From: Flectonema sp. DT1601 | Lineage: Eukaryota | DNA: 46,574 bases | Direction of reading: 5' to 3' | Assembly (NCBI GenBank): GCA_964019425.1 | Contig: OZ025797.1 | Coordinates: 1,364,001-1,410,574 of the forward strand | Shown here: piece by piece, positions 1 through 46,574 of the stretch | How positions within the stretch are numbered: the first letter of the stretch is position 1 | Layout of the letters: each line of letters begins with the position of its first letter | Notes under the pieces: generated by a model | What the model was told of the DNA's origin: nothing | What the model saw: the letters and a program-made list of their open reading frames with translations, nothing else | The model's database searches: none | Program-made: the position numbers and the translations under genes

Positions 1-883
1 TTGGGCATGGGCAAATGAAAAGCACACAAAGATGGTTGGGGAGTGGTTGATTGAATATTTCGGCAGTGATGCAAACATGAACCCCAAAACATTTGAAGAG
101 ACAACACTCTACTTTGAAGGGCTTCTGAACCATGCATACAGACAGCTGAAGAAAACACCATTTCTGAGTGAATATTTTGATGGGGCTGACCATATCCAGG
201 AAAACATAAAAGAATTGATTGTTCACCCCAGGAAAGTGTTAAGAGCGGAAGAACCTTCATCCCTTAGCAGCTTGGGATCTGAAGAGCTTTACAATAAGCT
301 CCAATCTGGACAAGCTGTGTACTCGAAAAATGTTGTCGGAGAGGGTGGTGACATTCTGATCCCTTTGATGCTCTCTGAAGGAAAGAAAAAGGCAACGCTC
401 TACCTATTCTGTGCCCAGTGCAAACTAGCAAAGAGAGTCGATAGCCTCCAAGAAGTAGAAACGAAGGCTGTGGAAATTCCAGCTGTCCAGGAACTCCAGG
501 CTTGGGCGAATAAACAGAAGAAACCACTTGATGTACATGGTCTTTATTTCACCACACACACACCCAAGCTTCAAACTGCAAAGCGGAAGGGTGTTTGGTT
601 CACAAAGGATTCTATGGAGAAGTGGCTGAGCAGACTTGGTTTGCCAAGAGTCAATTACCACCATGCAAGAACCTCAACATCTGGTAGCTCCGCTGACCCT
701 GCATCACCAAAACATAAAGAATCAAAGGAAAATTCCAATCAAATACCCCACGACACCACTAGAAATAAATTAAAAAGACACCTTTCAGAAAGCAGCAACG
801 ATACACCAAATCTAAGGTCTGAACCAACTGGTAGAGTTACTAAGAGAGGCAAAAGCCATGTGTCGGAGGAAAATGACTGGTAA
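1..883 (+). CDS. 3' part of the NTPase/nuclease effector-like gene (copy 1, truncated by window edge)
   Basis: Identical to the C-terminal 283 aa of the downstream copies. Confidence 0.9.
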   Translation, partial: WAWANEKHTKMVGEWLIEYFGSDANMNPKTFEETTLYFEGLLNHAYRQLKKTPFLSEYFDGADHIQENIKELIVHPRKVLRAEEPSSLSSLGSEELYNKLQSGQAVYSKNVVGEGGDILIPLMLSEGKKKATLYLFCAQCKLAKRVDSLQEVETKAVEIPAVQELQAWANKQKKPLDVHGLYFTTHTPKLQTAKRKGVWFTKDSMEKWLSRLGLPRVNYHHARTSTSGSSADPASPKHKESKENSNQIPHDTTRNKLKRHLSESSNDTPNLRSEPTGRVTKRGKSHVSEENDW

Positions 884-885
884 TA

Positions 886-1066
886 ATGTAAAAAAACCCG
901 CAAACCCGCACTAGAGATACCCGTCGAGGCTCGCTTCGCTCGCTTTGTTTTGTTTTTGTTTTTTTGAATTCAACTTGTTTTTCCTTTGGTTGAGTATGCT
1001 AAAATGACAACGATGGCTGGGTTATTATAATGGATATGTGGATTATTTCAAGTTAACCATTTTTTT
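886..1066. repeat. Dispersed repeat beginning AAACCCGCAAACCCGCACTAGAGATACCC...GGCTCGCTTCGCT (once per array unit; diverged copies at about 23139-23220 partial, 23632-23880 and 29640-29890)
   Basis: Shared blocks are visible by eye in all copies (CTAGAGATACCC, GCTCGCTTCGCT, CTTGTTTTTCCTTTG, TATTTCAAGTT). Confidence 0.85.
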
Positions 1067-1137
1067 CCAGCTGCATTTTTCTTCTGGTGCCTTACACAGC
1101 AAAAAAAGCAACCGAATTTTGTTCTACCACCAAGTGG

Positions 1138-1249
1138 AAAAAACCGCACTAATTTTTTCTCAAAAAAACCGCACTAATTTTTCCGCGCAGTAATATTTCC
1201 CCGCAGTAATTATTCAGCGCAGTAATATTTCCAGTTGCAGTATTATTCC
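1138..1249 (+). repeat. Short degenerate minisatellite: 2 x 25-bp AAAAAACCGCACTAATTTTT unit followed by about 4 x GCAGTAATATTTCC-like units (in each array unit)
   Basis: Direct repeats seen in sequence. One 25-bp unit is absent at about 12120-12140, which explains the 3636-bp spacing. Confidence 0.85.
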
Positions 1250-2164
1250 TTACTTGGCCTATTCCATCGTCAGTCATTGCCCCCGCGTCATAGAACACCG
1301 GGTAGCCTGTCGTATGTGGTTGTATCTGAGAAAGGGATTTTTCAAGGAGTACAAATTCCTTAGTTTTTCTTCCTCTCTTCTGGTAGCAATGCAAAATTTC
1401 TTTTTGCTTCTTTAGCTATTGCAGTTGCAACACTGACCTCAAAACAGTAGTGTTAGTTAGTTACAACACACAGTTAACATTATTTCAAATGCAGACATCA
1501 GTAATGGGAAAATATTGTTATCGCTCGAAAAGTATGATAAGCAGAAATCGTGTTAGAGGGGAAGACATTATAGAAACTCTTAATACATTCTAGTCTCTCG
1601 CGTGGTTAACCCAAGGCTTCAGGGGCCTCTGTCCAGTTAAAGTCACAAACTTTCATGTCGGTTTTCAGTCACTGCTGGTGTTAAAGATAAGTGCTGCTAC
1701 AGGGCACTCAACCTGTAGTACGTGGCCCCCGAATCCCCATATTCGACAGCACATATGGGATTTTTTATCGATAGCAACTGTTGATTTCTTATATTGCAAC
1801 CTGGTTTGGCCGAACCCTATTCTCGTTTTTGCCAGTTTCAAGTTGCTTTCTATTTTATATTAGTATCAAGTTACCCCCAACACAGCTCTTATCGCTAAGC
1901 AAGTAGTAAAATGGCTAGCAGAGTGAACTCGAAGAACGAGGAGTCCCATGGGAAGGTGAATGACCATGTGCTGCATGCCAGAAGAAAGGGTGATGGTGTA
2001 CGATCGCAAGGTCCAATGCCAAGGACAGACACTACAACTATGCAGACGGTGTTTAGATGCTTGCTGGAGTTGCCTATTAGTGATCTTGCTTATGTCATTT
2101 ATCATTTCTTCCACAGAAAACAATCCCATCCCTCCCCAAAACAACAACAACACCACAAAAACAA

Positions 2165-4544
2165 ATGTCCACCTCATCCAATGTTCAGCTGAACGAACAA
2201 GTTTTAAAATGGATATCTGAGACCAAAGAAGCGATTAATACGACTCAAGAAGAATTCGATAAAGTAGTCAACATTATTTTAAAGGAGGGAAAAGGCCTAA
2301 CTGGCGATGAAGCTGCCTTCATAAAAAGATGCGTCGTCATGTCTGGAAGTCTCGCAGATCACAAGCAGAAGCTAACAACAGACTTAGAGGACCTGAAGGT
2401 AGAAGAGAAAAACTACAGGGAGGTGCTGAAGAAATCTTCTGAGGTATACCTTTTACTTTTTGTTTGTAACGCATTTCGGGGTAAACCTGTCTGATCGGGT
2501 CCAACCTTTTTTTGTATTGGTCACAGTACAGCCCTTCGGATTGATTATTGAAATTACTTGTTCACCAAAAGAAAAACAATCATCCACACAGACGCCTGAT
2601 GTTGTACCATACACAGTAGAGGAGGTAGAGAAGCTTTTGGACCCTTCAAAAATGAAGATGGAGACTGTTGTTGCAAATAAGCCACTCCTTGATAGGGAAA
2701 ATGCACGCAATGCACTTGATGTGGTGTTGCATCAAAAACGTATAAATGATAGGTGGCATGTCATCACAACTGTAGGAATTCCAGGCTCAGGGAAGACCTT
2801 CCTGCTACGTAAAGGGATTATGTATGAATGGTATCCTGATCGAAGTATTATGATGACCTTTTATGAGCATGCACAGATTATCGATGATGGAAAGATGGAT
2901 CCGCTTGTTGCCTTTGCTCGTCAGCTTGTCCAAACAAACAACTTCAGAGGAGACGTTGATTTCAACCGCATTGTAGACTTCCATGGAGTGATCACAGCCT
3001 TTCGACAGAAGCTTGGCCTATCTGATGAGATCCCTTTGATTGTCTGTATTGATGAACTTATTAAATTGCGTGAACATCACATTATGCTCTTGCGAAGGGA
3101 AGGTGTGGATGAGCAAAGGTTGAAACTCCAAGCCACAGATCGATGCAAAATGCTGAGAACTGCCCTGATGGCCTATCAGGACAGATGCACTAATAACAAG
3201 TTACCCGAGATACGATTTGTCTGGACGTCACACACCGAGTTGTTTGATAACGAAATGACCGCGTCTGTAGGTAGTCGTCGTCAGATCGTTCACATACCAT
3301 TAACAAACCTAACTCATGAAAATGCCCTGAATCTATTGAGACTTGACGAACTTAAAGGGGCAGGGGATCTGGTAACTGAGTGGTCATTGAATATGTGTGC
3401 TGGTAATCCCCGTGCGATTGTGAGTCTCCCCGAAGTGATTAATGACGCAAAGTGTTTTGGTACAGCTGGTCTTGCTTCACGCATAGCTAGTGGAATTTAT
3501 AGAGCATGCATGTTTCAAACGCTTCACATTTCATTTGTTGAGGACCACCTCGCTGCAGTTCTCACAAAGTCACTCAACAGTGCCACAGAGGATGCATTAC
3601 GAATTAGGGGTGCTCTCCACAAACTCTCCAATGGTGTTGAATGCTTAATTCCAAGTTTGGTTTGGGCATGGGCAAATGAAAAGCACACAAAGATGGTTGG
3701 GGAGTGGTTGATTGAATATTTCGGCAGTGATGCAAACATGAACCCCAAAACATTTGAAGAGACAACACTCTACTTTGAAGGGCTTCTGAACCATGCATAC
3801 AGACAGCTGAAGAAAACACCATTTCTGAGTGAATATTTTGATGGGGCTGACCATATCCAGGAAAACATAAAAGAATTGATTGTTCACCCCAGGAAAGTGT
3901 TAAGAGCGGAAGAACCTTCATCCCTTAGCAGCTTGGGATCTGAAGAGCTTTACAATAAGCTCCAATCTGGACAAGCTGTGTACTCGAAAAATGTTGTCGG
4001 AGAGGGTGGTGACATTCTGATCCCTTTGATGCTCTCTGAAGGAAAGAAAAAGGCAACGCTCTACCTATTCTGTGCCCAGTGCAAACTAGCAAAGAGAGTC
4101 GATAGCCTCCAAGAAGTAGAAACGAAGGCTGTGGAAATTCCAGCTGTCCAGGAACTCCAGGCTTGGGCGAATAAACAGAAGAAACCACTTGATGTACATG
4201 GTCTTTATTTCACCACACACACACCCAAGCTTCAAACTGCAAAGCGGAAGGGTGTTTGGTTCACAAAGGATTCTATGGAGAAGTGGCTGAGCAGACTTGG
4301 TTTGCCAAGAGTCAATTACCACCATGCAAGAACCTCAACATCTGGTAGCTCCGCTGACCCTGCATCACCAAAACATAAAGAATCAAAGGAAAATTCCAAT
4401 CAAATACCCCACGACACCACTAGAAATAAATTAAAAAGACACCTTTCAGAAAGCAGCAACGATACACCAAATCTAAGGTCTGAACCAACTGGTAGAGTTA
4501 CTAAGAGAGGCAAAAGCCATGTGTCGGAGGAAAATGACTGGTAA
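2165..4544 (+). CDS. Crinkler/RHS-like effector: helical header + P-loop NTPase + PD-(D/E)xK-like nuclease; exons 2165-2443 and 2592-4544 (743 aa spliced), copy 2
   Basis: Walker A GIPGSGKT, Walker B LIVCIDE, C-terminal GGDILIPL...LFCAQCK (D...QxK), basic low-complexity tail. A phase-0 GT..AG intron joins KKSSE to TPDVVPY in frame. Confidence 0.8.
2444..2591 (+). other. Spliceosomal GT-AG intron (148 nt), repeated in each array unit
   Basis: GAG|gtatacc...catccacacag|ACG gives an in-frame join. A 2-nt deletion in copy 7 falls inside this interval, and a homologous intron sits at 27909-28082. Confidence 0.75.
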
Positions 4545-5825
4545 TAATGTAAAAAAACCCGCAAACCCGCACTAGAGATACCCGTCGAGGCTCGCTTCGC
4601 TCGCTTTGTTTTGTTTTTGTTTTTTTGAATTCAACTTGTTTTTCCTTTGGTTGAGTATGCTAAAATGACAACGATGGCTGGGTTATTATAATGGATATGT
4701 GGATTATTTCAAGTTAACCATTTTTTTCCAGCTGCATTTTTCTTCTGGTGCCTTACACAGCAAAAAAAGCAACCGAATTTTGTTCTACCACCAAGTGGAA
4801 AAAACCGCACTAATTTTTTCTCAAAAAAACCGCACTAATTTTTCCGCGCAGTAATATTTCCCCGCAGTAATTATTCAGCGCAGTAATATTTCCAGTTGCA
4901 GTATTATTCCTTACTTGGCCTATTCCATCGTCAGTCATTGCCCCCGCGTCATAGAACACCGGGTAGCCTGTCGTATGTGGTTGTATCTGAGAAAGGGATT
5001 TTTCAAGGAGTACAAATTCCTTAGTTTTTCTTCCTCTCTTCTGGTAGCAATGCAAAATTTCTTTTTGCTTCTTTAGCTATTGCAGTTGCAACACTGACCT
5101 CAAAACAGTAGTGTTAGTTAGTTACAACACACAGTTAACATTATTTCAAATGCAGACATCAGTAATGGGAAAATATTGTTATCGCTCGAAAAGTATGATA
5201 AGCAGAAATCGTGTTAGAGGGGAAGACATTATAGAAACTCTTAATACATTCTAGTCTCTCGCGTGGTTAACCCAAGGCTTCAGGGGCCTCTGTCCAGTTA
5301 AAGTCACAAACTTTCATGTCGGTTTTCAGTCACTGCTGGTGTTAAAGATAAGTGCTGCTACAGGGCACTCAACCTGTAGTACGTGGCCCCCGAATCCCCA
5401 TATTCGACAGCACATATGGGATTTTTTATCGATAGCAACTGTTGATTTCTTATATTGCAACCTGGTTTGGCCGAACCCTATTCTCGTTTTTGCCAGTTTC
5501 AAGTTGCTTTCTATTTTATATTAGTATCAAGTTACCCCCAACACAGCTCTTATCGCTAAGCAAGTAGTAAAATGGCTAGCAGAGTGAACTCGAAGAACGA
5601 GGAGTCCCATGGGAAGGTGAATGACCATGTGCTGCATGCCAGAAGAAAGGGTGATGGTGTACGATCGCAAGGTCCAATGCCAAGGACAGACACTACAACT
5701 ATGCAGACGGTGTTTAGATGCTTGCTGGAGTTGCCTATTAGTGATCTTGCTTATGTCATTTATCATTTCTTCCACAGAAAACAATCCCATCCCTCCCCAA
5801 AACAACAACAACACCACAAAAACAA

Positions 5826-8205
5826 ATGTCCACCTCATCCAATGTTCAGCTGAACGAACAAGTTTTAAAATGGATATCTGAGACCAAAGAAGCGATTAAT
5901 ACGACTCAAGAAGAATTCGATAAAGTAGTCAACATTATTTTAAAGGAGGGAAAAGGCCTAACTGGCGATGAAGCTGCCTTCATAAAAAGATGCGTCGTCA
6001 TGTCTGGAAGTCTCGCAGATCACAAGCAGAAGCTAACAACAGACTTAGAGGACCTGAAGGTAGAAGAGAAAAACTACAGGGAGGTGCTGAAGAAATCTTC
6101 TGAGGTATACCTTTTACTTTTTGTTTGTAACGCATTTCGGGGTAAACCTGTCTGATCGGGTCCAACCTTTTTTTGTATTGGTCACAGTACAGCCCTTCGG
6201 ATTGATTATTGAAATTACTTGTTCACCAAAAGAAAAACAATCATCCACACAGACGCCTGATGTTGTACCATACACAGTAGAGGAGGTAGAGAAGCTTTTG
6301 GACCCTTCAAAAATGAAGATGGAGACTGTTGTTGCAAATAAGCCACTCCTTGATAGGGAAAATGCACGCAATGCACTTGATGTGGTGTTGCATCAAAAAC
6401 GTATAAATGATAGGTGGCATGTCATCACAACTGTAGGAATTCCAGGCTCAGGGAAGACCTTCCTGCTACGTAAAGGGATTATGTATGAATGGTATCCTGA
6501 TCGAAGTATTATGATGACCTTTTATGAGCATGCACAGATTATCGATGATGGAAAGATGGATCCGCTTGTTGCCTTTGCTCGTCAGCTTGTCCAAACAAAC
6601 AACTTCAGAGGAGACGTTGATTTCAACCGCATTGTAGACTTCCATGGAGTGATCACAGCCTTTCGACAGAAGCTTGGCCTATCTGATGAGATCCCTTTGA
6701 TTGTCTGTATTGATGAACTTATTAAATTGCGTGAACATCACATTATGCTCTTGCGAAGGGAAGGTGTGGATGAGCAAAGGTTGAAACTCCAAGCCACAGA
6801 TCGATGCAAAATGCTGAGAACTGCCCTGATGGCCTATCAGGACAGATGCACTAATAACAAGTTACCCGAGATACGATTTGTCTGGACGTCACACACCGAG
6901 TTGTTTGATAACGAAATGACCGCGTCTGTAGGTAGTCGTCGTCAGATCGTTCACATACCATTAACAAACCTAACTCATGAAAATGCCCTGAATCTATTGA
7001 GACTTGACGAACTTAAAGGGGCAGGGGATCTGGTAACTGAGTGGTCATTGAATATGTGTGCTGGTAATCCCCGTGCGATTGTGAGTCTCCCCGAAGTGAT
7101 TAATGACGCAAAGTGTTTTGGTACAGCTGGTCTTGCTTCACGCATAGCTAGTGGAATTTATAGAGCATGCATGTTTCAAACGCTTCACATTTCATTTGTT
7201 GAGGACCACCTCGCTGCAGTTCTCACAAAGTCACTCAACAGTGCCACAGAGGATGCATTACGAATTAGGGGTGCTCTCCACAAACTCTCCAATGGTGTTG
7301 AATGCTTAATTCCAAGTTTGGTTTGGGCATGGGCAAATGAAAAGCACACAAAGATGGTTGGGGAGTGGTTGATTGAATATTTCGGCAGTGATGCAAACAT
7401 GAACCCCAAAACATTTGAAGAGACAACACTCTACTTTGAAGGGCTTCTGAACCATGCATACAGACAGCTGAAGAAAACACCATTTCTGAGTGAATATTTT
7501 GATGGGGCTGACCATATCCAGGAAAACATAAAAGAATTGATTGTTCACCCCAGGAAAGTGTTAAGAGCGGAAGAACCTTCATCCCTTAGCAGCTTGGGAT
7601 CTGAAGAGCTTTACAATAAGCTCCAATCTGGACAAGCTGTGTACTCGAAAAATGTTGTCGGAGAGGGTGGTGACATTCTGATCCCTTTGATGCTCTCTGA
7701 AGGAAAGAAAAAGGCAACGCTCTACCTATTCTGTGCCCAGTGCAAACTAGCAAAGAGAGTCGATAGCCTCCAAGAAGTAGAAACGAAGGCTGTGGAAATT
7801 CCAGCTGTCCAGGAACTCCAGGCTTGGGCGAATAAACAGAAGAAACCACTTGATGTACATGGTCTTTATTTCACCACACACACACCCAAGCTTCAAACTG
7901 CAAAGCGGAAGGGTGTTTGGTTCACAAAGGATTCTATGGAGAAGTGGCTGAGCAGACTTGGTTTGCCAAGAGTCAATTACCACCATGCAAGAACCTCAAC
8001 ATCTGGTAGCTCCGCTGACCCTGCATCACCAAAACATAAAGAATCAAAGGAAAATTCCAATCAAATACCCCACGACACCACTAGAAATAAATTAAAAAGA
8101 CACCTTTCAGAAAGCAGCAACGATACACCAAATCTAAGGTCTGAACCAACTGGTAGAGTTACTAAGAGAGGCAAAAGCCATGTGTCGGAGGAAAATGACT
8201 GGTAA
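5826..8205 (+). CDS. Effector-like NTPase/nuclease gene, copy 3 (exons 5826-6104, 6253-8205)
   Basis: Translation identical to copy 2. Confidence 0.8.
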
Positions 8206-9486
8206 TAATGTAAAAAAACCCGCAAACCCGCACTAGAGATACCCGTCGAGGCTCGCTTCGCTCGCTTTGTTTTGTTTTTGTTTTTTTGAATTCAACTTGT
8301 TTTTCCTTTGGTTGAGTATGCTAAAATGACAACGATGGCTGGGTTATTATAATGGATATGTGGATTATTTCAAGTTAACCATTTTTTTCCAGCTGCATTT
8401 TTCTTCTGGTGCCTTACACAGCAAAAAAAGCAACCGAATTTTGTTCTACCACCAAGTGGAAAAAACCGCACTAATTTTTTCTCAAAAAAACCGCACTAAT
8501 TTTTCCGCGCAGTAATATTTCCCCGCAGTAATTATTCAGCGCAGTAATATTTCCAGTTGCAGTATTATTCCTTACTTGGCCTATTCCATCGTCAGTCATT
8601 GCCCCCGCGTCATAGAACACCGGGTAGCCTGTCGTATGTGGTTGTATCTGAGAAAGGGATTTTTCAAGGAGTACAAATTCCTTAGTTTTTCTTCCTCTCT
8701 TCTGGTAGCAATGCAAAATTTCTTTTTGCTTCTTTAGCTATTGCAGTTGCAACACTGACCTCAAAACAGTAGTGTTAGTTAGTTACAACACACAGTTAAC
8801 ATTATTTCAAATGCAGACATCAGTAATGGGAAAATATTGTTATCGCTCGAAAAGTATGATAAGCAGAAATCGTGTTAGAGGGGAAGACATTATAGAAACT
8901 CTTAATACATTCTAGTCTCTCGCGTGGTTAACCCAAGGCTTCAGGGGCCTCTGTCCAGTTAAAGTCACAAACTTTCATGTCGGTTTTCAGTCACTGCTGG
9001 TGTTAAAGATAAGTGCTGCTACAGGGCACTCAACCTGTAGTACGTGGCCCCCGAATCCCCATATTCGACAGCACATATGGGATTTTTTATCGATAGCAAC
9101 TGTTGATTTCTTATATTGCAACCTGGTTTGGCCGAACCCTATTCTCGTTTTTGCCAGTTTCAAGTTGCTTTCTATTTTATATTAGTATCAAGTTACCCCC
9201 AACACAGCTCTTATCGCTAAGCAAGTAGTAAAATGGCTAGCAGAGTGAACTCGAAGAACGAGGAGTCCCATGGGAAGGTGAATGACCATGTGCTGCATGC
9301 CAGAAGAAAGGGTGATGGTGTACGATCGCAAGGTCCAATGCCAAGGACAGACACTACAACTATGCAGACGGTGTTTAGATGCTTGCTGGAGTTGCCTATT
9401 AGTGATCTTGCTTATGTCATTTATCATTTCTTCCACAGAAAACAATCCCATCCCTCCCCAAAACAACAACAACACCACAAAAACAA

Positions 9487-11866
9487 ATGTCCACCTCATC
9501 CAATGTTCAGCTGAACGAACAAGTTTTAAAATGGATATCTGAGACCAAAGAAGCGATTAATACGACTCAAGAAGAATTCGATAAAGTAGTCAACATTATT
9601 TTAAAGGAGGGAAAAGGCCTAACTGGCGATGAAGCTGCCTTCATAAAAAGATGCGTCGTCATGTCTGGAAGTCTCGCAGATCACAAGCAGAAGCTAACAA
9701 CAGACTTAGAGGACCTGAAGGTAGAAGAGAAAAACTACAGGGAGGTGCTGAAGAAATCTTCTGAGGTATACCTTTTACTTTTTGTTTGTAACGCATTTCG
9801 GGGTAAACCTGTCTGATCGGGTCCAACCTTTTTTTGTATTGGTCACAGTACAGCCCTTCGGATTGATTATTGAAATTACTTGTTCACCAAAAGAAAAACA
9901 ATCATCCACACAGACGCCTGATGTTGTACCATACACAGTAGAGGAGGTAGAGAAGCTTTTGGACCCTTCAAAAATGAAGATGGAGACTGTTGTTGCAAAT
10001 AAGCCACTCCTTGATAGGGAAAATGCACGCAATGCACTTGATGTGGTGTTGCATCAAAAACGTATAAATGATAGGTGGCATGTCATCACAACTGTAGGAA
10101 TTCCAGGCTCAGGGAAGACCTTCCTGCTACGTAAAGGGATTATGTATGAATGGTATCCTGATCGAAGTATTATGATGACCTTTTATGAGCATGCACAGAT
10201 TATCGATGATGGAAAGATGGATCCGCTTGTTGCCTTTGCTCGTCAGCTTGTCCAAACAAACAACTTCAGAGGAGACGTTGATTTCAACCGCATTGTAGAC
10301 TTCCATGGAGTGATCACAGCCTTTCGACAGAAGCTTGGCCTATCTGATGAGATCCCTTTGATTGTCTGTATTGATGAACTTATTAAATTGCGTGAACATC
10401 ACATTATGCTCTTGCGAAGGGAAGGTGTGGATGAGCAAAGGTTGAAACTCCAAGCCACAGATCGATGCAAAATGCTGAGAACTGCCCTGATGGCCTATCA
10501 GGACAGATGCACTAATAACAAGTTACCCGAGATACGATTTGTCTGGACGTCACACACCGAGTTGTTTGATAACGAAATGACCGCGTCTGTAGGTAGTCGT
10601 CGTCAGATCGTTCACATACCATTAACAAACCTAACTCATGAAAATGCCCTGAATCTATTGAGACTTGACGAACTTAAAGGGGCAGGGGATCTGGTAACTG
10701 AGTGGTCATTGAATATGTGTGCTGGTAATCCCCGTGCGATTGTGAGTCTCCCCGAAGTGATTAATGACGCAAAGTGTTTTGGTACAGCTGGTCTTGCTTC
10801 ACGCATAGCTAGTGGAATTTATAGAGCATGCATGTTTCAAACGCTTCACATTTCATTTGTTGAGGACCACCTCGCTGCAGTTCTCACAAAGTCACTCAAC
10901 AGTGCCACAGAGGATGCATTACGAATTAGGGGTGCTCTCCACAAACTCTCCAATGGTGTTGAATGCTTAATTCCAAGTTTGGTTTGGGCATGGGCAAATG
11001 AAAAGCACACAAAGATGGTTGGGGAGTGGTTGATTGAATATTTCGGCAGTGATGCAAACATGAACCCCAAAACATTTGAAGAGACAACACTCTACTTTGA
11101 AGGGCTTCTGAACCATGCATACAGACAGCTGAAGAAAACACCATTTCTGAGTGAATATTTTGATGGGGCTGACCATATCCAGGAAAACATAAAAGAATTG
11201 ATTGTTCACCCCAGGAAAGTGTTAAGAGCGGAAGAACCTTCATCCCTTAGCAGCTTGGGATCTGAAGAGCTTTACAATAAGCTCCAATCTGGACAAGCTG
11301 TGTACTCGAAAAATGTTGTCGGAGAGGGTGGTGACATTCTGATCCCTTTGATGCTCTCTGAAGGAAAGAAAAAGGCAACGCTCTACCTATTCTGTGCCCA
11401 GTGCAAACTAGCAAAGAGAGTCGATAGCCTCCAAGAAGTAGAAACGAAGGCTGTGGAAATTCCAGCTGTCCAGGAACTCCAGGCTTGGGCGAATAAACAG
11501 AAGAAACCACTTGATGTACATGGTCTTTATTTCACCACACACACACCCAAGCTTCAAACTGCAAAGCGGAAGGGTGTTTGGTTCACAAAGGATTCTATGG
11601 AGAAGTGGCTGAGCAGACTTGGTTTGCCAAGAGTCAATTACCACCATGCAAGAACCTCAACATCTGGTAGCTCCGCTGACCCTGCATCACCAAAACATAA
11701 AGAATCAAAGGAAAATTCCAATCAAATACCCCACGACACCACTAGAAATAAATTAAAAAGACACCTTTCAGAAAGCAGCAACGATACACCAAATCTAAGG
11801 TCTGAACCAACTGGTAGAGTTACTAAGAGAGGCAAAAGCCATGTGTCGGAGGAAAATGACTGGTAA
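9487..11866 (+). CDS. Effector-like NTPase/nuclease gene, copy 4 (exons 9487-9765, 9914-11866)
   Basis: Translation identical to copy 2. Confidence 0.8.
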
Positions 11867-13122
11867 TAATGTAAAAAAACCCGCAAACCCGCACTAGAGA
11901 TACCCGTCGAGGCTCGCTTCGCTCGCTTTGTTTTGTTTTTGTTTTTTTGAATTCAACTTGTTTTTCCTTTGGTTGAGTATGCTAAAATGACAACGATGGC
12001 TGGGTTATTATAATGGATATGTGGATTATTTCAAGTTAACCATTTTTTTCCAGCTGCATTTTTCTTCTGGTGCCTTACACAGCAAAAAAAGCAACCGAAT
12101 TTTGTTCTACCACCAAGTGGAAAAAACCGCACTAATTTTTCCGCGCAGTAATATTTCCCCGCAGTAATTATTCAGCGCAGTAATATTTCCAGTTGCAGTA
12201 TTATTCCTTACTTGGCCTATTCCATCGTCAGTCATTGCCCCCGCGTCATAGAACACCGGGTAGCCTGTCGTATGTGGTTGTATCTGAGAAAGGGATTTTT
12301 CAAGGAGTACAAATTCCTTAGTTTTTCTTCCTCTCTTCTGGTAGCAATGCAAAATTTCTTTTTGCTTCTTTAGCTATTGCAGTTGCAACACTGACCTCAA
12401 AACAGTAGTGTTAGTTAGTTACAACACACAGTTAACATTATTTCAAATGCAGACATCAGTAATGGGAAAATATTGTTATCGCTCGAAAAGTATGATAAGC
12501 AGAAATCGTGTTAGAGGGGAAGACATTATAGAAACTCTTAATACATTCTAGTCTCTCGCGTGGTTAACCCAAGGCTTCAGGGGCCTCTGTCCAGTTAAAG
12601 TCACAAACTTTCATGTCGGTTTTCAGTCACTGCTGGTGTTAAAGATAAGTGCTGCTACAGGGCACTCAACCTGTAGTACGTGGCCCCCGAATCCCCATAT
12701 TCGACAGCACATATGGGATTTTTTATCGATAGCAACTGTTGATTTCTTATATTGCAACCTGGTTTGGCCGAACCCTATTCTCGTTTTTGCCAGTTTCAAG
12801 TTGCTTTCTATTTTATATTAGTATCAAGTTACCCCCAACACAGCTCTTATCGCTAAGCAAGTAGTAAAATGGCTAGCAGAGTGAACTCGAAGAACGAGGA
12901 GTCCCATGGGAAGGTGAATGACCATGTGCTGCATGCCAGAAGAAAGGGTGATGGTGTACGATCGCAAGGTCCAATGCCAAGGACAGACACTACAACTATG
13001 CAGACGGTGTTTAGATGCTTGCTGGAGTTGCCTATTAGTGATCTTGCTTATGTCATTTATCATTTCTTCCACAGAAAACAATCCCATCCCTCCCCAAAAC
13101 AACAACAACACCACAAAAACAA

Positions 13123-15502
13123 ATGTCCACCTCATCCAATGTTCAGCTGAACGAACAAGTTTTAAAATGGATATCTGAGACCAAAGAAGCGATTAATACG
13201 ACTCAAGAAGAATTCGATAAAGTAGTCAACATTATTTTAAAGGAGGGAAAAGGCCTAACTGGCGATGAAGCTGCCTTCATAAAAAGATGCGTCGTCATGT
13301 CTGGAAGTCTCGCAGATCACAAGCAGAAGCTAACAACAGACTTAGAGGACCTGAAGGTAGAAGAGAAAAACTACAGGGAGGTGCTGAAGAAATCTTCTGA
13401 GGTATACCTTTTACTTTTTGTTTGTAACGCATTTCGGGGTAAACCTGTCTGATCGGGTCCAACCTTTTTTTGTATTGGTCACAGTACAGCCCTTCGGATT
13501 GATTATTGAAATTACTTGTTCACCAAAAGAAAAACAATCATCCACACAGACGCCTGATGTTGTACCATACACAGTAGAGGAGGTAGAGAAGCTTTTGGAC
13601 CCTTCAAAAATGAAGATGGAGACTGTTGTTGCAAATAAGCCACTCCTTGATAGGGAAAATGCACGCAATGCACTTGATGTGGTGTTGCATCAAAAACGTA
13701 TAAATGATAGGTGGCATGTCATCACAACTGTAGGAATTCCAGGCTCAGGGAAGACCTTCCTGCTACGTAAAGGGATTATGTATGAATGGTATCCTGATCG
13801 AAGTATTATGATGACCTTTTATGAGCATGCACAGATTATCGATGATGGAAAGATGGATCCGCTTGTTGCCTTTGCTCGTCAGCTTGTCCAAACAAACAAC
13901 TTCAGAGGAGACGTTGATTTCAACCGCATTGTAGACTTCCATGGAGTGATCACAGCCTTTCGACAGAAGCTTGGCCTATCTGATGAGATCCCTTTGATTG
14001 TCTGTATTGATGAACTTATTAAATTGCGTGAACATCACATTATGCTCTTGCGAAGGGAAGGTGTGGATGAGCAAAGGTTGAAACTCCAAGCCACAGATCG
14101 ATGCAAAATGCTGAGAACTGCCCTGATGGCCTATCAGGACAGATGCACTAATAACAAGTTACCCGAGATACGATTTGTCTGGACGTCACACACCGAGTTG
14201 TTTGATAACGAAATGACCGCGTCTGTAGGTAGTCGTCGTCAGATCGTTCACATACCATTAACAAACCTAACTCATGAAAATGCCCTGAATCTATTGAGAC
14301 TTGACGAACTTAAAGGGGCAGGGGATCTGGTAACTGAGTGGTCATTGAATATGTGTGCTGGTAATCCCCGTGCGATTGTGAGTCTCCCCGAAGTGATTAA
14401 TGACGCAAAGTGTTTTGGTACAGCTGGTCTTGCTTCACGCATAGCTAGTGGAATTTATAGAGCATGCATGTTTCAAACGCTTCACATTTCATTTGTTGAG
14501 GACCACCTCGCTGCAGTTCTCACAAAGTCACTCAACAGTGCCACAGAGGATGCATTACGAATTAGGGGTGCTCTCCACAAACTCTCCAATGGTGTTGAAT
14601 GCTTAATTCCAAGTTTGGTTTGGGCATGGGCAAATGAAAAGCACACAAAGATGGTTGGGGAGTGGTTGATTGAATATTTCGGCAGTGATGCAAACATGAA
14701 CCCCAAAACATTTGAAGAGACAACACTCTACTTTGAAGGGCTTCTGAACCATGCATACAGACAGCTGAAGAAAACACCATTTCTGAGTGAATATTTTGAT
14801 GGGGCTGACCATATCCAGGAAAACATAAAAGAATTGATTGTTCACCCCAGGAAAGTGTTAAGAGCGGAAGAACCTTCATCCCTTAGCAGCTTGGGATCTG
14901 AAGAGCTTTACAATAAGCTCCAATCTGGACAAGCTGTGTACTCGAAAAATGTTGTCGGAGAGGGTGGTGACATTCTGATCCCTTTGATGCTCTCTGAAGG
15001 AAAGAAAAAGGCAACGCTCTACCTATTCTGTGCCCAGTGCAAACTAGCAAAGAGAGTCGATAGCCTCCAAGAAGTAGAAACGAAGGCTGTGGAAATTCCA
15101 GCTGTCCAGGAACTCCAGGCTTGGGCGAATAAACAGAAGAAACCACTTGATGTACATGGTCTTTATTTCACCACACACACACCCAAGCTTCAAACTGCAA
15201 AGCGGAAGGGTGTTTGGTTCACAAAGGATTCTATGGAGAAGTGGCTGAGCAGACTTGGTTTGCCAAGAGTCAATTACCACCATGCAAGAACCTCAACATC
15301 TGGTAGCTCCGCTGACCCTGCATCACCAAAACATAAAGAATCAAAGGAAAATTCCAATCAAATACCCCACGACACCACTAGAAATAAATTAAAAAGACAC
15401 CTTTCAGAAAGCAGCAACGATACACCAAATCTAAGGTCTGAACCAACTGGTAGAGTTACTAAGAGAGGCAAAAGCCATGTGTCGGAGGAAAATGACTGGT
15501 AA
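13123..15502 (+). CDS. Effector-like NTPase/nuclease gene, copy 5 (exons 13123-13401, 13550-15502)
   Basis: Translation identical to copy 2. Confidence 0.8.
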
Positions 15503-16783
15503 TAATGTAAAAAAACCCGCAAACCCGCACTAGAGATACCCGTCGAGGCTCGCTTCGCTCGCTTTGTTTTGTTTTTGTTTTTTTGAATTCAACTTGTTTT
15601 TCCTTTGGTTGAGTATGCTAAAATGACAACGATGGCTGGGTTATTATAATGGATATGTGGATTATTTCAAGTTAACCATTTTTTTCCAGCTGCATTTTTC
15701 TTCTGGTGCCTTACACAGCAAAAAAAGCAACCGAATTTTGTTCTACCACCAAGTGGAAAAAACCGCACTAATTTTTTCTCAAAAAAACCGCACTAATTTT
15801 TCCGCGCAGTAATATTTCCCCGCAGTAATTATTCAGCGCAGTAATATTTCCAGTTGCAGTATTATTCCTTACTTGGCCTATTCCATCGTCAGTCATTGCC
15901 CCCGCGTCATAGAACACCGGGTAGCCTGTCGTATGTGGTTGTATCTGAGAAAGGGATTTTTCAAGGAGTACAAATTCCTTAGTTTTTCTTCCTCTCTTCT
16001 GGTAGCAATGCAAAATTTCTTTTTGCTTCTTTAGCTATTGCAGTTGCAACACTGACCTCAAAACAGTAGTGTTAGTTAGTTACAACACACAGTTAACATT
16101 ATTTCAAATGCAGACATCAGTAATGGGAAAATATTGTTATCGCTCGAAAAGTATGATAAGCAGAAATCGTGTTAGAGGGGAAGACATTATAGAAACTCTT
16201 AATACATTCTAGTCTCTCGCGTGGTTAACCCAAGGCTTCAGGGGCCTCTGTCCAGTTAAAGTCACAAACTTTCATGTCGGTTTTCAGTCACTGCTGGTGT
16301 TAAAGATAAGTGCTGCTACAGGGCACTCAACCTGTAGTACGTGGCCCCCGAATCCCCATATTCGACAGCACATATGGGATTTTTTATCGATAGCAACTGT
16401 TGATTTCTTATATTGCAACCTGGTTTGGCCGAACCCTATTCTCGTTTTTGCCAGTTTCAAGTTGCTTTCTATTTTATATTAGTATCAAGTTACCCCCAAC
16501 ACAGCTCTTATCGCTAAGCAAGTAGTAAAATGGCTAGCAGAGTGAACTCGAAGAACGAGGAGTCCCATGGGAAGGTGAATGACCATGTGCTGCATGCCAG
16601 AAGAAAGGGTGATGGTGTACGATCGCAAGGTCCAATGCCAAGGACAGACACTACAACTATGCAGACGGTGTTTAGATGCTTGCTGGAGTTGCCTATTAGT
16701 GATCTTGCTTATGTCATTTATCATTTCTTCCACAGAAAACAATCCCATCCCTCCCCAAAACAACAACAACACCACAAAAACAA

Positions 16784-19163
16784 ATGTCCACCTCATCCAA
16801 TGTTCAGCTGAACGAACAAGTTTTAAAATGGATATCTGAGACCAAAGAAGCGATTAATACGACTCAAGAAGAATTCGATAAAGTAGTCAACATTATTTTA
16901 AAGGAGGGAAAAGGCCTAACTGGCGATGAAGCTGCCTTCATAAAAAGATGCGTCGTCATGTCTGGAAGTCTCGCAGATCACAAGCAGAAGCTAACAACAG
17001 ACTTAGAGGACCTGAAGGTAGAAGAGAAAAACTACAGGGAGGTGCTGAAGAAATCTTCTGAGGTATACCTTTTACTTTTTGTTTGTAACGCATTTCGGGG
17101 TAAACCTGTCTGATCGGGTCCAACCTTTTTTTGTATTGGTCACAGTACAGCCCTTCGGATTGATTATTGAAATTACTTGTTCACCAAAAGAAAAACAATC
17201 ATCCACACAGACGCCTGATGTTGTACCATACACAGTAGAGGAGGTAGAGAAGCTTTTGGACCCTTCAAAAATGAAGATGGAGACTGTTGTTGCAAATAAG
17301 CCACTCCTTGATAGGGAAAATGCACGCAATGCACTTGATGTGGTGTTGCATCAAAAACGTATAAATGATAGGTGGCATGTCATCACAACTGTAGGAATTC
17401 CAGGCTCAGGGAAGACCTTCCTGCTACGTAAAGGGATTATGTATGAATGGTATCCTGATCGAAGTATTATGATGACCTTTTATGAGCATGCACAGATTAT
17501 CGATGATGGAAAGATGGATCCGCTTGTTGCCTTTGCTCGTCAGCTTGTCCAAACAAACAACTTCAGAGGAGACGTTGATTTCAACCGCATTGTAGACTTC
17601 CATGGAGTGATCACAGCCTTTCGACAGAAGCTTGGCCTATCTGATGAGATCCCTTTGATTGTCTGTATTGATGAACTTATTAAATTGCGTGAACATCACA
17701 TTATGCTCTTGCGAAGGGAAGGTGTGGATGAGCAAAGGTTGAAACTCCAAGCCACAGATCGATGCAAAATGCTGAGAACTGCCCTGATGGCCTATCAGGA
17801 CAGATGCACTAATAACAAGTTACCCGAGATACGATTTGTCTGGACGTCACACACCGAGTTGTTTGATAACGAAATGACCGCGTCTGTAGGTAGTCGTCGT
17901 CAGATCGTTCACATACCATTAACAAACCTAACTCATGAAAATGCCCTGAATCTATTGAGACTTGACGAACTTAAAGGGGCAGGGGATCTGGTAACTGAGT
18001 GGTCATTGAATATGTGTGCTGGTAATCCCCGTGCGATTGTGAGTCTCCCCGAAGTGATTAATGACGCAAAGTGTTTTGGTACAGCTGGTCTTGCTTCACG
18101 CATAGCTAGTGGAATTTATAGAGCATGCATGTTTCAAACGCTTCACATTTCATTTGTTGAGGACCACCTCGCTGCAGTTCTCACAAAGTCACTCAACAGT
18201 GCCACAGAGGATGCATTACGAATTAGGGGTGCTCTCCACAAACTCTCCAATGGTGTTGAATGCTTAATTCCAAGTTTGGTTTGGGCATGGGCAAATGAAA
18301 AGCACACAAAGATGGTTGGGGAGTGGTTGATTGAATATTTCGGCAGTGATGCAAACATGAACCCCAAAACATTTGAAGAGACAACACTCTACTTTGAAGG
18401 GCTTCTGAACCATGCATACAGACAGCTGAAGAAAACACCATTTCTGAGTGAATATTTTGATGGGGCTGACCATATCCAGGAAAACATAAAAGAATTGATT
18501 GTTCACCCCAGGAAAGTGTTAAGAGCGGAAGAACCTTCATCCCTTAGCAGCTTGGGATCTGAAGAGCTTTACAATAAGCTCCAATCTGGACAAGCTGTGT
18601 ACTCGAAAAATGTTGTCGGAGAGGGTGGTGACATTCTGATCCCTTTGATGCTCTCTGAAGGAAAGAAAAAGGCAACGCTCTACCTATTCTGTGCCCAGTG
18701 CAAACTAGCAAAGAGAGTCGATAGCCTCCAAGAAGTAGAAACGAAGGCTGTGGAAATTCCAGCTGTCCAGGAACTCCAGGCTTGGGCGAATAAACAGAAG
18801 AAACCACTTGATGTACATGGTCTTTATTTCACCACACACACACCCAAGCTTCAAACTGCAAAGCGGAAGGGTGTTTGGTTCACAAAGGATTCTATGGAGA
18901 AGTGGCTGAGCAGACTTGGTTTGCCAAGAGTCAATTACCACCATGCAAGAACCTCAACATCTGGTAGCTCCGCTGACCCTGCATCACCAAAACATAAAGA
19001 ATCAAAGGAAAATTCCAATCAAATACCCCACGACACCACTAGAAATAAATTAAAAAGACACCTTTCAGAAAGCAGCAACGATACACCAAATCTAAGGTCT
19101 GAACCAACTGGTAGAGTTACTAAGAGAGGCAAAAGCCATGTGTCGGAGGAAAATGACTGGTAA
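16784..19163 (+). CDS. Effector-like NTPase/nuclease gene, copy 6 (exons 16784-17062, 17211-19163)
   Basis: Translation identical to copy 2. Confidence 0.8.
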
Positions 19164-20444
19164 TAATGTAAAAAAACCCGCAAACCCGCACTAGAGATAC
19201 CCGTCGAGGCTCGCTTCGCTCGCTTTGTTTTGTTTTTGTTTTTTTGAATTCAACTTGTTTTTCCTTTGGTTGAGTATGCTAAAATGACAACGATGGCTGG
19301 GTTATTATAATGGATATGTGGATTATTTCAAGTTAACCATTTTTTTCCAGCTGCATTTTTCTTCTGGTGCCTTACACAGCAAAAAAAGCAACCGAATTTT
19401 GTTCTACCACCAAGTGGAAAAAACCGCACTAATTTTTTCTCAAAAAAACCGCACTAATTTTTCCGCGCAGTAATATTTCCCCGCAGTAATTATTCAGCGC
19501 AGTAATATTTCCAGTTGCAGTATTATTCCTTACTTGGCCTATTCCATCGTCAGTCATTGCCCCCGCGTCATAGAACACCGGGTAGCCTGTCGTATGTGGT
19601 TGTATCTGAGAAAGGGATTTTTCAAGGAGTACAAATTCCTTAGTTTTTCTTCCTCTCTTCTGGTAGCAATGCAAAATTTCTTTTTGCTTCTTTAGCTATT
19701 GCAGTTGCAACACTGACCTCAAAACAGTAGTGTTAGTTAGTTACAACACACAGTTAACATTATTTCAAATGCAGACATCAGTAATGGGAAAATATTGTTA
19801 TCGCTCGAAAAGTATGATAAGCAGAAATCGTGTTAGAGGGGAAGACATTATAGAAACTCTTAATACATTCTAGTCTCTCGCGTGGTTAACCCAAGGCTTC
19901 AGGGGCCTCTGTCCAGTTAAAGTCACAAACTTTCATGTCGGTTTTCAGTCACTGCTGGTGTTAAAGATAAGTGCTGCTACAGGGCACTCAACCTGTAGTA
20001 CGTGGCCCCCGAATCCCCATATTCGACAGCACATATGGGATTTTTTATCGATAGCAACTGTTGATTTCTTATATTGCAACCTGGTTTGGCCGAACCCTAT
20101 TCTCGTTTTTGCCAGTTTCAAGTTGCTTTCTATTTTATATTAGTATCAAGTTACCCCCAACACAGCTCTTATCGCTAAGCAAGTAGTAAAATGGCTAGCA
20201 GAGTGAACTCGAAGAACGAGGAGTCCCATGGGAAGGTGAATGACCATGTGCTGCATGCCAGAAGAAAGGGTGATGGTGTACGATCGCAAGGTCCAATGCC
20301 AAGGACAGACACTACAACTATGCAGACGGTGTTTAGATGCTTGCTGGAGTTGCCTATTAGTGATCTTGCTTATGTCATTTATCATTTCTTCCACAGAAAA
20401 CAATCCCATCCCTCCCCAAAACAACAACAACACCACAAAAACAA

Positions 20445-22741
20445 ATGTCCACCTCATCCAATGTTCAGCTGAACGAACAAGTTTTAAAATGGATATCTGA
20501 GACCAAAGAAGCGATTAATACGACTCAAGAAGAATTCGATAAAGTAGTCAACATTATTTTAAAGGAGGGAAAAGGCCTAACTGGCGATGAAGCTGCCTTC
20601 ATAAAAAGATGCGTCGTCATGTCTGGAAGTCTCGCAGATCACAAGCAGAAGCTAACAACAGACTTAGAGGACCTGAAGGTAGAAGAGAAAAACTACAGGG
20701 AGGTGCTGAAGAAATCTTCTGAGGTATACCTTTTACTTTTTGTTTGTAACGCATTTCGGGGTAAACCTGTCTGATCGGGTCCAACCTTTTTTTGTATTGG
20801 TCACAGTACAGCCCTTCGGATTGATTATTGAAATTACTTGTTCACCAAAAGAAAAACAATCATCCACAGACGCCTGATGTTGTACCATACACAGTAGAGG
20901 AGGTAGAGAAGCTTTTGGACCCTTCAAAAATGAAGATGGAGACTGTTGTTGCAAATAAGCCACTCCTTGATAGGGAAAATGCACGCAATGCACTTGATGT
21001 GGTGTTGCATCAAAAACGTATAAATGATAGGTGGTATGTCATCACAACTGTAGGAATTCCAGGCTCAGGGAAGACCTTCCTGCTACGTAAAGGGATTATG
21101 AATGAATGGTATCCTGATCGAAGTATTATGATGACCTTTTATGAGCATGCACAGATTATCGATGATGGAAAGATGGATCCGCTTGTTGCCTTTGCTCGTC
21201 AGCTTGTCCAAACAAACAACTTCAGAGGAGACGTTGATTTCAACCGCATTGTAGACTTCCATGGAGTGATCACAGCCTTTCGACAGAAGCTTGAACTCTC
21301 TGATGAGATCCCTTTGATTGTCTGTGTTGATGAACTTATTAAATTGCGTGAACATCACATTATGGAGCTTCAGAAACAAAGTGTGGATAAATCAGAACTC
21401 AAGAGTTGTGCAACAAATAGATGCAAAGCGCTGAGAACTGCCCTGATGGCCTATCAGGACATGTGTACCAATCGAAAGTTACCTGAGATACGATTTGTCT
21501 GGACGTCACACACCGAGTTGTTTGATAACGAAATGACCGCGTCTGTAGGTAGTCGTCGTCAGATCGTTCACATACCATTAACAAACCTAACTCATGAAAA
21601 TGCCCTGAATCTATTGAGACTTGACGAACTTAAAGGGGCAGGGGATCTGGTAACTGAGTGGTCATTGAATATGTGTGCTGGTAATCCCCGTGCGATTGTG
21701 AGTCTCCCCGGAGTGATTAATGACGCAAAGCGTTTTGGTACAGCTGGTCTTGCTTCACGCATAGCTAGTGGAATTTATAGAGCATGCATGTTTCAAACGC
21801 TTCACATTTCATTTGTTGAGGACCACCTCGCTGCAGTTCTCACAAAGTCACTCAACAGTGCCACAGAGGATGCATTAAGAATTAGGGGTGCTCTCCACAA
21901 ACTCTCCAATGGTGTTGAATGCTTAATTCCAAGTTTGGTTTGGGCATGGGCAAATGAAAAGCACACAAAGATGGTTGGGGAGTGGTTGATTGAATATTTC
22001 GGCAGTGATGCAAACATGAACCCCAAAACATTTGAAGAGACAACACTCTACTTTGAAGGGCTTCTGAACCATGCATACAGACAGCTGAAGAAAACACCAT
22101 TTCTGAGTGAATATTTTGATGGGGCTGACCATATCCAGGAAAACATAAAAGAATTGATTGTTCACCCCAGGAAAGTGTTAAGAGCGGAAGAACCTTCATC
22201 CCTTAGCAGCTTGGGATCTGAAGAGCTTTACAATAAGCTCCAATCTGGACAAGCTGTGTACTCGAAAAATGTTGTCGGAGAGGGTGGTGACATTCTGATC
22301 CCTTTGATGCTCTCTGAAGGAAAGAAAAAGGCAACGCTCTACCTATTCTGTGCCCAGTGCAAACTAGCAAAGAGAGTCGATAGCCTCCAAGAAGTAGAAA
22401 CGAAGGCTGTGGAAATTCCAGCTGTCCAGGAACTCCAGGCTTGGGCGAATAAACAGAAGAAACCACTTGATGTACATGGTCTTTATTTCACCACACACAC
22501 ACCCAAGCTTCAAACTGCAAAGCGGAAGGGTGTTTGGTTCACAAAGGATTCTATGGAGAAGTGGCTGAGCAGACTTGGTTTGCCAAGAGTCAATTACCAC
22601 CATGCAAGAACCTCGACATCTGGTAGCTCCGCATTACTCAGACACCGGGCGATGAGCTGGTCTACACAACAAAGACCCCATCTACCCACAGCTAGATGCA
22701 ATGCCCCAAACCTTTTACGGCGAATCTGTAGATTTTTGTAG
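20445..22741 (+). CDS. Diverged terminal copy 7 of the effector-like gene (exons 20445-20723, 20870-22741) with a mosaic patch and replaced C-terminus
   Basis: Same motifs. Substitutions cluster at about 21290-21485, and the sequence after STSGSSA (22632) is unrelated to the other copies. Confidence 0.75.
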
Positions 22742-23273
22742 AACTTTGATTTCTTATATTTCTATGGTGGCTTCAGTTACACCTTGAGAAAGAAAAAAAG
22801 AACCTTCTGGTACAATGCTGAGTCATCGTCCATTGCCTTCTCGGATCCCATGAGTTCTTTTAAGATGCTTTAATCCGCCGTTCTCCAATAGATTTAAGAA
22901 AGGTCCCTCAATTTCTTTTTAAGGGAAAACGCGTGTCTACTACTGCGTTCCATAGGCTAATCGAGCTGGTATTCGCTATGTAGGTTTACTGTTCCTTGAT
23001 AGAAGAAATTCCCAAAAGTCCTTCAAAGTTTGTTTTAAAAAAACCAAAAACTAGTTGAAACAATAAAAGAAGAAGAAGACGAATAGGAAGAATGAACGTG
23101 TGAAGGAAAAAAAATAAATAAATAAAAGAAGGAGCAAGACTCGCTTCGCTCGTGCAAAGTTACTTATTTTGTGTTATTTTGAATTTAATTTGTTTTTCCT
23201 TTGCTTAAGTATGCTAAAATCCAAGGTCCGGCGCAGTTATGACATTAAGCTGACTGTCATCTTACCTGATCCT

Positions 23274-23478
23274 TTTGGTTTTCATTTCTTGCTGAGTGAT
23301 ATGGTTATGTGCTGCCCAAATCCTTTGTGGTACGTTTCTAAAGCTTTTCGGTAAGCCCACAGTACAATTATAATGCTTTGGGCAACTGGGGGTGAACGAT
23401 CCTCGGTACTGTTCCGGGGTTTTCTATTTTCTTTCGTGGAGTGTGGGCATATGGCACATGTGGTCGTATTATAAAGAA
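23274..23478. repeat. About 205-bp exact direct duplication (second copy about 29317-29520)
   Basis: TTTGGTTTTCATTTCTTGCTGAGTG...GTGGTCGTATTATAAAGA is present twice with different flanks. Confidence 0.9.
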
Positions 23479-23989
23479 AGATGTATATGAAAGAAAGAAG
23501 ATTTTTTATTTTTTTCACCTTCAGATCATTTCTCTTTTATTTTCTTTAGTTGTTTACAACCTGTTAGCCTCTGGGCAAGGTGGAGGCTGGAAGTCGAGCA
23601 CTTCCATCCAATACTATGAAACTACAATCAAATGTAAAAAAACCCGCAAACCCGCACTAGAGATACCCATCAGGCTCGCTTCGCTTGCGCAAAGTTATTT
23701 ATTTTTTGTTTTTCTGAATTAAGCTTGTTTTTCCTTTGCCTAAGCATGCAAAACTTAAAACGATGGCTAGGTAATAGTGAGTACGTCGCTTATTTCAAGT
23801 TGCCCATTTTTATCTTTCTGAACAACCTTATTTTACAACCAAGTCAGTTTTTATTCCCTGTCAGGCTTTTTGGCCTCTTTTGGGGCATCCTTTCTGTTGT
23901 TCTATCTCTCAGTTAATTTTAGTTTTCTGTTTCATTCAGCTTTTTCTTCGCAAACGCAAACTGAACTTAAAAACAAATAATCTTCTGCC

Positions 23990-24524
23990 AAAGCGGATGG
24001 AACGCATCTTTACAATCAAGAGAACTACCAACTGGGTCAAGTGGTTACCCACATTGATCTCTCAGTACAACAGAACCCCTCACCGTACTCTACACGAGCA
24101 AGCTCCAGATGATATTACAAACGATTCAACAGAGGTCATGGTAGACAACATTGAAAAGTAGCAACCTGCTCCATCTAGCGGGTTTGTTGTGGGAGACGAT
24201 GTAAGAAGAAGATTGAAAAAGACGATATTCGACAAGGGAACAAAGCAGGTATGGACGAAGACGATTTACAAGATCAACCACCTTAATGATGTCACAGCTA
24301 GACTCAATGATGGTTCAAGGGTTCGGTTCGATGACCTGCTTCCAATTGAGAAGGTTCGCAAACGGAGTGAGGATGCTGTTGTTGAAGAACCATCCCGAAG
24401 ATCTGTTGAGACAAGGCACAAGACAGACAGAAAGATAAAGAAAGATATCCCCAAGAAATATCTGGATCTGATCGACCAACCACTGGATAAGATTGATAGA
24501 CGCCAGAGAGCCAAAAGGTTTTGA
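23990..24524 (+). pseudogene. C-terminal fragment of a Maverick/Polinton-type retroviral-like integrase with one in-frame stop (TAG 24159-24161)
   Basis: NWVKWLPTLISQYNRTPHRTL followed in the same frame by FVVGDDVRRRLKKTIFDKGTKQVWTKTIYKI matches the W..L....YN.T.H and VGD.VR....K..F.KG....W pattern of c-integrases. The N-terminal catalytic part is missing. Confidence 0.75.
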
Positions 24525-24587
24525 ACACATCTCATGCTTATGTATATAAGAACAAAACATATCACATCCAAACATACCAAACTAAAC

Positions 24588-24818
24588 ATGCCCCACTTTA
24601 GAACTTCTGAGTACTACAAGGATCTTATTCACAAACAGATGGTCGACGATGGATGCTACCCATCCCAGACGAAAGCATACAACGCATACAGAACGTGGAA
24701 GTACCGCCATTCAGTTCGTGGGGATGTTGAATGCGAATCATGCAGGACTATGTATAACCCCGATTCCCACGAAGCCCATTTAGAAAGTCCCACTCATATC
24801 TTACGAGCCAAAGAATGA
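24588..24818 (+). CDS. Small C2H2/U1-like zinc-finger protein, probably part of the Polinton-like relic
   Basis: CESCRTMYNPDSHEAHLESPTH (CxxC...H..S..H); ATG preceded by an A/C-rich leader; tightly packed after the integrase. Confidence 0.5.
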   Translation: MPHFRTSEYYKDLIHKQMVDDGCYPSQTKAYNAYRTWKYRHSVRGDVECESCRTMYNPDSHEAHLESPTHILRAKE

Positions 24819-24928
24819 ACCATTTGTCACAGGTATACATATTTTCCCCCTTCTCGGTTTTTATTTTTCCCTTGACTATATAGACTGTGTACATATACTC
24901 ATATTACAAAACCAATAAAAATTTCATA

Positions 24929-25630
24929 ATGTCTAACAAACTTTACAAATACGGCAAGGTACCCACAGCAACCACTCTGGATGGTTGGGAGAAGCTCATA
25001 AAACACGAAATGAAAGCAACTAAGTTGCCCAGAAGTAAAACTCAAACCTACAGGAAGTACTACAATATCAGAGGTATCCTGATCAAGGGTATCAAAGATA
25101 ATTTTGGTTCTGAGGTTGCTGAGGACTTAAAGGCATCTCTCGATTATTCATGGAAGAATTCGAACAAAGTGTTGGATCCAGCATCAGTCAGAAGGCAAAA
25201 GCAAGACAAAGCAGACTTCGATGATGAGAAGCATGGGTTCCACTCGAAAAGGCGATTCAAAAAGACCAAAAGAGTCTACAAGGCCAACGACATCATAAGC
25301 TTCGAGTTCGATGAACAGACCAAGGATCTCGATGGTGACGATCTACGTAACTTGATTGTGCGTAACCTTAAGAGGAGTGTATCACCAGATATTACAGCCT
25401 TGCTCAACAAAGGCCTCGGTGTGAAGCTCAAGCTGTTCTATAGGTATGAAGTTTCGAGAGAGGGAGATGACGGAGCCAATCCATTCGAAGCAATCCACTC
25501 CTCCAACCATACAGTTACAAACATTGACAGCTTGAATTTCGGAGAAATCTTTGCAACTCCTGTGATACTCATATTGAACTCGTCTGTAACGCTCCCGCTA
25601 CCAGAACCTCCCTTGGTCACTGAGAGCTGA
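24929..25630 (+). CDS. Lys-rich hypothetical protein, possibly the truncated N-terminus of a larger Polinton-like gene
   Basis: Open 233-codon frame with protein-like composition, co-oriented with the integrase relic. No catalytic motif recognised. Confidence 0.45.
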   Translation: MSNKLYKYGKVPTATTLDGWEKLIKHEMKATKLPRSKTQTYRKYYNIRGILIKGIKDNFGSEVAEDLKASLDYSWKNSNKVLDPASVRRQKQDKADFDDEKHGFHSKRRFKKTKRVYKANDIISFEFDEQTKDLDGDDLRNLIVRNLKRSVSPDITALLNKGLGVKLKLFYRYEVSREGDDGANPFEAIHSSNHTVTNIDSLNFGEIFATPVILILNSSVTLPLPEPPLVTES

Positions 25631-26441
25631 TCCAACCACTGTGAACCATGATCTGATTCTTAATATTTAAAACGATTCGCTATTCCAGAGTCGAATGGAT
25701 GTTCGTCTTTGTACAAGTGCCATTATTTAGCCTGCTCGTCATAAGCGGTCGACATGGTGGTATTTTGCCGTTCATCCAATCCGATTCGCTATTTTTCTTT
25801 TTTTACTACCTCCCACAATACCTTTTTTATCTTAACTACCAATATTCTAATTCCAGAGTTCGACAAAGTACAAACGAGAGCGAATGCAACACAAATATAA
25901 TATTCGGTTTGTCGACTCTTACTACTACAGGGTTCGTGCTGTGCTGTAATTGGCTACGCATGCTCTCTTTATTTATGTTCTTCTTCAAAACATTTCTTTT
26001 TTTGAGTAGTGCTGTAACTGGCTTCTTCTCTTTGTTTTAGCAAATCTTGCATGTACTTAATTACCCTATTTCATCCTCAGTCTCACATGCATTTCGACTG
26101 GTCGGTAGTGGAGTGATGACGGGAAATGTATAGTTTACCTTTGATTTTATAACTTCACATAGGTACTATGAACGATGAGAGATCCAGTGGGATCACTCAG
26201 GGTCTAGTAGAGACCACCGATGTTGTGCGTTGATAGGCAAGGTGACCAACCTTGACATTCTTTCTTTTCTCTCCTGTTCTGACAAACACAAAATACACAC
26301 ACAGCTTACAGTGTGTTCTTTGTGTATGTTTTCTTCAGGTGTGAGTAGTTTTTTTGTTCTTGCTTTTCAGGGAGGGCCTTAGCCAAAAGCTAACAGTCCA
26401 AATCTCACCTGGTAATTCAACTCTGCAAGGGTTATTCCAGA

Positions 26442-26876
26442 GAAAGTTTGGTTTGTATCCCCTGGGTGTTTAGCGTTACCCCCCTTGCGATGCTAGCGCA
26501 AGAGTCGAGGTGTTATGTATTCCTCTCCGTTGCGCTACTTTATTTTTATTTTATTTTATTTAATTTGTTAAAAGAAAACAGGTAACTTTACATGAGCATC
26601 GGCTCGAACGGCTCTGGCGAAGCGAGTGAACGAGTCTGATTGCTGAGTATTGTATTCTGTTTTCTTGTTCTTTTTTTAATTTATTTCAAACAGGGCAACA
26701 GGGGGAAAGTTTGGTTTGTATCCCCTGGGTGTTTAGCGTCACCTGTTGAGGTGTAATGTATTCTGTTTACTTCTATCCCTTTGGTTTTTTTTTTATTTCA
26801 AACAGGACAGCAGGGGGAAAGTTTGTTTCGTACCCCCCGGGCGCTTAGCGTCACCCTCCATGCGATGCTTGCGCAG
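26442..26876. repeat. Three imperfect direct repeats of GAAAGTTTGGTTTGTATCCCCTGGGTGTTTAGCGT (about 26442, 26705, 26817)
   Basis: Seen directly; copies 1 and 3 extend into TGCGATGCT(A/T)GCGCA. Confidence 0.8.
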
Positions 26877-27638
26877 GAAGAGCCAAGGGTCGAGAACCCT
26901 TGAGATTACCTTTGTTTCTTTTTGTGACTGGATTGCAGTGGCGCAACCCATCACCCCACCTGTTGGTATCTTTTTATTTTTTTTATTTAAAGAAAAAAGC
27001 AGGCTAAGTCGCCTGAGCTGGCATCGCCAGAATATTTAACTTCACATGGCAATGTCAGCTCGTGAAGGGATCCAGTTGGATCAAAGGTTTTCTCCCCCCA
27101 CTCTATTTATCGTCATTGGTGCGCACCTTCGAACAGGAAGGCCAACATTGACGGAATTTTTTACTTCTCTTCCCAAGGTTGAACCTTGGGAAAAAAACAA
27201 ACAATAAACACAGTGTAGACAAACACCCGCCGGACATCTGCAGAGCAGCGATCGATGTCGATGTCTTCGTTGTCGAACTTCCTGGCGTTTATGTTTTTGT
27301 TTTTAACAACAACACAACACCAACTAACAGGTTTGTCTCATTGCCCGTTCTTTCTTGTTTCCCTTTGCCGCCGGAAGAACGAAGGTCGACGGAGGTCCGA
27401 AACATTGCTTGCGATGATGTTCCGGTATGTGTTGCGTCTCTGTTATTTGTTTGTTTCAACTCAATTGGTTCATCTCAGGTTTTAGAAGTCTTCGTCCTGT
27501 TCGATGGGAAGGGCCTGAATCAAAAGTTCACTGCCCCTATTCCTCTCCCAAATTTCTTATTCATATTGAGATCTTGTCTTCTATGCTCAACTATCAACTC
27601 TTTTTATCAGGCAAAAACCACCCCAACAAAAAAAAACT

Positions 27639-28922
27639 ATGGATTCTTCAAGTGGAGTGCATGGTGCTGAGTGGTATGGTACACAATTGAATGAGACCAT
27701 TAAGGAGATTAAGGTAAAAAAGGGGGAGTTGCAGAGTATCGCTGAAAAAGCAGGTGTTACCGATATTGATATTCTCGAACTTGATCTGGAGACAACCGAG
27801 GCACTATCAGACAGAACGAAGAAACTTGCGAAGAAGAAATTCGTTGCATTACAAGAACTGAAGACGAAGGAGACCAGCTACGTTGAGTTGTTGAAGAAGC
27901 CTACTGAGGTATACCTTTTACTTTTTGTTTATAACGCATTTCGGGGTAAACCCGTCTGAACGGGTCCGACCTTTTTTTGTATTGGTCACAATACAGCCCT
28001 TCGGATCGATTTGTTCAAGAAGACAAGCAAATTTGGTAGAAACCTATGACAAAATTGATTGTTAACAACAAAAAAAAAAAAGGTCACACCCCAGTTGTTG
28101 ATGGAAATGCAGACGATGAAGGAAGAAATGCAGAAGATATCGAAGAGAATTGAGTTACCTTGGCGAATACCCAGTTCAAGAAGAACATCAACAAACTACA
28201 CAGGTAAGACACATATTTCCATTGTGACTTCAGACTTGTACAAAGATCCAAGAGAAGCAGTTCTTGTGCAAAACGCGTTGTCAAATTACTGTTGTGGTAG
28301 TTTCACGTTGAATGACCAAATCATGCCTGTGGATGTAATGTCAACAGGAGATCTCAACCATTTTTTCGCAGAGGTAACCGATGTGATTTGCACCAGTGTC
28401 GAAAATGCTCAGCATTGGAGTCAACCATGGCACCTCACGAAGTATAATAAAGATCCCGGATTCACCGAGGAACTAAAGCTGCATATTCGGTCCTGTCGAC
28501 TGGACTTTGTGCTGAGTACCGAACCTATTATGGCTTCGGGCTATGTTATGGCACCCCTCGCAGCACTTGAAGTATGCTGCGGAAACTTAATCTATTGTGG
28601 GGTGGAGTCCAGCAACGCTCAGGAAGCTGGTTTCGTTCAGACAGTGTGTGGTTTATGTAGTCTTGTGCTGTCAGCTGAGAAACCTGAACAGTATCTGTAT
28701 GGCATCTACTTTACAAAACATACACACAGGTCATTACAGCATGCCAAACTCTGTAAAGCGTGGCTTGGTGATGATGGGCATCCAAAGTTCTCCCCCGATG
28801 GAGAATACCCTATGAAACAAGTACCCAATCTAGTCCGTTTCCTGTTAGGCCTTAGTCAACAGTTTTCTGCAAACCCAACTCGAAACACATTTGATGATAA
28901 TGATGTAGACATGAATGAATGA
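27639..28922 (+). CDS. Second effector-like gene: helical header + putative restriction-endonuclease-fold domain; exons 27639-27908 and 28083-28922 (369 aa)
   Basis: Exon 1 ends ELKTKETSYVELLKKPTE, similar to DLKVEEKNYREVLKKSSE of the array gene, and is followed by a near-identical intron 5' half. The join is in frame at aaaaag|GTC. Exon 2 has RLDFVL...AALEV...GFVQ...LYGIYFT. Confidence 0.65.
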
Positions 28923-29999
28923 AGTCCTCCAACACCATCGTCTTCCTCCCTAAAAAAAGTGTTGATTCATGCAGGCTGCTAAAAGAAGACTAATATCCTT
29001 GAAGCCATTTGCATGGGTCTCAGCTGTTAGACCCTCGTTTTTTTTCCGTCCTAGATATCTTTCCCCCCCGATTTTGAATAGATTTTCCTCTTCCCATTTT
29101 TTAATTTGTTACTTACAAAAACACCATGCCTTGTATCAGTTGCGAATTACAACATCTCTTACTCTTTGCAAAAGAAAAAAGGGATCCACCAGAAAGAGAT
29201 TCCATTTGAATTACATAGAAGATTTGAGCAATTTCTCGTATTTCTTGAAGTGATTTTTCGTGATCTGGTGAAGCTTTGTGCAATCTCGTTTGATTCAACA
29301 AATGAGAATGAGACCGTTTGGTTTTCATTTCTTGCTGAGTGATATGGTTATGTGCTGCCCAAATCCTTTGTGGTACGTTTCTAAAGCTTTTCGGTAAGCC
29401 CACAGTACAATTATAATGCTTTGGGCAACTGGGGGTGAACGATCCTCGGTACTGTTCCGGGGTTTTCTATTTTCTTTCGTGGAGTGTGGGCATATGGCAC
29501 ATGTGGTCGTATTATAAAGAACTTTTTTGAGCCTTTTGTCGTTGTTCTGTTAGTTTCTGTCCCACCCAGCTCTTAGGCAGCACCTTACATAGTAGGCCCC
29601 AATTTCCTTGGACCCAAAAAATCCCCAATACTGGTATTAAACCCGCAAAACCCGCAAACCTGCACTAGAGATACCCTTCCAGGCTCGCTTCGCTCACGCA
29701 AAGTTATTTATTTTTTGTACTTCTGAATTAAACTTGTTTTTCCTTTGCTTAAGTATGCTAAAATGAAAACTATGGTTAGGTTATAGTGGTGTGAGGCTTA
29801 TTTCAAGTTACCCATTTTTATGTTTCTGAACAACCTTATTTTACAACTAAGTCACCTCTGTTTTTATTCCCTGTTTCAGGCTTTTTGGTCTTTCCTTTTT
29901 TGGATCTCCAAACAAAAAGTGTCAGCGGGTATCGAAAATTGCAGGTTCGCACATCCAAAACCTGCAAACCCGCAAACCAACACTCAGACTGGTAATTGT

Positions 30000-30914
30000 C
30001 CTTCCATGCTTTGCACCTGTCGAAATAATAAAACTTAAAAACTACACACGCACCAATAACAAGCGATTACACTAGAACGCACGATTGCAAGAACACCCTG
30101 GTTCAAGGTGGCTCGCTGAGGCGGGGTAACTCGAAGTCCGTTTTCGTTGGACTCAGCTCCACCACGGGGTGGAGGGGTGAGGAGGGTGGGCTTCGAAAAC
30201 GTGAGTGTGAGAGAAAGAAGTGATCGAGCTGTATAAAGAATTTCTTTTTGAAAAAATAGAAGGCTAAAGAATATAAAAAATGTCTGTTGTTTTGTTCATT
30301 TTTCCAACTTCGGAATCATACACTTTTCTGTCTGATTCCTTTGATTATTTCTTTCCGCTGCAGACCACCTTATATGTCCACCCATATAGTAAGGTGGTCT
30401 GCAGCTTTGATGGCTTTTAATGTCTGCCCTAAGGCAATCTGCCTCAAGCACATTGATATATGACATGACCTTGAGGCCATGAAGATCCCACAATATCCAA
30501 TTCACCGCTATTCCAAACAATAACACCTCCCCACCCTTTGAGTCATCAACAAACAAACCTCTGCAGTCCTACCACTTTTTCTTTCAGGAAGAATCTTCCT
30601 AGTGCGCTGAACCGCCAGAATCCAACTTGAAAGTTCCTTCTTACCGACAAGGGGATGGTAACATGATCCTGCACCTGTATAGAGCCGTAGTTCAGGCGGT
30701 TTGTGATCCTGCGCATGTACTTCAGGGCAAACCAATACTTCTCGCATGTAGAAGGCGGCCCCCCAGCGATTCAAGCTGTGATGCACTCAAACCTGATAGA
30801 ACACACGTTGAAATCTTCCTCTTAATCTTAGAACCTAAAGAAACGACCTCATCACAGTGAGAGAACGAAACACCCAGAAATTCATAATCCTGCGGCAAGT
30901 TCACTGTGTCACTG
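30000..30914 (-). pseudogene. Decayed YR-retrotransposon fragment (RT C-terminus, RNase H and 3' region) of the same family, inverted
   Basis: Minus-strand YEFLGVSFSH...KIKRKISTCVLSGLSASQLESLGGRLLHA matches YTFLGADFNH...KIRRKISGVNLSNCTASQLESLGGRLVHA. FVDDSKGG and YINVLEA match RNase H motifs. Stops and frameshifts are present. Confidence 0.85.
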
Positions 30915-30945
30915 GCAAACCCGCAAACCCGCAAACCCGCAAACC
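30915..30945 (+). repeat. Short (CCCGCAAA)n tract, left flank of element 1
   Basis: GCAAACCCGCAAACCCGCAAACCCGCAAACC. Confidence 0.95.
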
Positions 30946-31132
30946 TAACTACAGCGGGGAACCGGAACTTCGAAGTACAGCCGTCAGCATCATTTTCTCG
31001 CCATCGTTTGGCGCATCGATACATCCTATCAGAATATATTTCATTTTATTTAGAGCTGTTTAACTCATGTTTACCTTTCCTTTTCTTTCAGCCGACGGGT
31101 TCGACCTATTAAACACTTAAACAAAAAGAAAA
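30946..31132 (+). repeat. Element 1 split direct repeat A1 (187 nt; A2 at 35332-35518)
   Basis: TAACTACAGCGGGG...ACAAAAAGAAAA is duplicated and ends immediately before the gag ATG. Confidence 0.95.
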
Positions 31133-32365
31133 ATGGGTGATACTTATGACTTCGAATTTCCTAACTCATTAGTTACGCTATGGGGAAATACCGGTGAGGA
31201 ACTGCTACCGAGAAGACACATAAATATGCCAGATGTATTGGGTCGGATCCCATGGGCTGATTGGACAAGTGAAGCAGGCAAAATGATGATGATAATGGTG
31301 CTTGCAAGGTGCCTTGGGTGTGATAGAGAAGTAATTCAAGGTATTTCACCGAGAAAGATTGCAATATTAATTGACGCGCTGCGAGGTCGGAATAATTTAA
31401 TTGTTGATAGCATCGCCGAAGCTGTACAGAACGGGACACTAGCAAGCCTTTCTGGGATGCCTCAAGATCCGTTTAGAAAAGTTGAAGCGATTGTAACGAC
31501 AGTTGCAAATAGACAAAGCCAGCAAGACGAGAATCTCACAGGACTGTATCGTAGTACCGCTCAAGAATTTGCGAAGCATGAAGGAGCGATCCGTGCAGTA
31601 AGTAGCGAAGCAGCAAATGCCACGGCCGCCGCGACAACAGCTGTTAAAAGTACCAATGATAGACAAGATTCGCTCGAGTCACGAACGGATGCTTTCGCAA
31701 CAGATGTACTGAATAGGCTGAACAGGCAGTCAAAGCTTATTGAGGAGCAGCAGGAAATGATCTCTAAGCAAGATAAACAAATTGCAAACTTGATGCGGGC
31801 GTCGTACAGATACGTCCACCCAATGAGCGCGCAACCGGCGCCTCGCACGACTGCACCTGAACAGCCGGAGCCAAGGGCTCGGTATGAAGAACCGACTTCC
31901 GCTGAAGAAACAAGAATTCACAATCCAGTCTCGCATACTGTCCGTTCCGTTGCGGAAGACCCTGATAGGTGGATGGAGTACGCAGATGCCAGTAACTTCC
32001 AACTGACGGAATTAATTCGAGAGTTGCGAACATGGGTTCCTAGCAAGAAAGGGGATCTGCAAGATGGGATGGAGGCGGTGATCGGTGCGATCGAAGTCAT
32101 CTTGCATCCGGAACGGGACGCTGAAGACGCTGTGCTTGCCCTTGCCGACAGCTTGCAGGTATTAAGGTGTAAGGCAAGGGATGGATGGAAGGCGGCTGAA
32201 GCTTTTAAAGGTGAACTCTGGAGGGAACAGAATGTTGCCCCACGTTATGCGAAAGCATGGCGGGCGTCTAGCACAGCTAAGGTGAAGTCAAACTACGCTG
32301 CGCGGAAAGAAGTCTCTAGAGGTTCAAAAAACGAAGCTTCAAAGGGCGGCAGGTCCCATCAATGA
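31133..32365 (+). CDS. Gag-like ORF1 (coiled-coil) of element 1
   Basis: First ORF after the A repeat, 410 aa, central coiled-coil and basic C-terminus; position equivalent to gag in YR elements. Confidence 0.8.
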   Translation: MGDTYDFEFPNSLVTLWGNTGEELLPRRHINMPDVLGRIPWADWTSEAGKMMMIMVLARCLGCDREVIQGISPRKIAILIDALRGRNNLIVDSIAEAVQNGTLASLSGMPQDPFRKVEAIVTTVANRQSQQDENLTGLYRSTAQEFAKHEGAIRAVSSEAANATAAATTAVKSTNDRQDSLESRTDAFATDVLNRLNRQSKLIEEQQEMISKQDKQIANLMRASYRYVHPMSAQPAPRTTAPEQPEPRARYEEPTSAEETRIHNPVSHTVRSVAEDPDRWMEYADASNFQLTELIRELRTWVPSKKGDLQDGMEAVIGAIEVILHPERDAEDAVLALADSLQVLRCKARDGWKAAEAFKGELWREQNVAPRYAKAWRASSTAKVKSNYAARKEVSRGSKNEASKGGRSHQ

Positions 32366-35070
32366 AAAGAACGCAAGTGGTTGGGGACGGGCGCACCAGC
32401 CACGCGAAAGTTAAAATGGCGCCGAAATTACCAGAAAAGTCCATTGTCCGGGTTGCAACCGACTTTTCCTACTACCCAAGAGACCCAACCGGAGCTGCCT
32501 ATTCTGACGAGGGAAATTTTAAACCATCTTGGGAAGAAAGACCGAACTCGCTCTGCACATACAGAGGACGGCGTCAGCGCGGAAGACGCTTCGAAGAAGC
32601 TGGCCGACGTGGTCGGGAAGATGTGGGCAGCGAGTACATCGGCGAAGAGACGAAACCTCTGGGCAAGACTCTTATCGTGGGCGGAAGTGAACAGCTTGCC
32701 AGTAAACGCGGAAACCGCTGTCTTATTCGTCCTTGCCACGAGGGTGAAACCACAAGGGCTACTTCAGTATGCAAAGTCCCTATCAGCAATCATGGAGTGT
32801 CTGGGAATGGACAATCGACAGCTACTAACTCTTGCCACCGCGCTACGAGCAGACGGCGCAGCTATTCCGACAAAGCAAGCACGGCCAATTACAAGGGAGG
32901 CTCTCATGGCCTGGGCGGGGTCATCATCGGACGAACTATGGCTGGCAACAATGATCTGCTGGAAGACAGCCTCAAGATGGGGCGAGGTTCAGGCACTCAC
33001 GTCGGAGCAATTCATTCGAGTGGGGAGGGAGGAAGTGATCATCGACTGGCTCAGCACGCCGAAGCTTCGATCAGCAAATCCATTCGTCCCGTCACGTTGG
33101 ACTGTGATACGGGGGAGCATGACGGGAGAGATCTGGTTGCTTTTAAAGGACAAGATTCCATTCGGGGCACTCACAAACAGAACAACAGAAATGTTGGATC
33201 GGATGTGGGGAAGGGATCCGAACATGAAGGGATTTACAGCACACTCGATAAAGCGCGGCGCAGCAACAGTACTTTACGAAAACCTTGCAAAGGGAGCGGA
33301 CTTACCGGAGCACATTATCTCTCGGACCCTGAAGCATGCGGAGAAGGAGACAGGGATATCATCAACATCGCTGAGGTACGGGGGTGCGCCAGCCGACATG
33401 GCAGTTGCTCTACAGACTTGGAAAGCCACCCAGCTCTTGTAAAACATGCACCGCATAGCATCTCGAGAAGGGGCCAGCGGACGAGGCTACCTGTCACAGC
33501 GGAAGAGAAGGCATCACCGCTTCATGTTTCTTCTATAAAACTAATGAATGTTGACGGGCTTCGAGGGAGGCTGAACGACTCGGCAAGGGTGCGGTTTGAT
33601 AGTGTCTGGGATATGGTATTCCCAAGGCAAACACCACCTTCGCGAAGCAGCACACACTCGAAACACTCAACTCTCCAGCCTAGCCATGCTGACGAACTGG
33701 TTAGTCGTTCTATCGCACGCCATGCTGAAGCAGGGGGGGTAATGCAAAATGTGCCGTTCACTGTTGTTGAGGAGAAGGCTGAGGGCTTACGCCAGCGATT
33801 CATACTCTGGACAAAGGGACTGAACGACTGGGGCGAGGGTACTGGGTACCAAGCCGCCGTTCCACTGAAGCACATCTCAGCTTATCTTGGTGCTGTCAAG
33901 CAGGGGTGCGCCACAACTCGTGACTTCAGAACAGGATTCTTTGCGATTGAAATTCCAACATATGCAAGACATCTCTTCAGGTTCCAAGATAGCTCTGGAA
34001 GATGGTTCGAGATGCAACGACTACCGATGGGACATATTGGCGCCCCGGAACTAATGCACACGCTCGCCGCATCCGCTGCAGGACATCCCGACTACGTTAG
34101 AAGTGACATTGCCGTGCACTCCGTTGGTATTGACATCTTTATTGACAATATAAGGTACACAGGGGAGCGGAAGCATATTCTCGATGCGACGACAGTGCTT
34201 GATGAGACTGCTTCGGGTATGTCTATTACATGGAAGGCTTCCGACTCACATACTGCTGCGACAACCTACACGTTCCTCGGGGCGGACTTTAATCATGAGC
34301 TTCGTACGGTAAGGGCTTCTGAGAAAATTCGACGCAAGATAAGTGGTGTGAATCTTTCCAACTGCACAGCTTCACAGCTCGAGTCACTCGGAGGAAGACT
34401 TGTTCACGCAAGCGCAATTGCAGGCGTTCCGATGGGTCAGTTCTGGTATGCAGTGAAGTTCCTTCGAAGGCTTGTCAACGGTCTCAATAGGGGGACCCGC
34501 CGTCCAGAAGCGAATGTTAACATCCCGCCGTCAGTTACCGCACAACTCTCTGCATGGTGCACTGCGGCTCTCAAGCAACAGACGATCTTCCAGCATGATA
34601 GCAGAAATTCAGTTACAACGTTCATCGACGCTTCTATGACGGGATGCGGCGGCGTTATTATTGATGACTCAACAGCTGAAATTATTATCCTCGGCGGCTC
34701 CTGGACGCCATCAGAAGCACGCCTCCACATCAACGTTCTCGAATCTCTTGCATTATCTAAGACGCTTTCTCAGCTTCCCGTAAGATATAAGGGTGGCACC
34801 CTATCACTCTGGATCGATAACACTTCTGTTGTTGGTGCACTTCGAAAGAAACTCTGTGCTAGGTCAGCAGACTTAAACAAGAATGTCGTTCTTTCTTCTA
34901 TAATATTCAAGAACCTCCAGCTCGATGTTAACATCGGATGGGTCGCGTCAGCTAACAATCCAGCTGACATCCCATCACGCCTCCCAGAACACAAAATCTC
35001 ATCGGCATCAACACTGCATACTGTCGAACTTGCGCTGCGGAGGTTTATTACAAGCGACGGGGTGGAGTGA
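32362..35070 (+). CDS. Reverse transcriptase-RNase H ORF of element 1; N-terminal ~360 codons overprint the YR
   Basis: RT motifs TRDFRTGFF, RLPMG, FIDNI, TFLG; DIRS-type RNase H motifs FIDAS, HINVLE, IDNTS, NPADIPSR. Confidence 0.92.
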   Translation: MKRTQVVGDGRTSHAKVKMAPKLPEKSIVRVATDFSYYPRDPTGAAYSDEGNFKPSWEERPNSLCTYRGRRQRGRRFEEAGRRGREDVGSEYIGEETKPLGKTLIVGGSEQLASKRGNRCLIRPCHEGETTRATSVCKVPISNHGVSGNGQSTATNSCHRATSRRRSYSDKASTANYKGGSHGLGGVIIGRTMAGNNDLLEDSLKMGRGSGTHVGAIHSSGEGGSDHRLAQHAEASISKSIRPVTLDCDTGEHDGRDLVAFKGQDSIRGTHKQNNRNVGSDVGKGSEHEGIYSTLDKARRSNSTLRKPCKGSGLTGAHYLSDPEACGEGDRDIINIAEVRGCASRHGSCSTDLESHPALVKHAPHSISRRGQRTRLPVTAEEKASPLHVSSIKLMNVDGLRGRLNDSARVRFDSVWDMVFPRQTPPSRSSTHSKHSTLQPSHADELVSRSIARHAEAGGVMQNVPFTVVEEKAEGLRQRFILWTKGLNDWGEGTGYQAAVPLKHISAYLGAVKQGCATTRDFRTGFFAIEIPTYARHLFRFQDSSGRWFEMQRLPMGHIGAPELMHTLAASAAGHPDYVRSDIAVHSVGIDIFIDNIRYTGERKHILDATTVLDETASGMSITWKASDSHTAATTYTFLGADFNHELRTVRASEKIRRKISGVNLSNCTASQLESLGGRLVHASAIAGVPMGQFWYAVKFLRRLVNGLNRGTRRPEANVNIPPSVTAQLSAWCTAALKQQTIFQHDSRNSVTTFIDASMTGCGGVIIDDSTAEIIILGGSWTPSEARLHINVLESLALSKTLSQLPVRYKGGTLSLWIDNTSVVGALRKKLCARSADLNKNVVLSSIIFKNLQLDVNIGWVASANNPADIPSRLPEHKISSASTLHTVELALRRFITSDGVE
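32366..33442 (+). CDS. Tyrosine recombinase of element 1 (in the gag frame, open from the gag UGA; start uncertain)
   Basis: Catalytic-type motifs KTASRWGEV (R), AHSIKRGAA (H..R), LKH (H), SLRYG (Y). Confidence 0.9.
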   Translation, partial: KERKWLGTGAPATRKLKWRRNYQKSPLSGLQPTFPTTQETQPELPILTREILNHLGKKDRTRSAHTEDGVSAEDASKKLADVVGKMWAASTSAKRRNLWARLLSWAEVNSLPVNAETAVLFVLATRVKPQGLLQYAKSLSAIMECLGMDNRQLLTLATALRADGAAIPTKQARPITREALMAWAGSSSDELWLATMICWKTASRWGEVQALTSEQFIRVGREEVIIDWLSTPKLRSANPFVPSRWTVIRGSMTGEIWLLLKDKIPFGALTNRTTEMLDRMWGRDPNMKGFTAHSIKRGAATVLYENLAKGADLPEHIISRTLKHAEKETGISSTSLRYGGAPADMAVALQTWKATQLL

Positions 35071-35329
35071 GGCAGGCCAACCGGTGCCGCTACTCGGACT
35101 GCTCACTCACATGGCTTTCTGCCACGCTCAGCCGATAGCGACCACCACCTGCGGTCTACTTACCTCACTTCGTGAAAAGAATTTGTGAACTCTTATAGTT
35201 TAATTTCTCTATCCTTCCTAGTGATAGACGAGCTACTTAGTTTTATCCATAGTTTCATGTTTTACTATTACATTTCTTCTACTCTTATCTTTCCTTCCTT
35301 TCTTTCAGGCTGTACAGGAGTTATGGTTC
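35071..35329 (+). repeat. Element 1 split direct repeat B1 (259 nt; B2 at 35538-35796)
   Basis: GGCAGGCCAACCGG...TTATGGTTC is duplicated and starts right after the RT stop codon. Confidence 0.95.
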
Positions 35330-35796
35330 CCTAACTACAGCGGGGAACCGGAACTTCGAAGTACAGCCGTCAGCATCATTTTCTCGCCATCGTTTGGCGC
35401 ATCGATACATCCTATCAGAATATATTTCATTTTATTTAGAGCTGTTTAACTCATGTTTACCTTTCCTTTTCTTTCAGCCGACGGGTTCGACCTATTAAAC
35501 ACTTAAACAAAAAGAAAACCCACCCACCGACCCCCTCGGCAGGCCAACCGGTGCCGCTACTCGGACTGCTCACTCACATGGCTTTCTGCCACGCTCAGCC
35601 GATAGCGACCACCACCTGCGGTCTACTTACCTCACTTCGTGAAAAGAATTTGTGAACTCTTATAGTTTAATTTCTCTATCCTTCCTAGTGATAGACGAGC
35701 TACTTAGTTTTATCCATAGTTTCATGTTTTACTATTACATTTCTTCTACTCTTATCTTTCCTTCCTTTCTTTCAGGCTGTACAGGAGTTATGGTTC

Positions 35797-37086
35797 CCCG
35801 CAAACCCGCAAACCCGCAAACCCGCAAACCCGCAAACCCGCAAACCCGCAAACCCGCAAACCCGCAAACCCGCAAACCCGCAAACCCGCAAACCCGCAAA
35901 CCCGCAAACCCGCAAACCCGCAAACCCGCAAACCCGCAAACCCGCAAACCCGCAAACCCGCAAACCCGCAAACCCGCAAACCCGCAAACCCGCAAACCCG
36001 CAAACCCGCAAACCCGCAAACCCGCAAACCCGCAAACCCGCAAACCCGCAAACCCGCAAACCCGCAAACCCGCAAACCCGCAAACCCGCAAACCCGCAAA
36101 CCCGCAAACCCGCAAACCCGCAAACCCGCAAACCCGCAAACCCGCAAACCCGCAAACCCGCAAACCCGCAAACCCGCAAACCCGCAAACCCGCAAACCCG
36201 CAAACCCGCAAACCCGCAAACCCGCAAACTCGCAAACCCGCAAACCCGCAAACCCGCAAACCCGCAAACCCGCAAACCCGCAAACCCGCAAACCCGCAAA
36301 CCCGCAAACCCGCAAACCCGCAAACCCGCAAACCCGCAAACCCGCAAACCCGCAAACCCGCAAACCCGCAAACCCGCAAACCCGCAAACCCGCAAACCCG
36401 CAAACCCGCAAACCCGCAAACCCGCAAACCCGCAAACCCGCAAACCCGCAAACCCGCAAACCCGCAAACCCGCAAACCCGCAAACCCGCAAACCCGCAAA
36501 CCCGCAAACCCGCAAACCCGCAAACCCGCAAACCCGCAAACCCGCAAACCCGCAAACCCGCAAACCCGCAAACCCGCAAACCCGCAAACCCGCAAACCCG
36601 CAAACCCGCAAACCCGCAAACCCGCAAACCCGCAAACCCGCAAACCCGCAAACCCGCAAACCCGCAAACCCGCAAACCCGCAAACCCGCAAACCCGCAAA
36701 CCCGCAAACCCGCAAACCCGCAAACCCGCAAACCCGCAAACCCGCAAACCCGCAAACCCGCAAACCCGCAAACCCGCAAACCCGCAAACCCGCAAACCCG
36801 CAAACCCGCAAACCCGCAAACCCGCAAACCCGCAAACCCGCAAACCCGCAAACCCGCAAACCCGCAAACCCGCAAACCCGCAAACCCGCAAACCCGCAAA
36901 CCCGCAAACCCGCAAACCCGCAAACCCGCAAACCCGCAAACCCGCAAACCCGCAAACCCGCAAACCCGCAAACCCGCAAACCCGCAAACCCGCAAACCCG
37001 CAAACCCGCAAACCCGCAAACCCGCAAACCCGCAAACCCGCATACCCGCAAACCCGCAAACCCGCAAACCCGCAAACCCGCAAACC
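35797..37086 (+). repeat. (CCCGCAAA)n telomere-like octamer array, about 161 units
   Basis: Perfect 8-bp tandem repeat with two single-base variants seen (36230, 37043). Confidence 0.99.
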
Positions 37087-37298
37087 AACACTCAGACTGG
37101 GAACTGCACAAAAGGCAAGTGAAGTACGATATACTCTTATAATATTTTCCTTTTCATTGATCAATATTAAATGTTGTTTAAGTATTATTTCTGTTCTCTT
37201 GTCTTTATTTCAGAATTATCATTTCACTGTTTCTCTTATCATTATTTCATTGTACTCATTTATTCAGGCTAGGAAGGGGTCTTAACGCAAAGCGTTTT
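37087..37298 (+). repeat. Element 2 split direct repeat A1 (212 nt; A2 at 42459-42670)
   Basis: AACACTCAGACTGGG...GCAAAGCGTTTT is duplicated. Confidence 0.95.
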
Positions 37299-37306
37299 AA
37301 GAAAAT

Positions 37307-39343
37307 ATGCCGGATCATTATTATGATTTTTCGGTGCCCGCTAGTATCGCCGGGAAGGCGAAGGCGATACTAGGGGAGGTGGGGCGCATGAAGGTGTCCC
37401 TGGAGGCAAGGAACCGCAGGTTCCAACAAGCGATGGGGCTGTCCGGTGGGGACAGCATTTGGATGCCCACCTGTCGGGAGGACAGCAATTCATCCCGCAG
37501 AGCTGACAACGACAAGTTGTTAGCTCTGTGTCTCGACATCCCGGTGGGGTTGGCGAGAACGCTGTCGGCACGGACTGTGTTCGTGCTGTTGACGGGCCTG
37601 GTCGAGGTCAACGCCGATGCGGTGAAGGAGAGGATGAGAAGGCTGGGGACGATGACGGGCTCGGCACCCTCGGTTCCGTCGCCGATGACGGGGGGGAGGT
37701 CGACCCTCATGGTGATGGAGGTGGACTCGATGGAACAGGTGCCACCGCCGGTTTTCGCGGAACCGGTTTCGGGAACGAACCCCAGTTTGGAGGGGTTGGC
37801 TCGCGCGGGAGGCATGGCCTACCGGGAGCTGAAGGGTCAGGCTGTGGCCCACCAATCGGTGACGGAGCAGTTGGCTGCTCGCCAAGCACAACACACGACG
37901 GCCGGGGAGAACCTGGAAGTCACCGTGAGCCGGGTGGCCCAGGTGATCAACGAGCAAGCCCGGAGGCAGGTGAAGGCGGAAGAACACACCGCCATGGTTG
38001 AAGGTGCGGCCGAAGAGGCTTTCAACTCCGTAGCGGATAGGCAGGAAGAGCTCGGGGAGGCTGTGATGCAGATGGCGAAGGAAAAGGCCAGACAGGACGG
38101 GGTGCTGAAGACCGAGCAGCAGAAGCGGGAGGAGTTGCGGCAGCGACTCGAGCTGCAGCAAAACCTGCTGGACCAACAGAGGGAGGAGCAGGAATTACAG
38201 AAGCAGCAGCAACAAAAGCAAGAACTGCAGAGTCAATTGGCACAAGAACAGCAACAGAAGCAGATTCAACAACAGCAAGCTCAGCAACAACAGTTCCAAG
38301 AGGATCAACGGAAGTTGGAGGAGCAGTTAAGGCTTCGGGACGAGCTGCTGAAGCAACAACAAGTGCAACAACAGGAACAGCAACGCCAGCTGGACCAGCA
38401 CAAGCTGGCGGAACAAGCGAAGAGCAACGAGCAGCAGCTTCAGCAGCAGCAGCTCCAGCAACAGCAGCTGCTGCAACAGGAGCAGAACAAGTTTCAGCAA
38501 CAGGAACAACGGAGGTTGGAGGAGAGTCTGAACGCACAGCAACAGCAGATGACTCAACAACAGCAGGCGCTGCAGCAGCAGGCGCTACAGCAGCAGGGTC
38601 TGCTGCTTCAACAACGGCAAGCACCGACAGCGCAGGACGGGCTGAGCACGGTGTTATCGCAGATGGCGACAACGCTCCACCACCTAGTACCGAAGACGAA
38701 GGTGGTCGCTTTCCCGGCAGGTATGTGCAGGGGATCGAAGGTGAAGCGCGGGTCGGACAAGGGATTCGTGGTGGATCTCGACGGTGTGACCGGGGAGGTG
38801 GTCCTGGGATTGATTGGTAGGCGGGAGTCATTCTTTGTGCTCACGCCTGAACAATTTAAAGAAGAAGGTTGGCTGTTGGCCCATTGGAATGCGGAGGTGC
38901 CTGCGGTGCAGGTGCCATTGGAACAGGCAGCGGCGCAGCATACGTTGTGGGCTGGCTACGGTGGGCGAGGTGACGTGGAGATGTCCCTCCTCCGGCGGGC
39001 GATCACGGAGAAGTTCGGAGAGGGTGGTTCGCAAGTTGCGAAGCAGATGGTAGGTCTGTTGGCGAAGACGGTGGAGGCGACCATCAACGGTGGGGAGGAA
39101 GTGACCTTAGGGTTGCTTCACGAGATGCTGGAGTTCCAACTGATTCGGGGGGAGCACGGGAGCAGGAGTGGCGACTTGTACCTGAAGGCGCTGGCTGAGA
39201 GCTGGGAGGACCCCACCACCGCTGCGGCGAGGAAGGTAGCGTTGAAGGGTAGCAGGCCAGCCGGTTTGGTGAGGGGGACGACAACGACCGGACAACAGCC
39301 ACAACACTTTCCAAAAAACGGGGGGCGTGGTCGGGGGAATTGA
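37307..39343 (+). CDS. Gag-like ORF1 of element 2 with a long Gln-rich coiled coil
   Basis: 678 aa. N-terminus MPDHYYDFSVPAS resembles MGDTYDFEFPNS of element 1, and LLALCLDIP resembles VLARCLGCD. Confidence 0.8.
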   Translation: MPDHYYDFSVPASIAGKAKAILGEVGRMKVSLEARNRRFQQAMGLSGGDSIWMPTCREDSNSSRRADNDKLLALCLDIPVGLARTLSARTVFVLLTGLVEVNADAVKERMRRLGTMTGSAPSVPSPMTGGRSTLMVMEVDSMEQVPPPVFAEPVSGTNPSLEGLARAGGMAYRELKGQAVAHQSVTEQLAARQAQHTTAGENLEVTVSRVAQVINEQARRQVKAEEHTAMVEGAAEEAFNSVADRQEELGEAVMQMAKEKARQDGVLKTEQQKREELRQRLELQQNLLDQQREEQELQKQQQQKQELQSQLAQEQQQKQIQQQQAQQQQFQEDQRKLEEQLRLRDELLKQQQVQQQEQQRQLDQHKLAEQAKSNEQQLQQQQLQQQQLLQQEQNKFQQQEQRRLEESLNAQQQQMTQQQQALQQQALQQQGLLLQQRQAPTAQDGLSTVLSQMATTLHHLVPKTKVVAFPAGMCRGSKVKRGSDKGFVVDLDGVTGEVVLGLIGRRESFFVLTPEQFKEEGWLLAHWNAEVPAVQVPLEQAAAQHTLWAGYGGRGDVEMSLLRRAITEKFGEGGSQVAKQMVGLLAKTVEATINGGEEVTLGLLHEMLEFQLIRGEHGSRSGDLYLKALAESWEDPTTAAARKVALKGSRPAGLVRGTTTTGQQPQHFPKNGGRGRGN

Positions 39344-42159
39344 ATCCTGGCCGTAAACAAACCCGTAGAGGGCGTCGCGGGAGGAGGGGCGGCAAGTGGG
39401 CCGCGGCCTCTCCTGGTCGGCGCGGTGCCAGCTGGAATGCGACGTGGGTCAACGAGTGTCGTCGCACCGGAACCTTGCGCGAGTACGCAAGAGGGATTCC
39501 GAAAACGAAGATGCGCTGCGCAGGTGGAAGTTCCGTCGGTTTTCGGGAAGGTGGTCCTCGAACACATCCGGAGGGACGATCGACACCGTGGAGACACGAT
39601 GGAAGTAAGGGTGGACCACGACACAGCGTTGGAGCGTCTGGGGGTGGTCGTCGCGTCGATGTGGGCGGACGAAACCTCGTCGAAGCGCAGAAACCTCTGG
39701 GGTCGGTTGGAACAATGGGCGTTGGCTCAGCGTCTGCCAATGTCTGCCGAAACAGCTGCGTTGTTCGTGCTGGCCACAGACGTGAGACCGCAGGGACAGC
39801 TGCAATACGCAAAGGCGCTGTCCGGGATCTACCGGCACCTTGGTCTGGAAAACCAACCGCTCCTCAGCCTGGCAAGCGCGCTGAGGGCAAAAGGGGCGGC
39901 CGTTCCGCGTTCGCAAGCAGTTCCCATGTCAAAGGAGCAGCTGTTGGGTTGGGCGAGAAGTCTAACGGGACGTTTGAGGCTCGCGGCGTTGGTGTGTTGG
40001 AAGTCGGCTTCCCGGTGGGGAGAAGTGCACGTGCTGACGTCGGCGCATTTCGTTCTGGTGGAGGACGCGGAAGTGATCGTGGACTGGGGGACGTCGCCAA
40101 AACACCGGAGAGCAAACCCGTTCGTGCCGTCCCGTTGGGCGGTCTTGCGGGGGGATCTGGTCGGGGAGATCGCAAGCTTGTTTCGGGAGCTGGCTCCTTT
40201 CGATCGGCTGACGGATGTCACCACCGAGCGGTTGGCAGAGTTGTGGCGGGGGACTCCGGGAATGCGGGGTTTTACGGGCCACTCGATAAAACGAGGCGCC
40301 GCCGCGGCTTTGATGCGAGCGATGGCCGAGGGAAGGCTCACAGAAGGGTACCTGGTATCACGACTGTTGAAGCACGCCGAAGACGGAACCAACATCTCTG
40401 CAACAACGATCAGGTATTCGTCGGATTTCGTGGACACCGCCCGAGCGCTGCAAACGTGGAAGGTCACCATCCTGCTGTAGTTGCGGAGGACGTTGACGAC
40501 GAAGGTGAGGCGATGGAAGCGGTGGCGCGGCTGTCTCCGTGCACGACGCACAGCATCATCAGGAGGGGCAAGCGGACAAGACTGCCGTCGACGGCGGAGG
40601 AACGTTCGTCGCCTTTGCATGTGAGTGGCGTTGAGACGATGGATGTTGACGGACTCAGACGTAGGATGACTGATGTTGCGAGGGATAGGTTCGATCAGGT
40701 GTGGAACTTGACCTTTTATCCGGAGGTGGGGAAGTTGAGTCGCTCGTCGTCTACTTCATCTTTCGCTGGGAGGCACGCTGCGGAGTTGCTGAGGAACGGG
40801 ATCGCGCGAGCTGCGAGTGGACCGGGGAGAGCGGTGAACGTTCCATTCACCGTGGTGGAGGAGAAGCCGGAGGGACTGCGGCAGCGGTTCATCCTTTGGA
40901 CGAGGGATGCGAATGGTTGGGCCGAAGAAGCTTACGAAGCTCACGTCCCGCTGTTCCACATCTCAAAATATTTGGATCGGGTTCTGACCGAGGTTGGCTC
41001 GACACGGGATTTCAAGACAGGTTTTTATGCTATTGAAATCCCGGAGGAAGCGAGAGATCTCTTCCGATTCAAGACGACGGAGGGTGAATGGTTCGAGCTG
41101 TGCCGTTTACCGATGGGGCATGTCTGCGCGCCGGAGCTGATGCACTCTTTGGCAGCGGCGGCTGCGGGGGATCCAGCTTACGTGCGACGTCAGTGGGCTG
41201 CCAGGGATGTTGGCGTTGACGTGTTCATCGACAACATTCGGTACACGGGGACGGAAGGCGCGGTGTTGGCGGCGACGGTGAATCTCGATGCTGCGGCGGC
41301 GGATTTCCGTCTTACATGGAAGCCGTCTGACTCGAATACGGCGGTGAGCAAGTACACATTTTTGGGTGTGGACTTTGACCACGAGGCGTCGTCGGTCATG
41401 CCGTCAGCGAAGATCCGGCGGAAGTTGGCGGCGGTGGACTTGTCGTCTGTGACGGCGAGTCAGTTGGAGTCGATGGCTGGGAGGCTGATGCATGCGTCGG
41501 CGATCGCTGCGGCGTCTCCGGGGAAATACTGGTATGCCTTGAAGTTCTTGCGGAGGTTGTCGAACGGTTTGAACCGCGGGGTGAGGCAGGTGCATGATGT
41601 AGTGTCGGTCCCTGTTTCGGTCGCGATGGAGTTGCGCAGTTGGTCGGCTGCCGCTGTGACGAGGAGGGTGGTTGCGCGGGAGCCAGATCAAGATGGGTTC
41701 ACGACGTTCGTGGATGCGTCGTTGAGAGGTTGGGGTGGAGTGGTTGTGAACGACAGGACGGCCGAGGTTACTGTCTTGGGGGATGCGTGGGGTCCTTCGG
41801 AACAGTCGCTCCACATCAATGTTCTCGAGGGGATGGCGTTCAGGAACACGGTCTCGGGGATGCCGGTTTGCTGTGATGGCAAGCGAATGTCCATCTGGAT
41901 CGACAACACGTCAGTCATTGGCGTAGCACGGAAGAAGATGTCAGTCCGATCGCAACGGCTGAACGATGCGGTCGTGCAGGCCATCGATGTGCTGGCAGAC
42001 AGAAAGGTTAGTTTCTGTATTGCTTATGTGAAGTCAGCGCTGAACCCAGCAGACTTGCCATCGAGGGTGGATCCAGGAGTTATAGGCTCATCGGAGCATC
42101 AGCGGGAAGTTGAACTTGCGGTGAGGGCCTTTCTGACTCGCGATGTGGTGGTGGTGTGA
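39340..42159 (+). CDS. Reverse transcriptase-RNase H ORF of element 2; N-terminal part overprints the YR
   Basis: TRDFKTGFY, RLPMG, FIDNI, TFLG; RNase H motifs FVDAS, HINVLE, IDNTS, NPADLPSR. Confidence 0.92.
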   Translation: MNPGRKQTRRGRRGRRGGKWAAASPGRRGASWNATWVNECRRTGTLREYARGIPKTKMRCAGGSSVGFREGGPRTHPEGRSTPWRHDGSKGGPRHSVGASGGGRRVDVGGRNLVEAQKPLGSVGTMGVGSASANVCRNSCVVRAGHRRETAGTAAIRKGAVRDLPAPWSGKPTAPQPGKRAEGKRGGRSAFASSSHVKGAAVGLGEKSNGTFEARGVGVLEVGFPVGRSARADVGAFRSGGGRGSDRGLGDVAKTPESKPVRAVPLGGLAGGSGRGDRKLVSGAGSFRSADGCHHRAVGRVVAGDSGNAGFYGPLDKTRRRRGFDASDGRGKAHRRVPGITTVEARRRRNQHLCNNDQVFVGFRGHRPSAANVEGHHPAVVAEDVDDEGEAMEAVARLSPCTTHSIIRRGKRTRLPSTAEERSSPLHVSGVETMDVDGLRRRMTDVARDRFDQVWNLTFYPEVGKLSRSSSTSSFAGRHAAELLRNGIARAASGPGRAVNVPFTVVEEKPEGLRQRFILWTRDANGWAEEAYEAHVPLFHISKYLDRVLTEVGSTRDFKTGFYAIEIPEEARDLFRFKTTEGEWFELCRLPMGHVCAPELMHSLAAAAAGDPAYVRRQWAARDVGVDVFIDNIRYTGTEGAVLAATVNLDAAAADFRLTWKPSDSNTAVSKYTFLGVDFDHEASSVMPSAKIRRKLAAVDLSSVTASQLESMAGRLMHASAIAAASPGKYWYALKFLRRLSNGLNRGVRQVHDVVSVPVSVAMELRSWSAAAVTRRVVAREPDQDGFTTFVDASLRGWGGVVVNDRTAEVTVLGDAWGPSEQSLHINVLEGMAFRNTVSGMPVCCDGKRMSIWIDNTSVIGVARKKMSVRSQRLNDAVVQAIDVLADRKVSFCIAYVKSALNPADLPSRVDPGVIGSSEHQREVELAVRAFLTRDVVVV
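39344..40480 (+). CDS. Tyrosine recombinase of element 2 (in the gag frame, open from the gag UGA)
   Basis: KSASRWGEV, GHSIKRGAA, LKH, TIRYS; colinear with the element 1 YR. Confidence 0.9.
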   Translation: MLAVNKPVEGVAGGGAASGPRPLLVGAVPAGMRRGSTSVVAPEPCASTQEGFRKRRCAAQVEVPSVFGKVVLEHIRRDDRHRGDTMEVRVDHDTALERLGVVVASMWADETSSKRRNLWGRLEQWALAQRLPMSAETAALFVLATDVRPQGQLQYAKALSGIYRHLGLENQPLLSLASALRAKGAAVPRSQAVPMSKEQLLGWARSLTGRLRLAALVCWKSASRWGEVHVLTSAHFVLVEDAEVIVDWGTSPKHRRANPFVPSRWAVLRGDLVGEIASLFRELAPFDRLTDVTTERLAELWRGTPGMRGFTGHSIKRGAAAALMRAMAEGRLTEGYLVSRLLKHAEDGTNISATTIRYSSDFVDTARALQTWKVTILL

Positions 42160-42456
42160 CGGTGCCAACCTTTCCCCCGGCCGATTTTAGGCCGTGGTCG
42201 AACATGCAATTGTACAAGCATGCGGTGCCGTTTTCCCATTACCCCTTCGTGAATGAGTTGCTTCGTGTTAACTTGGTTCTCCTTTGTCTTTCTCATCATC
42301 ATTTTATTCAGCTGAGAAAATGGGAAAGCTAAGACGACATGAGGCTTATGATGCTAGTATCTTGTTATGTGGTTAATTCGTGTGATTGTTTTTATCAGAC
42401 TCTCCTTTATGACTTTTCCTTTTCAACAGTACTTCACTGAGAATGCCGAGCGGTTC
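42155..42456 (+). repeat. Element 2 split direct repeat B1 (302 nt; B2 at 42688-42989)
   Basis: TGTGACGGTGCCAACC...GAGCGGTTC is duplicated. Confidence 0.95.
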
Positions 42457-42989
42457 CCAACACTCAGACTGGGAACTGCACAAAAGGCAAGTGAAGTACG
42501 ATATACTCTTATAATATTTTCCTTTTCATTGATCAATATTAAATGTTGTTTAAGTATTATTTCTGTTCTCTTGTCTTTATTTCAGAATTATCATTTCACT
42601 GTTTCTCTTATCATTATTTCATTGTACTCATTTATTCAGGCTAGGAAGGGGTCTTAACGCAAAGCGTTTTCCCACCCGCCCTACCCCTGTGACGGTGCCA
42701 ACCTTTCCCCCGGCCGATTTTAGGCCGTGGTCGAACATGCAATTGTACAAGCATGCGGTGCCGTTTTCCCATTACCCCTTCGTGAATGAGTTGCTTCGTG
42801 TTAACTTGGTTCTCCTTTGTCTTTCTCATCATCATTTTATTCAGCTGAGAAAATGGGAAAGCTAAGACGACATGAGGCTTATGATGCTAGTATCTTGTTA
42901 TGTGGTTAATTCGTGTGATTGTTTTTATCAGACTCTCCTTTATGACTTTTCCTTTTCAACAGTACTTCACTGAGAATGCCGAGCGGTTC

Positions 42990-45900
42990 CCCGCAAACCC
43001 GCAAACCCGCAAACCCGCAAACCCGCAAACCCGCAAACCCGCAAACCCGCAAACCCGCAAACCCGCAAACCCGCAAACCCGCAAACCCGCAAACCCGCAA
43101 ACCCGCAAACCCGCAAACCCGCAAACCCGCAAACCCGCAAACCCGCAAACCCGCAAACCCGCAAACCCGCAAACCCGCAAACCCGCAAACCCGCAAACCC
43201 GCAAACCCGCAAACCCGCAAACCCGCAAACCCGCAAACCCGCAAACCCGCAAACCCGCAAACCCGCAAACCCGCAAACCCGCAAACCCGCAAACCCGCAA
43301 ACCCGCAAACCCGCAAACCCGCAAACCCGCAAACCCGCAAACCCGCAAACCCGCAAACCCGCAAACCCGCAAACCCGCAAACCCGCAAACCCGCAAACCC
43401 GCAAACCCGCAAACCCGCAAACCCGCAAACCCGCAAACCCGCAAACCCGCAAACCCGCAAACCCGCAAACCCGCAAACCCGCAAACCCGCAAACCCGCAA
43501 ACCCGCAAACCCGCAAACCCGCAAACCCGCAAACCCGCAAACCCGCAAACCCGCAAACCCGCAAACCCGCAAACCCGCAAACCCGCAAACCCGCAAACCC
43601 GCAAACCCGCAAACCCGCAAACCCGCAAACCCGCAAACCCGCAAACCCGCAAACCCGCAAACCCGCAAACCCGCAAACCCGCAAACCCGCAAACCCGCAA
43701 ACCCGCAAACCCGCAAACCCGCAAACCCGCAAACCCGCAAACCCGCAAACCCGCAAACCCGCAAACCCGCAAACCCGCAAACCCGCAAACCCGCAAACCC
43801 GCAAACCCGCAAACCCGCAAACCCGCAAACCCGCAAACCCGCAAACCCGCAAACCCGCAAACCCGCAAACCCGCAAACCCGCAAACCCGCAAACCCGCAA
43901 ACCCGCAAACCCGCAAACCCGCAAACCCGCAAACCCGCAAACCCGCAAACCCGCAAACCCGCAAACCCGCAAACCCGCAAACCCGCAAACCCGCAAACCC
44001 GCAAACCCGCAAACCCGCAAACCCGCAAACCCGCAAACCCGCAAACCCGCAAACCCGCAAACCCGCAAACCCGCAAACCCGCAAACCCGCAAACCCGCAA
44101 ACCCGCAAACCCGCAAACCCGCAAACCCGCAAACCCGCAAACCCGCAAACCCGCAAACCCGCAAACCCGCAAACCCGCAAACCCGCAAACCCGCAAACCC
44201 GCAAACCCGCAAACCCGCAAACCCGCAAACCCGCAAACCCGCAAACCCGCAAACCCGCAAACCCGCAAACCCGCAAACCCGCAAACCCGCAAACCCGCAA
44301 ACCCGCAAACCCGCAAACCCGCAAACCCGCAAACCCGCAAACCCGCAAACCCGCAAACCCGCAAACCCGCAAACCCGCAAACCCGCAAACCCGCAAACCC
44401 GCAAACCCGCAAACCCGCAAACCCGCAAACCCGCAAACCCGCAAACCCGCAAACCCGCAAACCCGCAAACCCGCAAACCCGCAAACCCGCAAACCCGCAA
44501 ACCCGCAAACCCGCAAACCCGCAAACCCGCAAACCCGCAAACCCGCAAACCCGCAAACCCGCAAACCCGCAAACCCGCAAACCCGCAAACCCGCAAACCC
44601 GCAAACCCGCAAACCCGCAAACCCGCAAACCCGCAAACCCGCAAACCCGCAAACCCGCAAACCCGCAAACCCGCAAACCCGCAAACCCGCAAACCCGCAA
44701 ACCCGCAAACCCGCAAACCCGCAAACCCGCAAACCCGCAAACCCGCAAACCCGCAAACCCGCAAACCCGCAAACCCGCAAACCCGCAAACCCGCAAACCC
44801 GCAAACCCGCAAACCCGCAAACCCGCAAACCCGCAAACCCGCAAACCCGCAAACCCGCAAACCCGCAAACCCGCAAACCCGCAAACCCGCAAACCCGCAA
44901 ACCCGCAAACCCGCAAACCCGCAAACCCGCAAACCCGCAAACCCGCAAACCCGCAAACCCGCAAACCCGCAAACCCGCAAACCCGCAAACCCGCAAACCC
45001 GCAAACCCGCAAACCCGCAAACCCGCAAACCCGCAAACCCGCAAACCCGCAAACCCGCAAACCCGCAAACCCGCAAACCCGCAAACCCGCAAACCCGCAA
45101 ACCCGCAAACCCGCAAACCCGCAAACCCGCAAACCCGCAAACCCGCAAACCCGCAAACCCGCAAACCCGCAAACCCGCAAACCCGCAAACCCGCAAACCC
45201 GCAAACCCGCAAACCCGCAAACCCGCAAACCCGCAAACCCGCAAACCCGCAAACCCGCAAACCCGCAAACCCGCAAACCCGCAAACCCGCAAACCCGCAA
45301 ACCCGCAAACCCGCAAACCCGCAAACCCGCAAACCCGCAAACCCGCAAACCCGCAAACCCGCAAACCCGCAAACCCGCAAACCCGCAAACCCGCAAACCC
45401 GCAAACCCGCAAACCCGCAAACCCGCAAACCCGCAAACCCGCAAACCCGCAAACCCGCAAACCCGCAAACCCGCAAACCCGCAAACCCGCAAACCCGCAA
45501 ACCCGCAAACCCGCAAACCCGCAAACCCGCAAACCCGCAAACCCGCAAACCCGCAAACCCGCAAACCCGCAAACCCGCAAACCCGCAAACCCGCAAACCC
45601 GCAAACCCGCAAACCCGCAAACCCGCAAACCCGCAAACCCGCAAACCCGCAAACCCGCAAACCCGCAAACCCGCAAACCCGCAAACCCGCAAACCCGCAA
45701 ACCCGCAAACCCGCAAACCCGCAAACCCGCAAACCCGCAAACCCGCAAACCCGCAAACCCGCAAACCCGCAAACCCGCAAACCCGCAAACCCGCAAACCC
45801 GCAAACCCGCAAACCCGCAAACCCGCAAACCCGCAAACCCGCAAACCCGCAAACCCGCAAACCCGCAAACCCGCAAACCCGCAAACCCGCAAACCCGCAA

Positions 45901-46574
45901 ACCCGCAAACCCGCAAACCCGCAAACCCGCAAACCCGCAAACCCGCAAACCCGCAAACCCGCAAACCCGCAAACCCGCAAACCCGCAAACCCGCAAACCC
46001 GCAAACCCGCAAACCCGCAAACCCGCAAACCCGCAAACCCGCAAACCCGCAAACCCGCAAACCCGCAAACCCGCAAACCCGCAAACCCGCAAACCCGCAA
46101 ACCCGCAAACCCGCAAACCCGCAAACCCGCAAACCCGCAAACCCGCAAACCCGCAAACCCGCAAACCCGCAAACCCGCAAACCCGCAAACCCGCAAACCC
46201 GCAAACCCGCAAACCCGCAAACCCGCAAACCCGCAAACCCGCAAACCCGCAAACCCGCAAACCCGCAAACCCGCAAACCCGCAAACCCGCAAACCCGCAA
46301 ACCCGCAAACCCGCAAACCCGCAAACCCGCAAACCCGCAAACCCGCAAACCCGCAAACCCGCAAACCCGCAAACCCGCAAACCCGCAAACCCGCAAACCC
46401 GCAAACCCGCAAACCCGCAAACCCGCAAACCCGCAAACCCGCAAACCCGCAAACCCGCAAACCCGCAAACCCGCAAACCCGCAAACCCGCAAACCCGCAA
46501 ACCCGCAAACCCGCAAACCCGCAAACCCGCAAACCCGCAAACCCGCAAACCCGCAAACCCGCAAACCCGCAAAC
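42990..46574 (+). repeat. (CCCGCAAA)n octamer array, at least 448 units, runs off the window end
   Basis: Uninterrupted 8-bp tandem repeat. Confidence 0.99.

Follow-up and report, generated by a model that had tools for sequence, protein, structure and literature searches.

Two VIPER/TATE-like retrotransposons at one phase of an octamer array, probably placed by conservative recombination at a CC dinucleotide

Two complete retroelements in an octamer array

The window, by which we mean the whole stretch of DNA that was analysed, comprises 46,574 nt of Flectonema sp. DT1601 and contains two full element copies and one relic seen as DNA. Both full copies, E1 (30944-35798) and E2 (37085-42991), are complete split-direct-repeat retroelements that share a single orientation within a (CCCGCAAA)n array, with the anatomy A1-gag-YR/ORF3-B1-A2-spacer-B2 (YR, tyrosine recombinase). 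The arrays and repeats are the following.

30915..30945, + strand: octamer array (CCCGCAAA)n, 3.9 units, left of E1
30944..31132, + strand: E1 repeat A1, 189 nt including the CC core, with a pyrimidine tract and AG, ending at the gag ATG; equal to 35330-35518
35071..35331, + strand: E1 repeat B1, 261 nt, ending in GGTTCCC; equal to 35538-35798
35330..35518, + strand: E1 repeat A2; the B1|A2 joint GGTTCCC-N11-GGGAACC forms a dyad (repeat and motif comparison)
35519..35537, + strand: E1 C-rich A2/B2 spacer, 19 nt, starting with CCCACCC
35538..35798, + strand: E1 repeat B2, identical to B1
35797..37086, + strand: octamer array, 161 units, variant bases at 36230 and 37043, separating E1 from E2
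37085..37298, + strand: E2 repeat A1, 214 nt including the CC core; equal to 42457-42670
42155..42458, + strand: E2 repeat B1, 304 nt, ending in GGTTCCC; equal to 42688-42991
42457..42670, + strand: E2 repeat A2; joint GGTTCCC-N12-GGGAAC (repeat and motif comparison)
42671..42687, + strand: E2 C-rich A2/B2 spacer, 17 nt, starting with CCCACCC
42688..42991, + strand: E2 repeat B2, identical to B1
42990..46574, + strand: octamer array, 448 perfect units, continuing past the window end

All four repeat pairs (A and B of each element) are 100% identical and follow the split order A1 ... B1-A2-B2, and B1 overlaps A2 by exactly 2 bases, CC, in E1 and in E2. The dyad GGTTCCC-N9-14-GGGAAC is confined to the two internal joints, with three matches (both strands of E1 counted) versus 0.01 expected. 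The A and B repeats of the two elements had been described as unrelated in the first-pass annotation; this stands for their overall sequence, which is not alignable (E1-versus-E2 global alignment scores of 10.5 for A and 14.5 for B, versus 9.8 ± 3.2 and 11.4 ± 3.0 for shuffles), but not for their termini, where common motifs were found: GGTTCCC at the B end, GGGAAC 11-12 bases into A, and CCCACCC at the start of the A2-B2 spacer. No inverted repeat pairs of at least 30 bases occur in 30800-43100, in contrast to DIRS-1-like elements, whose termini are inverted repeats and which carry a complementary region internally.

Analysis of the junctions confirmed base for base the strings that the first-pass annotation had read alike in both elements: AAA[CC]-A on the left, GGTTC[CC]CGCAAA on the right, and GGTTC[CC](T)AAC at the internal B1/A2 joints. 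Excision of either element with one CC left a 48-base string of perfect 8-base periodicity. E1 and E2 share array phase and orientation. As that annotation had also proposed, the junctions are the expected product of conservative recombination at a shared core of two bases, CC. The chance that a second random array insertion would match phase and orientation is 1/16. A relic junction, recognised by sequence match, contributes a further 1/16 provided that it is independent; it is identical to the E2 joint at 16/16 bases and has the same phase.

29967..29992, + strand: relic left junction, degenerate octamer units ending in AAACC, then the first 14 bases of an E2-type A repeat

A fixed unit position, a flanking dinucleotide and a tandem cluster, as known from TATE, are observed as DNA, in analogous form in an octamer, for n = 2 full copies and 1 relic.

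Overlapping coding regions and predicted expression

31133..32365, + strand: E1 gag-like ORF of 410 aa, closed by TGA; the slippery heptamer A_AAA_AAC occupies 32326-32332, in frame with gag
32362..35070, + strand: E1 ORF3, in the -1 frame relative to gag; its N-terminal third overprints the entire YR ORF and its C-terminal ~460 aa correspond to RT/RNase H (RT/RH)
32366..33442, + strand: E1 tyrosine recombinase ORF, continuing in the gag frame immediately past the gag TGA, without an ATG ahead of the conserved part
37307..39343, + strand: E2 gag-like ORF of 678 aa with a Q-rich middle part, closed by TGA; the slippery heptamer A_AAA_AAC occupies 39313-39319
39340..42159, + strand: E2 ORF3, in the -1 frame, an overprinted N-terminal part followed by RT/RNase H
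39344..40480, + strand: E2 tyrosine recombinase ORF, continuing in the gag frame past the TGA

The ORF and repeat maps bear out the earlier description of a gag-YR-RT/RH gene order combined with split direct repeats, intact in E1 and E2, and the 100% identical repeats and intact ORFs likewise agree with the young, recently active elements that it had suggested. The YR and RT/RH ORFs overlap and the order is gag-like, YR, RT/RH, as in VIPER-like elements. Over the whole YR ORF, the -1 frame contains 0 stops, whereas synonymous shuffles gave expectations of 9.2 (E1) and 8.2 (E2), with a stop count that low in at most 1/5000 of them. The heptamer A_AAA_AAC lies in phase inside the overlap at 32326 (E1) and 39313 (E2), consistent with -1 frameshifting; pseudoknot-free RNA folding of the 100 nt after the slippery site was no better than that of shuffles (z = 0.11 and -0.85). 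Termination at the TGA is predicted to yield gag alone, -1 frameshifting at A_AAA_AAC a gag-ORF3 (RT/RH) product, and the recombinase would be made by reading through the gag stop or in some comparable way.

Identity of the recombinase and of the RT/RNase H

The structure model of the recombinase (pLDDT 81.5) displays a Cre-like two-domain fold. Its best Foldseek match is Cre (E 6e-6, probability 1.0), followed by the Tn1549 integrase and Xer, among 36 matches at E<=0.001. At the sequence level, comparison with Pfam gave nothing at E<=1, and Box I resembles phage integrase with a weak E of 0.051. The residues R199, K228, H288, K291/R292, H319 and Y333 are present, and W194, A197, S198, R199, W200, K228, H288, S289, K291, G293 and A294 are invariant across 19 recombinase sequences. 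Against this assignment, the invariant lysine K291 stands where a second catalytic arginine would be expected, with the adjacent R292 in 17 of the 19 sequences. From the modelled Cre-like fold and the conserved R, K, H, H and Y, the product encoded by E1 and E2 is identified as a tyrosine recombinase.

Regarding RT/RH, single-sequence Pfam matches are weak (RVT_1, E 0.0087; RT_RNaseH, E 0.039), profile comparison hit Ty3 RT/RNase H and a caulimovirus-type polyprotein at E of about 1e-3, and Pfam RT_RNaseH is matched by 13 of 29 family members, with a best E of 3.8e-7. By these sequence matches, the encoded RT and RNase H are of LTR-element type.

Relatives and copies elsewhere

Word-based searches yielded Diplonema-type and unnamed proteins only, and placed the nearest named relatives of the E1 and E2 proteins in Diplonema papillatum, at about 50% identity. 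To call E1 and E2 divergent families, as the first-pass annotation did, goes too far: a quick tree unites them in a single well-supported clade, so that inheritance is the simplest account of their shared target. The E1 ORF3 cluster comprises 4 variants on 4 contigs and the E2 ORF3 cluster 11 members, while the exact E2 gag sequence is present on 4 contigs.

These other copies were examined solely as translated public ORFs, in which the exact break base and third codon positions are not readable. Thirteen public ORFs read through exact PANPQTRK arrays (4, plus 9 of 19 retrieved). The earlier proposal to tabulate the junctions of other copies was thus followed at the peptide level: it yielded further junctions of the same type, but most array borders are of other kinds. 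Left borders of the B-end type occur in 2/13 array ORFs, namely P0186, which starts MPSGS|PQTRK, identical to the E2 B2 end in the same frame, and whose contig of 300,098 bases also carries E2-family gag and ORF3 variants, and P0245, which reads ..ARF|PANP. In three of the 13 (P0078, P0186 and P0245) the array is left at RKP|x, which corresponds to AAACC|N, with exit codons compatible with GGGAAC 11, 7 and 12 bases in, respectively. Borders of other kinds number 10 on the left and 7 on the right, so that these elements do not flank the majority of arrays; this does not contradict the targeting of repeats, but shows that arrays also arise in other ways.

Two truncated relatives meet arrays internally rather than by core-site integration: P0078, whose ORF3 is cut at ..ALKF, and an inverted remnant (30913/30915) detected by tblastn with P0074 (68-89% identity), P0100, P0064, P0002 and P0004.

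30376..30913, - strand: RT/RNase H remnant of a related element, degenerate, frameshifted, 5'-truncated and inverted, adjoining the short array left of E1 at a non-canonical point

The octamer units of P0078 are irregular. The non-LTR elements P0110 and P0112 likewise run into arrays.

Proposed integration mechanism and its alternatives

We propose that E1 and E2, which are VIPER/TATE-like, were probably placed by conservative recombination between a B|A joint and the array, with CC as the likely crossover point, a reading to which we assign a probability of about 0.65. The element RNA would be converted into cDNA with its ends joined B|A, the internal B1|A2 joint serving as template or as record. 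The recombinase would then bind the inverted arms GGTTCCC and GGGAAC(C) flanking the B|A joint, and strand exchange with the array at AAA[CC]CGC would leave CC on both sides and otherwise no duplication. Common descent in a clade that comprises at least five related families would account for the shared target. We infer that the recombinase itself would recognise the octamer and that the donor for integration would be a circle.

Several observations count against this scheme. Apart from CC, donor joint and target agree at only 3/18 bases on one side and 1/7 on the other; classical tyrosine recombinases depend on identity over 6-8 bases between the cuts. The octamer array contains no dyad, and neither E1 nor E2 is permuted, as would be expected if the other, identical B|A joint of a circle were used. 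The circle model for tyrosine-recombinase retrotransposons is old; against a circular donor, a published account describes the cDNA intermediates found for Dictyostelium DIRS-1 as mostly linear and single-stranded (PMC7192593).

The copies could also have spread among arrays by homology rather than through recombinase specificity: recombination or gene conversion would have carried transcripts or DNA segments, flanking octamer units included, to other arrays, and the common phase would be a junction handed down from one ancestral insertion of the clade. The arrays provide hundreds of perfectly homologous bases for such spread, E1 and E2 belong to one clade, and P0186 has the same junction elsewhere, as inheritance of a junction would also yield. 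We nevertheless consider this unlikely: the internal B1|A2 joint contains no octamer unit and its overlap is exactly the CC of the outer junctions, so that the copied unit ends at those bases; the dyad arms are conserved though the remaining A and B sequence is not alignable; and E1 and E2 each retain an intact recombinase ORF. Insertion anywhere in C-rich repeats, with flanks reshaped by unequal exchange or slippage, would make the agreement a coincidence. With just two full DNA copies, 1/16 is not small, and arrays do change, as seen in the two variant bases, the irregular units of P0078 and the truncated elements adjoining arrays. The third junction, that of the relic, the period restored at both E1 and E2, the matching peptide signatures at other loci and the conserved terminal motifs make such a coincidence quite improbable.

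Addition at chromosome ends would require a telomere-like array whose G-rich strand primes reverse transcription of element RNA, the repeats being re-added. The octamer unit resembles the plant-type CCCTAAA motif, and E1 and E2 have their sense strand on the C-rich strand of the array, which terminal addition would also produce. The runs of P0110 and P0112 into arrays point the same way, as does the telomeric location of TATE (PMC2696322). However, the ends of E1 and E2 are precise and the array phase is unbroken, which re-addition would achieve 1 time in 8 per element, and the complete split repeats and intact recombinase favour recombination. Moreover, the 5'->3' strand from unique DNA into the array is C-rich, the reverse of a chromosome-end telomere, and short arrays lie inside contigs as long as 3.5 Mb, flanked by ORFs on either side. 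The array here is thus probably not a chromosome-end telomere, and end addition appears very improbable. As long perfect arrays assemble poorly and the last one leaves the window, the elements might have been mis-placed into collapsed or expanded simple repeats. This is extremely unlikely: the four junctions agree with two array-independent internal joints, the same peptide junction occurs on another contig, and one contig of run X1, which is possibly from the source sample and so not independent, has the E2 B2 end joined to the array, with a loose end at 35792.

Significance and comparison with known systems

To our knowledge, the integration of tyrosine-recombinase retrotransposons has never been reconstituted, and the only experimental system we know of, Dictyostelium DIRS-1, inserts into its own copies, whereby the target is hidden. 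Donor joint, target and product are base-readable in two young elements whose arms differ while the target is the same, so that their junctions offer a clean natural donor/target pair; with a compact Cre-like enzyme, a plasmid or in vitro assay should be straightforward to design and could include swapping arms, spacer and CC core between the E1 and E2 families. More tentatively, this clade, in a probable diplonemid, may have specialised on one nucleotide of a dispersed octamer that also ends or tails other retroposons there. The readable system would then consist of a Cre-like enzyme, a donor joint whose 7-base inverted arms enclose a spacer of 11-12 bases, and an asymmetric target with only CC in common. 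If true, this would be the first eukaryotic retroelement recombinase with donor and target sites that are both writable and reconstitutable. Independently of this, E1 and E2 carry VIPER/TATE-type elements with repeat-phase targeting beyond kinetoplastids, and hiding in a tandem repeat is seen to be a habit common to unrelated retroposons of the same genome.

The novelty claimed by the first-pass annotation is reduced, although the junction facts hold: fixed-position repeat insertion is already described for TATE (PMC2696322, PMC6681497), and a short core common to circle joint and target for DIRS elements (PMC7192593). Cre/loxP shares with E1 and E2 the two-domain Cre-like fold and the inverted arms around a spacer at the donor joint, but its type of site has a spacer of 6-8 rather than 11-12 bases, and the partner site of E1 and E2, the octamer array, lacks a dyad and has only CC in common with the donor. 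SART/TRAS (Bombyx, TTAGG repeats) and CRE/SLACS (spliced-leader arrays) also occupy one nucleotide of a tandem repeat in one orientation, several lineages using one repeat as a safe site; unlike E1 and E2, they rely on endonuclease nicking and target-primed reverse transcription, with no recombinase. Ngaro-like and PAT-like elements (DIRS order) resemble E1 and E2 in their split direct repeats, tyrosine recombinase and short joint/target core. Their usual gene order places YR after RT/RH, whereas that of E1 and E2 is gag-YR-RT/RH.

VIPER of Trypanosoma cruzi has, in the available part of its description, the same three ORFs in the same order and split repeats of comparable length (A 173 bp and B 219 bp, with 100% identity; PMC6681497, Table 1), and the A2-spacer-B2 unit of E1 and E2 corresponds to its SIRE. 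It differs in that this part of the description reports no fixed target, and the E1 and E2 proteins are too distant for Pfam naming. TATE of Leishmania (Viannia) braziliensis likewise combines a gag-like gene with YR and RT/RH genes whose ORFs overlap (PMC12278014), has split direct repeats A1..B1-A2-B2, and is inserted in tandem clusters at one position of the telomeric hexamer GGGTTA with TT on each side, where E1 and E2 have CC (PMC2696322, PMC6681497). Its host is a kinetoplastid and its hexamer telomeric, whereas E1 and E2 reside in a non-kinetoplastid, in an octamer array whose polarity and dispersed short copies argue against a terminal telomere, and at least two families use their site. 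Judged by anatomy and published descriptions, E1 and E2 thus extend a known kind, the VIPER-like elements of the DIRS order.

Organization of the octamer arrays and of the two elements

Three arrays of the repeat unit CCCGCAAA, each on the plus strand, close the window, and the two tyrosine-recombinase (YR) retroelements E1 and E2 are sited between them. Both elements follow the plan A1-gag-YR/ORF3-B1-A2-spacer-B2, in which A and B are split direct repeats and ORF3 is the third reading frame, with a C-terminal reverse transcriptase/RNase H (RT/RH) part.

Octamer arrays and components of E1 and E2
30915-30945, +, short array, 3.9 units
30944-31132, E1 A1
31133-35070, E1 coding region
35071-35331, E1 B1
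35330-35518, E1 A2
35519-35537, E1 A2-B2 spacer, 19 bases, C-rich
35538-35798, E1 B2
35797-37086, +, middle array, 161 units, two variant bases
37085-37298, E2 A1
37307-42159, E2 coding region
42155-42458, E2 B1
42457-42670, E2 A2
42671-42687, E2 A2-B2 spacer, 17 bases, C-rich
42688-42991, E2 B2
42990 to window end, +, last array, 448 perfect units

All four A and B repeat pairs are 100% identical, and no inverted repeat of 30 bases or more was found in the E1/E2 region. Both A2-B2 spacers open with CCCACCC and both B repeats start with a GCCAACC/GGTGCC motif; together these could possibly form a priming or strand-transfer signal. Each A and B repeat also carries a long pyrimidine tract that leads into an AG, about 20-95 bases upstream of its 3′ end (approximately 31070-31092 and 35285-35309 in E1, 37195-37213 and 42415-42432 in E2). 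These tracts resemble acceptor sites for a spliced leader, which would inform the start points of the element RNAs.

Junctions, core and dyad

The left junctions read ..CGCAAACC/TAAC.. in E1 and ..CGCAAACC/AAC.. in E2 (the slash marks the border), the internal B1-A2 junctions ..GGTTCCC/TAAC.. and ..GGTTCCC/AAC.., respectively, and the right junction ..GGTTCCC/CGCAAA.. is common to both elements. The left, internal and right strings of the first-pass annotation are reproduced exactly. In each element, B1 overlaps A2 by the two-base core CC, and excision of the element with one CC restores a perfect 8-base periodicity. Nothing was therefore lost or duplicated on insertion, save possibly whole units, whose gain or loss is not visible.

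GGTTCCC, at which B ends, and GGGAAC(C), located 11 (E1) or 12 (E2) bases into A, are reverse complements, so that the internal joint forms a dyad. The pattern GGTTCCC-N9-14-GGGAAC is found at the two internal joints and at no other site of the window, for 0.01 matches expected. Outside the dyad arms, A and B of E1 align with those of E2 no better than shuffled controls. The earlier description of these repeats as unrelated between elements thus holds for most of their length but not for the arms GGTTCCC and GGGAAC, which are common to both. A relic junction lies at 29967-29992: degenerate octamer units, with AAACC as their last bases, run into the initial 14 bases of an E2-type A, in the same phase and orientation as in E1 and E2. 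In this left-end relic, A breaks off where the GGGAAC arm begins; the break may correspond to a second site of cleavage.

The best-supported reading of these junctions is a conservative, recombinase-mediated exchange between the B-A joint of the element and AAA[CC]CGC in the array, which would leave CC at both element ends. This model matches accounts of relatives: DIRS elements are believed to use a short sequence common to circle junction and target (PMC7192593). It has several weak points: CC alone is common to donor and target, the octamer target has no dyad, a full-length circle would contain two identical joints, and genomic copies elsewhere are seen only as peptides. In addition, the only experimental system yielded cDNA that is mostly linear and single-stranded (PMC7192593).

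Encoded proteins

Each element has a gag-like ORF, with no detectable similarity between the E1 and E2 gag. The recombinase ORFs are 52% identical, and the ORF3 products 44% identical over 826 aligned residues, with higher identity in the RT/RH part, which occupies the last ~460 residues. Searched singly against Pfam, the ORFs of E1 and E2 matched no family at E≤0.01; matches to RVT_1 and RT_RNaseH were weak. An RT/RH profile matched Ty3 RT/RNase H and a caulimovirus-type polyprotein with E about 1e-3, and 13 of 29 RT/RH relatives matched Pfam RT_RNaseH. The middle of the E2 gag (38191-38635) is glutamine-rich and CAG/CAA-rich, with 11 imperfect 46-base repeats that the E1 gag lacks. Rfam and tRNA scans of the whole window gave no match.

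A structural model of the recombinase, built from 19 homologues (pLDDT 81.5), matched Cre across both domains (E 6e-6, probability 1.0); the Tn1549 integrase and Xer proteins came next. At the level of the modeled fold, this confirms the ORF as a tyrosine recombinase. Residues R199, K228, H288, H319 and Y333 are kept in the alignment of the 19 sequences. In the segment 288-294 (HSIKRGA), an invariant K291 stands where the second catalytic arginine is expected, and R292 is present in 17 of the 19.

Expression features

The recombinase ORF lies in the gag frame, immediately 3′ of the gag TGA (32363-32365 in E1, 39341-39343 in E2). In E1, no ATG precedes the conserved part of this ORF, pointing to read-through of the stop or to some other unusual start. 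ORF3 lies in the -1 frame and is open through the entire recombinase gene (32366-33439 in E1, 39344-40477 in E2). Synonymous shuffles of this gene carried on average 9.2 (E1) and 8.2 (E2) stops in the -1 frame, compared with none observed, and at most 1 in 5000 had as few. About 1.07-1.13 kb thus codes for two proteins. Both elements carry the slippery heptamer A_AAA_AAC in the gag frame (32326-32332 in E1, 39313-39319 in E2), 28-37 bases upstream of the gag stop, with no significant RNA structure downstream of it in either. This arrangement predicts a gag-RT/RH fusion made by -1 frameshifting. Overlapped YR and RT/RH ORFs are also described for VIPER and TATE, which belong to the VIPER-like subgroup of DIRS-order elements (PMC12278014; PMC6681497).

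Nature of the array

Entering the array from unique DNA, the 5′-to-3′ strand is C-rich, the opposite of a chromosome-end telomere, and short arrays occur within large contigs. The window has eight occurrences of two octamer units followed by CTAGAG, each on the plus strand: one after every tandem copy of a 630-residue ORF, and the others at 23641 and 29640. Based on this polarity, the arrays inside contigs and the two-unit copies, we treated the array as a dispersed tandem repeat acting as a landing site, which may or may not double as a telomere repeat. In the literature searched, TTTGCGGG was not named as a telomere repeat. Outside the big arrays, octamer words number 10 on the plus strand versus 0 on the other. 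The CCCGCA border followed by codons compatible with CTAGA recurs in public array ORFs and may represent the point at which the tail of another retroposon meets its target.

A module of about 200 bases is present in eight copies, which start with an A-run and AAACCCGCAAACCCGCA, then CTAGAGATACCC.

Positions of the ~200-base modules
895-910, +, module 1
4556-4571, +, module 2
8217-8232, +, module 3
11878-11893, +, module 4
15514-15529, +, module 5
19175-19190, +, module 6
23641-23656, +, module 7
29640-29665, +, module 8

Positions 1-22741 comprise six tandem 3,661-base units, each with the 630-residue ORF, which bears a P-loop-like GIPGSGKT motif. This ORF matched no Pfam family, its sole hit being a sub-threshold one to AAA_16 (E 0.15).

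A metagenome scan with three octamer units returned 79 loci, with arrays of 24-108 bases, unrelated flanks and no GGTTCC junction. A prokaryote genome scan with five units returned 10 unrelated loci (arrays of 28-86 bases), and viral contigs gave no match to the octamer pattern. Among the matches listed in a tblastn search of these 89 metagenome and prokaryote loci, none involved the gag, YR or ORF3 of E1 and E2; those present were confined to the repeat portions of two public proteins, P0110 and P0112. Viral contigs also contained no RT/RH relative, whether searched with one protein or a 29-sequence profile. Two public sequencing runs are listed, X1 and X2, which contain 0.41 and 0.06 of the sequence words, and no RNA run containing them is listed. 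Both runs are shallow: their contigs over E1 have a depth of only 2, and one loose end corresponds to the E2 B2 end. The octamer word reaches a depth of 1057 (X1) and 7312 (X2) versus 2 for the element, depth not being copy number.

Relatives and other copies

The closest named proteins are Diplonema papillatum hypothetical proteins, at about 45-52% identity, from which the host is probably a diplonemid or a near relative of that group. A quick tree of 43 rows, with SH-aLRT as its sole support measure and its careful search unfinished, places E1 and E2 together in a starred seven-row clade. The rows of this clade all derive from one source, and the D. papillatum clades lie apart from it. The exact E1 ORF3 is also recorded on a public 515,421-base contig. 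This ORF3 has four variants on four contigs, the E2 ORF3 cluster has eleven members, and the exact E2 gag occurs on four contigs; a single locus present in two haplotypes may account for some of these near-identical copies. Between the relic junction and E1, an inverted RT/RH remnant (30376-30913, - strand) is degenerate, frameshifted and 5′-truncated. It derives from a relative of another clade (best match P0074), and its border with the short array falls inside the RT sequence.

All three plus-strand frames of the array translate to one peptide period, PANPQTRK, so that gene callers sometimes call ORFs through arrays. A representative search with such an ORF gave 1782 matches at E≤0.001, mostly unrelated low-complexity proteins. 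Among the best 150 of these, the 19 with at least 63% identity were examined; 10 were dropped, as they carry other repeats. With four from a separate search, at least 13 ORFs with exact PANPQTRK arrays were obtained, all from one source, on contigs of 0.15-3.5 Mb. None of their flanks occurs in the window.

These other genomic copies are read from peptides only, and base-level junctions beyond the window are a matter of codon compatibility. Left borders with the B-end signature are present in two of the 13, P0186 and P0245. P0186 begins MPSGS/PQTRK, exactly as the end of E2 B2 translates in that frame, and its contig also carries E2-family gag and ORF3 variants. Its array spans only 162 bases before other sequence, which makes the locus distinct from the window. 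P0245 reads ..ARF/PANP, versus ..ERF/PANP in E2. Exits of the form RKP/x, corresponding to AAACC/N, were found in P0078, P0245 and P0186, with codons compatible with GGGAAC 11, 12 and 7 bases in, respectively.

The remaining borders are of different kinds. Three array ORFs have the right border QTR/TR.., and three (P0110, P0111, P0175) KPA/LEGEH, which can be taken either for the start of an A with GGGGAAC 10 bases inward or for the common border CCCGCA/CTAGAG. In P0078, the ORF3 of a relative breaks off at ..ALKF, where an irregular array is attached. In the P0127 cluster (18 members), a recurrent left flank ..RHFVPLKPVITR stands before arrays 144-270 bases long, on at least 12 contigs. An abundant repeat family with the array as its tail would give this pattern. 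P0110 and P0112 are two non-LTR retrotransposon ORFs that continue directly into octamer arrays, one with a PD-D/ExK-like endonuclease tail (by eye), the other with Pfam RVT_1; unrelated retroelements thus also end in, or target, the octamer repeat. Given this variety, arrays are numerous and of several origins, and elements of the E1/E2 type explain only some of their borders.

Comparison with known elements

The literature searched held no description of diplonemid tyrosine-recombinase elements; the sole mention concerns an expanded D. papillatum gene family annotated as 'TATE DNA transposon' (PMC10161547). On structural grounds, E1 and E2 agree with the VIPER-like subgroup in every character checked, namely gene order, overlapped ORFs and split repeats. 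In behavior, E1 and E2 correspond to TATE, in a different euglenozoan lineage and with a different target repeat. E1 and E2 are elements of a known kind that additionally offer a readable donor and target.

Follow-up and report, generated by a model that had tools for sequence, protein, structure and literature searches.

A candidate programmed −1 frameshift site at the gag 3′ end of two VIPER/TATE-like retrotransposons

Two tyrosine recombinase (YR) retrotransposons lie in the 46,574-nucleotide stretch of DNA analyzed here (the window), and each carries, close to the gag 3′ terminus, an A_AAA_AAC heptamer that is probably best explained as a programmed −1 ribosomal frameshift site. The original prediction held that slippage at this heptamer would produce a Gag-RT transframe polyprotein. 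Its central step, a −1 shift into the RT/RNase H frame, gains support from the openness of that frame, from improbable codons at the site and from relatives of the elements, but the product would not simply be Gag-RT. Between Gag and the RT core there are about 375-430 residues of unconserved, overprinted sequence that come from the −1 frame of the YR gene.

Two complete elements within an octamer array

Both elements are complete, young VIPER/TATE-like retrotransposons (DIRS order) whose ORFs run in the order gag-like, YR and RT/RNase H, with integrase and protease absent. Their features in the window are listed below.

30944 to 35798, + strand: element 1, complete VIPER/TATE-like YR retrotransposon with split direct repeats and with CCCGCAAA repeats at both flanks
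31133 to 32365, + strand: element 1 gag-like ORF, first ATG to TGA stop, no Pfam match
32320 to 35070, + strand: element 1 −1 frame ORF, opening after TAG 32317-32319, with about 375 linker codons that overprint YR, then RT/RNase H
32326 to 32332, + strand: element 1 candidate slippery heptamer A_AAA_AAC, in gag phase (gag frame 31121 to 32365)
32363 to 32365, + strand: element 1 gag stop TGA, next base A, overlapped by a −1 frame ATG at 32362-32364
32366 to 33442, + strand: element 1 probable YR ORF, in the gag frame right after the stop, first Met at codon 86
35792 to 37086, + strand: CCCGCAAA octamer array between the elements, the target sequence
37085 to 42987, + strand: element 2, complete, diverged, of the same kind, with split direct repeats
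37307 to 39343, + strand: element 2 gag-like ORF
39253 to 42159, + strand: element 2 −1 frame ORF, overprinted linker and then RT/RNase H
39313 to 39319, + strand: element 2 candidate slippery heptamer A_AAA_AAC, in gag phase (gag frame 37301 to 39343)
39341 to 39343, + strand: element 2 gag stop TGA, next base A, preceding base T (TTGA)
39344 to 40480, + strand: element 2 probable YR ORF, in the gag frame right after the stop
42985 to 46574, + strand: CCCGCAAA octamer array, continuing to the window end

The split direct repeats are arranged in both elements with A1 at the 5′ end and B1, A2 and B2 at the 3′ end, the pattern described for VIPER-like elements in the available text of PMC6681497 and PMC12278014. 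Repeat copies are 100% identical within element 1 (A1 30944-31132 and A2 35330-35518; B1 35071-35331 and B2 35538-35798) and within element 2 (A1 37085-37298 and A2 42457-42670; B1 42155-42454 and B2 42688-42987). Together with several near-identical genomic copies, these identical repeats are signs of recent activity. The two elements share 44% identity in RT and 52% in YR, and they sit at the same position within the CCCGCAAA repeat array. There is no target-site duplication: the octamer phase is continuous over both insertions, with a left flank ending in CAAACC and a right flank beginning with CGCAAACC. A literature text search for the CCCGCAAA octamer as a published telomere repeat returned only unrelated papers. 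Scanning the window against Rfam gave zero family matches, and the remaining window ORFs had no match in Pfam.

The heptamer and the overprinted −1 frame

When the gag frames were re-read, TCA AAA AAC was found at 32324-32332 in element 1 and CCA AAA AAC at 39311-39319 in element 2, each in the X_XXY_YYZ phase, as originally predicted. From AAC to the gag TGA there are 10 codons in element 1 and 7 in element 2. The two gags are dissimilar, as had been claimed, with no tblastn match between them, and the short gag/RT overlap contains the heptamer in both elements. From the heptamer into RT/RNase H, the −1 frame is free of stops to 35070 in element 1 and to 42159 in element 2. The further claim that the element 2 RT frame lacks a starting ATG also stands: 198 nt 3′ of the heptamer are without a −1 frame ATG, and the first one is at 39511.

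A word-indexed database search for gag homologues retrieved near-identical copies only for both elements; S-K-N is kept in 5/5 members of the element 1 gag cluster, and P-K-N in 4/6 members of the element 2 cluster, the remaining two being truncated or frameshifted. A full HMMER search with gag gave five matches, of which the informative full-length gag is P0089. This protein is 42% identical to the element 2 gag and again has K-N seven residues before its C-terminus. The other matches are two short fragments (P0091 and P0092), a 91%-identical fragment of 201 aa (P0090) and an unrelated sequence (P0093).

The heptamer is notable for its place and phase, not for its count. Within the coding regions (3.9 kb in element 1 and 4.9 kb in element 2), it is the sole A run of at least 6, and T runs of at least 6 are absent. 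With x-K-N fixed and the codon usage of the respective element applied, the probability of the A_AAA_AAC codons is 0.041 in element 1 and 0.0097 in element 2, where Lys codons are 45 AAG to 3 AAA and the heptamer takes the rare AAA. Two other measures were less striking. Synonymous permutation of gag gave a probability of 0.12 (element 1) and 0.26 (element 2) for any canonical in-phase heptamer in the overlap, and the window holds two copies of the 9-mer CAAAAAACG, where 1.98 would be expected over its whole length.

Downstream RNA folding agreed with the earlier statement that no convincing shared stimulatory structure could be identified, being indistinguishable from background in both elements. 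Minimum free energy z-scores downstream of the heptamers were −0.62, +0.85, −0.53 and −1.31, and ranks of the downstream windows among all same-size windows were 0.74, 0.076 and 0.24 as fractions in element 1 and 0.30, 0.30 and 0.03 in element 2. In element 2 the best candidate, a 9-bp stem that includes four G-U pairs, lies 8 nt 3′ of the heptamer; element 1 has no comparable stem within 5-9 nt of its heptamer. In the published C. mellificae TATE record, read by hand, an 11-bp perfect stem begins 7 nt after the heptamer.

Directly 3′ of each gag TGA, in the gag frame, we found a conserved ORF of 358 codons in element 1 and 378 in element 2, a probable YR gene, that the original prediction had missed. 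It had no match in Pfam or NCBIfam, and a profile search against the PDB gave P2-type integrases at E 0.56-1 only. The predicted model was poor (pLDDT 57.7); in a Foldseek search with it, Cre recombinase chains filled each of the first 25 rows (E 3e-3 to 3.5e-2, TM about 0.25). Its atlas neighbors were Phage_integrase clusters with scores of 0.97-0.98, and motifs resembling R...HxxR...Y are visible by eye in both ORFs.

The RT frame overprints the entire YR ORF in both elements. Across the whole YR ORF, the −1 frame contains 0 stops in element 1, in element 2 and in the metagenome relative L002, against 9.2, 8.2 and 10.4 expected from synonymous-codon permutation of YR; 0 stops arose in 0/20000, 1/20000 and 0/20000 permutations, respectively. 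The +1 frame has 16, 13 and 16 stops, matching expectation. When only the first 100 YR codons were considered, the open −1 frame had a probability of 0.10, 0.06 and 0.14. That the −1 frame is kept open across YR suggests that ribosomes making RT likely enter at the gag end. An alignment of 16 long RT-ORF N-termini (14 database proteins and the two window ORFs), which is unreliable upstream of the YR core and in which heptamers are not placeable, showed the −1 frame open over the YR core in 16/16.

We found no extra sequence constraint in the overprinted frame by codon comparison of elements 1 and 2. Third-position identity was 0.372 where the frames overlap and 0.352 in the part coding for RT alone, and identical codons at identical residues numbered 57/162 and 97/280, respectively. 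We read this as a −1 frame that is kept open only, and we do not count the lack of constraint against translation, since an open but unconserved frame fits a conduit translated from upstream. Beyond the overlap, Pfam matches to RT/RNase H were weak (RVT_1, E 0.026; RT_RNaseH_2, E 0.052). Among the 71 RT/RNase H homologues, several carry PF00078, PF17917 or PF17919, and the best RT matches are from Diplonema papillatum.

Relatives and alternative routes to RT

Conservation in relatives, which the original prediction had proposed as a check, favors the heptamer, with in-phase sites in VIPER and TATE and with L002 as an exception. The kinetoplastid frames were read by hand, with no machine check, from sequences published with PMC6681497. 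In this reading, an in-phase X_XXY_YYZ heptamer precedes a TGA-A stop by 7-14 codons in 10/10 VIPER records; YR follows that stop without a change of frame, and the −1 frame is open. The heptamer is A_AAA_AAC in 6/6 T. cruzi records, A_AAA_AAC, G_GGA_AAC or A_AAA_AAA in C. fasciculata, and G_GGA_AAC in B. saltans. In 3/4 TATE records, gag ends in TAA, A_AAA_AAC stands 0-10 codons ahead of it and ORF2 occupies the −1 frame; the same three records have an in-phase U_UUA_AAY at the junction of ORF2 to RT. Among relatives the type of heptamer thus varies, and its pattern and phase are retained.

Scanning metagenomes for DNA of relatives gave two loci, one of them informative, and a search of a viral sequence collection for relatives found none. 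In L002 (RT identity 32%), the final 33 codons of gag contain no canonical heptamer and only two in-phase G_GGG_GGG runs; G_GGG_GGG is not known to be slippery. In D. papillatum, 19 of the 71 matches are short RT ORFs (505-570 aa) beginning close to the YR end, and the layout with the RT frame across the whole of YR is not used by every lineage. Diplonema gene models bridge junctions of the gag/RT type by apparent introns. The DNA contig set X1 covers 32511-35023 only, outside the gag/RT junction. The K-K-H motif, present in P0048, was rejected, as it is not kept in the relative P0046.

Could RT/RNase H be made separately, unfused to Gag? Termination followed by reinitiation, or direct initiation, at a −1 frame start-like codon overlapping the gag stop (NUGA) would yield such a protein from 32362 in element 1, and we regard this as unlikely. 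The required ATGA overlap is found in element 1 (ATG 32362-32364, TGA 32363-32365) and L002 and, by hand reading, in T. cruzi VIPER and C. fasciculata CfaC1_27, and L002 is without a canonical heptamer. However, only 4/8 lineages have A before TGA; three have G and element 2 has T. The overlapping AUG restart is not conserved, the sequence being TTGA in element 2 and GTGA in three published VIPER lineages. Element 2 would offer no −1 frame ATG until 39511. Reinitiation also leaves unexplained the rare AAA codon, the sole A6 run and a heptamer pattern that is retained among relatives while its type changes. A UGGGA-type motif, the upstream reinitiation motif of caliciviruses, was not seen by eye at the junctions of element 1, element 2 or L002. 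Translation of the RT frame from its own mRNA (through an internal spliced-leader acceptor or promoter), by internal initiation or by leaky scanning, with the heptamer incidental, appears less probable still. In its favor, euglenozoan mRNAs are trans-spliced (available text of PMC10161547), two −1 frame ATGs in element 1 (32362 and 32416) precede the first frame-0 ATG (32621), and many D. papillatum RT ORFs begin at their own Met near the YR end. Yet polypyrimidine-AG tracts are concentrated in the terminal repeats. In element 2, both a polypyrimidine tract between 37237 and 40750 and an early −1 frame ATG are missing, and in element 1 the one tract close to the junction (32463-32477) comes after the two ATGs. 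Conservation of an in-phase heptamer across VIPER and TATE would also be left unexplained.

Slippage during transcription or reverse transcription could instead add one base at the homopolymer in some RNAs and so place RT in the gag frame. A purine run is present at all sites (A6 in both window elements, A7 and A8 in two C. fasciculata copies, and two G7 runs in L002), but the G_GGA_AAC sites of B. saltans and of one C. fasciculata copy contain no long run, strict X_XXY_YYZ phase is unnecessary for transcript slippage, and A6 is a short run for slippage by cellular RNA polymerase II; we give this route very little weight. Least probable of all, in our judgment, is that the heptamers arose by chance, with ribosomes arriving at RT through a late shift or restart within YR and the open upstream −1 frame meaningless. 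A canonical heptamer in the overlap is by itself not very improbable by synonymous permutation (0.12 and 0.26 above), but the −1 frame is stop-free in 3/3 elements, each with P ≤ 1/20000, and the probabilities over the first 100 YR codons alone are those given above. The same heptamer in both elements, its improbable codons and the equivalent sites in relatives likewise argue against chance.

Predicted products and comparison with known systems

With programmed −1 frameshifting as the preferred reading, a minority of the ribosomes on gag would move back by one base at AAA-AAC and go on in the −1 frame from codon 32332-32334 in element 1 or 39319-21 in element 2. The shifted ribosomes would cross about 375-430 codons overprinting the YR gene and then translate RT/RNase H, giving a predicted Gag-linker-RT/RH product of about 1312 (element 1) or about 1617 (element 2) residues. 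The unshifted ribosomes would end at the TGA 10 (element 1) or 7 (element 2) codons on and release Gag. Readthrough, as a second recoding event, probably takes place at this junction as well, since the gag stop, always TGA followed by A, precedes an in-frame recombinase; some ribosomes would probably read through UGA-A to make Gag-YR. We infer slippage and its efficiency, readthrough and all protein products from the sequence. A broader and still tentative reading, to which we give somewhat less than even weight, is that VIPER-like elements from kinetoplastids and diplonemids have in common a single compact, three-way recoding hub at the gag end, consisting of an in-phase heptamer, 4-14 codons and UGA-A. 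A single mRNA might then give Gag by termination, Gag-recombinase by UGA readthrough and Gag-linker-RT/RNase H by −1 frameshifting, with the RT frame over the recombinase serving merely as an open conduit unconstrained in sequence.

The window elements resemble VIPER in their gag-YR-RT/RH order, in their split direct repeats (A1 ... B1-A2-B2) and in the module at the gag end (hand-read in 10/10 records as above). In T. cruzi VIPER, an RT ORF of ~950 aa overlaps a YR of ~340 aa; the corresponding window ORFs are 916/968 and 358/378 aa. The RT motifs FTVVEEK, RLPMG and WIDNIRL occur both in the C. fasciculata VIPER record and in the window. VIPER is kinetoplastid, whereas the window host is diplonemid-like, as judged from the best RT matches. 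The window elements also differ from VIPER in having a gag without a zinc knuckle and with no detectable homology beyond its own lineage, and in their insertion at a fixed position of the CCCGCAAA array, which is closer to TATE. According to the available text of PMC6681497, TATE of Leishmania and other kinetoplastids occupies a fixed position in a short telomere-type repeat, often with several in a row. TATE likewise has A_AAA_AAC at the gag end and an RT frame that overprints the recombinase domain from a slippery heptamer just upstream. Unlike in the window, TATE ORF2 (a long N-terminal region plus YR) is itself displaced by −1 relative to gag and RT by −1 again, which makes two shifts in a row, and gag ends in TAA. 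With YR in the gag frame behind TGA-A, a single shift would suffice in the window.

Gag-Pol frameshifting is textbook knowledge for retroviruses and LTR elements, and the MMTV and HTLV gag-pro sites use the A_AAA_AAC −1 frameshift heptamer. At these gag-pro/pol sites, a minority of Gag ribosomes yield a Gag-polymerase fusion, which sets stoichiometry. The window sites share the heptamer and differ in lacking a protease and a recognized downstream pseudoknot or hairpin, in a shifted frame that crosses ~1.1 kb of another gene before RT, and in a leaky-looking stop with an in-frame enzyme gene 7-10 codons past the slip site. Extensive overlap of pol and YR ORFs, as in the window, is frequent in the order of DIRS1-like elements (available text of PMC3266345 and PMC6681497); DIRS1-like elements differ from those in the window by their inverted terminal repeats and methyltransferase domain. 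The description of this overlap in the available text of PMC3266345 contains no translation mechanism, and the words "slippery" and "readthrough" have zero occurrences in the PMC6681497 text. Our literature search found no paper that ties a slippery site to tyrosine-recombinase retrotransposons or gives their translation strategy, and a prior mention in Lorenzi 2006 or PMC15765 is possible.

If the site works as proposed, it would explain how RT is produced in VIPER, TATE and their diplonemid relatives and would provide a reason for the overlap of the RT ORF with the recombinase gene. It would also offer a simple signature for annotating intact copies, namely a heptamer, a few codons and UGA-A. 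The junction would likewise be a rare case of frameshifting and readthrough within about 30 nt. Should the shared-hub reading be true, the long pol/YR overlaps noted without a mechanism in the DIRS order would be explained.

Two VIPER/TATE-like elements in octamer arrays

The two retrotransposons in the window, elements 1 and 2, are each bounded by perfect split direct repeats. VIPER and TATE of kinetoplastids are described, in PMC12278014 and PMC6681497, with the same repeat pattern, the order gag - tyrosine recombinase (YR) - RT/RNase H (RH), and overlapping YR and RT, and both elements resemble them in each of these respects.

Features of elements 1 and 2 (frames and sites from sequence reading)
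30944-35798, forward strand: element 1, repeats A1 ... B1-A2-B2
31121..32365, forward strand: element 1 gag frame, stop to stop
32324-32332, forward strand: element 1 site codons TCA AAA AAC, 10 codons from AAC to the stop
32363-32365, forward strand: element 1 gag stop TGA, then A (32363-32366)
32320-35070, forward strand: element 1 -1 frame, opening to end
37085-42987, forward strand: element 2, repeats A1 ... B1-A2-B2
37301..39343, forward strand: element 2 gag frame, stop to stop
39311-39319, forward strand: element 2 site codons CCA AAA AAC, 7 codons from AAC to the stop
39341-39343, forward strand: element 2 gag stop TGA, then A (39341-39344)
39253-42159, forward strand: element 2 -1 frame, opening to end

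Arrays of the octamer CCCGCAAA enclose both elements (30916-30943, 35792-37086, and 42985-46574). Both are inserted at the same octamer position (left flank ...CAAACC, right flank CGCAAACC...) and in the same orientation with the repeat phase unbroken, which implies that there was no target-site duplication and that two lineages with an RT identity of only 44-53% have one common target site. This insertion recalls that of TATE into the telomeric hexamers of Leishmania braziliensis, as described in PMC6681497; a literature text search gave nothing relevant on this octamer being a published telomere repeat. The terminal repeats are 100% identical inside each element and several near-identical gag copies are found on other contigs, so both elements are young and probably active. 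One piece of a third RT/RH gene, on the minus strand at 30477-30940, is 38-48% identical to the two elements, opposite in orientation, and adjoins the short octamer stretch at the element 1 5′ end. Elsewhere, positions 1-22632 hold six tandem copies (98.9-99.9% identical) of a 3661-bp unit, each with one 704-codon open frame lacking a Pfam match.

The slippery heptamer at the end of gag

The original prediction held that an A_AAA_AAC site fuses Gag to the RT frame by a -1 frameshift. Upon analysis of both junctions, we found the sequence and coordinates as claimed: the heptamers lie in the X_XXY_YYZ phase of gag, the -1 frame is open from the gag end into RT/RH, and element 2 lacks an early ATG in that frame. 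RT/RH forms the C-terminal half of each -1 frame ORF, with weak Pfam matches. A protein search yielded 71 homologues, several with RVT_1 or RT_RNaseH domains; all of the named ones belong to Diplonema papillatum. The RT motif C box reads F-I-D-N-I-R-Y, not Y-x-D-D (about 34190-34210 and 41270-41290), and is [FW]-[IV]-D-[NG] in all aligned homologues, W-I-D-N-I-R-L in published C. fasciculata VIPER, and I-D-N in TATE. The superfamily as a whole lacks the second catalytic Asp found in classical RTs, a point with no discussion in the available part of PMC6681497.

In both elements the heptamer is the sole run of six or more A in the coding region, and there are no runs of six or more T. Lys codons of element 2 beyond the overlap are AAG 45 times and AAA 3 times, and the probability of the A_AAA_AAC codons is 0.0097 given P-K-N in element 2 and 0.041 given S-K-N in element 1. 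Counting against the site, any canonical in-phase heptamer within the overlap is not rare by permutation (0.12 and 0.26), and the shared 9-mer CAAAAAACG has 2 copies in the window where about two are expected by chance. Hence, the argument lies in place, phase, identity, and codon choice rather than in counts. Folding energies downstream of the heptamers were ordinary for these GC-rich elements and gave no convincing stimulatory structure, in agreement with the original prediction, which had found no convincing shared one. By hand reading, C. mellificae TATE has an 11-bp perfect stem from 7 nt past its heptamer, suggesting that such structure may be present in some lineages.

The probable recombinase gene and the frame overprinted on it

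While the heptamer and RT frame of the predicted layout stood, ORF reading revealed an overlooked ORF where the gag frame resumes directly past its stop: 358 codons at 32366..33442 in element 1 and 378 codons at 39344..40480 in element 2. These ORFs are 52% identical, above the 44% of the RT match. Their nearest neighbors in a protein atlas are Phage_integrase clusters (score 0.97-0.98), and the first 25 Foldseek rows for a low-confidence model (pLDDT 57.7) are Cre recombinase chains with weak scores; Pfam, NCBIfam, and PDB profile searches gave no significant match. We interpret this ORF as the YR that such elements are expected to carry, in which case the "RT ORF" spans all of the YR gene in the -1 frame.

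In the two window elements, the metagenome relative L002, and ten hand-read VIPER sequences, 13 records in all (8 lineages, with six T. cruzi copies counted once), gag terminates at a TGA whose next base is A, and its frame remains open beyond this stop. Past the stop, YR residues can be recognized in the two window elements, L002, and the T. cruzi and C. fasciculata records. YR has no conserved start codon: its conserved N-terminal region begins upstream of the first Met (codon 86 in element 1; far upstream in L002, whose first Met comes no earlier than about residue 205), and relatives have other residues in place of the Met of "MWA". Furthermore, the Diplonema gene model P0056 runs from gag tail to YR unbroken. 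The combination of TGA-A and an in-frame YR without a conserved start suggests programmed readthrough and, with layout as the sole basis, we infer that UGA-A readthrough would give Gag-YR.

Each YR ORF was permuted among its synonymous codons, with protein and codon usage fixed, and stops were counted in the two alternative frames.

Stops in the alternative frames of YR
Element 1: -1 frame, 9.2 expected, 0 observed, P(0 stops) 0/20000; +1 frame, 16 observed
Element 2: -1 frame, 8.2 expected, 0 observed, P(0 stops) 1/20000; +1 frame, 13 observed
L002: -1 frame, 10.4 expected, 0 observed, P(0 stops) 0/20000; +1 frame, 16 observed

The +1 counts match expectation in all three. No extra sequence conservation of the overprinted frame was seen between elements 1 and 2: the overlap scores 0.372 in third-position identity and the RT-only part 0.352, and identical codons at identical residues number 57/162 and 97/280, respectively. 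An open frame without extra conservation implies selection that preserves openness and is indifferent to the encoded sequence, as expected if ribosomes must traverse the YR region to reach RT. Over just the first 100 codons of YR, the -1 frame would stay open with a probability of 0.10, 0.06, and 0.14 (element 1, element 2, and L002), which places the entry point near the gag end.

Measured upstream from the conserved S/APLH motif, the extension is at least 285 residues in 29 of the 71 RT homologues, 129-199 in 7, and fewer than about 100 in 19, the motif string being absent in 16. When 14 long ORFs from the database were aligned to the window pair, all of them carried the same overprinted extension over the YR core. 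Many D. papillatum relatives have short RT ORFs starting near the YR end, so this layout is not universal. Five D. papillatum models (P0041, P0043, P0056, P0069, and P0009) join gag, YR, and RT in single proteins with frame jumps at the junctions, and one fused model omits the YR end bearing the catalytic Tyr. These jumps look like artificial introns bridging recoding sites.

Candidate recoding sites in relatives and other possible routes to RT

Scans for relative DNA returned two metagenome loci and no viral ones. L002 (32% RT identity) has the same layout as the window elements, with a zinc-knuckle gag tail, TGA-A (100-103), YR in the gag frame, and a -1 frame open throughout. Its gag end is the sole clear miss among relatives, having no canonical heptamer; two in-phase G_GGG_GGG runs (69-75 and 81-87) lie in a duplicated 12-base motif that takes the place of A_AAA_AAC. 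Full HMMER searching with the C-terminal domain of element 2 gag recovered one diverged full-length gag, the database protein P0089 (42% identity), in whose otherwise different tail K-N again stands seven residues from the end.

We also searched the kinetoplastid sequences of PMC6681497 for heptamer motifs and read the records. Frames were assigned manually, with the 60-base line layout, gag ATG, neighboring stop, and recognizable YR/RT residues as guides, and were not machine-checked. An in-phase slippery heptamer lies shortly before the gag stop in 10 of 10 VIPER records.

Heptamers in published VIPER records (hand-read)
T. cruzi, 6/6 records: A_AAA_AAC (TCA AAA AAC), 9 codons before the stop
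C. fasciculata CfaC1_27: A_AAA_AAC, 11 codons before the stop
C. fasciculata CfaC1_21:236683: G_GGA_AAC, 14 codons before the stop
C. fasciculata CfaC1_21:75947: A_AAA_AAA, 7 codons before the stop
B. saltans: G_GGA_AAC, 8 codons before the stop

The -1 frame is open in the VIPER records translated there (one T. cruzi and three C. fasciculata). Among the 4 TATE records (Additional file 11), likewise hand-read, gag ends in xxA AAA AAC TAA in L. braziliensis and C. mellificae, and T. theileri has CCA AAA AAC ten codons ahead of TAA; the B. saltans record is given as a single ORF in PMC6681497. ORF2 is the -1 frame of gag in L. braziliensis and T. theileri, where it was followed, and the frame arithmetic of C. 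mellificae is consistent. Within ORF2 of these three, an in-phase U_UUA_AAC or U_UUA_AAT also lies shortly before the recombinase domain, and in L. braziliensis the RT frame, a further step back, opens at U_UUA_AAY and overprints that domain. A second L. braziliensis heptamer follows 27 nt later, with 13 bases equal to window 32324-32336. TATE thus appears to use two successive -1 shifts, from gag to ORF2 at the A_AAA_AAC next to TAA and from ORF2 to RT at U_UUA_AAY. By this hand reading, the heptamer is conserved in other family members (VIPER 10/10, TATE 3/4), and while its type varies (A_AAA_AAC, A_AAA_AAA, G_GGA_AAC, and U_UUA_AAY), pattern, phase, and place are constant, as they should be for a functional slip site.

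RT could instead be started by termination-reinitiation at a -1 frame ATG overlapping the gag stop, as found in element 1, L002, T. cruzi VIPER, and one C. fasciculata copy. However, this overlap occurs in only 4 of the 8 lineages: TGA is preceded by G in three others and by T in element 2, which has no early ATG. Against a separate trans-spliced mRNA for the RT frame, polypyrimidine-AG tracts cluster in the terminal repeats, shortly before the gag ATG, and none lies near the element 2 junction. Long tracts of this kind, in repeat A a little ahead of each gag ATG (31068-31090, 37142-37237, and their copies in the 3′ repeats) and at the B-A junctions, resemble spliced-leader acceptors of the element mRNA. 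Transcript slippage on a purine run fits the A6-A8 and G7 runs but does not fit the G_GGA_AAC sites.

Taken together, the phase, codon choice, open -1 frame, and equivalent sites in relatives support and widen the Gag-RT frameshift reading, and the heptamer is most likely the programmed -1 frameshift site of a VIPER-like retrotransposon. We found no description of such a recoding module in the literature searched, although some earlier reports beyond that search might mention it. As read from these sequences, the heptamer seems to belong to a conserved recoding module common to kinetoplastid VIPER and, in modified form, TATE.

What the first reader, a model, noticed from the sequence alone, without database searches (positions are those of the whole stretch)
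32363..32640. YR lies in the gag frame behind a single UGA: probable stop-codon readthrough as a second recoding event
Seen: in both elements the YR frame equals the gag frame and is open from the codon after the gag TGA (32363-32365; 39341-39343). In element 1 the first YR-frame ATG is at MWAAST, yet the region upstream is conserved between elements (EILNHLGKKDR...ASKKLADVVGKMWA vs VVLEHIRRDDR...ALERLGVVVASMWA), implying translation without an initiator. Inference: one mRNA yields Gag, Gag-RT (-1 shift) and Gag-YR (UGA readthrough) from a switch region of about 40 nt. I do not know this combination from described YR elements.
Basis: partly seen in the sequence, partly recalled or inferred. 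Interest (0 to 1): 0.8.

Follow-up and report, generated by a model that had tools for sequence, protein, structure and literature searches.

The report
Three-way translational switch in retrotransposons
Two telomere-embedded retrotransposons, and every intact relative found, keep their recombinase gene in the gag reading frame behind one stop codon just after a frameshift site, so one mRNA would likely yield Gag, Gag-reverse transcriptase and, by predicted stop-codon readthrough, Gag-recombinase.

Summary
In both elements, gag and the tyrosine-recombinase (YR) ORF share a frame and are separated by one TGA (32363-32365; 39341-39343). Element 1 has no in-frame ATG for 85 codons, yet that stretch contains conserved YR N-terminal sequence.

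New here:
- An in-frame A_AAA_AAC slippery heptamer lies 30 nt (element 1) and 21 nt (element 2) before the TGA.
- The -1 (RT/RNase H) frame stays open across the whole YR gene. About 8-11 stops are expected; P(0) <= 1e-4 in each element.
- The layout is family-wide. In 50 metagenome relatives, RT is -1 to YR in 27 of 27 sequences that have both.
- 31 of 44 sequences with an upstream stop have a gag ORF of at least 100 aa in the YR frame behind exactly one stop.
- In the 31 intact copies that stop is TGA 28 times, TAG 3 times, TAA never. TGA is followed by C (17, mostly CUN) or A (11); TAG is followed by G.
- The 1075 codons between the stop and the first possible AUG hold 0 frame-0 stops, against 73 in the +1 frame.

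Best reading: -1 frameshifting gives Gag-RT/RH and UGA readthrough gives Gag-YR. Translation itself is untested. The elements are VIPER/TATE-like. I found no published account of this recoding.

The parts
30944..31132 (+). Element 1 split direct repeat A1 (100% identical to A2 at 35330-35518), preceded by CCCGCAAA repeats
   Evidence: family D16, D17
31133..32365 (+). Element 1 gag-like ORF (ATG 31133, TGA 32363-32365); gag-like by position only, no family hit
32326..32332 (+). Element 1 slippery heptamer A_AAA_AAC, in the gag frame (TCA AAA AAC), 30 nt before the TGA
32363..32365 (+). Element 1 gag stop TGA (context CAA UGA AAA): predicted readthrough site
32366..33442 (+). Element 1 YR ORF in the gag frame. 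Residues 1-41 are a predicted disordered spacer, conserved helices start at residue 46, the first ATG is at 32621, and the Cre-like two-domain fold spans residues 71-328
32320..35070 (+). Element 1 -1 frame ORF (916 codons). A G/S/R-rich linker overprinted on the whole YR gene is followed by RT/RNase H (33445-35067)
35071..35798 (+). Element 1 3' split direct repeats B1 (35071-35331), A2 (35330-35518) and B2 (35538-35798), abutting the CCCGCAAA array
37085..37298 (+). Element 2 repeat A1 (100% identical to A2 at 42457-42670)
37307..39343 (+). Element 2 gag-like ORF (Q-rich coiled region), TGA at 39341-39343
39313..39319 (+). Element 2 slippery heptamer A_AAA_AAC, in frame (CCA AAA AAC), 21 nt before the TGA
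39328..39353 (+). Element 2 predicted 9-bp hairpin starting 9 nt after the heptamer, with the gag UGA in its 8-nt loop
   Evidence: whole 100-nt window z -1.12, so weak on its own; family-wide pattern
39344..40480 (+). Element 2 YR ORF in the gag frame (TAG at 40478-40480)
39253..42159 (+). Element 2 -1 frame ORF (968 codons): G/R-rich linker over the YR gene, then RT/RNase H
42155..42987 (+). Element 2 3' split direct repeats B1 (42155-42454), A2 (42457-42670) and B2 (42688-42987), abutting the CCCGCAAA array that runs to the window end

Best explanation
Each element is an intact VIPER/TATE-like tyrosine-recombinase retrotransposon whose single full-length mRNA is predicted to be decoded three ways within about 40 nt. 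Shown from sequence: gag, one stop, then YR in one frame; a canonical slippery heptamer just before that stop; and a -1 ORF that is kept open over the entire YR gene and continues into RT/RNase H. Inferred: most ribosomes terminate at the gag UGA and give Gag. A fraction slip -1 at A_AAA_AAC and give Gag, a low-complexity linker and RT/RH. A further fraction decode the UGA as sense and give Gag, a disordered spacer and YR. No protease was detected in any ORF. Two separate Gag fusions would therefore bring both enzymes to the Gag-RNA complex without polyprotein processing; this last step is inference.
For: 1. Both elements show gag, one TGA and YR in a single frame. Element 1 has no ATG for 85 codons.

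2. The YR protein needs sequence upstream of that Met. The N-terminal 38 columns are conserved in homologues, and the 'M' is I, L or T in several. The profile hit is frame-specific. In the AlphaFold model (pLDDT 81.9) helix 72-86 ends at Met86, and model residues 71-328 align to Cre residues 21-319 (Z 13.6, rmsd 3.6-3.9, 243-248 residues aligned).

3. The -1 frame across YR has 0 stops, where 8.1-11.2 are expected under codon-order or synonymous shuffles. P(0) <= 1e-4 per element in 20000 shuffles each. No slippery site lies near the YR stop. The conserved, structured N-terminus of RT starts right after the YR stop with no ATG in element 1. So RT is likely reached from the heptamer at the end of gag.

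4. Family-wide pattern in E1, E2 and 50 metagenome loci:
- RT is -1 relative to YR in 27 of 27 sequences with both.
- 31 of 44 sequences with an upstream stop have an ORF of at least 100 aa in the YR frame behind exactly one stop.
- 33 of 44 have an in-frame canonical or near-canonical heptamer 3-75 nt before that stop: AAAAAAC 7, GGGAAAC 13, GGGTTTT 8, CCCAAAC 1, TTTAAAC 1, near-canonical 3.

5. The 31 intact copies form 25 clusters at >= 60% YR identity. Gag stops are TGA 28, TAG 3, TAA 0, against TGA 27, TAG 16, TAA 5 for the YR and RT stops (Fisher p = 0.0012). The base after TGA is C in 17 (CUN 15, CGN 2), A in 11, and never G or U. All 3 TAG are followed by G. UGA-CUA/CGG and UAG-G are the published Type II and Type III readthrough contexts (Firth 2011, PMC3159437, passages read).

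6. The 1075 codons between the gag stop and the first in-frame ATG (or the conserved N-terminus) hold 0 stops in frame 0, 0 in the -1 frame and 73 in the +1 frame. Frame-0 expectation is 5.1 (synonymous permutation of the -1 frame) to 14.2 (codon-order shuffle).

7. In-frame ATGs in the spacer are no more frequent than chance: 3 of 30 spacers lack one, where 2.8-5.1 are expected.

8. The split direct repeats are 100% identical in both elements, so these are recent, probably active copies.
Against: - No RNA, ribosome or protein data exist here. The one sequencing run holding the DNA gave only low-depth contigs.
- The 90 nt after the stop are not more structured than a control window: mean z +0.36 against +0.06. 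A classical 3' readthrough stimulator is therefore not seen.
- The window's own contexts (UGA AAA, UGA AUC) are not the classical UGA-C.
- The structure after the element 1 heptamer is not significant (z 0.11).
- The shared gag/YR frame cannot drift, because any non-triplet indel would break the Gag-RT link. It is an inherited state, not 25 independent observations.
- 27 of 30 spacers do contain an in-frame ATG, and L016, L018 and L019 have ATG directly after the TGA. Separate initiation is possible in most relatives.
- The frame-0 stop expectation under the nulls that preserve the -1 frame is only 5-14.
- Diplonema papillatum annotators start two homologues at the MWA Met.
- A search for longer, stop-free Gag-YR fusions found none, only one chimeric gene model. 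This is weak evidence.
Confidence: 0.68

Rival explanations
1. YR is translated on its own from the full-length RNA. Ribosomes that terminate at the gag UGA would reinitiate, or initiate internally, at a nearby AUG or near-cognate codon. The shared frame would be a frozen legacy.
For: 27 of 30 spacers hold an in-frame ATG before the conserved YR N-terminus. L016, L018 and L019 read TGA-ATG, and L025 reads TGA-CTA-ATG. D. papillatum gene models start at the MWA Met. The frame relation is locked by the -1 ORF, so it needs no readthrough to persist.
Against: E1, L006 and L022 have no in-frame ATG before the conserved N-terminal helices. ATG frequency in the spacers equals chance. An ATG next to the stop is not kept even within one clade: L025 has one, L024, L028 and L029 do not. 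Frame 0 has no stop in the 1075 codons that lie before any usable ATG, which reinitiation does not require. The codon after TGA is CUN in all four forms, not specifically CUG.
Confidence: 0.15
2. YR is made from a dedicated processed mRNA. A spliced-leader trans-splice or cis-splice acceptor between the gag stop and YR would be used, as expected in a euglenozoan host, and translation would start at the first AUG (MWAAST in element 1).
For: The nearest homologues are from Diplonema papillatum, a lineage with SL trans-splicing and introns (PMC10161547, passages read). In element 1 a pyrimidine-rich tract followed by AG lies near 32465-32480, and the next ATG in any frame is the MWA Met (read by eye). 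A conserved, frame-independent GCAAGT motif follows the stop in about 20 of 47 loci and is unexplained.
Against: Starting at Met86 would remove helices 46-55 and 72-86. Those are conserved, and helix 72-86 aligns with the start of Cre's N-terminal domain. The Met is not conserved in homologues. This model does not explain why frame 0 is open from the gag stop onward, the UGA bias, or the +4 context.
Confidence: 0.1
3. The stop-free frame 0 after gag is a by-product of composition, because the low-complexity linker in the -1 frame rarely has T at its second codon position. YR expression would be unrelated to the gag stop, and YR in these two copies could be supplied in trans or not at all.
For: Nulls that keep the -1 frame codons expect only 5.1-14.2 frame-0 stops in 1075 codons. 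In the one clade with close pairs, spacer substitutions are spread almost evenly over codon positions.
Against: Even those nulls give P(0) of about 0.006 to 7e-7 (Poisson on the expectations). The YR domain is under clear purifying selection in frame 0: mismatches by codon position are 10/4/67 for L024 against L025. Both window copies have intact ORFs and 100% identical terminal repeats. The stop-codon and context biases remain unexplained.
Confidence: 0.05

Closest known systems
VIPER and TATE (VIPER-like tyrosine-recombinase retrotransposons of kinetoplastids; Ribeiro et al. 2019, PMC6681497)
   Same: Gene order gag-like, YR, RT/RH. Split direct repeats A1 ... B1-A2-B2. YR and RT/RH ORFs 'overlapped'. 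RT/RH ORF of about 950 aa. No protease or DDE integrase was detected. Telomere association (TATE). TATE-like ORFs are reported in Diplonema papillatum (PMC10161547).
   Different: The host is diplonemid-like rather than kinetoplastid, and insertion is into an 8-nt CCCGCAAA repeat. The papers I could read treat the three ORFs as separate genes with their own starts and do not mention a slippery site, a single in-frame gag stop or readthrough. Kinetoplastid VIPER/TATE DNA could not be fetched, so I did not test whether they share the switch.
Gammaretrovirus (MuLV) gag-UAG-pol readthrough
   Same: gag and a downstream enzyme ORF lie in one frame, separated by one leaky stop, giving a Gag fusion at low frequency.
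   Different: [quoted passage not shown] Here the stop is mostly UGA-C or UGA-A with no detectable 3' structure. Only the recombinase lies downstream, and RT is reached by a separate -1 shift a few codons earlier.
Retroviral and luteovirus-type -1 programmed frameshift cassettes
   Same: An X_XXY_YYZ heptamer in the gag frame, followed after 1-9 nt by a stable stem, with the 0-frame stop shortly downstream. The heptamers AAAAAAC, GGGAAAC and GGGUUUU are ones I recall from MMTV gag-pro, BWYV and BYDV; this is recalled, not checked in a call.
   Different: The -1 ORF runs for 350-640 codons over another functional gene before reaching its own domain. The 0-frame stop inside the stimulator is itself a predicted recoding site.
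Type II readthrough signals (alphavirus nsP3/nsP4, tobravirus; UGA-CUA / UGA-CGG)
   Same: 17 of 28 family UGA stops are followed by C: CUN 15, CGN 2.
   Different: Type II signals usually include an extended stem-loop about 8 nt downstream (Firth 2011), which is not detected here. The window's two elements have UGA-A.
DIRS-1 and other YR retrotransposons with overlapping YR and RT ORFs
   Same: Extensive overlap of the YR and RT/RH reading frames is described as frequent in YR elements (Ribeiro 2019 background).
   Different: Gene order and repeat type differ: DIRS has inverted repeats and YR usually lies 3' (recalled). I did not examine their junctions.

Membership tests
VIPER-like (VIPER/TATE) YR retrotransposon | Gene order gag-like ORF, tyrosine recombinase, RT/RNase H | tested here: met
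   Searches give the order. YR: Cre fold. RT/RH: profile hits CaMV RT at 1.4e-18 and Ty3 RT/RH at 2e-11; Foldseek hits foamy virus and CaMV RT at 6e-21 and 8e-20.
VIPER-like (VIPER/TATE) YR retrotransposon | Split direct repeats: A1 at the 5' end, B1-A2-B2 at the 3' end | tested here: met
   all four repeat pairs are 100% identical in both elements.
VIPER-like (VIPER/TATE) YR retrotransposon | Sequence clustering with kinetoplastid VIPER or TATE proteins | not tested
   Database hits were unnamed or Diplonema papillatum hypothetical proteins. No named VIPER or TATE protein was returned, and no tree was built.
Tyrosine recombinase | Two-domain Cre/integrase fold with the catalytic R, K, H-x-x-R, H/W, Y residues | tested here: met
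   Fold: Z 13.6 to Cre over model residues 71-328. Invariant or nearly invariant R204, K233, H293, R297, H324 and Y338 in 22 sequences. Pfam itself gives no hit.
-1 programmed ribosomal frameshift cassette | X_XXY_YYZ heptamer in the upstream frame, inside the overlap with a -1 ORF | tested here: met
   E1 32326-32332, E2 39313-39319. 33 of 44 related sequences have one.
-1 programmed ribosomal frameshift cassette | Stimulatory RNA structure a few nt downstream of the heptamer | tested here: inconclusive
   Family-wide: the 90 nt after the heptamer have mean z -1.79 against +0.06 for the control, paired t p = 1.7e-4, n = 31. The stem starts 1-7 nt after the heptamer in 32 of 33 folds. The window's own elements are weak: E1 z 0.11, E2 z -1.12.
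-1 programmed ribosomal frameshift cassette | Frameshift product observed | not testable with these tools
   No RNA, ribosome or protein data.
Programmed stop-codon readthrough | Coding ORF in frame directly after the stop, with no second stop, conserved in relatives | tested here: met
   0 frame-0 stops in 1075 codons before any usable ATG in 28 intact sequences.
Programmed stop-codon readthrough | Leaky stop and favourable 3' context (UGA-C, UGA-CUA/CGG, UAG-G) | tested here: inconclusive
   Family: TGA 28 of 31; C after TGA in 17 of 28; G after all 3 TAG. The window elements have UGA-A, a context shared by 11 of 28.
Programmed stop-codon readthrough | Stimulatory 3' RNA structure | tested here: not met
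   The 90 nt after the stop have mean z +0.36 against +0.06 for the control, p = 0.19. Pairing of the downstream GCAAGT motif with the stop region is supported only in L001, L002 and L004.
Programmed stop-codon readthrough | Readthrough product observed | not testable with these tools
   No RNA holder was listed for the stretch.

The most novel reading that the evidence does not exclude
All VIPER-like retrotransposons of euglenozoans and their unnamed environmental relatives are expressed through one compact three-way ribosomal decision point: terminate, slip -1, or read through a UGA that sits inside the frameshift hairpin. This sets the ratio Gag : Gag-RT/RH : Gag-YR from a single mRNA and replaces protease processing. 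It also forces the whole 1.1-2.4 kb recombinase gene to be overprinted by the Gag-RT linker, one of the longest obligatory dual-coding stretches in a eukaryotic element.
Probability: 0.5. Interest if true: 0.85.

Novelty: new variant of a known kind. Interest (0 to 1): 0.78.

Why it matters
-1 frameshifting and stop-codon readthrough are each textbook. I know of no element, and found none in print, where both operate within a few codons of each other on the same gag terminus to make two alternative Gag-enzyme fusions.

If true, it would explain three things about this family:
- why the YR and RT/RH ORFs of VIPER/TATE-type elements overlap completely, a feature so far only described;
- how elements without a protease or an obvious YR start codon express their enzymes;
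- why the gag stop is almost always UGA.

It also gives recoding research about 25 diverged natural variants of one cassette, with three heptamer types and several stop contexts. Annotators of euglenozoan genomes would get a rule for modelling these repeats as fusions rather than as three separate genes.

Tried and rejected
- Whole-genome search: no genome is held for this window.
- Rfam over the whole window: no hits.
- Pfam at default thresholds: nothing on any ORF, including the 704-aa tandem ORFs. At E <= 10 there were only sub-threshold RVT_1 and RT_RNaseH hits.
- Sequencing runs: one holder of unknown kind, no RNA holder listed. Laying it gave 10 short contigs at depth about 2 over 32511-35023, with three G>A differences, no joints and no loose ends. 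This says nothing about transcripts or splicing.
- Earlier findings of this scan: nothing for this genome or these words.
- Literature search for the 8-nt repeat as a telomere: only chance primer matches.
- Frameshift at the end of YR as the route to RT: rejected. No slippery heptamer lies near either YR stop, and it would not explain the open -1 frame over YR.
- Pseudoknot between the stop region and the downstream GCAAGT motif: mean z about 0 over 18 loci, supported only in L001, L002 and L004.
- Search for stop-free Gag-YR fusion proteins ('longer' search): one hit, a chimeric YR-then-RT gene model.
- UGA reassigned as a sense codon: rejected. UGA occurs once per 770-1060-codon frame here and also ends many YR and RT ORFs.
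- dN/dS between the two window elements in the spacer: not attempted. The spacers are unalignable. Codon-position counts were possible only in one clade of relatives.
- Lorenzi et al. 2006, the original full-length VIPER paper, is not held. I cannot exclude that it remarks on the frame relations.

Full report
**What is in the window.**
The right third of the window holds two retroelements on the + strand, each flanked by arrays of the 8-nt repeat CCCGCAAA.
- Element 1 (E1) spans about 30944-35798 and element 2 (E2) about 37085-42987.
- Each has a gag-like ORF, then a tyrosine-recombinase (YR) ORF, then an RT/RNase H ORF.
- Each has split direct repeats, A1 at the 5' end and B1-A2-B2 at the 3' end. 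All repeat pairs are 100% identical.
- That architecture is the one described for VIPER and TATE of kinetoplastids (Ribeiro 2019, PMC6681497, sections 6 and 7 read).
- The nearest database proteins are hypothetical proteins of Diplonema papillatum and unnamed environmental sequences. The Diplonema genome paper mentions TATE-like ORFs (PMC10161547, passages read).
- Pfam gives no hit above threshold, so I checked the domains in other ways.
  - YR: an AlphaFold model of the E1 YR ORF (pLDDT 81.9) matches Cre recombinase. Foldseek gives E 4e-6. VIA-align gives Z 13.6, rmsd 3.6-3.9, 243-248 residues aligned, model 71-328 on Cre 21-319. The R, K, H-x-x-R, H and Y positions are invariant or nearly so in 22 sequences.
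  - RT/RH: a profile of 15 RT/RH sequences hits cauliflower mosaic virus RT at 1.4e-18 and Ty3 RT/RNase H at 2e-11. The RT model (pLDDT 88.4) matches foamy virus, CaMV and MLV RTs at E 1e-18 to 6e-21.

**The observation.**
It is correct as written.
- Translating from the gag frame gives exactly one stop in each element, and the frame then continues open through YR. The stops are TGA 32363-32365 and TGA 39341-39343.
- In E1 the first in-frame ATG after the stop is codon 86, at 32621, the M of MWAAST.
- The stretch before it is homologous to the N-terminus of related recombinases.
  - The 38 alignment columns before MWA are conserved, and the 'M' is I, L or T in several homologues, so it is not a conserved initiator.
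  - A profile of those columns from 15 homologues, built without the window's elements, scores E1 frame 0 at 9.1 bits (E 1.3e-4 per sequence). The five other translations tested score <= 1.6 bits, including E2 frame 0 at 1.6 bits.
  - In the model, residues 1-41 are disordered, and helices 46-55 and 72-86 precede Met86.
  - The Cre alignment begins at model residue 71, which corresponds to Cre residue 21. From memory, that is the start of Cre's first N-terminal helix.
- A protein starting at Met86 would lack these elements.

- Both elements carry the canonical slippery heptamer A_AAA_AAC in the gag frame. In E1 it is TCA AAA AAC at 32326-32332, 30 nt before the TGA. In E2 it is CCA AAA AAC at 39313-39319, 21 nt before the TGA. 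The surrounding gag sequences are otherwise unalignable.
- The -1 frame entered there is open for 916 and 968 codons. It covers the whole YR ORF before reaching RT/RH.
- This is not chance. Shuffling YR codon order or permuting synonymous codons gives 8.1-11.2 expected -1-frame stops, and at most 2 of 20000 shuffles per test have none. The +1 frame has 16 and 13 stops.
- The conserved and confidently modelled N-terminus of the RT protein starts immediately after the YR stop. In E1 it has no ATG before it.
- No slippery heptamer lies near either YR stop.
- So RT/RH is most simply reached by a -1 shift at the end of gag. Translation would run through a 358-378-residue linker rich in G, S, R and A that is overprinted on YR.

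**Relatives.**
A scan of metagenome contigs with the YR alignment returned 50 loci at 25-45% identity. I analysed them together with E1 and E2, 52 sequences in all, by tblastn and stop-to-stop ORF tracing.

*Frame and overlap.*
- RT lies in the -1 frame relative to YR in 27 of 27 sequences that have both.
- In 26 of these the -1 ORF covers the YR ORF as far as the contig reaches. L014 is the exception.

*The stop upstream of YR.*
- 8 sequences have no upstream stop within the contig and are uninformative.
- Of the 44 with one, the stop is TGA in 40, TAG in 3 (L012, L031, L032) and TAA in 1 (L035).
- In 31 of the 44 the ORF upstream of that single stop, in the same frame, is 111-874 aa long.
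- In 7 it runs off the contig.
- In 6 (L008, L014, L035, L036, L041, L043) a second stop lies close upstream. All six also have a truncated or frame-split YR match or an interrupted -1 frame, so they look decayed.

*Slippery heptamers.*
- 33 of the 44 have an in-frame heptamer 3-75 nt before the stop: AAAAAAC 7, GGGAAAC 13, GGGTTTT 8, CCCAAAC 1, TTTAAAC 1, and near-canonical GGCTTTT or GGATTTT 3.
- L005 has GGGGGGT, and L016 has none that I could recognise.

*Intact copies.*
- I call a copy intact if it has a listed heptamer and an uninterrupted -1 frame from the heptamer past YR. That gives 31 sequences in 25 clusters at >= 60% YR identity.
- 13 sequences were left out of this set for the reasons printed.
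- L004, L005, L016 and L038 were left out although they also show gag, one TGA and YR. L004 and L038 have an interrupted -1 frame. L005 and L016 lack a heptamer from my list.

**RNA structure.**
- In 32 of 33 folds, a stem starting 1-7 nt after the heptamer pairs with sequence beyond the stop, so the gag stop sits inside the predicted frameshift stimulator. E1 is the exception among these 33.
- The 90 nt after the heptamer are more structured than a control window 300 nt further on: mean z -1.79 against +0.06, paired t p = 1.7e-4, n = 31.
- The window's own elements are weak on this measure. E1 has z 0.11. E2 has z -1.12, with a 9-bp hairpin at 39328-39353 holding the UGA in its loop.
- The 90 nt after the stop alone show no excess structure, mean z +0.36.

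**Is the stop read through?**

*Evidence for.*
1. The recombinase needs residues that in E1, L006 and L022 precede any in-frame ATG.
2. Over the 1075 codons between the gag stop and the first in-frame ATG (or the conserved N-terminus) in 28 intact sequences, there are 0 stops in frame 0, 0 in frame -1 and 73 in frame +1. Nulls that keep the -1 frame's codons expect 5.1 frame-0 stops (synonymous permutation) or 14.2 (codon-order shuffle).
3. In-frame ATGs in the spacers occur at chance frequency. 3 of 30 spacers lack one, where 2.8-5.1 are expected, so there is no sign of selection for an initiator.
4. The gag stop is TGA 28, TAG 3, TAA 0, against TGA 27, TAG 16, TAA 5 for the YR and RT stops of the same sequences (Fisher p = 0.0012, not corrected for relatedness).
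5. TGA is followed by C in 17 (CUN 15, CGN 2) and by A in 11, never by G or U. All three TAG are followed by G, and L012 reads UAG-GUA. UGA-CUA/CGG, UAG-G and the luteovirus UAG-GUA are published readthrough contexts (Firth et al. 2011, PMC3159437, passages read).
6. In the one clade with close pairs, YR-domain substitutions fall on frame-0 third positions (for example 10/4/67). The spacer evolves almost evenly over positions, with indels of 6, 60 and 63 nt. That fits a translated but unconstrained linker in both frames.

*Evidence against, or limits.*
- The common frame of gag and YR is not independent evidence. Any single non-triplet indel between the heptamer and RT would break the Gag-RT link, so the frame relation is frozen.
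- The stop-free statistic is only moderately strong, because the low-complexity -1 frame rarely creates frame-0 stops.
- Most relatives do have an in-frame ATG in the spacer, and three have ATG directly after the stop.
- No 3' stimulator was found.
- E1 and E2 have UGA-A.
- No stop-free Gag-YR fusion was found.
- There are no expression data.

**Mechanism I commit to (confidence 0.68).**
One full-length RNA is decoded three ways.
- Termination at the UGA gives Gag.
- A -1 slip at the heptamer gives Gag, linker and RT/RH.
- Readthrough of the UGA gives Gag, spacer and YR.

The sequence layout and its conservation are shown. Both recoding events and the fusion proteins are inferred. No protease was detected in any ORF. 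The idea that two separate Gag fusions replace polyprotein processing is my inference.

The rivals are separate initiation or reinitiation (0.15), a spliced or trans-spliced YR mRNA (0.10), and a compositional by-product (0.05).

**Comparison with what is known.**
- The family (VIPER-like YR retrotransposons) and the overlap of the YR and RT/RH ORFs are known. This is stated in Ribeiro 2019, Ludwig 2016 (PMC5146736, passages) and a 2025 trypanosomatid mobilome paper (PMC12278014, passages).
- Those texts treat the ORFs as separate genes. [quoted passage not shown]
- In those three papers the word 'frameshift' occurs only for mutations or not at all. In Ribeiro 2019, the one text in which I searched for them, 'readthrough', 'read-through' and 'slippery' do not occur. 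'Stop codon' is absent from Ribeiro 2019 and the 2025 paper, and in Ludwig 2016 the passages shown use it only for degenerate copies.
- The 2016 frameshifting review (PMC5009743, first 300,000 characters held) has no occurrence of 'tyrosine recombinase', DIRS, VIPER or Ngaro.
- Five full-text searches combining these element names with recoding terms found no paper describing such recoding.
- The original VIPER paper (Lorenzi 2006) is not held. Supplements were not read.
- Within those limits the dual recoding model is new: a new variant built from two known mechanisms in a known family.

**Verdict.**
- Novelty: new variant of a known kind.
- Interest: 0.78.

Noticed in passing
window 35797-37089 and 42980-46574; also 30917-30945 and 29958-29978: There are long arrays of the 8-nt unit CCCGCAAA (TTTGCGGG on the other strand), and the window ends in one, so they look telomeric. 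Both elements are inserted in the same register...GCAAACC | element ... GGTTCCC | CGCAAACC. This suggests site-specific insertion into the repeat, as the name TATE implies. A literature search for the unit found no telomere report.
   Followed up: partly
window 8-57 nt after each gag stop (E1 32374-32380; E2 near 39393); loci L001-L050: A motif (C/T)GCAAGT follows the gag stop in about 20 of 47 related sequences, in all three codon phases, against a background for CAAGT of 1.7 per kb. Pairing with the stop region is supported only in L001, L002 and L004. Its function is unknown.
   Followed up: partly
window 34138-34152 (E1) and 41221-41235 (E2), RT motif C; P0028, P0029, P0031: The RT 'YXDD' box reads (F/W/Y)(I/V)DN in both elements, in L006 and L034, and in the Diplonema-type homologues. 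L031 and L032 keep YVDD. The second catalytic Asp is replaced by Asn across a whole clade of apparently intact copies.
   Followed up: partly
window 1-22741: There is a tandem array with period about 3661 bp. Five copies carry an identical-length 704-aa ORF (2430-4544, 6091-8205, 9752-11866, 13388-15502, 17049-19163), with a 638-aa variant at 20825-22741. There is no Pfam hit and no Rfam hit.
   Followed up: partly
window 29958-30940: Remnants of a third element lie here. An E2-type left end (AACACTCAGACTGG) follows CCCGCAAA-like repeats at 29979. An RT fragment lies on the minus strand at 30725-30940, 48% identical to E1 RT residues 257-329.
   Followed up: no
window 32362-32365: In E1 the gag stop overlaps an ATG (ATGA) that is in the -1 (RT) frame, a stop-start arrangement. 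It is not conserved in E2 (AATTGA).
   Followed up: no
window 35180-35310, 35420-35480, 37130-37270, 42230-42440: The terminal repeats contain several long pyrimidine tracts ending in AG (for example ...tttccttcctttctttcag). By eye these look like splice or trans-splice acceptor sites. SIRE/VIPER repeats are known to supply such sites in trypanosomes (recalled).
   Followed up: no
L004:1050-1178: The gag-like ORF of relative L004 ends with a CCHC zinc knuckle (CYYCNKVGHTADKC) just before its GGGAAAC heptamer. This supports the gag assignment for the family. E1 and E2 gag have no such motif.
   Followed up: no
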